Shown here in pieces: positions 1 to 64,000 of a DNA stretch of 64,000 nt (the stretch's first letter is position 1; each line of letters starts with the position of its first letter). The notes beneath the pieces were generated by a model. It saw only the letters and a program-made list of their open reading frames with translations. It was not told where the DNA came from and did no database searches. The position numbers were made by a program, and so were the translations under genes. Source of the stretch: Nemertoderma westbladi (lineage: Eukaryota; Animalia; Xenacoelomorpha); contig JAUCBJ010008515.1 in NCBI GenBank assembly GCA_032718475.1, positions 50,128-114,127 on the forward strand, read 5' to 3'.

Positions 1-1439
1 CAATTTGTAGGTAACAACGTCGTTTATTGTTTTGGTTAGAAATTACAGCCGCTGTAACCTGCTCTTTTCCTTCAATTGGAAGGTAATAAGTGTTTATAAT
101 TTCCCACATTCCCATCCACCTTCCCATACTCTTTAATAAATAGTAAAATTAATAAAATTCTTAAATTTCATACATATTTTAAATGTAATAGGCCTATATT
201 AATAAGAATCATTACCGTACTTAATTAATAATATTAATTATAATTAATATAATTAACTTTAACTATTAATAATGATAACTACACTGTAAAAAATAAATAG
301 CCTTTTCACCATAAAAAGGTCGCGTATAGCCCTGCTGCACCTCATTTATGGTAAAAGGTATTAAACAAATTAATGCAAAGGCCATAAATAATATATGGCA
401 AAAGCTGGTTTATTTCTTGTGATTCACCATAAAATATTTACGGCAAAATAGGAGCTGCTCTGCTAGGCTCTGCTCTATAGGCGGTAAACCTCTATAATAA
501 AGTTATGGCGAAAATCTGTGGATTTCCTGGTTCGCCATAAAATAATTATGGTGAAATTGACCCTGCTGTCTTTAGTTCACCATGGAACATGTTATGGCTA
601 AAATACGTTTATATCTGGTGATTCACCATGTACATGCTATGATTTTTGCTATGGGGGTATTCCTGGTCACTGATTTCATTTCGAGGTCAGTTTTCACTTT
701 TAGTGAAATCTAGTTTTTCTGTATGTCTCTCTGTCGGTCTTTCGGACTATCCGACAATCTATCCGTCGAATATGAAGGTTACACCATCGAGGTAAAAGTT
801 TAGTTATAGGGGTTTTCCTGTTCGCAGAATTCATTTCTATTGTCAGTTTTATCGTTTGATGATTTCCAAATTGTCTGTTTGGCTGTCTGTTATATTTTGA
901 CGGACAGACATACAAAAAGAAACGACAAGGCCAAATTTGAATACTGACATCAGAAATGAAGTTACCGACCAAGAAAACCCACATAGGAATTTTTTTTAGA
1001 CAGATAGTATTCTTTTTATTGACGGGCAGACCGACAGTCCATCGGATAGAGAACCATTTCGAGAAGTATGACAGATCTTGCTAAACCGTTTTCAAATTTG
1101 GAATCTTGATATAAATCTGCTCTAGATGAAATATGGAAAACTTTTTTAAAACTAAATAAACTAATATTGCAATTCATTGTTACACAAATTGACAAATAAC
1201 ATAGTAAACAATGACATGACAAATAACGTGTTAGTTAACAAATATTGCAAAACATTGTTATTTCATGACTAATATTGAAAAACATTGTTCCTAATTCGCC
1301 CAGCCTGAGAGTTTTTTATTACTTTATGGCCAGTTATCAAACTTGCAATAAACTAAAAAAAAAAACCATTTGGGAAAACGAAATTAAAAGCATAAATAAG
1401 GCCTAAAGTAAATAAAATAACGTAGTCAAAGCTTTTCAC

Positions 1440-2378
1440 AGATTCAATACCCCACTTGGTTAGTATTGCCCGCCAAGCTGTCTTCAGAGGTCTGAAAAAG
1501 GCCACATCCAAGGGTTGTAGTATGTGAGTGGCATTAGGAACAAGAGGAATATAACTAATATTATTTGATTCGCAGCTAAGAACAACTTTAATAGAGAGGT
1601 GGCTAGACAGATTATCACCAATAAGAATTTTTTCCCATTCAGTTTATTGGCAGCTGGTAGAAATACCTCGAAGTACATCGAAACCTCGAACCATCCTGAT
1701 TCTGTTGCATCGTAAATTGTGCCGGATGGCCCCCCTATTCCCCACTCCGGATCGTATCTTCCAGCTTTATATATCACCATAAGAGGCAATAAATTACCAT
1801 CCGCTGACCCACTGAACATAAGAGAGACCACCTGTTTTGATTTTGAGATAATACGCTCCACACGTTTCAAACCACGCTTGCAGATAACCCTTTTGTCCCC
1901 AGGCTGCTGGGCTGGTTGCTCACATTGGTTTCATCAAAATTGAAAATGTTAGATGGTGGAATCACATCTGTTACTTCAGCTTCGTAATTGTTAAAGAAGG
2001 CATTAAGTTGCTTCTCGCCAACCTCTGCCCTTGCGGGAGTAACATTTTCTGCGATGTGTTTGGTTAGCTTGTGTCTAACAAGGAACATTTCAAGCCAATC
2101 GCGTCCTGGAAGGTTTGTCTCGGGTCATGCTTGAGTCCTTGCTGAGTTAAATTATTTCACTACTTTCCCTGCAATATTTAGCATGTTTTGGACCATCATA
2201 CAGACTTCAATCCCTTCAATTGGTTTTCTCCAACGAGCTAAGATATTTATGGCCTGTACAACTTTCACTTCCACTTCATTAGTCATTGCTGTAGGATGAC
2301 CAGCCAATCCCTCGTGGTGCTTATTAATTCTATTCCACAGTGTCCCATAGCGTATTTTCAGCTTTTTACTTACACATT
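1440..2378 (-). pseudogene. Tigger/pogo-family transposase remnant
   Basis: Fragmented frames give an HTH-like stretch (KIRYGTLWNRINK), PPSNIFNFDETN, SADGNLLPLMVIYK and YDATESGWF, typical of pogo/Tigger DDE_1 transposases. Frameshifted. Confidence 0.8.
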
Positions 2379-2379
2379 T

Positions 2380-3892
2380 AATGCGGTCGGAACGCTGTCT
2401 GAGCTCCGGAAATGGTGGGACGTAGTAGCTGCGCGGGGTCCTTTATACGGGTACTTTCCGACGAAATGTGTCCTCCTCGTAAAGCCAGAGTTTTTTGGAG
2501 AAGCAGAGTCCCTATTCCCGGAACCCTGCTTTACGATCGAGGTCCGTGGGTGCCGACTTCTCGGCGGCGCCGTCGGCACTGAAGAGTTCCGACAGGAGTT
2601 CGTCGACGCCAAGGTTACCGAGTTTATCCGACAGGTGGAGCGTCTCGAAGGAATCGCCGCCATTGACCCGCACTGCGTATACGCGGGCCTCGCGATTGGG
2701 TTGTCGGCGCATTGGCGATACATATCGCGCGTTATTCTGCAGTCTACGGATCGGTTCGGAGATCTCGAGGCTGCCGTCGAGAAGTGTCTTGCGTCGTTAG
2801 CGGGGCAGCCTGCCATCACTCCTGCGGAACGGGTACTCTGTTCGCTCCCGGTGCGCCTTGGAGGTTTAGCGATCCCGCTTCCGTCCGACCTAGAGGAGCA
2901 ATATAGTAATTCTAGATTGTTATGTGCGCCATTTAATAAGGGGGGTAACGTAAAAGAAAGATCGGAACTGCAAAAAGAGGCTACTAACCTTATTAGGATC
3001 CGGGAAACCGCCAACCTGAAGAAGAAGGTCGAGGAGGTTCATTTAGGACTCAATCGGGACCAACAACACCTACGGGAGCTGACATCCGAGAAGGGCGCTT
3101 CATCCTGGCTAAACTCTCTCCCGGTGACGATCCACAACACTCACCTAGGTAAGCAGGAGTTCCGCGACGCTCTATGCCTGCGCTATGGTTGGCAACCGAG
3201 ACTTCTTCCGGCCCGGTGCGCCTGTGGGACACGATTTTCAGTAAATCACGCTATGTCGTGTCCCACAGGCGGCTATCCGTCTATTCGCCACAATGAAGTC
3301 CGCGATTTCTTCGCCACTACACTAACTGAAGTAGCGCATAACGTCGCGGTCGAACCTTATTTGCAGCCAGTCACCGGTGAGCAGTTCATCCGACATTCCA
3401 CTTCCACCGACGACCAAGCCCGCCTCGATGTGTCAGTCTGCGGTTTCTGGGGTTCCAGGTATCAGAAGATATTCCTGGATGTCTCCATCTTCAACCCCCT
3501 AGCCCCCACGAATGCTGCAATGCCTCTCGCCGACGCCCACCTCCATCACGAGGCCCGCAAGCGTAATCTTTATGACGAGCGGATTCGTGAAATTGAGTTG
3601 GCGACATTTACGCCGCTCATATTCTCGGCGTATGGTGGCTTCTCGCCAACCACGTCTCAGTTCGTGAAGCGACTCGGGATATTACTCTCAGAGAAGCGTG
3701 AGGCACCGTACTCCGAGTTTATTCGTTGGATCCGCCGTGAATTGAGTTTCGCGCTCCTCCGCGCGGGTTTAATGTGTCTGCGGGGTGCGCGTTCTGCACG
3801 GAATCGACCGGTACGCTGCGATACTCCGATACAGATGTCCAACTCCGACACCGACACGTCGCCGTACCCATAGGCGACTAAATATAAAAAAA
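2380..3892 (+). mobile_element. 5'-truncated non-LTR retrotransposon with restriction-like endonuclease (CRE-like)
   Basis: RT C-terminal part (LRKWWD...GPLYGYFP; LPVRLGGLAI), CACG..HAMSC zinc knuckle, RHNEVRD, and RLE motif ARLDV...FLDVSIFNP. Short A tail at ~3885-3892. The YADD motif is absent, so the element is truncated. Confidence 0.85.
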
Positions 3893-5267
3893 CCTGTCTG
3901 CATGTCCAGGTTTTGAACTGCGCATCACGACTCTATTAGGCCTAATTTTAGTAATATACTGGTATTTTCTGATTTTTATGTAGGCCTATAGGCCTATTGT
4001 TATTGTTTATACTTGTTACCTAGGCTACGTCAGATGGTGGTGGGACAATGTTTGTTTTTATATATTATATATATTGATATTAAAATTTATCTAATATACT
4101 TTCTCCATGTTCTTTAACTCGGCGAATTGCATTATATTACTGTATTATATTCTATTATATTTCAGTATTTTGTACATAGAATAGGCAGATAGGCCTATAT
4201 CTATAACAGTACAAGAAAGTACCGATACTAAATTAAGGCTGTAAGGTTGTTTAGGTGTAATGATATATGGTAGAAAAGAAAGATATTATATTGTTGACTG
4301 TAGGCCTACCACTACCGGTCAGCCGGTTCTGTACTGGAGTGCTGTTTATCTTATCATTAAGGTACAGTATTTGTGTCAAATATCAAAGAAGCCCCAGTGA
4401 AATCAAAGTAACCCCAGGGTATCAAAGTAGCTCCGTTCTACGGTACCCATTGCCCAGGGCACAGGGTACCGGCAGACCGGTTCCGGTACCTTACCACACT
4501 CCTGGTCTGCTCTCTGCTCTGCTGGCTGGCTGGTTGCAGTAGTCCTACTGACCAGTAGCCCGCTGACCGTCAGACCGTTCCGTTACATTGCTGCACTGTC
4601 TGAATAAATATGTCATCTGTCTGTCTGTATGCTGTAGCGCTGTAGGTTCAGACAATCAGACATTACAGCATTAGCTAGTAATACTGTAATAGCAGCTACC
4701 GGTCAGCCAGTGACCGCGACCGGTACAACTGTAGAACAGTAGAAGCCTACTCCTGTCCTGCGCCAGCAGTAGTTTCTATAATTATTGTAGGTATGCCTAC
4801 AGCAGTGCAGCTGTACAGACGACAGATTAAGATATTTCTCTATTAGGCCTACTGCTGTACTGCATAGTAGCTACCGGTACAGCCAGACAGCTGCACTGCA
4901 AACTGCAACAGTTATAATAACAGAGAATGCAGTAATGTACCGTACTGAAATAAAATGTCTACAATGTGACCGACCGCCGGAATTCAAATCTGCCTCCAAT
5001 TTAATCATATTTCGGTTAATTAGGATTTCCCTTAAATAATTTATGGTCAAAAATTTGCAATTTCTGGTGAAAATATACAAGATGTCATAAAGCCACAGGC
5101 CATAAAATAATTATGGCGAAACACCTAATGTTGTTTATGAAAACTTAACTTAATCATACGGTGAAATTTATTCGTGATTATGTTAAGGTGATTTACCATA
5201 TAGAATACGGCCAATTTATGTGGCATTAACTAAGGTAAGGTAGTTCACTGAATCATTTTTTACAGTG

Positions 5268-7308
5268 TATCCACCCGGGTCCCAACAAGACGCTTTCAAG
5301 TGATGACGTGGCGTTACCCGCGCCCCAAACACCTGCGAGGAAGAGGAAACGACTCTTTATGCGAAGTATACCCAAGCGAAAGCGATGATATACGATTACT
5401 ATCAGTTAGCCTGTCAATCTTTATAAAATCACTGTACTCGTTCGTCAACCATTAAGTACATTATAAAACTATCATATTTGTAAATATTAAACAATATGTA
5501 TTTCTTATTATTAGAGTGAAATTCGATATATTAGTCGAATTTATGTATTTTATATTTGAAGGATAATATGACTCAATATTTACCAACTTACGTTGATTAA
5601 TTTACCTACCTACCATATTTGTAAATATATCAAACTCTAATATTGTTTGAAAGGTTGTTTAAAACTTATTTAGTCCTATCGGAAGTGACTCAATGAACTT
5701 TATTGTTTTATATGAGGAAGTTGATCTACCTTAATTAATTTTGTTTAATTATTTAGTTAGATTGTTTATCGTATTTAATCGTACGTAGTAAATATACAAT
5801 ATTGACATTGTCTTTAACCGTTGAAAGATTGTATGTCCCTTTCCACGTAAATTTTCAAAAAAAAACTCAACATTGTGTTATTCATAGAACGATTGTCGAA
5901 CTTGTACGTAATTTTAGGGAACGGTTTTGCTGCACAAGCTAACTGTATATAAAATCGTATATTTTTATCAGAGAATCATTCAATTTCTGTGTGTATCATA
6001 TTTATGCCTAACTCATATTGTATACCACCGTGAACCTTGTTTATATGTTGCCTAACAGCAGTTATGGTAGTGCTGAACTATCATTGGTATCTACCGGCAC
6101 CAGTATTCTTACATCCTATTGGATCCGCGATTTATTCTCCCAGTGTTTATATAGTCGATGTTCATCCCATTATTTCCAGGCCATGGCCTACTATATTTAT
6201 ATGGCCTAACAGGTCACTTGAATTGCCCTCCTAAAAAGAGGTCATTGTTGAACATTTTGTATCGTACGTTTTAAACAGCACATAGGCAAGACACAGTGTA
6301 GATAATGCCCAAAACATGTACCAAATGAGATATTATTGTAATACAGTGGGTTTATCATCGGCTATACATTGTTAGGAAGCATGCAATGCTTGGTTTGACC
6401 CTTTTTGTTCAAAAGTGTCTATTTTTCTGTTTCATTTTTGATTTGATTTACGAAATCAATTCCCAATATAAAATTGAGAAAAAAAGACGTTAAGAAAAGA
6501 GAATTTTTCAAATATGTTAATTTAGTTTTTTTCTTTGAATTGATCATAAAACTTTTGTTAGAATGATATGTTTTATCTGTCTGTCCTTCTGTCAGTCTTA
6601 ATATTGTCTGTCAAATATTCAATGATTCTCAACTCTTGAGAGGTTGAGCGGATTAAAATTATGGGGCTCGCTGATTTCATTTCTGATGTCAGTTTTCATG
6701 TTTGATGGATTTAAGACTGTTTGTATGTCTGTCCGACTGTCGGTCTGTCTGTAAAAATATAAGGAAGTTTACTAGCTGACGACAATTTTCGTTATGGGGG
6801 TATTTGAGTGCGGTGATTTCATTTCCGATGTCAGTTTTTATGTTTTATGAAATTGAAATTGGGTGGGTGCATAATTAATTAATTTGAAAATCTTTGAAAA
6901 TTAATTAATTAATATTCTAGATCATGTGAACTTTCGGAAAAGTTATGAAGATATAATAGTTATAAGGACAAATTATGAATAAATAAAATAATAAAAAATG
7001 TCATTGTGTGTCAGGTCAGTTTGAGTTTACTTATTCTCAGTCTTCTTACGTTGTCGCTCTTTGAACGCAGCAACACTCTGAACTCGTCTTTCATCAGTTA
7101 TCTCACGCGTGCATTATTGAAGAAGATATTGGCCAAAGTAAGATACACAGTATCAGCCTTCTTCTTGTGGAGCTCGCAAAAAAAATACTGAATATGAAAT
7201 ACCGTAGGTCTTTAACATGGACAGGGCTGCTGCTCGAATATGAATCCCGGATCTTTGAAGAATACCTTCAACGTAACTTACCTGAGCAATACAATCCCCA
7301 ACAGCCTC
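5268..7308 (+). repeat. Copy 1 of a ~2 kb local duplication
   Basis: Near-identical to 15574-19186 once the 16567-18146 insertion is removed. Confidence 0.9.
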
Positions 7309-7560
7309 GGTAATCTCAGGTGATGGGATCTGCAGACCTCCTCGAATAAGGATATCGATATAGGTGCTGAAGGATGGACCAGGTGCTTCTTCTTCCATCT
7401 GTGAGGCCCCTTGGAGCGAGAATACAGGGCACACGTGGCACGTTTCTTTGTCCAAACTTGGGTACTTGGGTTGTCTCTATAGTTGTATTTATTTATTTTT
7501 CTTAAGTTATTTAATTTTGTGGCCAAAGTTGCCATGTTGATTCGGATCTAATCTAGCGCC
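7022..7560 (-). pseudogene. P-element/THAP9-like transposase C-terminal fragment
   Basis: IRGGLQIPS...CELHKK...NIFFNN...SVAAFKERQRKK read across frames. A partial second copy lies at ~18900-19186. Confidence 0.55.
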
Positions 7561-7579
7561 GACATTTGAAGAATTAGAT

Positions 7580-8346
7580 TTTATTATTTATATTTATTTA
7601 AATTACATACAATGGGTTATATTTCACAATATATTCACAATATAATAAGTTATTCATGCACACACAAAACATACAATTTTGAATAAATAGCATAGGGGCC
7701 TACTTGGGTGAAAACGTTAAAAATGTCGTCATGTCATATTATCAATGAGGTAGGACTTTAGGCGTTGTTTAAAGATATTTCTGGATTTTATAGCTGTACC
7801 GTCACAGGGGAGACTGTTCCAAAATAGAGGGACTCGGACTGAGATTGAATTGTGGGCTATATTTAATTTTATTTTTTATTTATTTATTTTATTTTATTTT
7901 ATATTTAATTTATTTTGCCTTGAGCAGATGATCTGGTGTTACAATGATGAATCTCAGACGATTTATTAAACATATGAGAAAGCTGATGTTAAGTAGTTAT
8001 TAGATGAAATGTTAAATAATAGTTGGCCTAAGTAAAAGTTATAGAGAGTTTGGAGAGGGAGAATATGTAGAATACGGTAGATAGGAATATAAGAATCCCG
8101 AGAGTGGCCGAATGTGATGCACCGCAATGTTTTGTTTACTTTAGTTCTAAGTGGACGAACAGTTGTTGTATGTGTGGAACCCCAAGCTGATATGGCGTAT
8201 GTAATATAAGGATGAAAAAGTATAATGTGCGTAGAATCTGAAGGGGAAATATGTGTCTCAATTTATAAAAAATACCTGATGACTTACTAATTTTGGCTAA
8301 GATATAAGAAATGTGTGTCTTCCAATTTAATTTTTTATCCATCCAT
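7580..8346 (-). pseudogene. CR1/L2-group LINE 3' fragment
   Basis: MDKKLNWKTHISYILAKISKSSGIFYKLRH..LRTLY is the post-RT region of CR1/L2-type ORF2. AT-rich 3' end. Confidence 0.7.
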
Positions 8347-8578
8347 TGTAGCAACTTACAATATCGTTAAAACATATTAATTTGATTCTCAGTAAGTTGT
8401 TATATTAATACGGTCAGCGCTGTCAGATAAGCTGATTATCCTGGTGTTGTTGTTATGTTGCTAAGCAACATACCAATCTCCTATGTACTAACAGCTGTAG
8501 TCCTAATCTCAGCTATATGGGGAGGTGAGATAGGTCCTACTATTTAGAGTATTGTCCAGTAATTGTGACTCCGCCACA
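8347..8578 (-). repeat. 3' LTR of truncated Gypsy element
   Basis: Minus strand begins TGTGGC and ends GCTACA. A G-run polypurine tract (CCCCCCCC at ~8582-8589 on plus) precedes it, just after the integrase C-terminus. Confidence 0.7.
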
Positions 8579-8603
8579 TGACCCCCCCCAGACTCGAAAT
8601 AGT

Positions 8604-11380
8604 TTACAAATAGTCCGGCGGGTGGATTGTTCGTCCTGACCGAGTTTGTGTGGGCGCTAAGGGTGGGCTCTGTGATGGGACAATTTTATTCGGAGCCGCT
8701 GGTTGTATGGGAACCGGAATAGGGTTAGGTGGTCGACCACGGCGCCGTGGATGGGCAAGGGTGACAGGTTTAGTTATGTCAAGATGTGCTGGTTTCAGTC
8801 GGTCGACCGAAACTGTTTCGGTACGACCCCCCATCTCAATCTTGAACGTTTTTGTTCCAGTTTCGAGAACCCTGTAGGGGCCCTCATAGGGCCGTTCTAG
8901 CGGTGTCCGGTGGGCATCGCGTCGGATGAAGACGTAGGTGGCGTTCTGTAGGCCCCGGGGGAACTGACGACGAAGTCAAACCATGGCGTGATGTGGGAAC
9001 CGGAACAAAACGCCCAACCACTTGACGAAGTTGGGGAAGTATTGTTGACGGGGTGTGTTGGGTTTCTATAGACGGTGGTAGGAACTCTCCCGGGACAGTG
9101 AGCGGAGCACCATAAACGAGCTCGGCGGAGGAGGTTCCTAAGTCGTCCTTGGGTGCTGTCCGGATTCCGAGAAGCACCCATGGTAATGCGTCTACCCAAT
9201 CAGGGTTGTCGAGAGAGGCTCGAAGGGCAGACTTGAGATGACGGTGAAACCGTTCTACCAGTCCATTCGCCTGTGGGTGATACGCGGTGGTGCGGTGTAG
9301 TTGGGTGCCCAGCAGCTGATTGATGGCCGACCAGAGGTGGGAGGTGAATTGTGAACCCCAGTCCGATGAGAGATCGGCTGGAACACCGAATCGGGCGATC
9401 CATGTCGAAATGAGTGCACGCGCACAGCTCTCTGTGGAAGTTTCGCTGAGGGGTACAGCCTCTGGCCACCGAGTGAAGCGGTCCACAATCGTCAGCAGGT
9501 GGGTGAAACCGTGTGATGGTGGTAGAGGACCAACGAGATCAACATGTATGTGGTCGAATCGGCGGTGAGGGGTTGCGAAGGTGCCGAGGGGTGCACGTAT
9601 GTTGCGTTGCACCTTGGAGGTCTGGCACGGGATGCAGGTCTTAACCCAGTCTCCTACTTCTTTGCGGAGGCCGTGCCAGACAAACATATCAGCAATGATT
9701 GTCTTGGTTGCGCGAGCCCCAGGGTGTGACAGACCGTGGATGGTGTTGAATACACGTCGTCGCCAGGCCTTGGGAACGACTGGGCGAGGGTGGCCGAGGG
9801 AGGTGTCGCATAGTAGTGTGGCACCTGATGGGCCAAGTGAGACGTCCTCCAGCTGAAGGCCAGAAACAGCCGTGCGGTACATGGCCATCTCTGTGTCGAC
9901 AAGTTGAGCGTCCGCCATGGCCCTGTAGTCGAGCCCAGGAAGCAAGTTGCATATGGTGTTGGTATTAGTCCTGGAGAGTGCATCTGCCACACAGTTGTCT
10001 TTACCAGCGATGTGTTGGATATCTGTGGTAAACTCCGAGATGTAGGAGAGGTGACGCTGCTGTCTATTGGACCATGGGTCACTGGCACTATATTTGACTT
10101 CCGGGGGACATAGTTGGCGGCTAAAGAACGCAAGGGGGCGCCATGAGTTACCGATGAGTTGTTCTAGAACAGCACCCACTGCTGTACCTGATGCGTCCAC
10201 TGTGAGTGCTGTGTGGGCGTTGGTGTTGGGATGAGTTAACATCGTCGCATTGGCGAGGGCATCCTTTGCGATCTGGAATGCGTGATCCATGTTGGGAGTC
10301 CAGTTTAGTGTTTTGGGTTTCCCCGCCAGGGCCGCATATAGGGGTCGCATGATGTCAGCAGCGGAGGGGACGAACTGATAGTAAAAGTTTACCATCCCCA
10401 CAAACTCCTGTAGGCCTTTCACCGTGGTTGGCTGTGTAAACTCCCTGATGGCGGCGACCTTGTCGGGGAGCGGAACGGCACCGTGAGTTGAAATATGGTG
10501 GCCAAGGAAGTCGATTGTTTCACGACCAAACTGACATTTTGCCAGGTTGATAACAAGGCCTTGGTGTTGAAGGCGCATGAAGAGCTGATGGAGGTGTTCA
10601 CGGTGCTCCGACTTGGACCGACTTGCAACGAGAATGTCATCGAGGTAAACAAATATGAAGTTGAGTCCCTGGCACACCGTGTCCATCAGTCTCTGGAAGG
10701 CCTGGGCTGCGTTCTTCAGCCCGAACGGCATCCGAAGGAACTCGAACAGTCCGAACGGGGTGATGACCGCAGTCTTGGCGATGTCGGCTTCTGTGACAGG
10801 GATCTGGTGGTAGCTGCGCACCAGATCGATCTTCGAGAAGATCTTCGCACCTGCCAGTCGGGATGAGAAGTCCTGGATGTGGGGGATGGGGTATCGGTCC
10901 GGAGTTGTGGCGTCGTTAAGTCGTTGGTAGTCGCCACACGACCGCCAACCGCCCGAGGGTTTGGGGGCCATGTGGAGGGGCGACGCCCAGGGACTGTTGG
11001 ACCGGCGGATGATCCCCATCTCTTCCATTTTGCGGAACTCCTCCCTCGCGATTTCCAGTTTATCTGGAGGTAGGCGACGGGCGTGGGCGTGCACGGGAGG
11101 TCCCTGCGTGGGGATGTAGTGCTCCACGCCGTGTTTCGCGGTCGGGTCAGAAAACCGTGGTACTGTAATGTCAGGATATTCGGCAAGTATCTGGGCGAAC
11201 TCGTCATTGGAGGCAGCTATAGAACTAAGGTGGAGGGCGTGGCCCCGGGTCTGTCCACATGGGATCGAGATCCAAGTTTCGGCATCGACCAGACGGCAGC
11301 CTCTCAAGTCGACCAACAGGTTGTTGGCTCGGAGATGCAGAGTTGGCAGAATCCTTGTTCGCCAGGGAACAGGGCCATGA
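8604..11380 (-). pseudogene. Gypsy pol (RT, partly deleted RNase H, integrase), 5'-truncated
   Basis: [66 protein letters not shown], and frameshifted C-terminal VSVDRLKPA. Confidence 0.93.
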
Positions 11381-11384
11381 CATG

Positions 11385-13845
11385 AAAATAACATTATCTG
11401 GGATAATGAAACGTTGGCAATCTACCATTGAGACAAAGTACTACAAGGCATCCCTGTCCACCCCGCAAGATACCAGTGGCTGGGACAGGGTCTCTAACAT
11501 CAAGATGGTCGTCATCCGGAATTTTGCCAAAAGTCAGCCCAAGGCCTACGACTGGGATGATGACGCCCTTGTACGCAATCATAACATTCCCCGTTTCACC
11601 CCAGACTACCCAGGCATACAGATGTTGATAGGTCAAAATGTCCCGAGGCCTTAGAAATTCTGGAGAAACGACCCAGACATCCAGAACCAATGTCAGCTTA
11701 CGCCTGTAGGACGAGAGTGGGATGGTTCTGTATTGGGCCTTCCCAGAAAACTTTATTAGAACGGAAAGGACCGACAAATACAGACACCGACACATGCAAT
11801 TTAGAAACCCACCTCTGTAATGAGATCATAGAGACTGAAGAGAACATATTGATACCCCTGTCCAAACCGACAGTGATAGTGACACACTCCTATCCTCAGA
11901 CCAAGACTGTTTCCTTACTAGGTACAGTGAACCTGATATTGTGTTCCCAATGACTGACCAAGAATTGCTCAGCACCCAGTTGGAGTTGTGTAATTTACTG
12001 CACCACCTCCCGACCTACAGCAAGAGCTGAACGAGTTCGAGGAAGCCAGGAGTCTCTTAAAACTAGAAGAGCATATTGTCACCTGGATGCAGCAGGAAAT
12101 ACTTAAGCAAAACTCCAACGACAAGGCATTGTCATTGGAAGAAGAGCGAGCAAAACAGATTCATGGAACCACAACTAGGTTTTTACCGGAACAAGGCAAA
12201 TACAAAGCTATTTAATAACGAGACGCTTGCGCATAAACGCATTTTACAACTGGAAAGGCATCTCACCGCCAACCCGACAGCTCATGGGTTATATAAGGAG
12301 CAAATGACCAAGTTCATAAGCAGGGGATATGCGGGACTGGTCCCACCAGACACCCCCAAGACTGACCAGACATACTACCTTACTCACCATTACGTCGAAA
12401 GGGAACACAAACCAGGACGTATTAAGGTAGTGTTCGACGGTTCGGCTAAGTACCAAGGACAATCCCTTAACTGAACTACTACCTGGACCCAACTTGTTGC
12501 AGTCTCTACCCGGAATATTAATGCGCATGCGACAATATGCCGTCGCCTTCGCTTCAGACATAGAGGGTATGTTCCTGCAAGTGAAAGCATTAGATATTGA
12601 CCGGGACAGCATGCGTTTCTTGTGGTGGACAGAAGGATACTTAAATTCTGACCCAGTAGAGTATCGTATGACCATTCAAGCATTCGGTATCATTTCCAGC
12701 CCATTGAACTCATGTTCAGTGCTACATCGAACAGCTGACGACCATCGGGATGAGTTTCCACCATCCGTCATAGATAATATCAAAAGGGATATTTATATGG
12801 AAGATATCTTGAAATCAGCCCCGACAGTCAAGGAAGCCATAAACATTGCTCAAGGGACAGTAAACTGCCTGAAACTTGGAGGATTTCGCCTGACGAAATT
12901 CACTAGCAATTCCTGTGAGTTTCTAAAGGCTATACCCCCTGCAGAGCATGGTGATACCGAACTAGACTTAAACAAGGACGACCAGCCAGAGACTAAGACG
13001 TTAGGACTTTGTTGGCTAACAGAAAGCGATACTATGGTATTCAAAGTCAAGTTAAGAAAGGGCGAAACTCGAACCAATCGCATTTGCCTCAGCATACTTA
13101 GCACTTATTTCGACCCTCTCAGATTTATCAGTCCAGTTATTTCACTAGCTGAGATCTCGTTCAGCGAATGTGGAAGGAGAATGACAGTTGGGACGACCCC
13201 TTGACACGGACACTATTAGAAGACTGGTGGTGATGGGAATGGTCCTTACCTGACTTGGAGAAGTTTTCCCTTACCAGAGCATATTTCCCAAATGTAGACT
13301 CCCTGCAGACTTACAAACTTCATGTATTCAGTGACGCGAAAGACAAAGGCATCGGGATTGTAGCTTACTTTAGATGCGAAACTCCAGACGGTATCGCAGT
13401 AGCTTTAGTTGCCTCGAAGGCCCTTATAAGACCAATAGCTAAAACCAAAGACACTTTGACTATACCCAGAGCCGAACTTAAGGCAGCCATATACGCTACC
13501 ATCATTGCCAAGAACGTGTTGGCACAGACAGACTATACGGAAGTAAGGACAGATTACTGGACAGACACTGCATTAGTTTTAGAATATCTGACCAACATGA
13601 CATGCCAATTTAGTGTGTATGTGACAAACCGTGTAGCGCGGATCCTAAAGGACACGACGTCAAACAATGGAGACACAGCCCTGGATTGTTAAATCCAGCC
13701 GACATTGCTTCTCACGGCGCCACCCCTTAGGAACTAATAGATACTAAGTGTTGGTTGCAAGGACCTGCGTTTTTGGAAGGCCCCGAAGATAGTTGGCCCC
13801 AAATTTAACGCCTGCAGAGATAAGGCAGCAAGTGAAAGTTTGGTC
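11385..13845 (+). pseudogene. BEL/Pao pol remnant (protease end, RT, RNase H); integrase deleted
   Basis: YYLTHHYV..KVVFDGSAK, DIEGMFLQV, IYMED(D)IL, LHVFSDA, TIPRAELKAA, NPADIASHG. Multiple stops and frameshifts. N-terminal part aligns with the 48230-49204 ORF. Confidence 0.9.
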
Positions 13846-13991
13846 TGTGTCGGGCTGGGGATGGAGGGCGGCTCAGCATCGCCGGCCCTATACAAACTCA
13901 AGTTATCATAACAATTATATCGACTCTTTGTTGAATCATTAATATATTTATACATAACAATTGTGGATTTTTCTATTAATTGATAACAATT

Positions 13992-15690
13992 ATGGATATT
14001 TCTAATGACGACTCAATACATAATCTCGATACACAGCGATAACGACTCTCAGAGGAATATAACCGGAGTATAAAAAACATTTATCGATAACCGTCGCCTC
14101 AGCCACTGGAACTTGGATGTAGCCTACCTTGAAGATGATTTGAGATATGTCGAACAAACACAAATATACGTGACACGCCTAGTTATGAATTTATAAGAAT
14201 AGCGCATGGAGAACCCGGTTCATTGGATACTTCATGGACACCAGTAGAACTGACCACCGAAGTGGCTAATCCCGAATGGTTACATACAGTCAATGCTATT
14301 TATAGCTATGGTGTTATGATTTATGACAATGAAGGATTAGTGCCAGATCATGAGCTCGGTTCAACTCGGTTGATTCATATCCACGGCCTCACTGGAGCCA
14401 CACACGTTTTTACCTGTACTTGTCGCGGTATGAACAGCGTTTTCCCAGCCTTGACCGCCTATCAACGCCGTGCGAGACATCAACAGTTTGTTAAAGAGGA
14501 GGCTTACGTCAATGACACAAATCGACACCTGGCCATGGGAATATACGCTGCTTTATTACCACAACCCGTATTGGACATTCTCTTAGACGAACCCATTTAT
14601 AAACTCGGTTCAGCCATATATCGGTATTTAACAAACGATTTCCCTGTTGTCCATGACATACCATATCCCTTTGTTGACACCCAAGTAATCCTTCCTTGGG
14701 CGCAATCCCGCGGCTTCTTCTGGGTTATGTATCGACGCAACACTAACGATACGTATAGCAAAGTTGACCATACGTCCTCTGGCCACATTGCGTTTCAAAA
14801 GTATGGTTGGAACTTTAAGGAAACCGATCGCGAGACGTATTCCAAAGTTTATGGGGATTCATATTCGCCTTATTACTTTAAAGGACCACTCACCACCCCT
14901 GGTGCTGTATATAGCTTTATGAGCCTCCCCTTGCACCCCTCGCTAGCAATGTACCTCATATTCGAGAACCAAGCGTTATCAAGATGGCTTGCGGATGTCT
15001 GTAGCCGCACGCTGAGAGCGCACCCGTTGCTGTTGGGAACCCAACTCGCCAAACTCGATGAACTTGGTAAATTCCTGAAATTCAAATGCTTTTGGCGTTT
15101 CTTAACCACCTTTTGCCAACATTGACAGTCAGTTCCGTGTGAAATCACTGTCTCAGCGAGAGCTACGTCGCTCCGCAGTGGATGAGCTAGAATTTGCTAT
15201 ATTCCGAGACGTATGTATTTCCAATCTCCATCAATCGGTGATTGAGAAACCCATTATCAAACCTGGTTTCTTGGTTGGACAAATACAGACTGATAGACAG
15301 ACTGACAAATTGACGCTCCCGACCAAGCGGAGGAACCAATCCACCTAGAAGCGACCTCAGTAGCCGGCCCTGTCGTGCTCACCCCTGTTTGATGTTGTTA
15401 TCCAAACTGTCCCCTCCGGACCAGTGCAAGCTGCTGTGCAGAAGCGCTTGGCTGCTCCTCCAGGATTAGAGACCCGTCAACCGGCTGTCAACTCGGGCGC
15501 AATGAGACCCGTCGAGTACCTCCACCAGGACATACACCGACCGTCCGACTTCACTGACACCAGACGCGGTAGATATCCACCCGGGTCCCAACAAGACGCT
15601 TTCAAGTGATGACGTGGCGTTACCCGCGCCCCAAACACCTGCGAGGAAGAGGAAACGACTCTTTATGCGAAGTATGCCCAAGCGAAAGCG
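13992..15690 (+). pseudogene. Extra 3' ORF of BEL element, DEDDy 3'-5' exonuclease-like (open core 14223-15125)
   Basis: VMIYDNEG (ExoI-like DxE), RLIHI..GATHVF, FVDTQV, GPLT...YSF, and a basic C-terminal tail PARKRKRL. Homologous to 28582-29941. Confidence 0.55.
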
Positions 15691-16566
15691 ATGATATACG
15701 ATTACTATCAGTTAGCCTGTCAATCTTTATAAAATCACTGTACTCGTTCTTCAACCATTAAGTACATTATAAAACTATCATATTTGTAAATATTAAACAA
15801 TATGTATTTCTTATTAGAAGAGTGAAATTCGATATATTAGTCGAATTTATGTATTTTATATTTGAAGGATAATATGACTCAATATTTACCAACTTACGTT
15901 GATTAATTTACCTACCTACCATATTTGTAAATATACCAAACTCTAATATTGTTTGAAAGGTTGTTTAATACTTATTTAGTCCTATCGGAAGTGACTCAAC
16001 GAACTTTATTGTTTTATATGAGGAAGTTGATCTACCTTAATTAATTTTGTTTAATTATTTAGTTAGATTGTTTATCGTATTTAATCGTACGTAGTAAATA
16101 TACAATATTGACATTGTCTTTAACCGTTGAAAGATTGTATACTTTCCACGTAAATTTTCAAAAAAAAACTCAACATTGTGTTATTCATAGAACGATTGTC
16201 GAACTTGTACGTAATTTTAGGGAACGGTTTTGCTGCACACGCTAACTGTATATCAAAATCGTATATTTTTATCATTCAATTTCTGTGTGTATGATATTTA
16301 TGCCTAACTCATATTGTATACCACCGTGAACCTTGTTTATATGTTGCCTAACAGCAGTTATGGTAGTGCTGAACTATCATTGGTAACTACCGGCACCAGT
16401 ATTCTTACATCCTATTGGCTGTTTTATTCTCCCAGTGTTTATATAGTCGATGTTCATCCCATTATTTCCAGGCCATGGCCTACTATATTTATACGGCCTA
16501 ACAGGTCACTTGAATTGCCCTCCTAAAAAGAGGTCATTGTTGAACATTTTGTATCGTACGTTTTAA

Positions 16567-18146
16567 CCCTATTAGTACCGGGCTATAAAATGTTGTACAA
16601 ATACCGGGGAGGGGTCATATTGACCCCCCACTCTAAAATCTACAAATATTTACGAAAACGTCTGATTTTTTGTTTGTACGTAGGTATCACTTGTCTGGAT
16701 CCAACCGAAAAAACAAATTTTCGAAAAAATGTACTGGGGTGGTTATATTGCAGCACCAAAATTACAAGTAGTGCACAATTTTCACCAAATTTGAAAGTTA
16801 CATTTTCGGCTAATTATTTTTCAATACAGGTTTTCTGGGGTGCAAAATACATTGGAAAATATTAAAAAATGATATGATTACTATAAATGGCTGTTTAGTC
16901 CTCTCTGCGTAGGAAAAAAATGAAAAAAAAACAAGTAACCAGCACTTTTCAGTTAGAACACAAAATTTTTAATTCACTTATACGATGCTATAAATTCACA
17001 TTTTCAGGTTTTCGAGGGCGCTGATTCTAATGGAATACATTTCTAATATGCCAGATCATTGCTACTTGTATTTTTCGGCGTAATTTGGCAAATTTTGGTG
17101 CTAGCACCAAATTTCGTACCCATCACCAAAAAGTACAAGTTTGCGATGTCCAGTGCTGTTTTTATTGATTCCATCGGATTCAGGACCCTCATAAACCCGT
17201 ATAACGCAAGAAACAAGGTGATACTATCTACTTATCAATTTGCATATTTTCCAAAATTTGGTGCTGGCACAACAATTTTCACCCACCGGCGAAAAATACA
17301 AGTTTGAGAACTCTTATGAAATTTTTACTGATTCCATTGAATTCAGAACCATCACAAACCCGTATAACGCAAGAAACAAGGTGACACAATCAATTGATAT
17401 ATTTGATGGTTTTCAAAATTTGGTGCTAGCACCACATTTTGCACCCACATCCGAAAAATACAAGTTTGAGATGTCTAGTTCGATAATTATATTTTCCATT
17501 GAATTCAGAACAGCCATAAACCTCTAAAACGCAAGAAATAAATTGTCACAAGCAATTTTATCTATTGAATGGATTTTCAAAATTTCGTGCTAGCACCAAA
17601 ATTTGCACACAGCACCGAAAAATACAAGTTTGATACGCTTGGTGCAACTCGTATATATTTCATCGAAACCAGAACCCCAAAAAACCCCAATTGCGTAAGA
17701 AACAAGTTTCAAACAATCAATATTTACAAAATTGACTTATTTCAAAATTTGGTGCTGGCACCAAAATTTGGCACCTACCGAAAAAAACAAGTTTGAAATT
17801 TCTAAATCAATTTATATGAATTCCATCCAATTTCTAACACCAAAAGACCGGTGTAAATCAAAAATAGAGATGTACCAATTTCCGATAGAGATGTACGAAT
17901 TCATATTTAATGAAATGTAATTTTCAAAAAACGTCTCAAAAAAAGTGCCAAAAGTAGGGTTAAAAAATGGTGCTATAACTCGAAAAGTACCCAATATTTT
18001 TGAAAACGGTTTTCACTACTAGGAAAATAGATTTTTAGGAAAAGTCATAATATTTCAGATTCCCAACTGCGTTTGTTACAGAATTATAATAAAAAAACCA
18101 CGGGGGGGGGGTCATATTGACCCCCCCCCCCCCGGGTTTAATAGGG
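16567..18146. mobile_element. Non-autonomous piggyBac-like element with internal tandem array
   Basis: TTAA TSD at 16563-16566 and 18147-18150. Ends CCCTATTA...TAATAGGG. The empty site (gttttaaacagcac) is visible in the duplicate at ~6270. Confidence 0.9.
17085..17860. repeat. ~163 bp tandem repeat, about 5 copies
   Basis: AAATTTGGTGCT(A/G)GCACC recurs at ~17091, 17254, 17415, 17579 and 17744. Confidence 0.85.
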
Positions 18147-19186
18147 TTAAACAGCACATAGGCAAGACACAGTGTAGATAATGCCCAAAACATGTACCAA
18201 TGAGATATTATTGTAATACAGTGGGTTTATCATCGGCTATACATTGTTAGGAAGCATGCAATGTTGGTTTGACCCTTTTTGTTCAAAAGTGTCTATTTTT
18301 CTGTTTCATTTTTGATTTGATTTACGAAATCAATTCGGAATATAAAATTGAGAAAAAAAGACGTTAAGAAAAAAGAATTTATCAAATATGTTAATTTAGT
18401 TTGTTTCTTTGAATTGATCATAAAACTTTTGTTAGAATGATATGTTTTATCTGTCTGTCCTTCCGTCAGTCTTAATATTGTCTGTCAAATATTCAATGAT
18501 TCTCAACTCTTGAGAGGTTGAGCGGATTGAAATTATGGGGCTCGCTGATTTCATTTCTGATGTCAGTTTTCATCTTTGATGGATTTAAGACTGTTTGTAT
18601 GTCTGTCCGACTGTCGGTCTGTCTGTCAAAATATAAGGAAGTTTACTAACTGATGACAATTTTCGTTATGGGGGTATTTGAGTGCGGTGATTACATTTCC
18701 GATGTCAGTTTTCATGTTTTATGAAATTGAAATTGGGTGGGTGCATAATTAATTAATTTGAAAATCTTTGAAAATTAATTAATTAATATTCTAGATCATG
18801 TGAACTTTCGGAAAAGTTATGAAGATATAATATAGTTAAGGACATATTATGAATAAATATAATAATAAAAAATGAATATCATTGTGTGTCAGGTCAGTTT
18901 GAGTTTACTTATTCTCAGTCTTCTTACGTTGTCGCTCTTTGAACGCAGCAACACTCTGAACTCGTCTTTCATCAGTTATCTCACGCGTGCATTATTGAAG
19001 AAGATATTTGCCAAAGTAAGATACACAGTATCAGTCTTCTTCTTGTGGAGCTCGCAAAAAAAATACTGAATATGAAATACCGTAGGTCTTTAACATGGAC
19101 ATGGCTGCTGCTCGAATATGAATCCCGGATCTTTGAAGAATACCTTCAACGTAACTTACCCGAGCAATACAATCCCCAACAGCCTC

Positions 19187-21050
19187 CCGATTGAGTGCGA
19201 TTTGATATAAAACTTAGGATTAGGGATTGGGGGTTCCACGAATTCCGTAACTTTCTAATTTTTTAAATAAGATGCCATGGTCTAACATATCAAATGCTTT
19301 TTTTAAATCGATGTATATGGCACAAGCCGAAATTTTAGAGTCGAGAATGGATCTTATTTTTTCTGTAACAGTTAAAATGGCCAAAGTCTTAGATATTTTT
19401 TCCTAAATCCGAATTGGCGAGATGAAAGAATTGAATAACGGTCTAAATATGATTGAAGCTGAGAATATATAACTTATTCATAAATTTTGCTTAAGACAGA
19501 TAAAAGAGAAATGGGCCGATAATTATTTGGGTCTAGCGGGCCACCCAACTTGTAGCTCGGTAAAACCTTTGCGTATTTGAGGGAGTCTGGAAAATGACCT
19601 GTAGAAATGGAGAGATTAATTAAGTGAGGTGGTGCGCTAGAGGTACGGCTACAAGACGTAATAGTTTGGTAGGGAAGGCATCATTTGTAGCAGAGTTGGG
19701 ATCCAATTGAAGAATGAGGTAGTGAATTTCAGGAGTAGTTGTATGTGTTAGAGAGAGAGATTTAGAATGTGTACTGTGAATGTGAAGTATAGGAGAACAT
19801 GCTGAGTGCGGTATACAGCATTCCAACTTTGGGCCTATTGTACTGAAATGTTGATTTAGGATTGATGTAATTTTTGTTTGATCATTGGTAATTTGTATAC
19901 CATCGACAAACGTAAATTTAATCTTAGATGGAACACCTGATTTTTGGATCTGTTTAAAACTCTATTGATAACTGACCATGTTTTACGCATATTTCCGTTG
20001 TAGTTACTAAACTGCCGTACATAAAATGATTTTTCTGCCGCTTTTAAAATAGTATTGAGTCTGTTTTTATATTTTTTATATGTTAGTTCGTTGTATGTTG
20101 TTGGAATTCTTACAAATTTGGCAAAAAGTTCATTTTTTTTAATAATACATCTTAATAAAGCTTGCTTTGCTTGAATCCACGGATTACGGACAATTTTTTT
20201 TGCGGTATGAATTCTTTTGGGAGATGTTTATTACACAACTCCTCAGATTAATTATAAAAATGATTAAATTTAGATTCGTTTGGGATATCGCAAGATCTGT
20301 ACGAACACATTGGAATAGATTGAAAATTCGTTAAAAAATTGTTTGGCTTAAATTTTGAAAAATCGTAAGTAGCTATTTTTTGCAGTTTTTCAAAAAATGC
20401 AGAGTATTCTTTAAAAAACTGCAAACGTTGCTAAATGATCCGTGGTGCCTTATTGTGATAAGAATAATCCAGAACTGTTACGTTTTGTTGATATATTAGT
20501 GATTATATCATCTAAGGTGGAGTTAGCTCCAAATACTATGCGAGTCGGTTGCTTAATTAGTTGCGATTATCCAAAAGAGGATATTATTTGTAAGTATTTG
20601 GAACTTTCTGATGTGATTTTATTCGTATTTACATTAAAGTCACCCGCCCGTGATTATGACATCAATATTTAAATTCGAAATTTTTATTAAGAGATTTTCA
20701 AATATGTCGTGGAACATTTGCAACCACATCCTGTTTTTCTATGAATGAAATATTATCTTTAATGTAAAAATCTATACCCCACCCAGCACCTGCCGTTCGT
20801 CCATTTGGACGGGCTGAAAGTATTGGACCAACATATCCTTCTAGTTTTAGGTTAGTTAGGTCTTCGTTCGCACCGACGAGCGTCTCAGAGAAAGTTAGTA
20901 TATCAAAATCGTGATGTAGAGTACTTAGTATATCCGTAGTTGGGGAAAAATTTATATTTAGGCTCCTACAGCAGTTTAGAAGATGAAAGATAGAGGATGA
21001 TAAGGAGATATGGGAATGGTTCGGGACGAGGTACCAGGGACATTCATACA
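19187..21050 (-). pseudogene. CR1/L2-group LINE ORF2 fragment (APE endonuclease to mid-RT)
   Basis: FDILTFSET, GWGIDFYIK, TDHLATF, NNYRPISLLS, YIDLKKAFD and YGIRG in broken frames. Confidence 0.8.
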
Positions 21051-21064
21051 AGTAGGAACTTATA

Positions 21065-21615
21065 TAAACACAAACAAGCTTTGGTAAAATTTTTACCTAA
21101 ACATTATTCCCACGTTGCGTGAAAATTTTAAAAATTTTTGTTTTTAATGTTCTATTAAATCTCTCGACTATAGCCGCCTTATTCACAGAGTACATTACGT
21201 AATACTGTACACCAATAGTATCTAAATATTTCCTCACAGATTTATTTAGAAACTCAGATCCTTGATCAGTCGCGATTCTGTTTGGTTTACCTTTCTGGAA
21301 TATTTTTTGGAATATACTAATGATTTCAATACCTGTTTTTGTTTTCATACCGTAGGCAAAAGCAAGCCGGCTAAAGGCGTCAATACATGTTAATATATAG
21401 TTATAATTATTATTTTGTGATTTATATTACTGCATATCCACCAGATCTATCATATATATATCTTTTAACCATCCCGTAAATATTTTAGATGTTGGATAAT
21501 GATGTCTATGTGGTGCATGAAGGGTGTATGTCTTTTGTCCGCTTAACCATTTCTGGGCTTGAGATGGTTTGATGTTTGCTGCTTTTGCTAATTTTGCGAT
21601 ACTTGCAAAACCCTC
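21065..21615 (-). pseudogene. Orphan Polinton integrase fragment
   Basis: High nucleotide similarity to ~44320-44850 (ATDQGSEF, KAAIVERFNRTLK). Confidence 0.9.
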
Positions 21616-22589
21616 TTATCTTCTACCGGCAGAGGCTAGGAATACAAAGGCGTAATCAATAATAATGATTAAGCGCGTTTATTTCCTAAGCTCGCTCGAT
21701 GTACAACATACGACAGACTATTTCATATGTGGTTCATATTGTTAGTGCATTGCATTATTCACAACACCACTCCAGTTTCTGTTGTGTAGCCAACACAAAC
21801 ACAGTAGATACTGTAGAATAAGTGTTAATTCAGAACAGGAAACTATATTTAGTATTCCATGGGTACCCTAAGGTTTTCTTAATCTTTTACTACTGTATTA
21901 AACAAAATGTAGGCCTACCTTTCTGAGAGAACTCCTAATTATTCTTTCCTGAAATATTGCAGGTAGCTGTATCAACAATTCGGACAAGAGCAAGACTAAA
22001 AAATTTAAAATTATAAAGAAATTTTTTTGTTTACGCAATTTTTTTAAACGATGCCCGGTTTTTGACCAAAAATCGAATTTTCAACAACTGTTTTCTTATA
22101 ACTTCAAGAAAGCACCCAACCAACAAAATTCTAGTCATGCATAGGCCAATCGTTGTTGTGAACATTTTCTGAAAATTTCAGGAGAATTCATCCAGTAGTT
22201 CCTCAGAAAAGTGTAGCTTTGTGTCTAAAAAAACACAAAAAATTAATTTTCGAGAAAAGGACATTCAAAGTTTTCAAAAATTCACGCCATTTTTTTTTTA
22301 AAAACGAGGGATTATTCAAACTGGTTGTAAAAAATAAATAGTACACCACTCCGATATAGGGGTTTCCCTGGTCGGTGATTTCATTTCTGATGTCAGTATT
22401 TGAGTTTGACCAAATCTAGACTGTCTGTCTGTCGGTATGTCTGTCTGTCAGTTTTGACAGACTTTTCAGACAGATCGACCGACAGACCGACAGATATTTC
22501 GGCACCGTAGGCTTATCCTACTGTATGCCTACATGAACCCGATTTCTGTAATCTTCGAAAAATTTGATCTTAAACTTGACATGTTCAGA

Positions 22590-22780
22590 GACATTATGAA
22601 CACATTACACTATGTTCATAGAATATACACCATCTGGCCCACTGGCCTTCTTATCCGATGATAGTTTTATAACTTCTTTAACTTCAGTTTCAGTGATAGG
22701 TTCATTATACCACTGATCAGCGTCTTCTTCTTCCGGTGTCGGTACTGGAACTTGTCCTAGTACTTTTCTTCTTCGATTTG
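22590..22780 (-). pseudogene. Short LINE RT N-terminal fragment
   Basis: NEPITETEVKEVIK..KKASGPDGV motif. Confidence 0.55.
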
Positions 22781-23359
22781 GAAGAAACCCAAACAGTCGA
22801 ACAGACATATTGTTACAAGAACAACTGCTCACAGTTTCCACCACATTATTTTCAGCAACAAAACTCCGTTCCATGAGCGCTCGCGCTCTGGTTGTTGTAA
22901 ATGGTTATATTGTAACCGATCATGCAAGGACATGTACCAATGCTCTGAACTGTTCGAGCTGCCTCCACTTGCTGCTCTTGCTTCCAAGAAATAATTAAAT
23001 CGATTAACAAAAATATATTTTCGCATATGTACACTGACATATATTTATTATTTGAAATGAAAAAAAAAATTTCATTTGCCCCGCGTGGGGGCGTATATAT
23101 AACTTTTTTCAAATATTGCTAGGGTACCCCCCTACAACCTTAAGACGTGTAAAAAATACAAAGCACTAGGATAAAGTAGGAATGATTAAAATTACGTTCC
23201 GTAATTAACATAGTCCTACGGTATATGTTTGCACCGCGTCAACCATTTCTGTGTATATAGGGAATAAAAAATTAATATCCATAAATAAGTTAAACTGAAC
23301 GCTATAGGCCTATAGGCCTACTGATTATCCACATTTTGAAATTTGGGGCCGCATGTAAC

Positions 23360-24019
23360 ATGGATGTCGAGTTGGCGAAAATGCTATTGCTTACGGTTTC
23401 TATAGTTACAGATAATTTTGACAATGTGTTAGCAGTTACTTGCAATGACAAACACTCAATGGTTACTTGCAAGTCAGCCCACCCCGATGCGTTCCCGGAT
23501 TCGGATTGGAACGAGGAAAACCCAGGTGAAATACGAACGGATTGTCACGCCTGCTCGCTGCTATTCCTGCAATTACCAGGAATATTGCATATTAACAGCG
23601 TGTCCACCAAAGCTTTGTTGTACAACAAGAGAGAAAGATGCAGGGCAGATGAGTGCGTGCCTATTGTCAATGAAGACGTTTGCAAGAAGGAATATAGCGA
23701 TAAGATTCACATAGGTGGAGAAGCTTTCCCTGCTGACCTGTCACATCCAAGTTGCCAGTATTTGTGTTGCAACGGAACAGAAGTCTGCAGCAAAGTAGGA
23801 GACTTGGTGTGGGAACATGACTACCTGTACCCCAATGGAACCCTGGATTGGAGCGATCCCTTATTTGATCCGGTTGCTACAATAACAGTTTCGGTTACCA
23901 CAGAGCCAGAGCCACCAACAACAACGGCTGAGGCAACGACGTCTAGTTTGGCGGATCACCCCATTGGGGCGGTTGTTTCAGTTCTGATGGTAGCAATCAT
24001 TCAAATTAACTTCATATAA
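23360..24019 (+). CDS. Secreted Cys-rich, probably GPI-anchored Ly6/three-finger-like protein (candidate host gene)
   Basis: Hydrophobic N-terminus, 11 Cys ending in CC-x5-C, Thr-rich stalk and hydrophobic C-terminal tail. Intact single ORF. Confidence 0.6.
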   Translation: MDVELAKMLLLTVSIVTDNFDNVLAVTCNDKHSMVTCKSAHPDAFPDSDWNEENPGEIRTDCHACSLLFLQLPGILHINSVSTKALLYNKRERCRADECVPIVNEDVCKKEYSDKIHIGGEAFPADLSHPSCQYLCCNGTEVCSKVGDLVWEHDYLYPNGTLDWSDPLFDPVATITVSVTTEPEPPTTTAEATTSSLADHPIGAVVSVLMVAIIQINFI

Positions 24020-24905
24020 ATTCCCCTTAATTTGTGGTGTTTGGGTCGCCTTTTAAAGTGTATATTTTACAAACTATAACCAGTTCACATCATTATTGTT
24101 ATTCTCTGATCAACCTTAGCTGAGAACTATTTTTTATACAATAATCTACATTTAGATCACCTTTGTGTCTGTGACACAGTCAGGGCTAGAATCTGCCTTC
24201 CACATTCTTCTTAAAAGGTCCCAATATGAGCTCCACGCTACTCCACTTTACTTGTGCTGTTTCAGAAGAGGATAATCAGATAATGTTAGAATAAAAATTT
24301 CACCCATAAAAATTACATTCGAAGTATATGGAAATGCAATGTCTTCTTTTAGTTTATTGTTTTGGTTACAAGGCCGCCACAACTGTCACCTATGTCGTAA
24401 AAACTGGTTTGTTGTTTTGAAACGGGACCTTCTCGTTTTATTTTACCAGTGATAGTATTTTTTCGATTTTCAAAAAATAAAAAAACACTCTTTAGGATCT
24501 CCACACAAAGGGACATTCTAACTGTTATATATAATAAATAATAATAAATAATAAATCAATTTATAGTTTTTTTGCACTAGAAAAACAATAATATTTTTCC
24601 CGGGAGCATAACACATTAAGGCCACAGTAACACTCTATATGTCGTGTGCTTCTTTGGTAAGTCATAAGTCGTTTTCAGATGTTGTTTTTGAATTCGACGC
24701 AAATAACAGCTGATTACTATCAAAAATAAAACTGTAACCTGTTCTATTGTGTTTAGTTTATTGTTTTGGTTAAAATAACGTGCAGCACTGTAACCTGCTC
24801 CTTTCCCTAAATTGAGAATTTAACATAGAGGCGGGATAATAATTCGCCAAGGCGGGTTTTGCGTCAAGTCCCCCCCCCCCCTCTGTTTCTAAAATATTAG
24901 CTCTT

Positions 24906-27263
24906 TACTACTAATACTACTACTAGGATCGGCATGCTGCATTGCAGCTGCATTTTTGAGAATGCTGTGCTGGCTTTTTGACAAAATTGCGCCGCCACAA
25001 CTCCCTATCACACATGACATTTGCTCGATCATCCGCATCTTCAAGACCAGTGTCCTTTAATATGCGTCTCAATAAAGTCATGGGCTGTCCACCATTCTTA
25101 TTCACTCCATGAGGCTGCCAAAGTACAACATTATGCACTGGCTGGAAGACACAAATGTTGTCGAACCATCGTATACTGATCTGATTGCTGCAATAATTCC
25201 ATCAGGAATCCCATATAATGAAAGTATGCTGAACATACGTGAGCGAGAGACTGAATCAAAGGCCTTGAAGAAGTCAACAAAGATAACAGCCAGATATGCC
25301 TGTCTTTCTTTTTTGACAACTCTTCAATTATACTTCTAAGTGCCAAAATGGGCTCCATGGTCCCACGATCTTTACGGAACCCATTCTGATTTCCACGGAG
25401 CAGTCTCTCAATGGGATCCCTGATGCGATTTAATATAATTTTATTGTATAGCTTTGCAGCAATCGAGATCAATGAGATTCACCGAAAAGAACCATAGAGT
25501 GTTAGGTTGCCCTTCTTGGGAACTGGCACCAACTTATTTGTTTTCATTTCTTGCGGGACTCTTGTTGTTCGGTACATGTCTACTACAGTATGATGGGATA
25601 GATGAGCTTTAAACACTCAGGTATTTTAAAGACCTCAGGGGGAACACCATCTACTCCACTGGCACGATTGGTCTTAATGCTCTTTGCAGCAGCCTGCACT
25701 TCTGCAAAGGAGATATCGCCAATGGGAATATCTGGGAGTACAGACTCAGACACTTTTACTTCTACAAAGTTATCAGGCAATACCCTGTCATTATTGAGGA
25801 GCTTTTCAAAGTGGGCCTTCCAACCATTGAGGCGATCGGCTGGTGATTCAGCCTTAACCTTGGTGGTTGGTCGGCTTTTCCGCAAAGTAAGCAAGTTGAT
25901 CGATTTCCATGCCTGGGATGATTGCCTGCTGTCGTCAGCATCATTGATGGCATCAACCTGTTGGTTAATTAGCTCCTGTAGATTAACAGAGTACTGCCTG
26001 TTCAGGGACCTAGATGCAGACTTAACTGCATTCTTGGCTGCTGTAGTCTGTTTGAGTCGGGACTCTTTCGGCGCCTTGTAGAGGTCATTTCGGCACTTCT
26101 GGGTTTTGTTGTCAGTCCAGGGGGGCCCGTTTCCTGTTTCGAGGGTATACAGCAACTGTTTCTGCAGCTGCTAACTTAACTGCCTCTGTGAAGGCAGTAT
26201 AGCCCTCACAGTGATCTGCTGCCTCAGAGGCAAGAACCTCATACCTGTTGCTCAGCTGTAGTGTGAAGCTGGATCTCAGACTTGGCTGTTGCAACAGAGA
26301 GGACCAGTCATGCCGCGGCAAGGCAGATTTCGTTGTTCTGCTAGCACGCAGACTAAGTCTTACCTTGGCCACAATAAGGCGGTGATCACTGGAGAAGGGT
26401 CGAAGTGTAAATGCATTACAGTCTTGTATAGAGCTCCTGTACTTCCTACGAAACAGAATATGGTCTATCTGGGACTTGTGACCACTGGGTCCACTATGAG
26501 TCCATAGCTTTCCAGTTCGCTTCTTGAACTGGGTTCCAGCCGAAAACAATCCATTTCCAGAGATAAAATCCTGAAGATGGACGGAATTTCGGTTGACACT
26601 ATTGCTATAGACCCAGGGCGATGTAGGTGATTGATGCAGACTTGCATTAAAGTCTCCCAGGAATGTTAAGAATGCATGCTGATCCACTCCATCAGTAGCT
26701 GCTTGTAGATTGTGGTAGACATTTTCCACCTCCTCTACCGGGGCAACACTAGTTGGAGAGTAGCACACAATCAGAACTACCTTAGGAAACTTCTTAGCCA
26801 GTCTTCCAGAACATGAGAAGTGGCAACGGATCATGCGGTTAGAGATTTTGTCTATTTTGTCCAATGCTGCATGTGCAGTTGGATTCATCAATAGACCAAT
26901 ACCACCATTGCCACTATCATCTGCTGACGCGAGGGCGAGTCGCCAACCGCCCCCCATGTCCTTAATGAGAACCTCATCAGTCTGTCCAGTCTGCATTCGG
27001 TGCTCTTGAACACCCACTGCGCTAAGAGAAAGCTTATCTGCCAAGGCAGTCAGCTCACCTTGTCGCATTAGGGAGCCAAGTGTTAGGGTGTTTACTGAGG
27101 CTAGTCTAGTGACTTGCCTCAGATTCACCAATGGCTTTGTTGGTCGGGGTGGAACATGAGAGTAGCCTCCAACTCCAGAATCCCTCTCCCCCTCACAATC
27201 TGGCCCCCCTGGTGACCCGGGGTTTGGGCCAGAAAGGTCATCAGGAAAGGGACTCAAAGAATT
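24906..27263 (-). mobile_element. RTE-like LINE, 3' portion (APE endonuclease plus internally deleted RT)
   Basis: VGVQEHR, CYSPT, GDFNA, SQIDHIL, SDHRL, ASGVDG, NQNGFR. A (TAG)n-type tail lies at ~24906-24925. Confidence 0.9.
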
Positions 27264-28503
27264 TGTTCGCGCTTTCAGACCTTTAGCAGTTTAACCTGCC
27301 AAATTTGGATGTCTTCTAGATAATAAATCGACTTTAGCCTATGACGAGTATTTGATACACTACATTAGCCGAAGCCAGTCTATGCGCGACCATTCACCCG
27401 CTGGATATACCCGGGAGACTGGATTCGGAAGCCTAACCTTATTGCGGTGTAGGCCTACTGTATTATTCGACTGATCGTAATATATAATCTCTGACAAATA
27501 TTATTCACTTTCGGGAAATATTAACAGTTCCTTTAGGACGTGGCGCTCTAAATATGTAAACAGAGTTATGACTTAAACTAGACACAACGGGATGGCTATG
27601 GATTCAGGTATATAGCGCATTCTTTAGGAGATGATTTGTTATCAATCACAATCATACACACTACTGCACAATACTGCACACCGATCTGCCGACCTTCACT
27701 AATTTTAGTCACATATAAAGAGAACAACAACCGACTCATGTAGTGCCTATGAAATAGCATTAGATTCACTCCAAAACCACTTTAATGTAAGTCGCAATCA
27801 TTATATGTAACCGGTCTCTCTTACCTTCAGTATATCAAGAAGATTGAGGGTTTTGTAATTATTTATCGGTATTCCAAATATAATAATATCCCATCAACTG
27901 ATATAATGAATAACCGACAGTAAATAGCAGTACAAATGTTAAGGTATGAATGGTTATGATATGTTATGTTATGATAACAGATATACGTTCTATAATTAAG
28001 CCTACTAATGTAGGGCTAAAGTCTGAAACAACAGAGATTCCAAAGCCGGTCTTCTAGGCTCGGGAAAACCAACACAACTGATCCCTCTGGGCTGTTGTAG
28101 GGATCTTTCAACACAAAGAGAAACAGCTCTCATTGGCCGAGTTCCAGATTCTATAGGTTCCACGAATGTCTAAATGCCGAACTATTCGGGTTTTTGCAGC
28201 CCATATTCAACACAAGGCGAAATCGCTCTGATTGGTGGATCATTGTTCTGATTGGTTGAACAAGAACAAGTGATTGGACAGAACAAAGAGCCTATAGGCG
28301 TACAGCAAATCGGTTGGTAGATTGTGTCATTTGAGTTAGGTAGCTTAGAGTATTTGAGCGCATTGTGGGAAAACTGGCTTTTTATGTCCGCTAAAGCACA
28401 CATGCAGACACAGCGGATAAATCACTAGTTATGTCCTCTAAAAACACCTTACACAGTACATTGCGGAGAAAAGGGCCAGTTATATCCCGCAAAAGGTTTT
28501 ACA
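27264..28503 (-). repeat. BEL 3' LTR (~1.24 kb)
   Basis: Near-identical to 61124-62349. Purine tract GGGAGCGG (minus strand) abuts it at 28504-28511. Confidence 0.95.
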
Positions 28504-28581
28504 CCGCTCCCAGAAAATGGGATTTAATTCTATAAAATATAAAAAATCACAGTTTCTAAAATATAAAAATACTCTAAACAG

Positions 28582-29941
28582 CTAGTCTTTCTTGCGCGGA
28601 CAGCGTTTACGCAGTTCTTTGAGGCTAGCAAGAGTCCTTTTCTCTTTGGGGCGAGCCACTTTACTAGGAGGGCTGTTACTCCTGGGTGAAGGGTGCAATA
28701 CAATTGCATCAGAAGGTTTAGGGTTACGGTCGATGTCTCGTCCATTTCGATATGCTTCTCCTCGAGCTGATTTTCCTCCGCTTATCGTTGGATGCGTTCG
28801 TCCAAAACTCTTGCAGAGAATAGGGTCGTCCAAGTTCGATATCTTCTTAGAGATTCTGAATTTCCTGATTGAACTGAGATAAAATTAATTCGTTTACCGC
28901 TTGGACTTGCTGCTGCAATTTACGTTTCTCTAAACAATTATAGGTTCATTTTCCGATCTTTTGACGAATAGTGTCCAACGCGTTTCGTACAACTCTTTCT
29001 TCCGCCTCGGTGACAGGTTGTATCGGGTTAAACAGGGACGTTGATACGGTTGAATGGCGATATTAGCTGTCCGCGTCCCAATCTGACTAAGTAAGATGGG
29101 TGAATATTTAGGGAGTCCACAACCGGAGTGCCACCGACTAACTGTTCGGGTAACACTAGATCTTTGAACAGTGAGTACAGTTCGGGAGGATCCGTGATAC
29201 TATTAGGATCAAGAGTCTGAGGTCTAACTAGGGAATGAGGAGGTCTGACCGAGTATTCCGGAACTCTGATCATAGGTTTATTTAAGGATCGTTTGAATCG
29301 AGCGAGCGTAGGTGATACATCAAAAAAGTTTCGCTCGAAACTCCCATAAATATAGCAAGTAAAACTGTGTTTAAAGCAAAGTCTCCGCGGATGTTTATGT
29401 CTTTCCGTTTGTTGGTTGGGTCTTGGGCATTCATCGCAATAATACCAAAGACGCACGTATTGTAGGGGAAACGCGGGTGATATTTATTCAGTTTTACAAC
29501 GTTTCTCTCAAGAATTCCAAATATACGTTAGAGTTATTGCGTTTATCCGGTTCTTTAATGTCTTCTCTTTCGAGTCGATTTCGAATAGAATTTTCACATT
29601 CGATTTTCAGTTTATCGTTCCGACTCCGCTGGGTAGGATACTCAAAACAGTACCACTTCCCTTTCGGTGTCGACATCGTCCGTATCGTGTAAATCGATAG
29701 AATGACTAGTAGTTAAGAAGTCCATATACATACCATTACGATGCGTATAGCGAGCGGTGAATTTTCTATAGTCCAATTCACGCGTAAGTTGCTCCTGGGA
29801 CATTAGCGGTTCGATATAACGACCATCGTCCTCCGTAGTAGTTGGACCAGCGTCGCCGCGTATCAAGCTATCAACAAACGCTTGTAAAGGTAGAGTATAT
29901 CGCTCCCTGATACCAAGATCATCTTCTATCAACTCAGTCAT
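28582..29941 (-). pseudogene. Extra 3' ORF of BEL element (fragmented homologue of 13992-15690)
   Basis: FVDS..EDDGRYIE matches FIDN..EDDLRYVE; VFGIIAM matches AMGIYAA; FFDV..KPMIRVP matches FRDV..KPIIKP. Basic C-terminal tail. Confidence 0.6.
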
Positions 29942-31580
29942 ATCTGCTATATGAGTTTATCAATATTATAATGAGTTTATATTTAGGCTAGCGGGCGTCG
30001 CTGCCTACCCCTCTCGGCCCCCGGACAGCGCAAGATCCTCAGCGCTGGTGTACTTTCGCCGATGTGCCTATCGCCAACGTCGTAGCTGCACAACGACCGC
30101 AACAACCAGCGCAAGTCACTCCACCGTCCGTCCCAAAGGCTTAGATTTACTTCAGGTTCTTACTGGAGAGTTAGGGCTACTTTCACAATTGCGACTCGCT
30201 ACTGTAAACACACTTTAGTAGTAACATTCACCTATAAACGCACAAATTCCACGCAACTGTCACAAATTGTACACATTCGGGCCATTTGTACGTTAGTCAG
30301 TGCCTTCCAGAATGCCACGTTATTATTGGGTATCCTGGAATACTAGCAGTGTGCTATTTATTCCTTATGCTATTCAATGGGCAAGCTTTATTGTTCTTTT
30401 AACTCACTTCTAATTCTAGCGTGGTTGTTGCCATGGTGACATTATGGAAAGCTAGCGGTAGAATTAGGGTAATTCTCATGCATACAGATCTGGGATGCTA
30501 TTTAATAGTAATTCTTTAATTGTCAATATTTCTCTTTATACATGATTTTATGAATTTTATCGGCTATTGACTATATATTGGAGATTCTCGCACACTAATA
30601 TACTTAATAGGGTGAATCTCCGCTCCCATGATCTATTAATTTATGGAATTTTGGGAATGTTATAAATTGCATAAAAATGACAATTTATCAAATTCATTAA
30701 AATATGAATTTAAATTTATTCCCGTAAATTTTATTATTTAATATTAAAATAGACACAATTTTATTCCAGAACATATCTGGGGACTGGGATCCTTGATTCT
30801 AGGAAATTTGTTCTTTTAAGAGTATCGGTAAGTGCTACGATATCTTAATTGACTAGAATTTTAAAGGATCTAAAATTTGACAGATTTTGTAAATATTAAT
30901 AATTAATATTTAGGATGGGCACCAGTTTATTCCAGAACTTGTCTGGGGACGTTAACCACTGATTCTAGAATTTTGTCTTTCAAGTATATCGGTGGGTGCC
31001 GCGATATCTTAATCGACTAGAATTACAGATGGTCAAAGGGTTTAACAGATTTATTTGCGTTGTACGCTACTGTTAAAGGGACATCACGCTATTATATGTA
31101 TTATTTAATATACGGTATGAGAGCAATATCGCACGAAGCAATGTCAGTGAGAAGAGGCAAGTCGTTTCCAAGGTCTACCCAGAGCTTGGTTTAGCCGAGA
31201 CACGAGGATCTGAATTTTGCATTCCTAATACTCTACTTACCAATAATACTTGAATATAGTAGGAGCTTTATTGTACTTTAATAAGTATGGATATTTCATC
31301 TTACTGTAGTTACGTATTTGTAATGTAATAAGGACAGGACAGTAAGGAAAGAGAAAAGAATTATTTCTCGCCGTCGCTGTAAATATATAATATATAAGTA
31401 ATTAAGTAAGTAATAAACACTAATATATATTGCACTAATCTACTAAATAATCGCTAAAATAACATTCTACTAAATAAAATTAAAGAAAACGATTATAATA
31501 AAATTACATAATAATACATACATAAATATAAAATAATAAGAATATAAAATAATATAGTCACACACCCACTCCAGACGTCG

Positions 31581-32248
31581 TTACATTGGGGAGTCCCTAG
31601 ATGTTTGTTGGATTAGGGAGGTGGTCGTGGGAAGAGTATCTTGCCTTCCATTGTTTCCGGACAGTTCTCGGTCTCTTTCCAGTAAACATAAACGACCAAC
31701 TGGGCGATTGAGCTGCTGTGTCTCGAAGACAATTCCAGGTTTCCTCTTCGTCCTGGAATAGTGATGATAGAAACATCGCTTCAAATACACGACGGCCTTA
31801 CAAAGCCGATTCCAGGATTTATAGTGGTCCATCGCTCCCGGCAGGAGAGGTGAGAGTCCCGACGAGACGTCTGGTGTTCCAGATCTCCAGTCTCTCTCTC
31901 TGATCTCCACAACAGATCGGTTCGCGTTGGGGGAGTTTAGATCCACAGCGTCGTCCCTGGCAATGTGTAATACAGACAGATCTATCACGGGTTTAAATAA
32001 CCTTGATTTACTCGTCCAGGTTTTAGGTTTGACTTTCTCCGCTCCCTTGGCTTGTCTAATCTCAGCCGTGGTAAGATGGGGAGGCCATTCATCTTCTTTA
32101 CTTTGGAAGTCGGGTCCACCTAACCAGTCTGGAGTATCTGTCAGTTCTTGAGGAGTTGCTCCTCTGGAAGCGATGTCGGTTAGATTAATCGTCTCGGGGC
32201 AATATCTCCATTGATCTACATTGGAGTTAATATCGTCATTATCTGAGG
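31581..32248 (-). pseudogene. BEL pol remnant: end of RNase H joined to extreme C-terminus of integrase
   Basis: QWRYCPETINLTDIASRG..WLGGPDF, then SWNRLCKAVVYLKR, then RPVGRLCLLE. Confidence 0.8.
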
Positions 32249-32254
32249 AGTATG

Positions 32255-32625
32255 AGTAGTAGATAAAGCATGGCCCCCAACAAAGTCCTCCCTAAGCCTG
32301 GGCTATGCACATTCCATTCGGAGGGCTATTAAAAAATGCCAAATTCCGGTGCTAAATTGCGGTGCGCGCCACATCTGTCACCACCATCCATCGATCGGCA
32401 GTTGCCATCAACCAATCGTAGCGTAGCGTAGCCTAACCTCACGGATGCCCGCCTTACTGACTGACTAACTAACTACTAACCCTAATGTTATTCACCTTTT
32501 CACCACGTCACCATCACCACCACCACCACCACCACCGCTGTATACTGTATATGATGGTGACAACGACGACGTGGCCACCAACTACTCGCATCGCGCATAT
32601 ATTATATTATATCGATTGCCAACTC
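32255..32625 (+). repeat. Polinton left TIR
   Basis: Reverse complement of 47879-48231. Outer ~180 bp match essentially exactly; inner part has indels. Confidence 0.95.
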
Positions 32626-33047
32626 CACGACAGCCGTCGCCAAACCAACAAACCAACCACTCAGTATGATACATGTGCATGAAATTCCGCCTCGTGTCAA
32701 CTACACGTATACGAGCATTTCCATAGTAGTTACTCAAGCTAACCGATCCCGCAGCATCTGGGCCATATTGAAAGGCTACTACTACTACTAACATTATACT
32801 GTGCGTTTTTATTATAATTATTGATTATTATTACACACAACCCTATGATTCATATTCTTTCACGTATTTCCTATCCACATTGCAACCCATCTCTTTTCTT
32901 ATTCGTCCATTATGCCACATCCCATCTCTTCTACGTTGACTATGCCACATCACGTATTCAGAAACTTATATAACTGAATGTTTTTATTTAAAATTCATCA
33001 CTTGTAATCTTCATGGTAATATATTGATAACATATCTAATTTTTTTT

Positions 33048-33416
33048 GTTCTCACTCTGAAATTGTGTTATTTCCTTAATAATTTCTACATTATCTTATT
33101 CGTTGTATATTCGTTGGTCGGAAAACGACACCTCATAAAATGATACTGATTCCAGCATTGGGTATCGACCTAAAAACGAAAATCTGAGCTACTATTTAAA
33201 CTATTTAACAAATCTTGATACTGACGGGGCTAAGGGTAGTTCTAATGTACGATCATGAATATCTTTGGGATATTTCAAATCGCAAATTAAGATCAAGATT
33301 TGTTAAATAGTTTATTAGTAGCTCAATTTTTGTTTTTTGGTCGATACCTAATGTCGAACTCAGCATCATTTTTCTTAGGTCTCGTCTTCCGACCAACACA
33401 ATTTTAAAGTGAGAAC
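33048..33416. repeat. Long imperfect palindrome (fold-back) in Polinton left non-coding arm
   Basis: GTTCTCAC/GTGAGAAC, GTTGGTCGGAA/TTCCGACCAAC and AAACTATTTAACAAATCTTGAT/ATCAAGATTTGTTAAATAGTTT pair symmetrically. Confidence 0.85.
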
Positions 33417-33489
33417 TATGGTGTCAATTTATTACAGCGATACGGTTTAAAATTTATCACTTGTAATATTTTTCGTATTTATTATTATT

Positions 33490-34553
33490 ATGGCCTTAAC
33501 GCAAAAAACCGGAGCAACAAATAGCTGGAAATTTACTTACAATAAATATACTTGTACCGTCGTTCACAGCAAGTATTTTATTGTGGAATCTCAGGAGGAC
33601 AACGAATCAATTTGTTTTTCCCATCAAGATACCCGCTATTTGTTAGACATTCTAGAAACAACCAACAACAACCAACATCAATCCAGACCAGCAATTATAC
33701 CAGGTAGGATATATCCAACTCTTCGTTTTGCGCGGGGAAATTTGAATATTTCCATCAACCCCACATCGGGTGATGTTTACGTTCAGAAACAAGGCAAATG
33801 TAAAGTTCTCAACAAAGCTTTTACTGAAGTTCTAATTCAATACAGAGGGAAATTATTGCAATTTCTCTCTCCACCGCTAGAGATTATTAGCGATCAATTC
33901 TACATTGAATTATCAAATCCAGAGTTTATTGGATTTGTAACAGCTTTTAAAGGAACCAACTATGTTGGCTTATGGAAAATCAGCCTCAGATACGCTGATA
34001 GTGTTGGTTTTAACTATTATACGGGTTTCAATTTGTCAAAACAGGAACTAACCGTTTTGTTGCGAGAGTGGGACAACCAAGTCGATGAAACAGACAAGCA
34101 TCTTTTTGATAAAAATATCATTCAATTATCAGACCGGCTCAAAATGATTAAAACCAATAATAAAAAAATTATTATCACCAACACCAATAATTCTACTGAA
34201 GTAGGTGCCGGCAGAAATTCTATTGAGTTGCATTACTTGAATGATAAAGCCCATATTAGTTTTCTCAAAGAATCGATGGATGGCGTTTCTCTTACATGTT
34301 ATATGTTGACGGTTTTGTCCTTTTGGATAAACCTAAAGCATTCGTAGAGATCCCATCACCTAATCCGGATGTTGAAGAGAGTTGCTCTCAACCGCAACAG
34401 GTCTTTCCTGAAATATTACCTCGGAAGCCAAGATCATCGAGTAAATTTACCAACGCATCACCTGCAAAGAAACAGAAAGTTGTCAGTAACCCAGTTCTAG
34501 TAGAGCCTGTTACTAATTCTCCATGGAAACCTGATTATTATCCTAATATGTAA
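33490..34553 (+). CDS. Polinton ORF with PC4-like ssDNA-binding repeat(s); frameshift near 34300
   Basis: FVTAFKGTNYVGLWK...TGFNLSKQELTVL resembles the PC4 consensus V..FKGK.Y.DIR...KGISL..EQW..L. NLS-like PAKKQK lies in the shifted tail. Confidence 0.5.
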
Positions 34554-34745
34554 ACCTAATCATAAGTTAAACTCTTTGCGGTTTCCAATAGTCATAAGCG
34601 ATTGGTGATTGGTTTAAAATTATTTCCCTCGCTAGCATATAAATGTTTAGATATAGTCAATATCATATCATTTCATTTTATTTTAATCTTTGGACATATT
34701 TTATTATTATTATTATTATTATTATTTATCTAAACAAACTTCAAA

Positions 34746-37700
34746 ATGGATAAAATAACAATATGTTGTTCATTCTGTCATATGAATGTAACTAGACATA
34801 ATTATTTACGCCACCTACGGTCACATTTTGAAGGTTATTCTTGTTTTAAGTGTCATGTCGTGACTTCATGCAGCAAAATTTGTAAACGACATGAATCAAC
34901 TACTGGTTGTAAAGAAATGGAGTTCCGCACCTATCAATTGACTTGTTCTACCTGTAATAAAGAGTATACATATGAGAATTATATACGACACGACTGTCAC
35001 TTGAAATGTTACTACACAAGAAAGCATAAATTTCCGCAACATAAAAATATAATATCCAGAAAAAACTTAAGGGTGGCTCTTGGTACATGCGCAACAATTT
35101 TTACGCGGGAACAAGAAGCTCACGATAATCGTCTTGAAATTTATGTCCACGACCTCCCAACTTCTAGAGATTATCCCGATGTAGAAACAGCATTAGCACA
35201 AATTCGAGGTAATATTCTTCAGTTAATATTAGATAGATTGAAAGAAATGAATGTTCTTAGACTGTGGTTAGGTCTAAATGTATTAATGTACAGATCACAT
35301 TTTTCAGAAGGCGAGCAATTGGAAACCTTTTATTTTAATTCTTCCGGTGGTGCTATTAATACTGTAGATTCACCGCAAAGTTTTGACACATGGTTTGAGT
35401 ATGTGCTGGGAAATATATTACAAAAAATAGCCATCTTTAACACACGTGGTTCGGGGTGGCGTATTAAATCTTTATTAAGGGTTGAAATTAAATTAGCTGA
35501 ATCTAAGTGTAGGTCATTACTATATAAGGGGCATGGATATATGGAATTACCTAAGGCTTTATCAGCTAAAAAATGTACAATAAATATACAAACAGCTGAT
35601 AATGATTGTTTCAAATGGGCTATTATATCCGCAAAATTTGGTAGCAAAGTGAAAAACAACAAAAACCATACTTCATTGTACAAAAATTATATGAGTCATT
35701 TCATTTTTGACAATGGGAACAAAGATTATCCAACAGAGTGGCAGTTAGCGATTAAACTTTTTGAAAAACAAAATTCAAAATATATAATTAATTTACTATG
35801 TTGGAATAACGACAACAAACACACTCCTGTATCTATATTAAGACAACCTCCGTTTAGTAAAATTACACCTGATAAACAGTTATTAAATATATTACTTGTA
35901 GTAAAAAATAACAATGTACCTAAACTGAATCATTATGTTTGCATAACTAACTTGAATCGATTGCTGAATACGAGAGCTCTTCATACTCGAGGTAGGCAAT
36001 TTTGTGAAAGGTGCTTGGCTCATTTTTTTCGAGCGGAAGTTCTTCATCGACACCGTCTCGTATGCTACCAAGGAAGAAGTCAGCGCGAGAAACTACCTAA
36101 TAAAAAAAGAACACACATTAGTTTTACAAATTTAGATAGAACCTTATCCCCATTGTTTGTCACCTACTTTGATATAGAATGTATCTTACAACCTTCAGTT
36201 AATAATCAATTTATACAGGAGCATATACCGTGTGCTGTGAGTTATTTAATTGTTCCCAATACTGAATTAATTGACCCACCAAAATGTCATTTGAAAACAT
36301 TTGTAAAGACAAATAATAATAATAATTGTATTCAAGATTTCTTAGATTCATTATATACTGATTTAACTGAATTATGTTGTTGGTCAGACATATACACTCA
36401 TAAAACCATGTCATTTACTAATATTGATTTTGTAAATTTTGAACAAGCAAAATTCTGTTTCTATTGTAATGTTACTTTAAATAATAATGTTGGGAAAAAC
36501 AGACATCATTCACATATTACAGGTAAATATATTGCGGCAGCCTGTAATAGTTGTAACCGAAGTTTATCATTGAAACGATACCTGTATGTACTTTGCGGGC
36601 ACAATTCCAACAACTACGATATACATTGTATATTACAAACCGGATTTAAAGATAAGAAATACACAGATTGGGATATAAAGGTTATACCGAGAAATACAGA
36701 ACGATATATTTCACTGAGTGCATTTATCCCAATTAAAAACACTTCTAAAAAAATTGAGTTACGTTTCTTGGACACATATCAATTTTTAAGCTTTTCTTTA
36801 AGTAATTTAGTTGAGTGTTCAACAAAGGATGTAGCGAGTCATGATATAAGCTCAATTTTACCTATTACTCTACAAGAAATGAAATATTTTTATCCAAACT
36901 TGAATAACTCAACAATTAAACGGAAAGGAGTATTTCCATACGAGTACTTGACAGATATTAATAAATTTAATGATACTAGTTTACCATCTATAAATAATTT
37001 TTTTAGTAACTTAAGTCAAAAAACATGTACAATTGAAGATTATAGGTTTGCGGAATTATCATGGGTTGAATTCGACTGTGTGAATCTCAAAGATTATCTT
37101 TTAGCCTATTTAAAACTCGATGTTTGTTTGCTTGCTGATATATTTGAGAATTTTAGGAATGTTTGTAAACAAAATTACGATTTAGAAGTGGTTTTTTACT
37201 GTAGTATCGCGTCATTTACCTATGATTGCGCACTAAAATATAATAAATGTAAAATATAATTAATAAAGGATTATCAGACATATAGAGATTTTGAAAAATC
37301 AATTAGGGGTGGTGTTTCATTTTGTCGAAAGCATTATATAGAATCAAATATGCCAGGAACAAGTATATATGATTCTACTAAGGAAGAATGCCATATTTTT
37401 AATATTGATTTCAACTCTTTATATTCAGGGAATTTAAGTAAAAAACTACCCACCTCGCAATTCAAAGAAGTAAGTAGTAAACATTTAGAGAATGCAATTC
37501 CAGAAAAACTAATCGAGTACTTGGTAGATTTAGACATTGATGGATCTACTGGATATTTTTTAATATGTGATTTAAATTATCCTAAAGCTATTCACGATGA
37601 AACATTACAATTACCGTTAGCCCCAGAGCATTTAAGTATAAATGAATCAATGCTTTCACCTTATATGAGGGAACAATTTAATAATTTATCGATACAAAGA

Positions 37701-38807
37701 GGTACCTCCCGTAAATATAGGATGTCTACACCAAAACTCTTGCTGACGCAATTTGATAAAGAGTTTTATCATTTACATTTGAAACTGTTAAAATTTTATA
37801 TAAAACATGGATTAATTGTTACTAAACTACATAAATTATATTCTTTTCAACAAGAATTTGTATTTAAACCCTACATAGATTTTAATATTAATCAAAGGCG
37901 CCTAGCAAAAAGTTACATTGAAACTGCTGTCGCGAAATTGCTCAATAATTCACTGTTTGGCAAATCAATAGAAAAGATAAGAGATCGATGTAACTTTCGT
38001 ATCGCAAATAGCAACGATAAATGCGATCAATTGGTAAATCGTATTAATCATGAACAATTTATAATATACAATAATACATTATCGGGACATTTATTAGTGA
38101 AAGACTCTGTAACTCTCGATAAGCCTATATTTATTGGTAGCGCTGTGTTGGACTTGGCTAAATTGGATATGTATGAGCTGTTTTACAATAAATTGCTACC
38201 TATTGAGAAAGAATTAAATTGTAGTATTGAAATTGCTGCATCAGACACTGACTCTTTAATAGGTTGTTATTATAATACATCACAGAATAATTTTTTAAAA
38301 GCATTAATTAAAAATAATATTTTAGATACTTCCAATTACCCTAAGGATCACCCTCTTTACAGTGATAAAAATAAATCCCAACTCTATTACTGTAAAGACG
38401 AGCTAGCCTCACGTGAAATTAAACAAGCAGTATTTTTAAGACCAAAATTATATTCAATTTTGGAATGGAATAACAAAAATATTCGTAGAGCAAAAGGTAT
38501 TACAAGAGCTGTTGTGGAAACGAATATTACACATGAAGAATATTTAAAAGCATATAACTCAAATGAAGAAATAAAAAAAAACATACACAGATTTCAATCT
38601 AAATTACATCGTATTTATACCTTAAAGCAAAATAAATTTGCACTCAGTAGCTTTGACGATAAACTTTATTGGGTTAATAAAAATCATTCGCTTCCTTGGG
38701 GGCACTATAAAACAAACCTCAAAAAAACTATAAAAATATCAAATATACCAATTTATGAAGAACCAAAAGACGACAGTGTTGATGATGAATTATCAAATAG
38801 TAAATAA
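34746..38807 (+). pseudogene. Protein-primed DNA polymerase B with one in-frame TAA at 37257-37259
   Basis: N-terminal zinc fingers, GSGW, YFDIE, HNSNNYD, RFLDTYQF, KGVFPYEY, SIRGG (just past the stop), DFNSLY, KLLNNSLFGKS, DTDS. Both ORFs are in the same frame. Confidence 0.95.
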
Positions 38808-39305
38808 AAATATAAGTTGCCAGCAAGTGTTCAATTATCTGGTAAACACATACTCAAACCAAATCAGTTTATATATAAGATATTTGGTGCTACATTATTA
38901 ATATTTAAAAATGGTCGTATTACATTATTAGGCAGTAAGTATAATTTCCAAAAAGTAAAAAAGCATATATTTGATAAAACTAGTATTAATTTGATTTTAA
39001 AATCTGTTAATTTATGTACTTATATTTTTAGTATTAAGTCTGTAGTCTATAGGTTATTGATAAACAATACCGGGTTTTATGTTGTCTTTGATAATGTGCA
39101 ACTTCAAGTTATATATGAACCTGAAATATTCAATAACTGTAAAGTCAGAATAAATAATAATGTTGTTGTTTGCTGCTTCTACACCGGTAAATGTACATTA
39201 ATGTGTTCCCTGTTTAAATTTCATATATATTACCCTATATTCAACAAACTGGTTAATAATTTATTATTGTTTGGTGCGAGGGTTTTTGTTGTAAAATATA
39301 ATTAG
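38782..39305 (+). CDS. TATA-binding-protein-like ORF of the Polinton (likely frameshift near 5' end)
   Basis: Two TBP-like repeats: ATLLIFKNGRITLLGSK and YEPEIFNN...CCFYTGKCTLM. An out-of-frame ATG at 38782 gives MMNYQIVNKNISC. Confidence 0.7.
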
Positions 39306-39669
39306 TGTGAGTGAAATTTATTGTTGTTGTTGCTGTTTGGTGGTGGAGATTTTTACTGTAAAATATATATATATTAAATTGGTTGGAAAAAAATTATGAA
39401 TATTTTTTTTTTTTTTTAAATCAACAACTAGTTTGAGGGGAAATTAACTTCGGTAGAGCGATTGCTGCTTGTAACACACAAGTAGGCATAGTATACTCAG
39501 GGGCTGTAGCTAGCTAGCTAACTTGGCATTGTTGCTCACGAGTGAGTTACAATAGCGCATCTGTTACTTATGAGTGTGCGTGAGTGCGGCGGGCAACGCT
39601 AAGCTCGGTGAGAAAAGATTAGGGCTATGTGCTGGTATTCATAGTCAAAGACGATGCCCTCCTATCTGT

Positions 39670-40144
39670 TACTAGTCTGTATACCGGTACATATCATTAA
39701 AACATCGGCTATGCATCTCCCTACATTCAGAATAGAACAACGAACAGAGCATATATCGCTAATCCGCCTGGGAAAGGTTTATGTTGTGCATTTTGTTAAC
39801 TATGAGAATTTTGTAAGTTGGGAAACTAATATTGCCCGTTTCAGCAACCCAAATACATGTATATTTTTTTTATATTTTAAATGTCTCTTCATATATTTTT
39901 TAAAGTCATCTTGCGAAATGTCACCGTAGTCCCAGGGCAAATGAGAAGTCATGTCTCATAAATTGTTTACGTGAGCTACATCTAAAGCTGATAACTTAAT
40001 ATTAGGTGGGCCTTTAATTAAAAACATCTTTACATTAGTTTTGGTGTAATTAGAATCGAATATAGCAAATTCTTTAAATACTACCGGATACTCTTTATTG
40101 TCTATCTTATAATATTGAAAATCAACAAAAATAATATTATCCAT
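39670..40144 (-). pseudogene. DEDD/DnaQ-fold small Polinton protein, interrupted
   Basis: IFVDFQ...VFKEFAI...FLIKGPP, in-frame TGA, then SHLPWDYGDI...IHVFGLLK. Confidence 0.5.
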
Positions 40145-40175
40145 TTTATCTGATAAACAAAAGCTAAATGATTAA

Positions 40176-40631
40176 TTACAACGCTTGTTGGTTTATTTTA
40201 TAATAATTAACAAGCCATTTATATAATATTATTTCATTTATTTCCACATTATTTGTAAACGCACTCATTGGATAGTTTGTGTGAATTCGATTTACCAAAT
40301 AATAAAGACAGTATAGACCGCATGTGGTCCGCCTAGGGTCTTGAAATTGTTTGTGAGTAGTACGCCATCTTGCGGAATTTTTCACAAGCCATTTTTCGAT
40401 GCATCTGTTTGGATATTTTGATCCGAATGAATCAAATAATTCAGCCTCATTATCTCGTATATATATTGCGATCCAATGAATCCCGGGCAGATGCTCTTTA
40501 TCGGTATTTACTATTAACCCATAATCTCTTCGCTTATTATTATTATCTAATTTAGGTAATTTATTAGCTGGAAACGCTCCCAAATAGTGACCACCCACTG
40601 GAAACATATCAAGGTCCTCTGTAGATAACAT
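40176..40631 (-). CDS. Adenain-like cysteine protease
   Basis: IVNTD..PGIHWIAI, FDSFG, Q....TCGLYC catalytic His/Asp/Cys pattern. Confidence 0.95.
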   Translation of the reverse strand: MLSTEDLDMFPVGGHYLGAFPANKLPKLDNNNKRRDYGLIVNTDKEHLPGIHWIAIYIRDNEAELFDSFGSKYPNRCIEKWLVKNSARWRTTHKQFQDPRRTTCGLYCLYYLVNRIHTNYPMSAFTNNVEINEIILYKWLVNYYKINQQAL

Positions 40632-40633
40632 AC

Positions 40634-41893
40634 TTAATCGATATGTATTTCTTTCCTGCTATTTAAACTTAATGATTGATCATAAATATTAAAAATGATT
40701 ACATTTATGGTTTCAACCAACGGTTCGGCAAATCTTAATTTTAATTGGCCGTTAGTATATATCGACGGTTGCGGATCTCTAACATAGCTGTCGGCGGTTA
40801 AGTCCCAGGATAGGATGGGGCAATTACCTAAGTAGGTTTCATGGTCTATATTATTACCTCCATAACCGTTAATATATGTATTAATGTTCTTCATTAATTG
40901 AGTATACTCAAAAATATATGTTCCATCTGTAAAATTAGGCTCGTATATTACACCAACTACTGGAAGACCGTCTACAATCGGTTCCGCGCGTCTAAGGTTA
41001 AAATGTTCAAATTTCAAGGGATTGCTAATTAATTCTCCTGAATAAGCGTTATTTGTTATGAAGCCGATAATAACTAATTTGGGTTTTTTACCATCAAATA
41101 TGTTTGTTTGGGTGTAATTTGTGGTTTGAGCGGGAATAGTAAATGTTGTAACCTCCTTTTTTTGGAATTGATATTCAATATCGTAACTCTCTAAACCTTT
41201 TAGGTGACTGCTTTCTATTACCGGATTAACCTCCATTCTAGGGATTAGGATCTTTATTTCATCTAATTCTAGCCGAAGATTTGTCACCGCGTTTGCGTTT
41301 GGAGTGATTTTAAAAATAAACGAATTTGATACTTTTCTAAAATGCATTCTTAAATCATACCCGGGTTGTATTATTTTGCTTTCAGTATCAAAATCAATCG
41401 TCAATCCACTTACAAATTGCATTTGTTTACTAAAGGCATCGCCAATAGGATGCGCGCCGGGATCAATTTCATTTCCGTGCTCAGATAAAGGCTGATGAAA
41501 GCCACCCACACCCAGTAGCCCATTTTTATCCTCGTAAGTTGTAAATAATAAATTGGATAAGTACGACTTGTAGAAATAATGGTTATTGCTATTTTCAACC
41601 TGCTTCTCATTAAGGTCTATTTTAATATCACTCCACATAGTTTCAGCGGGGTAATTCAGCATATATATATGGGAATTGTCAAGTCATCTATCCCACCGTA
41701 CAGTACATTTTGTAATTAATAACGCATCTTGCAGTTTTGTATAGAATTCATTGGATCTCGGTACAAGGAACGTGACTTCCCTAGACTCACTTCTGAGATT
41801 AGATACGGGGTAAATTGTTTCATAATGCTTTGCTTTAAATTCAGTCTGTATTGGCTGTATAGAAAATAAATCTAATTCCTTAATAATTGACAT
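40634..41893 (-). pseudogene. Major capsid protein (double jelly-roll) with one in-frame TGA at 41684-41686
   Basis: ELDLFSIQPIQT N-terminus, PKLVIIGF, NPLKFEHFNL, WDLTAD, LKLRFAEPL. About 420 codons once read through. Confidence 0.88.
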
Positions 41894-41895
41894 TA

Positions 41896-42456
41896 TTAAA
41901 AAATACTTTTTTCGCAGTGTTTCAGTTTGCCTTTTATATTTCTCTTTTTACTACGTCGATGATGTATGTTCATAGACATTGGTCTAGCGGGTCGCTTTAA
42001 ATCTCTATAAACTTTTTCTACAACTGACCTTGTTGACGGTTTCATTTTATTTAATGCTTTATTAATAACCGTATTAGCCTGCTGATGTAAGACCCGCTTA
42101 CCTTTTGGTATTACGTGTTGTCTCATAAATTTTGTGGTAAATGGTAAAGCTTTTTGTAAAACTTTTTTAGCTAATGGCTTACCAAATTTTTTCAATGTCG
42201 ATAAAGCGTCTGTAAATATACCTTCTCCGTGTTGATTTGTCCTCATACCTCTAGGATAACGCTGAAAACGATGTTGTTTTAAGTTTGGACCAAATGCGCC
42301 AATTTGTTGACCGTAAGGGTCAATATATGAACCACCTCGAAAAACAGGAACTTGCGTCGAGCCTCTCGTACTTCTACCACCTTTAAAAACAGCAAGATTC
42401 GAGTCAGCACTACCATATTGAGGTTTACTGTATCTTTGAAATAAATCAGAATCCAT
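41896..42456 (-). CDS. Basic core/membrane-active virion protein candidate
   Basis: Repeated VF(K/R)GG and QHGEG putative protease sites, then an amphipathic IFTDALSTLKKFGKPLAKK helix and Arg/Lys-rich tail. Confidence 0.65.
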   Translation of the reverse strand: MDSDLFQRYSKPQYGSADSNLAVFKGGRSTRGSTQVPVFRGGSYIDPYGQQIGAFGPNLKQHRFQRYPRGMRTNQHGEGIFTDALSTLKKFGKPLAKKVLQKALPFTTKFMRQHVIPKGKRVLHQQANTVINKALNKMKPSTRSVVEKVYRDLKRPARPMSMNIHHRRSKKRNIKGKLKHCEKSIF

Positions 42457-42459
42457 TTT

Positions 42460-42740
42460 AATTTATTCGTTTAAAGTGTAATGTAATAGATGTTGTCCCG
42501 TATTCAAAATTCAAATCTTTTCCTTCTTTGTCTGTTATTTCAATATGAATGTATGTTATACATGGACGGCAACGTTGCTAAGTAAAATATACTTTTTATA
42601 CCTACCACCCAGTTTTCGTTTGGATTTATAGGTAAGGCGCCGTGGAAATTTATCTGATAATTACTAGCGCTATTGCGGGGAAAATCAATTGGACATGAGT
42701 TACTTGGTAGTCTTACGTAGAATTCATCCATCACTGCCAC
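42460..42740 (-). pseudogene. Second minor capsid (penton-like) gene, internally deleted
   Basis: N-terminal FYVRLPSNS..FPRNSASNY..WVVGIKSI joins, in another frame, C-terminal IEITDKEGKDLNFEYGTTSITLHFKR. Confidence 0.7.
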
Positions 42741-43631
42741 CCCGTATTAACTTAAGTGTTATAACAGTGCGACCTCCGCTAAAATTAATTAATTCGCCTT
42801 GTCCGTCACGTAAAGTAATTAAGATTGTTTTTAGTTTTTTATTAAACAACGGGTAATAGCAAATGCTCTCGTATTCGTGATTAATATATTTTCGATTTAA
42901 TTGCGTTAAAGGGCAGGTTCTTAAGAGCGGAGCTAAAGCGTCACCAACAAATGAGCTCTTAATAATATCTGTATATATAAAGATAGTGTCTTTATTACGT
43001 GTTATATTCGTGGGAGCTGGAAAATCTAAAATGCCAATTTCCGAAATTTTTGGTCCGCTATAATTTAAAATTAATATCGGCTGTTCTATATTGCTTAATT
43101 CATCTACTGTAGTGGTACTGTATATATCCCAATTCGGAATACCTGGATGATTCCGATCCAATAACGGTTTTAAGCCTAGAATTTGTATTAAATCACCACG
43201 TAGACTTAATTGTATTTTTTTCAACTTTTTAGGAAATTTAAATTTAATTCTAGAATTATTTGTATTAAAAATGAATTCGAAATCTCTATATTTCGCTTCA
43301 GAATTAAACAGTTTATTTATATCATCAATAATCACTTGAATAGAGCTATGCATACCAGGAAATAAACTATATAATTTGGCATCTTTTGCATCTACCCCGA
43401 TTGACAGCGAGATTTGAGTTTGCAGTGTAATATTACTGTATGTTGCTTGGTATTGTAGCTTGGCAAGCCCAATTTTAGCGTTTGGACCAATATATAATTC
43501 TTCGGCTAAATCAACAGTAAACTCACTAGGATTATTATTGGGGTAAGTGTTTAATGAGCTATCTGAAAGATATATGTATCTGTGGCCATTATTATTATTA
43601 TTATTTAAGCTCTCTCTCTACTTGACTCCAT
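42724..43631 (-). pseudogene. Minor capsid (penton-like) protein; frameshift in (AG)n near start
   Basis: Frame is open upstream of 43353 (YLSDSSLNTYPNNNPSEFTVDL). Contains IFIYTDII..SFVGD..APLLR and ITLRDGQG..INF.GG..VITL. Confidence 0.85.
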
Positions 43632-43845
43632 TGTACATACAGTACAGTACAGTATAATGTTAAATTATAGACATCTGTGACCACGTTCATTGTCGCATCT
43701 TCTACAGTATATGCGCGGGATCAATATTTTATTGGCTTTATTTAAAACGGATGAACTATAGATATAGTAATATCATTTGAGTTAATATTGATTAATTACG
43801 GTCATATGCGACCAAAATGAATTAATATACAGTATAAACCTAAGC

Positions 43846-44934
43846 TTATTGAATATGCTGTACCCACGACTGTTTCTTGGATCCAATGAATCGGACTAAA
43901 TATTCTTTCTTCCCATTGCGTACACGTTCTTTAAGTTTGCCAATATTTTTGTCAATTGGTAGATAAATATTACTATTCGGGTGGACCTTTTGGAGTTCGT
44001 GAGAATAAAATGAGCCATTTATTATAGCTCCAGCGCTGTCCTTAATATCGAACATTACCACAGGTACTCTATCCAACCTGACACGATGAATAATAAATAA
44101 TTCACGTGTCCATTGTTCTTGATAGCCTTTAGCAAAAGCAGTACGAGCGATAGATAATCGTACTGTATCTCCAACTTTAAATTTTATTTTCTTATGATTA
44201 ATCTGTCTATATTTCCCATATAATCTATTCATTAATTCAGTTTCATTAAATTTATTAACTTCAATGGGAGTCATTTATATTGTCCTATGATATGACCTAT
44301 TATAAGCATAAATGAGCTTTGGTAAAATTTTAATCCAAACATTATTTCCTCGTTGCGTAAAAATTTTGAACATCTTTGTTTTTAATGTTCTATTGAATCT
44401 CTCGACAATAGCCGCCTTATTCACAGAATACATTACGTAATACTGTATACGTAACGTTTCTAAATATTTTCTTACAGATTTATTTAGAAACTCAGACCCT
44501 TGATCAGTCGCGATTCTGTTTGGTTTTCCTTTCTGGAATATTTTTTGCAATATACTAATAATTTCAATACCCTTTTTTGTTTTCATAGCATAGGCAAAAG
44601 CAAGCCTGCTAAAGGCATCAATACATGTTAATATATAGTTATAATTATTATTTTGCGATTTATATTGCTGCATATCCACCAGATCTATCATATATATATC
44701 TTTTAAACCTCCCGTAAATATTTTAGATGTTGGATAATGATGTCTACGTGGAGCGTGAAGGGTGTATGTCTTTTGCCCGCTCAACCATTTCTGGGCTTGT
44801 GCTGGTTTGATGTTTGCAGCTTTTGCTAATTTTGCAACACTTGCAAAACCCGCGGGGGATGATGGATCTAAATAAATTCTTAACAGTTTTTTGTCTAAGC
44901 TTCGGCTTAAAATCGGTTTCATCTTGCGAGGCAT
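43846..44934 (-). pseudogene. Retroviral-like integrase with C-terminal chromo-like region; one in-frame TAA at 44275-44277
   Basis: IDLVDM, CIDAFSR, TDQGSEF, VERFNRTLK, HRTI*MTP, FKVGDTVR, EYLVRFIG..SWV. Confidence 0.95.
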
Positions 44935-45158
44935 CTTTTCGACAACCGCAAGTAATATGTATATTCAAATCTCTTATAAAGGGCATCACCGTAAGAACAA
45001 CTGAAATTTTTTAATTATTTTCTTTGAAGTTGATGTTTTAAAGGGTTTTCTTTTTGTAGTATTTACTCTAGGTATATCTTGTGGTTTTAAATCAGTAGCT
45101 AACGGTTTACTCGATACTAAATATAATTTTCTAAATGTTACTCCTGTTTTAACCATTA

Positions 45159-45543
45159 TTACCGTCCGCAGTTAATTTTTTTCGCAATAGCTGCTCCAGC
45201 AGCGGCGGCACCGGCACTCGCGGCGAGTTTCGCACCAATGCCGAGTAAGGGTATTAGAAACGGTAGTATACCTCCAGATTGATTGCTTAACTTTTTTCAT
45301 GTAACTTGATATATTTTTTGTTTTACGGTTGAGTGATTTCAATACCTTCTTAGAGCGGCGAATATTTCTAAATGAATGAGGGGTTAATTGTACGTTACCT
45401 TTTAGAACATTTAATGCAGTATTTACAATGAGCCGTATTAATTCGTTACTCGCGGTATGGTTAATAAAATAAGTTCTTTGTTGAGGGGTAGCGCTGCGTA
45501 GAAATTCCAGTTCGTTACGATATTTCTGCACAAGTCTATTCAT
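45159..45543 (-). pseudogene. Adenovirus pX(mu)-like core precursor; A-run frameshift near 45295
   Basis: ALNVLKGNV.L motif. The shifted frame reads NQSGGILPFLIPLLGIGAKLAASAG. Confidence 0.75.
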
Positions 45544-45580
45544 TGTTGCAACATTATTGAAAATTGTTACAAAATATTAA

Positions 45581-46261
45581 TTATTTATCATTATTATTAT
45601 TATTATTTTCGCTACGTTTATAGTCAATGTAATTTTTAATGTAACAATTATGATTACGAAATATATCCGATCTAAATCTTAAATGTTCGGGTGTTTCCTG
45701 TCGTAAATCAATTAAGAAATGCGAAAATGGTTCAATAGTTGCATCTTGATAGGAATCAACTAAAAATTTGGTCTGCCCTGGTAACATCTGCTTCGCGAAA
45801 TTTAAAACCGATAAACTGTCTCGCGGATTTTTCATTAATACTAAAGTATGGCTATTAATTGATCTTGTGCGGTTATGCTTCCCACCGTAAAACATGTTTT
45901 GCGTTATAAAACAAATAAATATATTGGAATGATGAGCTACCTTAGTAAACAATACAGTTAAAGCTGTACTGGACTCAGTTTCTGTTAATAAATCATCTAT
46001 AATTAATAAATCTCGACTATTCACTAAACTATCTATATTTTCAGGCAAACCTTTGTAAAGGTGAGTAATACCGGGAATAGTCGGGGGATTGCTCCCGTAA
46101 CAATGCAATACTCGCAAGGGGGCTTCGTTGAAACAACCATTCTTGTGTTTAATTAAATTACTGACAAATGTTGACTTTCCAGAACCAGATGGCCCAGAAA
46201 TTATCATACTCGTTCCCATTTGAAAGTTTAAATTATATGGACCTGAATTAAAGTCAGCCAT
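45581..46261 (-). CDS. A32-like genome packaging ATPase
   Basis: Walker A GPSGSGKS, Walker B LLIIDD, ITQNMF, KNPRD. Confidence 0.95.
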   Translation of the reverse strand: MADFNSGPYNLNFQMGTSMIISGPSGSGKSTFVSNLIKHKNGCFNEAPLRVLHCYGSNPPTIPGITHLYKGLPENIDSLVNSRDLLIIDDLLTETESSTALTVLFTKVAHHSNIFICFITQNMFYGGKHNRTRSINSHTLVLMKNPRDSLSVLNFAKQMLPGQTKFLVDSYQDATIEPFSHFLIDLRQETPEHLRFRSDIFRNHNCYIKNYIDYKRSENNNNNNDK

Positions 46262-46477
46262 TTATTATTATTATTAAGATATATCAACAATACAATATAA
46301 TATAATATAAATATCAATATCAATAAACCATCACCATTACTATGTATATAACAATAATTGAGGCAACTACAATATTAGAGTACTGTATATTTAATTAACA
46401 TATGACACAACTACAGTATGTGACGCTCGCTGCAACAAAAGGTGCTATTTCCAATTATAGTATAGACTGATGTAATT

Positions 46478-46930
46478 TCAAGCATGGTGAGCATCTTTAT
46501 ACGCGAAATAATGATAGGTAACATCGGCGGTTTGGAAATCACTTCCCGAGAATTTCGCACTAATGATTTTTTTATGTTCGCTGCTAAAAAAATAAGGAAT
46601 ATAGTAGCAACACCGTCGTACTACATTTCTATAAAAAATATTCTCCAATATTGTAAATAAATCTCCCGGATCATTACTTTCCGCAGAAATATAAGTTATA
46701 TTTCGAAGCTCTTTCCAATAATAGGGTTGATAAATTGCCAACTTTATATTAAACTTAGATATGGGTGCGCGACAAATAGGACAAATTTTAGAACAATAAT
46801 TATTCATTTCGGAATATTGTACAATACATTGTACGCAAGTTGCATGTTTATTTTCACATTTATAATAATCTCGATGTTGTTGCAATAACTTAGAATAGCA
46901 AACTGGACATTTTTCATTTAAAATATCCAT
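46478..46930 (-). CDS. RING-finger protein (putative E3 ligase)
   Basis: CPVC...C..KH..CVQC...CPICR, a C3HC4-like pattern. Confidence 0.8.
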   Translation of the reverse strand: MDILNEKCPVCYSKLLQQHRDYYKCENKHATCVQCIVQYSEMNNYCSKICPICRAPISKFNIKLAIYQPYYWKELRNITYISAESNDPGDLFTILENIFYRNVVRRCCYYIPYFFSSEHKKIISAKFSGSDFQTADVTYHYFAYKDAHHA

Positions 46931-47099
46931 TTTTCCAAATTTTAAAGTAAATTGAACATAATTACCTCAATACACAACAACAACAACAACAAACAAATCT
47001 GTTATACTGTATATACAATTACTACTACAATTTTCGATTATTTAAAAACATTAAAATTTTATAAATAATCATAAAATATTTATAATATAGAGGGAAAAG

Positions 47100-47543
47100 T
47101 CAAGAATCAATGATATTATCAACATATTCAACATTATCTGTTGATTCTTCAGGTTCGATAAAGGATTCTTTTGAAATCATTACAATAAAGAAAGACATAA
47201 TTTCGTAGAGGCTATGCCGATTTAGCCGTATTTCAAACTTTTCACCAGCTTCGTTGTATTGTGTAATAACAATAAACCCCTCTATCATGGATAATAGTAA
47301 GATGTTGATTAATTTTCCCACATGCTCAACTTTCAGGTTGTAATCTAAGAGATGAATACTATTATCAGAAGCATCAATATCAATTGAGCTTAAAACTTTC
47401 CTGGCTTTTTCAGAAAACTCAATTTTATATTTATCATCTCCCTGACGGTAAATTGTATAATCAATAACAATATAGGCTTGACCATCTTCTGCAAAAAATG
47501 AATGCCTTACTATTGGCATAACCATATCGGAATCAGAAGACAT
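47100..47543 (-). CDS. Hypothetical acidic Polinton protein
   Basis: Intact 147 aa ATG ORF co-oriented with the right-arm genes. No motif recognised. Confidence 0.6.
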   Translation of the reverse strand: MSSDSDMVMPIVRHSFFAEDGQAYIVIDYTIYRQGDDKYKIEFSEKARKVLSSIDIDASDNSIHLLDYNLKVEHVGKLINILLLSMIEGFIVITQYNEAGEKFEIRLNRHSLYEIMSFFIVMISKESFIEPEESTDNVEYVDNIIDS

Positions 47544-47878
47544 TATTTAATTTATTTTATTGTAAATCAAACAAACAAAGTAAAAACTTTTAAACTAAAA
47601 CCATTACAAATGATTAATTGTGATTAAAGCAAGAGATTATATATATAAGATATTTTCGAAAATAATACAGGTCTTAAACTGAGAAATAGCCTAAATTCGG
47701 ATTATTGATTGGTTGATTAGCTGGTAGGGAAATGCAGTTTAAACAAAAATTATTGCGTAATAATAATCACTAATGCTTGTATACGCGTAGCTGGAACGGA
47801 ATGGAATTTCATGTATCATACTAGGAGGTTGGTGACAGCCGTCGAGGAGTAGCGCTAGCTAGCGGGGGCTAAATCGTT

Positions 47879-48231
47879 GAGTTGGCAATCGATATAATAT
47901 AATATAATATCGAGGGTATATGCGTGTAGTTGGTGGCCACGTCGTCGTTGTTGTCATCATATACAGTATACAGCAGTGGTGGTGGTGGTGATGATGTGGC
48001 GAAAAGGTGAATAACATTAGGGTTAGTAGTTAGTTAGTCAGTAGTCGAGTTAGGCTACGCTACGCTACGATTGGTTGATGGCAACTGCCGATCGATGGAT
48101 GGTGGTGACAGATGTGGCGCGCACCGCAATTTAGCACCGGAATTTGGCATTTTTTAATAGCCCTCCGAATGGAATGTGCATAGCCCAGGCTTAGGGAGGA
48201 CTTTGTTGGGGGCCATGCTTTATCTACTACT
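47879..48231 (-). repeat. Polinton right TIR
   Basis: Reverse complement of 32255-32625. Confidence 0.95.
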
Positions 48232-48237
48232 AGTATG

Positions 48238-51200
48238 GTGTTCCCTCAGTTGGGTCGTCAACTTCACTGCTCTCCACTTCCCATTCACTTAATTGATATA
48301 CTTGTTCTTTTGGTAATTTTTCCATAAGAGTTCTACGGGAAGGGCCAGTAAAGTACCAACCTACTCTAGTTCTTCCCGCATAGGCTTGTAGTGGTTGCGG
48401 TTGAGCAGGCCGTTTCTCCAATGTTTTGAGCGCCTCATGCGCATTTTGACCGATGAGTATTTGCACTCCAGGGTAATCTGTGTTGAATCTAGGTATATCA
48501 AACTGCTGGGTGAAATCGTCCTCATCCCAGTTATAAGGTTCTACTTGGCTGGTAGCGAAGTTCTTTATCGCCACCATTTTTACTGACCTTATGCTGTATT
48601 CTCCTAGTTCATCCTGGGGGGTGGACAACGCACCTACATAATAATCCGCTATTACTGTAGATTTCCAAACCTGCATAATTCCTGACATGTTTAACTTAGT
48701 TCGGAACTTGGGTTGTCCAGCAAAGATGTCTTCGGCTAGTTCTTTGTCGATGAATGTTCCTGTGCTACCGGAGTCAAGGAGGGCGTTCACTATATAACTC
48801 CTTTTAGGTCCGTGGACCCTTAACTGCACTACGGGAAATTCACGGATTCCTACATTGGAAGTTGGTGCTTTCCAAGATGGTTGTCGGTCAGAAGTAGTTA
48901 GGGGGAGCTCGCTGTCAGTGTCCTCTTCATATGTAAGTGCTCGATACACTGCGGTATTTATCAGGTAACAGGATTCGTTTTCGTCGGAGAATTCGTCCGT
49001 ATAGAATCCTTCCATCGCAGAACTTTGGTCAGTGTCGTTCACATCACTGAATTGGACATGTAGTTTGGACTCACTTACCTGACTCGGGCTGTTTCGATCG
49101 AATTCAGTGTGCAACAAGATATGATGTTTCGCACCGCACTTTGCACACCTTGTATCGGAGTAACAGGTTCGCCGTTGGTGTCCTTGTCTGAGGCAATATA
49201 ACACAACCGCTTATCCCACATGACTTCCCGTCTATCCGTTAATGATTTCTTTAGGAATTCATCACACATATTCAAGCGGTGGGTCCCGTCACATAGCACA
49301 CATTTCGGTTTGATGTTACTTACCTTATTTTGAATAACATTGTGCACACTCGTTCTTTCTTCGGGCTTTCTTACCTGAATTCTCTTAGGAGACGTAGGAT
49401 GAGTTTTTCTTACCTGTTCTTTAGGCGTTTTATTGACATAATAAGATCTTTCAGTGTCTTTCCCGCTGTCCTCTCCTTGAGAAGTCTGGCTTTCGCCGTC
49501 GTCGGTATAACACACTGGTGTTACCTTTCTCCTAGAAACGGGTTTCTCACTTACCTTGTTTTCCGGTGTCTTCTCTCTGGACTGCTTTAGGAGCTGTAAT
49601 TTCACTTCTCCATCTAAGAATGACATGAGATCAGCCATGGTAGGGTCTCGTCGTTGTTGTTCCATCATATATAACACTTTCTTATCCCAGCGTGTACCTA
49701 CTCCACCCTTCGGTAAAGTAGAGGCCACGGCTCCAATAACCATAGAACTCTGATATTCATGAGACTTACCTAGCCAATCTAATTGTCTACAGATCTCCTG
49801 AATCTCATCGGAAAACTCTATAATCCCGCTGCTAATAAATTTTCGGGGCGCTACCAATTTTGCATACAAATACCTAGCGATGTTATTCCTATTACCATAC
49901 CTGATGTTTAGGGTATCCCAAACTTGTCTTAATCCATCTGGATGTCCAATAAACTTTAACGCCATTAACTTGGGAGATCCTTCCAAGCACTCGATGAGGA
50001 ATCTAAGTTTCTCTCCGTTTGATAGCACAGAGTTCTGTATGTTATCTTTATAATATTCATTAAAAGGTAACCATTTCATCTCATCTCCATTGAACTTGAC
50101 GATCTCTCCCACCTTTACCGCTTGACGGGCTTCGGTTCTAGCCATTTGACGCGTAAAACTTTCTTGGGCCATCGTGTTATTTAATATCGAGTTATCGGTA
50201 TATAAATTTCTCGGATTATGATCAGTTCTATATGGAATATCATTGTCAATAGGTTTATAATTACCCTTAATAGGGTTTACTATAGGAGTTTCAACTTCAC
50301 TAGCAGTATAGATGCGTGTAGGCTCCACACCTTGCGCATGAAATACTTCAGACCTAACAGGTTGATACATTGTTACAGGGGGTGGTGGTATACCCTTTTG
50401 GAGATTTACTAGTTTGTCGCGTTCTAACGCAATACTTTGCTGCACTTCTTGCAACTCTAACCTACTCTCTCTAATTGTTCCCTTTAACTGCTGCACAGTC
50501 CCCTCCATCTCCTGGACTTGCTGAGAGGAGCGGGAACGGTGTTCCCTCAGCTGCCCGAGCAGGAGACCCATCTCCCGTCGTCCCTCATCTACCCACTCGA
50601 CCGCCGAAGCGGGAGGCGCCAACGTTGTAGCGGGCGGACGAGGGACAACGGGCGACAAATCATTAATATTTCGCTCGGAGTCCAGGACATGAACATTTTC
50701 AAGGGTGGTTCTGTGGGGCACAGGCAGCTTAGTGCTGTGCAGAGGGAATTTAGAGGTAGGTTCAGGGAGTACAGGTGTCTCTATCACCGAAGGGGTGGCT
50801 TCAAGAACAGGCCTAATTATTTCAGGCTCATCTACTATAGTAGGGAGTCTTTCTATTTTAATTATTTGGTCTGTGGGTTCTGTACTACCTAAGTCTGTGC
50901 TAACTAGTTGCCTTCTAACAGCTGGGGGAAAATCAGGCAATTTCTGACGGTGGGACATTCTTCTACGTCTGCTTAGACGAGATCTATTTCCTCCGCCTTC
51001 AGGATTGGTGGTATCGCCTTCCTCAGATGATGTATATCCCTGTCTTTTGGGAGTTGATCGACTCATCATCTGCATTTGACTAGCTGTTAACTGTTTATTT
51101 ATGCAGTCTTGATTCTCCTGAATGTTTTCCAATTCTAGTTGGGTGGTCTCTTCAGCGCTTGCGTCCTTCTGGGCTCCTCTACAAGGCGCACCCATGAGGC

Positions 51201-51519
51201 GGACGCTGTCCCACCACCCTTGGGGCCAGTCTGACTCCGTTTTTATCAGACCGGGCCGGAGGGTAGCCCGATGCTTCCCGGGTTCAATTTTCAATCCCCC
51301 GATCACACCGGCACAGCTCGTCGGTGTAGCCAGATGGTCGGCTACTGTCAACTTACTGTGGCCTGACTGTACATTGAGCCAACTCAGAGAGTCAATCGGC
51401 GGGTGGACCAGTCGATAGCGATCGAGCATCAAGGTCGCCCTTGAGCCAAACCGACGGTCTTGTCCCAGATGGGCTTGCGCTACCCACATGGAATATTGAC
51501 ACGTTTTCATCCGCCTCAC
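48238..51519 (-). pseudogene. BEL/Pao gag-protease (frameshift near 49200)
   Basis: DUF1759-like KFNGD..W..F...LSNGEKLRFL..L...YGN, triple zinc knuckles (CVLCDGTH; CLRQGH..C; CAKCGAKHHILLH), and protease LLDSGS. Confidence 0.92.
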
Positions 51520-52443
51520 CGGCAGTATAGAGGGGAAGTCGGTTCCGCAAACAATACTGTCTAGCTTAAAGCTAAGAACAAGTCACCACTTACCAGTCAC
51601 TGTACACGTGTACTCAATAGATGCTCACGAAATCAAGTACACAACGGTAAACACAAATCTGACGCATACCATGCACACACAGAGGACATAATCGGGAAAG
51701 ACAAATCGGTGACAAAATCAGAGGGGACAAAATTGTATCGACTAATAAAAGAGCCGAGAGTACCTTATTTTGCCGTCAGGGTAAAATAACTTTGTGTGCA
51801 CAAAATATGCTGGGGCGCAGTAAACATATGGTCCTACTAATACCAGCGGCGTCTGGACCAACCGGCAAGGGTTCTCATACTCACTCGCAGTGGCCATACA
51901 TACACTCACGTAAACCACGTACCCACAGCAACAGAAAGCTCAAGCAAACTGCCACTGATCGTCCACACACAAACCACAGATTCCAGAGTATCATTCACTC
52001 GGACCACACTACAACACCAACCCCTCCTTGCAGCCGATATTCCGGGTGCCACCTCCATTCCAATAGTAGTACCAACAGAATCATCAGAAACCTGCCCATT
52101 CCGATGCAACACCTCCATTCCAATAGTGCTACCCTGGGAAAAGACACGTTTTTGGCAACCGATCGGAAACAGTAAAGAGTCTGGTCAACTCATACATACC
52201 TAACATAGACCTACCACATAAACCACATAAACCACAGATCACACTAAGCCACCACCCCTACTGTGTACAGGACTGGCAGAACGGCAACAGGCCGACTAGA
52301 CGGTACCACGGCACCATGTTAATTCATGGTTTGCAAGACACGAGGGCCTTCAGTAACTCCCTTGCACTATAGAACGGGATTTAACGTGCCCCCAGACCCT
52401 CACGAGTCCGCCGCCGCCTGTTGAGCACACCCCTATAGAGACC

Positions 52444-53775
52444 TCACCTCCTTAGGCATGCTCTTCGTTCTGCTTCTGCCACTGCCTCTGCCGCTTTTCT
52501 TTCCGCTTCTGCCACTGCCACTGCCGCTGCCGCTGCTATTTTCTTTCTGTCCTCTATACGTTTTTTCTTGACTTGTTCTTCTTGGACCCTAGCGATGCGG
52601 AGTCTTTCATCAAATTTAGCCCGGTTCGCAGCTAACATATCCGCATCGATTGCGTCCAACACAAGCTTGGCTCCTTCACTATTAGGGCGAAGTCCAGACA
52701 GCCGTCTTCTCAACTCTTCGTCACCTACAAATCGTTGATAGTCTGACAGATAGATATCAATAGCATCTCTCTTATGCGGTTTCTCTGCTGTCGCTTCGCT
52801 CTCCACTTGGGAAAAGGTAGCGTCTGTTGATTCTCCATGGGTTGAGCGCTCAGCCAACTGAGATTTCCACGGGGCAGTTCTTTGAACTTGGAGACTCACC
52901 CGCTGAAACCAAGTCTTTACGGCAACTTGCAACGACGCGTCTTGTCTTCTTTTCGAAGCCTCCTCAAAGGCAGATAAGATTAGTCTGATTCTTAGAATTC
53001 TTTCTCGAACTTGATAAAGCAGCTCTTCCTGCCTTTGAGGTCTTTGCCGTTGTTGAAACAGGTGTTCCTCTAAGCACTCCAAAGAGCTGAAGAATCCCTG
53101 GACATATTCTGCTGCCGACCTCTCCCACACAGCTGGATCACTCGTGTTTCTTGACACTCCCATCCTGTGTAAGTCCTCCCAGGCAGCTTCCGATAAGTCA
53201 AATGGGAGTCCGGGTCCGGGGAAGTTCCATTGCTTCTCGACAATAGACTTCAGTTCCTCCACCGTATATCCCGCATAACTGACCTCCCTCATGTATCCCG
53301 CACAACCGTCCCCAGTCGATCGCTTACTTCTTGCCCAACCGACTGGATGTTCTTCCACAGCGATCAATACTCTAGCGAGTACGTTCCCTGGAAGAATGAG
53401 AAGGGGATCCGTATAAACCGCATCTGCCATTTTTGCTCCGCGCTCGGGTGTCAGCTCCACAATATCGGAACTACTGGAACTATCGGGCTGTTGAGAAATA
53501 AGTTCTCGTTTCGGGTACTGCTGCTGTTTCGCTGCCTCTTGGTCCCGCTTGACCCGAGCCCCAGTGCCTATGATAGACCTATGGTGCTCTTCTAGTCTAG
53601 GGTCTGACACTACTACTGTAGGGATGGCCTTTCTTACAGTAGGAGGGGACTTAGACTTTGGTCTGGGATGTTCTATACTTTGATCTTGGTCACAGATCTT
53701 TTTAAGACACTGTCTAACAGTCATTCTAACACTTTCTATGAGACTATCTGACAGTGTTTGTTGTGAGTCAGACAT
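52444..53775 (-). CDS. Unknown 443 aa ORF upstream of BEL gag
   Basis: Long ATG ORF inside the LTR pair, sense with gag. Helical, charged, Ala/Glu-rich C-terminus. Confidence 0.65.
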   Translation of the reverse strand: MSDSQQTLSDSLIESVRMTVRQCLKKICDQDQSIEHPRPKSKSPPTVRKAIPTVVVSDPRLEEHHRSIIGTGARVKRDQEAAKQQQYPKRELISQQPDSSSSSDIVELTPERGAKMADAVYTDPLLILPGNVLARVLIAVEEHPVGWARSKRSTGDGCAGYMREVSYAGYTVEELKSIVEKQWNFPGPGLPFDLSEAAWEDLHRMGVSRNTSDPAVWERSAAEYVQGFFSSLECLEEHLFQQRQRPQRQEELLYQVRERILRIRLILSAFEEASKRRQDASLQVAVKTWFQRVSLQVQRTAPWKSQLAERSTHGESTDATFSQVESEATAEKPHKRDAIDIYLSDYQRFVGDEELRRRLSGLRPNSEGAKLVLDAIDADMLAANRAKFDERLRIARVQEEQVKKKRIEDRKKIAAAAAVAVAEAERKAAEAVAEAERRACLRR

Positions 53776-54105
53776 GTTTGTTTGTACAGTTGAATGCCTA
53801 CTGCTATATTACAGTTAAAGCAAGTCTTGTAATTCAGTATCACCGTTAGCCTAGTAATTAATTACCGATACTGTTACTCAGTGTAACGTGATATATATAT
53901 ATAATATATTAGAATACTGGTATACACTTATAGTATATATATAAGTATTATTACAGACTAGGTTTGTCACAGAATACCGGTATATAATTTCAGCACAACT
54001 ATATATATAAATATATAATAGGCCTATCGTGAATACCGGTATACAGCTTACACTTATAGTACATATAAGTATAATTATGGACTAGAATTAATTACAGAAT
54101 ACCGG

Positions 54106-57100
54106 TGTGGGCGTATCTACTATTGCTGCGAGGCAGCAGACGAATAAAACCTTTGTCTGGAGCAGATACTATCAGATAGATATGTATAATAGGGTCCTCC
54201 AGGGACCGGTCACGGCATGTAGTAAGTAGCCTAATAACAGAATATGTACTGCCGTACTCTGACTAACACCGACATACAGACTGTCCAACACCGGTAGGTC
54301 TCTCCCCTCTCGTCCCAGGATATCCGTGGGGCGAGCCATATATTATCACCACACCCCCTTACGAGCTCGGATTAGCCGTCTAAGGCTGTGCCGAGCTATC
54401 AACAGTTCTGTCCTACAGTCTGTCGGGTGGCTGACGCGTCCGTTTTGGATACCTCGAAACTGAAAGTTTATCGGAGGTCTGAGTTTCCACTAGGGGTTCA
54501 CGCCAGCGCAGTTTCTTGGTGGGTGTGGGTCCCGTTGGGGCCGCGTCCGGTGGCGGAGGGCCCGTTGGTGTCGCCTGGTGGGCGGTGTCCGGGATTAGGA
54601 AGCGTCGGTTCCGGACAAGGGTGCGTCCGGACGGCATCCGGACTGTATACTTCCGGTGGGAACCAGTCTCTACGACGGTTCCAGCGCGATCCCATCGCTT
54701 GGTGGTAGGGTGTTGAACCCTTACCCGGGCGCCTACCATGAGAGGTACCAAATCTTTGGCGCCGCGGTTGTACTGGGTGGTCCGGGCCGATTTGATGGCT
54801 GGCGCCACCCGGTCTAGCTGCATCCGGGTCTCTTGTATAGTCCGGGCGAAGGCGGTGTGGTGAGCTGGGACACGCGTCCGCATTGGGTGTCCGAAGACAA
54901 TGTCCACTGGGGAAGAGCCGCTCTCCCTGGGGCTGTTGCGGAGTTCCAGGTGCCCCTCCAGGAACACTTCGGACGTAGTAGGGCCCCCGGTCTTTACCAG
55001 AAGGCTCTTCAGGGCCTTTACCGCCGACTCGGCGTGCCCGTTACTCTGGGGGTATTCCGGTGACGACGTGACCGGTGTGACCCCCCATTCCTTCAGGAAT
55101 TTCGTCGTCGCTGCCGCAGTGAAAGGGGTCCCGCCATCCGAGCGAAAGCGGGTCGGCACCCCGTACCGGATGAACCAGTCTCGCAGGGCGGTGATTGTCC
55201 GGTCGGCAGTAGGTGGGGCGGAAAACGAGTACACTTCCAGCCATCCGGAATATCGGTCGGCGGCGGCCAGGAAGTGCTTCGCCCCAAGGGAGAAGAAGTC
55301 CCCCGAAACGTCCTCGAAGGGTCGAGTGGGTGGAGGTTCCGACTGGAATGACTCCTTTGTCTGGCTCGATCAGCCGGTCAGACATTCGCTGCAAGCGCCC
55401 ACGGTCGTCCGGACATCGTTAGTTATGCCCGGCCAGTAGACACACTGCCGGGCACGTCGTAGCGTCTTCTCCACCCCCTGGTGCGAGGCGTGGAGGCGCG
55501 TAAGGGTAGATTTCCGCGACGCTGTGGGGACCACAATGCGATGGCCCAGCAGGGCCAGGTCCCCGTCCGTGGTTAACTGGTCCCGGACAGACCAGAAGAT
55601 GTTCACCGCTGGGTTCGTCCGGGTGGATTCCGGAAACCCAGCCTCGATAGCCGCGAGTAGGGCTTTGTAGTCCGGATCGTCCCGAGCCAGTCGGGCGAGT
55701 ACATCGAGGACTGGATCCGTGAGGTGGGCGGAATCGGAGCCGGTTATGTCGGCGGTGGTCTGGTGGGTGACGGCCCGGATGTACGTCGCCATTTCGCCGT
55801 CGTCCACGATGTCATCCGGTGTCGGGTCGTTGACGGGGGCGCGGGACAAAGCGTCGGCTATGGCGTGGTCCTTCCCCTTTGTCCATGTGGTGGTAAACTG
55901 GTAGGGAGCCAGTTTCGTTTTGAGCCGCTGGAGGCGCGTGTTGTCGGTCGCGTCCACCGTGTACTTGTCGATGATCGTCACCAACGGCTGGTGGTCAACG
56001 ATTAGGTTGAAGTGTGGGAGGCCGAGAAGGTACATACGGCACTTCTGCACTGCCCATACGACGGCGAGCAGCTCGAGTTCTACCATGGCATACCGGGACT
56101 CGGTCTCGGTGGTGAACCTCGAGCCGCACTCGACCAGCTTCCAGTCCTCCCCGTGAAGTTGGAGGAGGGCGTAGCCGAGGCCCTTCAGCCGGGACGCGTC
56201 TGTCACTAGGCGGGTCTCCCGGGTCATGTCGAACGGGACGAGGGCCGGCGGTGACGTCAGAGCCAGCTTGGTGGCCTCGAAGGCCCGTTCGTGGTCCACC
56301 GTCCAGATGAAGGTCGCCTTCGTGCTTAGGAGGGGACGTAGCGGGGACATCGCGGCAGCGATGTCTGCTGAGAACGGAGCGAGTTGCTCCACCAGTCCGA
56401 GGAAGCTCCGGAGATCGGTGATGTTCCCAGGGCGGGGGAAGCCGGCGATCGCCTTCAGTTTCTCAGGGTCGGCTTTTATCCCGGAGGCGCCGACGAGGTA
56501 CCCAGCGAACCGAACTTCGGTCTGGGCATACTGAACCTTCCCCGGGTGTAACTTGATCCCGTAGGTCCGGCACCGCTCCATAAACCTCGCGATGTTCTCC
56601 ATGTGCTCCTCCATCATATCGTCGTAGAGGAGTACATCGTCTACGACCTTGATGAGGTTAGGAAGTCCCTGGATGGCGTCGTCGCCTCGACGGTTAAACT
56701 CGTCGCCGGACAAGATCAGCCCCATCACACTACGAGTGTGACAGTACCGGCCCCAGGGAGTCGCGAAGGTGGTGAGGAGTTGGGATTCCTCGTCGAGGGG
56801 AACCTGCCAGTAGCCACTGGCGGCATCGAACACGGAGAAAATCTTTGCAGTCGTGGAGACTCCGGCGACTGCGGTCTGTGGATTCGGCGTTGGGTAATAG
56901 GGGCGTTGGACCTGCGAGTTTAGGTGGCGGAGGTCCACGCAGAGTCGCAGTCCTCCGTTGGGTTTAGGCGCCACCGTCATCGGATGGGCCCATTCCGTAG
57001 GTTCCTCGACCCGGGTGATGACTTCCCGTCGCTCTAGCTTGTCGAGGAGTTCTTTCACCTCGTCCCGCATCGCGAACGGGACAGGTCGCGCGCCGTTGAC

Positions 57101-59108
57101 GTGGAACGGCTTGGCCCCATCCTTCAGCTGGATACGCATGGGCGGGCCATGCATCGTCGGAAGAGGCGAGGAGTCGTTGTCAAACACGTCGCTGAACTCG
57201 CGGAGGAGATTGTCCCGGGAGCGGATCGCCGGGGATGGAGCAACAGAAGCGACGGTTCCGCGGCTGTGTAGGGGCGCCGGGAAGGTGCGCGGGAGGATGT
57301 CCAGGTCCTGGATGGTCTTCTTCGAGAGGATCAGTCCGTCGGACTCGGGAGAGATGACCAGCTCAGTGGTCGCCGTCGTCCCGCAGTAGTTGATCTCCAC
57401 TGGGTACCGCCCCATGGCCGCCATGGGGAGTCGGTTGGCCGCCTCGAATTTGTCAACGTCTCGAAGCGGGAGGAGGTCGTCGAGTCGCCCTCCGAACCGG
57501 AGAACCAGTCCCTGGTTGAAGATGTTGGCGGCCGCACCACTGTCCGGGAGGGAGTGACAAACCGTCCCCTTGAGGTTCCCGATCCCGGAGTCTGCCAGGC
57601 CCACCGCGATATAAGAGAGTTTGCAGGCTGTTTCCTGATTGTTGGCAACGCTGCTAATACTCTGGCAGTGGTACACTGTGGACACCCTCTTCTTGGTGGC
57701 GGATCGGGACCGGCACATCCGCTTGATATGCCCCGTCCTGCCACAGCCGTGGCACTTGACCCCCTTGGCGGGGCATTCCGAGCCCGCCTCATGGGGTTCC
57801 CGGCCGCTAGGGTCCGCCACGCGGGGTCGGGTGATGAGTTCCGGGTGCCCATCGGGGAGCGGGAGATAGCGGGGTTGCGGGAGGCCGAGCATTCGCGTTT
57901 GTACGCGGAGAGTTTGTTTACTGGTTTCCCGCTCGCGAGGATCGAGTCGTTCCGTTCGCTGGCTTCCACGCTCTGCGCGATCCTCACGCAGTCCTCGAGG
58001 GTCGGTTGAGGAAGAACCTTGAGGAGTTCCGTCCGGGTCTCTGAACATCGAAGGCCCACTAGGATCTGGGTAACGATCTGCCAGTCGCGGCAGTTCCCGC
58101 AGAGCTCCGCAGTGTCTGCGAGATCCTCCAGGGCCACCCGGAATGAATCGAATCCCTCGGTCGCGCCTTGCCGGCGCTCGTGGAACTTGATCGCGTCGAT
58201 TGCGATACTCCTCTTGGCGCGGAGGTGGCCCTGGAGTGCATCGAGGACCGTCTCCGTGGTTGTATCGTCCGCGTCAATGTCCACGTGTAGGGTGACGCGG
58301 ATGGTCTCCTGTAGGCCGCTACCGAGGGCAGCAACGAACCTGCTCGGCCCGCGGGAACGTAGCTAACTGTTGTCGGTGGGCGTGGACCCGCCACGCCTGT
58401 CTCCACCGGCGGAACATGGAGAACTCGACGTCCACGTCGATCTTCTCCATCGTCAAGATGTCGATTACCCGGCGTCGGGGAGCCGGGTTCGTGACGGCCC
58501 CTGTGTACGTGGGTTGGGTCGTCGGTAGTTCCGGTGTGGCGGCCGCCGCCACGCCGGGTTGTAAAGCCGCGAGGAGTTTAGCGATGCGGTCGTCCGCGGC
58601 CGCCTGTTGTTGAAGTAGGCGGTCATCCGCAGCCTCCTGGCGACGGTTGGCGTCCTCCTGCTGTTGCGCCAGCAGCTGAGCCATAGCAGTCTGCTGTTGG
58701 GCGAGGATTCGCGCGAGGTCGTCCATTCGGATAGGGGCGCGACTGCCGCCTCGGGCTTCTAGAGTTTCGTCGCCGTCGCTGCTGTCCGCCGTGGGCGGGG
58801 ACGTGATCTTCCCTTTGGATTTAGGCGGCATGGGCCCAAGTTATCCTACACACTGCGCCATGTGGGCGTATCTACTATTGCTGCGAGGCAGCAGACGAAT
58901 AAAACCTTTGTCTGGAGCAGATACTATCAGATAGATATGTATAATAGGGTCCTCCGGGGACCGGTCACGGCATGTAGTAAGTAGCCTAATAACAGAATAT
59001 GTACTGCCGTACTCTGACTAACACCGACATACAGACTGTCCAACACCGGTAGGTCTCTCCCCTCTCGTCCCAGGATATCCGTGGGGCGAGCCATATATTA
59101 TCACCACA
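54106..59108 (-). mobile_element. Full-length Gypsy (Mag-like) LTR retrotransposon, 5.0 kb
   Basis: 248-bp TG..CA LTRs at 54106-54353 and 58861-59108. TSD ACCGG. PBS TGGCGCAG next to the 5' LTR and PPT AAGGGGG next to the 3' LTR. Confidence 0.96.
54413..58831 (-). pseudogene. Gypsy gag-pol broken by about three frameshifts
   Basis: CHGCGRTGH knuckle, PDSGA protease, LCVDLR, VVDD RT, TDAS RNase H, HASHQG..C, RSDGG and SNGHAE integrase motifs. Confidence 0.92.
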
Positions 59109-59329
59109 ACCGGTATATAATTTCAGCACAAATATATAGAAATATATAATAGGCCTATCGCAAATACCGGTATACGACTTATACTTATAGTATATATAAG
59201 TATAATTATAGACTAGAATTAATTACAGAATACCGGTATATAATGTCAGCACAAATATATAGAAATATATAATATAATAAGCCTATTGTAAATACCGGTA
59301 TATCAATTATTTTAGAATAATTGAATTTC

Positions 59330-59365
<36 letters not shown>

Positions 59366-60278
59366 GGGTTACTTGGTTACTTTACTTTACTTGATTACCG
59401 TTATTTAAGCAGTAGTCCAACTGACATTAAGACCTAATTGTTGTAAGACAGGCCTACTATTTATAAATCGTTTGAGTTGATTTATAATATATATATACCC
59501 GTATAATGGGTTTTGTCAATATTTGAAATAAATGTTATTATTTCTGGGAAGGAGTCACTGCACAGAAGCTATACGCTTTCAGTGAAGTGCTACTTGTTGG
59601 ACACTAAAACAAATAATTCTAATTTACCTAAGTTACTTATTACTACAAATTACGTACAATTCGGGGTGAGATTACAATCTCTAAATAAACACAAAAATTA
59701 CACGTACGAATTTTTAGGGTAATTTTACAAGAAGTCTACCAACCAGCCTAACAAAGGGTTAGAATATCTGGTTATTACAACGAACAGGATACTACGGTAT
59801 ATGAAAATAACAAAGCAGTAGTAAATATACTGCGTTGTCCAGATAGGAAAAATACCACCGTCTGACGACTTATAGCCGTATCGCTATAAGTACTACGTTA
59901 TGTATCACAGAGTGTTCCTACCTAGAAGTTAATTACCGCGGTCTACCAGAACCAACGTGCCTATTAACCACTTTACAACACAAATATACTGCCTACACAC
60001 TAATTACCTTCGGAAAGCACTGTACACTAAACCCTAAATTAGGTACAAGTACTTATACAACCAATAATCAGTAGTTAAAATACTTGAACAGCTAAAAGAA
60101 CCACGGTATCTGCTGGAGTGACCGGGGCACAAAATCACCAGTCTTTACCTACGCCAAGCAGCCCTGATGTAGTACCAGGGTTAATTTAACTATAACAGTA
60201 TATATAACAAGCACAATTACTGTAGGAATAAACTTGGGGATATGAATGTTGCGAATAATCGCATAAACTCTGAATAAT

Positions 60279-60850
60279 AAATATTACGCTACGCGTACAG
60301 ACTATTCAAACAAAATGCAGACCAAATGCTGACAGACTACTATCAAGCCTAAACAAACTACGGTATATGCAGACTCCGAAATGGTTAGTTAGTATGCGTT
60401 CTAACCGAGTAGTACGACTTATTCTTTCGAGGGGGTTTACCTCACAGCACTGGAAGCCCCTACGTTCCTAACTGGAACTTTATCGGACATACACTCTACA
60501 CACACCGCAATCCTTTCAGACCTAACAACAGCCAGACAACAATCCAGCCTACAAATTATCTAAATAAGAAATATTACGCTACCCGTACAGACTACACAAA
60601 CAAATACAGACCAAACGCTGGCAGACTACTATCAAGCCTAAACAAACTACAGTATATGCAGACTCCGAAATGGTTAGTTAGTATGCGTTCTAACCGAGTA
60701 GTACGACTTATTCTTTCAAGGGGGTTTACCTCACAGCACTGGAAGCCCCTACTTTCCTAACTAGTACTTTTTCGGACATACGCTCTACACACACTACAAT
60801 CTCCTCAGACTCAACAACAGTCAGACAACAGTCCAGCCTACAAATTATCT
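60279..60850. repeat. ~290 bp tandem duplication in BEL leader
   Basis: AAATATTACGCTAC...GCCTACAAATTATCT occurs twice, starting at ~60279 and ~60569. Confidence 0.9.
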
Positions 60851-61123
60851 GTACAATCTGAGCAGGCTTACACGCCTTCTGCTCAATATTGGCCTACAAA
60901 TAAATAAAACTGACAGAAATAAGTAAAATCCCAATAAAAACCAGGCGTCCCCGATTACTTATTAAGACCTACCGGTATATAATTATCAAATTCGAATAAT
61001 ACTGCTGTACCTGTACTGCTGTAGGTACCGGTCCGGGTGGTTAGGTAGTCAGGCCTACTAGGTACCGGTTGACCGGTACTTCAGCTTTATTGCCTACTGC
61101 AATACAGAAGCAATATCTGTTAT

Positions 61124-62349
61124 TGTTCGCGCTTTCAGACCTTTAGCAGTTTAACCTGCCAAATTTGGATGTCTTCTAGATAATAAATCGACTTTAGCCT
61201 ATGACGAGTATTTGATACACTACATTAGCCGAAGCCAGTCTATGCGCGACCATTCACCCGCTGGATATACCCGGGAGACTGGATTCGGAAGCCTAACCTT
61301 ATTGCGGTGTAGGCCTACTGTATTATTCGACTGATCGTAATATATAATCTCTGACAAATATTATTCACTTTCGGGAAATATTAACAGTTCCTTTAGGACG
61401 TGGCGCTCTAAATATGTAAATAGAGTTATGACTTAAACTAGACACAACGGGATGGCTATGGATTCACGTATATAGCGCATTCTTTAGGAGATGCTTTGTT
61501 ATCAATCACAATCATACACACTACTGCACAATACTGCACACCGATCTGCCGACCTTCACTAATTTTAGTCACATATAAAGAGAACAACAACCGACTCATG
61601 TAGTGCCTATGAAATAGCATTAGATTCACTCCAAAACCACTTTAATGTAAGTCGCAATCGTTATATGTAACCGGTCTCTCTTACCTTCAGTATATCAAGA
61701 AGATTGAGGGTTTTGTAATTATTTATCGGTATTCCAAATATAATAATATTCCATCAACTGATATAATGAATAACCGACAGTAAATAGCAGTACAAATGTT
61801 AAGGTATGAATGGTTATGATATGTTATGTTATGATAACAGATATACGTTCTATAATTAAGCCTACTAATGTAGGGCTAAAGTCTGAAACAACAGAGATTC
61901 CAAAGCCGGTCTTCTAGGCTCGGGAAAACCAACACAACTGATCCCTCTGGGCTGTTGTAGGTATCTTTCAACACAAAGAGAAACAGCTCTCATTGGCCGA
62001 GTTCCAGATTCTGTAGGTTCCACGAATGTCTAAATGCCGAACTATTCGGGTTTTTGCAGCCCATATTCAACACAAGGCGAAATCGCTCTGATTGGTGGAT
62101 CATTGTTCTGATTGGTTGATCGAACAGAACAAAGAGCCTATAGGCGTACAGCAAATCGGTTGGTAGATTGCGTCATTTGAGTTAGGTAGCTTAGAGTATT
62201 TGAGCGCATTGTGGGAAAACTGGCTTTTTATGTCCGCTAAAGCACACATGCAGACACAGCGGATAAATCGCTAGTTATGTCCTCTAAAAACACCTTACAC
62301 AGTACATTGCGGAGAAAAGGGCCAGTTATATCCCGCAAAAGCTTTTACA
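61124..62349 (-). repeat. BEL 5' LTR
   Basis: Matches 27264-28503 with roughly ten substitutions and one ~14 bp indel by eye. Confidence 0.95.
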
Positions 62350-62354
62350 GAATT

Positions 62355-62900
62355 GTTGGCTTCTCTCTCTCCAGAAGGGGGTGAGACAGGCAGCCAGTCA
62401 GGAGATAACTGACGCCTGTGAGGCCGATTGTGTCCGGTAATTCCACTGGCCTCTAGTGGCCGGACCTCCGCATTACTAATGTAATCCATGGTGGGGGGTT
62501 GGGGGGTGCTTTTTTGCCGAGTCAGCTCTCGGGGCAAATACCACACCCTGGTTTGCCGTTCCACAGGGTGGGTGTCGGAGTGGAGTCAGATATGAGGCCC
62601 ATCACCCATATCTACTCTGGCGCACATGACCCACCATTGGCTGTGCAGCTCATCTGCTGGGTCATGCCCTGTACCCCTGCTGCCAGGTGCTAGTCGCAGT
62701 GAAGTGCACTCAGAGTGAACATGAGAACACTCTACTCCTGACCAGCCATTGGTAGATCACCATCTTCCTGGCCAGGCCATATACCCCTGCAGCCAAGTAT
62801 ACGTGTCCTTAATCCAGGACCAACGGCGTCCTTATCCCAGAACGAAGGGGGTCCTAGTTACAGGACCAGATTTGCCCTAGTAAGAGGGTCTATGCAACTA
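62355..62900 (-). mobile_element. 5' portion of the RTE LINE split by the BEL insertion
   Basis: Removing the BEL and one TSD joins ...EREANNS to LSPFPDD... in frame with the 26112-27257 ORF. The outer boundary is approximate. Confidence 0.8.
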
Positions 62901-64000
62901 CAGGTAGCACTTCCTTTATGCTGCATGGAGGTGGCAAGTTTTCTTGATCAATGGCCTAGAATACCTGACCTGACAGAACTGTTCCATGTTTTGTGATATC
63001 CTAATTAAAGTTTTAGAGTAAACAGTTTATTTTCCTGAAAGTGTTTAGTATTTTAGTTTAATTTGTAGGTGAGTTAAATGAAATCCGATATCGACGACTA
63101 GGATGTACCATTGCTATCCCACTAAGATATAGTTGAATATTTTCGGACAGCGAGTTGATGAGATCTGCCCAGCCATTGGGTCTGTCATTCCTTCGTTCTA
63201 GATGGAGACCGAACGGAGAGTTGGTCTGGCTTAAAAAAAAGCGGGTTGATTTATCAAATTGCGGTTGTAATATCACTGAAGAAATTGTTGAACAACTATA
63301 TTGCTCTGATAAGAGTCACAGATATAGTAGTTACCATTGTAAGAAGGCAAACTAAGATAATGTTAATAATTATGATAATTTTAGTGCAGTAACTAAGTAT
63401 AGTATTTTGTCACATCTAGTTTGAAATTCCCTTTACCAATATGGCTTGTTGTACCTTTACAGATACATAATATAGTTTAAAATGCTTTAAGATATACCAC
63501 AATCACCATTATGTTTGTATGTTTTAATACATTTATTTCCTTTGACACCATGGACTTCATCATGGACATTTGTTGCAACTGGTCTGGCACCATGTATACA
63601 TGTAGCCAGGGTTGTATCCGCACTCACCACTGGCAGCCCAAGTTGGACACTCTGTTTCAAGATCTGGGTATTCGACACATCCTTTTTGAAAAAAATATGA
63701 TAATATAGTGCATCAATAATAATAATTTAACCTACATAATTAATAGCTATGGCAGAATCTTTTCAACACTCTGATAGATTATGATACTTCAAATTAAAAA
63801 TAATATTATTTATTGTCTTGATGTCTCAGAATGAAAAATGTAAAATAAAAAAATTCCGTAGCATAGCAGCATCAAACTATTCTTTTAGATTCGCTTACAT
63901 AATAGTTTAAGTTTTCATTTTTCATTGAGTGCAATTTTTTTCCCCGACGCAAACATTCGACTAATTCTTATAGACTGGTTAGACTCACTGTAAACTAAAA

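Follow-up and report, generated by a model that had tools for sequence, protein, structure and literature searches.

A Polinton located within the window, by which the whole analysed stretch of 64,000 nucleotides is meant, carries a gene for a divergent TATA-binding protein (TBP) directly behind its gene for a protein-primed family B DNA polymerase (pPolB). This TBP-like gene is real, constrained and part of the Polinton family, and it is broken in the window's copy. Its open reading frame (ORF) extends from stop to stop over positions 38808-39305 of the plus strand (165 aa), with no ATG in its first two thirds, and is confirmed as a divergent TBP by sequence and profile comparison. A TBP label on the map of a Polinton-like virus was already known; new here is the constrained TBP-like gene in a probably animal Polinton family.

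The Polinton comprises 15,977 bases (window 32255-48231), and both terminal inverted repeats and the 6-bp target duplication are present. A 6-bp target duplication and AGT-type ends are hallmarks of Polintons. The terminal repeats are 100% complementary over 183 nt (32255-32437 versus 48049-48231) and extend over approximately 380 nt at 88% overall. The element is inserted into a retrotransposon-like gene that encodes a DUF1759 domain; we take this gene to be of the BEL/Pao type. The following features were assigned to the element and its borders:

32249-32254, 6-bp target-site duplication, with an identical right copy at 48232-48237; the two flank both ends of the element
32255-32630, plus strand, left terminal inverted repeat, starting with AGTAGT
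33490-34347, plus strand, 285-aa ORF upstream of pPolB, PC4-like by eye
34746-38807, plus strand, pPolB, with an in-frame stop at 37257-37259
38706-38736, plus strand, two TATA-like words within the coding end of pPolB, at 76 and 53 bases upstream of the ATG of the TBP-like gene; not above chance
38782-38819, plus strand, start and first strand (MMNYQIVN) of the TBP-like gene, overlapping the pPolB end
38808-39305, plus strand, TBP-like ORF with two lobes, directly behind pPolB on the plus arm
38820-38850, plus strand, frame-breaking base loss in the window's copy; sister contigs differ and are longer here
39956-40144, minus strand, start region of a broken gene, MAEL/DEDD-exonuclease-like by eye
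40176-40631, minus strand, adenain-type cysteine protease (Pfam PF00770, E 9.5e-6)
40634-41893, minus strand, probable major capsid protein, with an in-frame stop at 41684-41686; resembles a 471-aa ORF of the viral contig L055 (E 5e-20)
41896-42456, minus strand, basic protein at the gene position of a virion core (pX-like) protein, labelled by position only
42724-43589, minus strand, probable minor capsid (penton) protein; resembles an L055 ORF (E 7e-16)
43846-44934, minus strand, retroviral-type integrase (Pfam rve, E 2e-11), with an in-frame stop at 44275-44277
45581-46261, minus strand, packaging ATPase (A32/FtsK-like, P-loop); weak Pfam Pox_A32 match (E 0.001), L055 relative at E 4e-34
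46478-46930, minus strand, RING-finger-like protein; sub-threshold Pfam RING matches
47874-48231, minus strand, right terminal inverted repeat

The plus arm contains the 285-aa ORF, pPolB and the TBP-like gene, and the convergent minus arm the integrase, ATPase, protease, RING-like and probable capsid genes. An earlier sequence-only reading of this DNA had placed the gene in a Polinton, and the context is as it stated: terminal repeats, target duplication, pPolB, rve integrase and adenain protease were all found, as was the packaging ATPase. Inverted repeats, 6-bp duplication, pPolB, integrase, ATPase, protease and probable capsid genes are shared with Polintons/Mavericks (adintoviruses) in general, whereas the TBP-like gene is an extra one, not found in 29 related loci. 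For pPolB, 207 relatives were obtained at E<=1e-20, many of them with PF03175; the few named ones are from sponge, spider, mayfly, mussel and moth, and judged by these the host of the Polinton family is probably an animal. Polintons have a double-jelly-roll major and a single-jelly-roll minor capsid protein. The probable major capsid protein gave no match to a named family or a PDB entry in Pfam and PDB searches; both probable capsid genes are known here from their likeness to L055, where the counterparts occupy the same place. The integrase counterpart in L055 is a single 343-aa ORF.

The window's element represents one damaged member of a family. Sister contigs of all four sequencing runs used are without the in-frame stop in pPolB, and the capsid and integrase genes of this copy also contain in-frame stops; single gene breaks may be assembly errors. 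At least four core genes are broken in an element whose inverted repeats match fully over their outer 183 nt and whose target duplication has stayed intact, a combination which could reflect either a defective copy mobilised by other copies or errors of the assembly. Several further remnants were observed. A 551-base fragment at 21063-21613 comes from another Polinton integrase gene and shares 91% identity with that of the element, and an imperfect 285-base inverted repeat lies inside the left end (33113-33397), part of it resembling a short pPolB stretch on the minus strand. On the minus strand, the broken gene at 39700-40144 resembles by eye the MAEL-type exonuclease label of adintoviruses, with no Pfam match; a second, shorter penton-like gene, also labelled by eye and broken in this copy, is situated behind the first (42460-42727); and the end of a broken gene at 45172-45543, for which the Pfam scan was blank, is by eye like 'Cupiennin', a class named for the virion modules of Beta-type adintoviruses (PMC8502044). 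The window is repeat-rich, with two LTR-type retroelement pol genes and the endonuclease of a LINE-like element at 8884-11421, 26112-27290 and 54413-58273.

The homology of the ORF to TBP was assessed by several routes. It matched the Pfam TBP family PF00352 at E 5.2e-7 with 29.9 bits (cut-off 22.9) and scored 28.9 bits on a profile of 120 TBP-family proteins that had been built without it; on the same profile, 2000 shuffles reached at most 7.5 bits and the reversed sequence -2.1 bits, and among 1116 segments from a six-frame translation of the window the runner-up to the ORF had 5.9 bits. HHalign against TBP gave 96.2% (E 2e-9). In the ESM Atlas, 29 of 30 matches were TBP clusters (top score 0.95), at a recognition score of 1980, which is below the Atlas's mark of 2300. 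A direct phmmer search against the PDB was weak (best entry 1mp9, E 0.1), the HMMER search of 1.84 billion representatives returned one match, a short TBP on a 1-kb contig (P0001, E 3e-4), and a word-indexed search scored none of its 13 candidates. The two TBP-type half-repeats on which the sequence-only reading had based its claim both lie in the ORF and align to both TBP lobes, and the claimed homology is borne out by the Pfam match above cut-off, HHalign, the independent profile and the Atlas. Structure prediction adds little on whether the protein has a full saddle fold, since the model was steered by the TBP alignment and is without first strand and helix. A single-sequence fold of the broken-copy ORF reached pLDDT 38 with no PDB match; the model from an alignment with 119 TBPs, incomplete and of the broken copy, had two cores at pLDDT about 70 (whole 58.8, pTM 0.42). 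With Foldseek, the 40 matches of this model at E<=0.001 were all listed as TBPs (E 4e-5 to 9e-4, TM 0.27-0.35), and giant-virus TBP-like proteins were among its matches in BFVD; in VIA-align, TBP reached Z 6.1 over 145 residues, level with unrelated folds.

The start of the gene and the frame break were analysed with sister contigs from four sequencing runs, representing three samples at most; the stretch itself is present in five runs. Over 591 bases around the TBP-like gene, the runs yielded 453, 305, 122 and 6 contigs. Some single contigs have a depth above 10,000 and others of about 30, a contrast that suggests a large Polinton family and gives no copy number; depth drops at 38820-38839. 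An ATG ATG in overlap with the end of pPolB (38782-38787) starts the peptide MMNYQIVN in a frame other than that of the ORF. Sister contigs match the window up to 38819 and again from 38831-38851, those of runs X3 and X4 from 38851. Their intervening part is longer, the excess not being divisible by three, and the ATG frame there consequently continues into the TBP ORF. The window's copy has therefore lost bases at 38820-38850. The suggestion that a TBP-like first strand (YQIVN) lies one frameshift away was right, the shift being a base loss in the window's copy and the sister contigs being without the break, and the proposed synteny check agrees, as the same contigs link the pPolB end to the TBP-like gene. 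Addition of the upstream peptide changed the local profile score from 28.9 to 28.3 bits (controls 28.1 and 28.8); as no score was gained, the evidence for the first strand comes only from the sister contigs and from the residue in the N69 column described below. Two other explanations of the gene's start were rejected. A read-through fusion, the ORF being in frame behind the pPolB stop, is contradicted by sister contigs that show no listed difference at the stop and by their extra bases, which place the ORF in the ATG frame; the latter also speaks against a short intron at the break.

Selection on the gene was estimated from differences pooled from short sister contigs, each site being classed alone and not in a whole-copy codon model. 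Forty of 44 differing sites were listed, 38 of them within the TBP-like ORF. Of the latter, 27 are at third positions (p 2e-6); 21 are synonymous, 17 non-synonymous and none a stop, with pN/pS at 0.21-0.31 depending on the assumed transition ratio. Read in the other two plus-strand frames, the same differences give 6 and 4 synonymous changes and 3 and 6 stops. When five sites at which nearly all contigs of run X1 differ from the window were left out, 24 of 33 remained at third positions (p 4e-6). The conserved cores hold 9 synonymous versus 3 non-synonymous differences, and 14 non-synonymous ones lie outside. No listed sister difference changes a residue of YEPEIFNN, those at the NN position being synonymous, and the sole listed indels fall behind the stop of the ORF. 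A gap-free relative of 212 nt with 35 differences was found in a run labelled as another organism. The comparison of sister copies that had been proposed as a check on constraint hence indicates purifying selection, by third-position bias, absence of stops and pN/pS.

Residues are given in yeast TBP numbering, transferred via the protein P0007, which is colinear with yeast TBP at an offset of 56. Kept are F99, F116, F190, F207, L114, G119, G125, Y185, E186, P187, E188, G210 and K211. These include the four phenylalanines (codons starting at 38868, 38904, 39129 and 39177) whose positions are described as DNA-intercalating in yeast TBP numbering (PMC12529657), and the glutamates E186 and E188 of the YEPEIF motif (codons 39117 and 39123), which correspond to the two C-lobe contacts to TFIIB/Brf (PMC7221094). 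The glycines of both LIFxxG turns are likewise retained. The nearby DNA-reading positions are changed: V122, V213, L205, T124, T215, P191 and G192 are replaced and G216 is also lost, with N-N at the P191-G192 position, where 119 and 112 of 120 relatives, respectively, have P191 and G192. The N69 column holds N, supplied by the upstream frame, while the N159 column is ambiguous, as one alignment places S there and another N and an SVN motif is a third candidate, the mid-protein alignment being uncertain. Due to the loss of P191, G192 and G216 and the ambiguity at N159, the protein may bind DNA differently or not at all. It is strongly basic (22 K+R versus 4 D+E).

Relatives of the gene were sought in both directions. 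TBP was found in none of 29 pPolB-related viral loci, 26 of which include at least 800 bases behind pPolB, and Polintons thus do not need a TBP. Conversely, no Polinton core gene was found near the TBP matches in 49 metagenome loci and 15 viral loci obtained with TBP alignments, and scans of viral contigs with P0001, with pPolB alone and with an alignment of P0001-3 returned nothing. The nearest matches, P0001, P0002 and P0003, are TBPs of 171-175 aa with no N-terminal extension, which form their own group (SH-aLRT 82) and may be mobile-element TBPs; their contigs are only 1-1.7 kb long and have no gene context. In a quick tree of 78 rows (67 of the 120 TBP-family proteins after thinning, 10 viral proteins and the query, with no animal TBP or TRF2), the TBP-like protein was unplaced on a branch of 4.58 changes per column.

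Promoter words and candidate partner proteins were searched in the element. The idea that the protein redirects transcription to the capsid-arm promoters received no direct support from the motif search upstream of those genes, which gave no shared word: in this one decayed copy, degenerate 7-9-mers were sought ahead of 10 capsid-arm genes, and the best ones were equalled by 111 to 185 of 200 shuffles. The word TATAA precedes 9 of 12 minus-arm genes at -36 to -104 (p 0.018, one of 7 patterns and not significant once all 7 are counted), and stricter TATA patterns were at chance level. A canonical TATAAAAG is present 45 bases upstream of the ATG of the probable major capsid gene (40634-41893, minus strand). 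As a separate observation, the 16 kb of the element contain 21 sites of the word TACWGTA and the remaining 48 kb of the window 18; clusters lie ahead of the ATPase gene and of the penton gene, and each terminal repeat has one. When the element's 85 ORFs of at least 45 aa were compared with Pfam, none matched a TFIIB or polymerase-subunit family; Pfam also missed pPolB and the probable capsid protein of the same element, so that a divergent TFIIB could be missed. A PC4 identity of the ORF at 33490-34347, in which repeated PC4-type units were noticed by eye, was not adopted, as database support was absent. A weak Pfam PC4 match was obtained for L055:11373-11885 on the minus strand (E 0.003), and alignment of its product with the 285-aa ORF covered 106 aa at 21% identity (E 0.94).

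Compared with cellular TBP (PF00352; yeast 1ytb/1rm1, human 1cdw, archaeal 1mp9), which bends the TATA box on binding it and nucleates the pre-initiation complex, the Polinton protein has in common the two lobes, the four phenylalanines, the LIFxxGK-type strands and the C-lobe YEPE loop. It differs in being only about 20-30% identical, in having no N-terminal extension, in the loss of P191, G192 and G216, in its changed DNA-facing residues and shortened first-lobe loop, and in being borne on a mobile element.

Many Nucleocytoviricota possess a polymerase of their own. The Polinton TBP belongs among the viral TBP-like factors, a well-known class, and is not a new category. Factors resembling TBP are widespread among the larger DNA viruses (Ravarani et al. 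2020, PMC7221094). Those of Nucleocytoviricota (ASFV B263R-like, mimivirus-like) are, as here, virus-borne and divergent with the key phenylalanines kept. Nearly every virus with a TBP also encodes a TFIIB, and the C-lobe glutamates are poorly kept in viral TBPs, the first at about 40% (PMC7221094). Nucleocytoviricota thus mostly combine their own TFIIB with diverged glutamates, whereas the Polinton protein keeps the glutamates and its element gave no TFIIB or polymerase match. One tested viral TBP mimic is KSHV ORF24, of the beta/gamma-herpesvirus type, which needs its four phenylalanines and uses the TBP fold with host Pol II (PMC12529657). The four phenylalanines and a more polar DNA face are common to both proteins, with polar residues at V122, L205 and V213 in ORF24 (Table 1 of PMC12529657) as in the Polinton protein. 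However, ORF24 has 752 aa, binds Pol II via its own N-terminal domain and DNA via a C-terminal one, is without the TFIIB glutamates and reads TATTWAA (PMC12529657), whereas the Polinton protein has fewer than 200 aa, keeps the glutamates and has lost a proline that ORF24 keeps, and no shared promoter word was found for it. TBPs have also been described in mirusvirus-like elements (PMC10675990).

The closest precedent is a TBP-labelled gene on the map of MELD viruses with an adintovirus-like PolB (Starrett et al. 2021, PMC8502044, Fig. 5 legend; bioRxiv 10.1101/697771), where the TBP-like gene likewise belongs to a Polinton-like element of middle size that has this kind of polymerase. In the available part of that paper the label is confined to figure legends where non-animal datasets are treated, without analysis, whereas the present gene is integrated, multi-copy and from a probably animal family with constraint shown. 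TBP is absent among the legible labels of the animal adintovirus maps (PMC8502044, Fig. S2, in part). Term searches for TBP or TATA found no mention in PMC10748475 or 10.64898/2026.06.19.733378 and a mention within a reference only in PMC12220804. Our search found no literature on TBP in animal Polintons, Mavericks or adintoviruses; Repbase and most subscription papers were outside it, and the supplement of PMC8502044, seen in part, could hold an animal example.

The reading preferred here, to which we give even chances, is that of a small, fast-evolving TBP which is encoded behind pPolB, likely attaches to AT-rich element promoters, bends them and would recruit host TFIIB and RNA polymerase II. 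The protein would be made from the pPolB arm; its altered DNA face would shift its sequence preference, and when bound to element promoters it would, through the kept glutamates, recruit host TFIIB and then the polymerase. Once made, it would activate the convergently oriented arm with the capsid and integrase genes, without a need for TFIID. The homology, the gene's place, the constraint and the kept and changed residues are observed, and what is inferred from them is that the protein binds DNA, that its sequence preference has shifted, that it works with host TFIIB and that it acts as an arm switch. A stronger version, which we regard as possible but somewhat doubtful, is that a single TBP of less than 200 aa with a rewired DNA face plugs into host TFIIB directly, bypassing TFIID and its regulators and needing no TFIIB or polymerase of its own, and would be the smallest known late-gene switch, here of a 16-kb integrating animal element.

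Four other readings were weighed against this one. The protein might be a decoy that keeps the TFIIB loop, reads DNA poorly and soaks up host TFIIB/Brf or TBP regulators, thereby damping host transcription or silencing. YEPEIF is indeed the best-kept motif, the positions P191, G192, L205, V122, V213, T124 and T215 differ and no promoter word was found, but all four DNA-intercalating phenylalanines are kept and the strong basicity would be superfluous in a pure protein decoy, and we consider this reading unlikely. A slightly lower probability is given to a promoter factor with another partner, either an undetected TFIIB-like protein or coactivator of the element (e.g. the 285-aa or 147-aa ORFs) or host Brf with Pol III. 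Such a partner would be in line with the usual pairing of viral TBPs with their own TFIIB and with the contact of the same glutamates to Brf1/2 (PMC7221094), and two element ORFs are without assignment; against it stand the 85 ORFs with no TFIIB-family match, the protein-coding nature of the element genes and the basic N-lobe helix, also gripped by Brf1, which is too divergent to align. Less probable again is a role in bending DNA for replication or packaging, e.g. at the termini, instead of one in transcription: the gene overlaps the pPolB end on the replication arm, and TBP-type lobes also occur in non-transcription roles, in RNase HIII and others, but the glutamates that contact the TFIIB family are kept and vary only synonymously, and pPolB manages without TBP in the 29 related loci. 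That the gene is a captured fragment of a host TBP drifting without function is very improbable and largely refuted by the constraint among sister copies, since the broken state of the window's copy and of several of its other genes and the very long branch are outweighed by the third-position bias, the lack of stops and of any listed frame-breaking indel inside the ORF, and the gap-free 212-nt relative under another organism label.

The significance of a promoter-binding TBP that uses host TFIIB is tempered by the fact that viral TBP-like proteins are well known, that a label exists on a Polinton-like map and that the mechanism is a proposal only. If true, the arrangement would be the opposite both of herpesvirus TBP mimics, which drop TFIIB, and of giant viruses, which bring their own, and the Polinton life cycle would become testable via one gene. 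A natural minimal TBP with a kept TFIIB loop and a changed DNA face would help to define the requirements of a basal factor. The TBP-like gene may moreover serve as a marker of when and where this Polinton family is active, and the constrained, element-encoded TBP is a concrete candidate for the switch of the capsid genes of animal Polintons.
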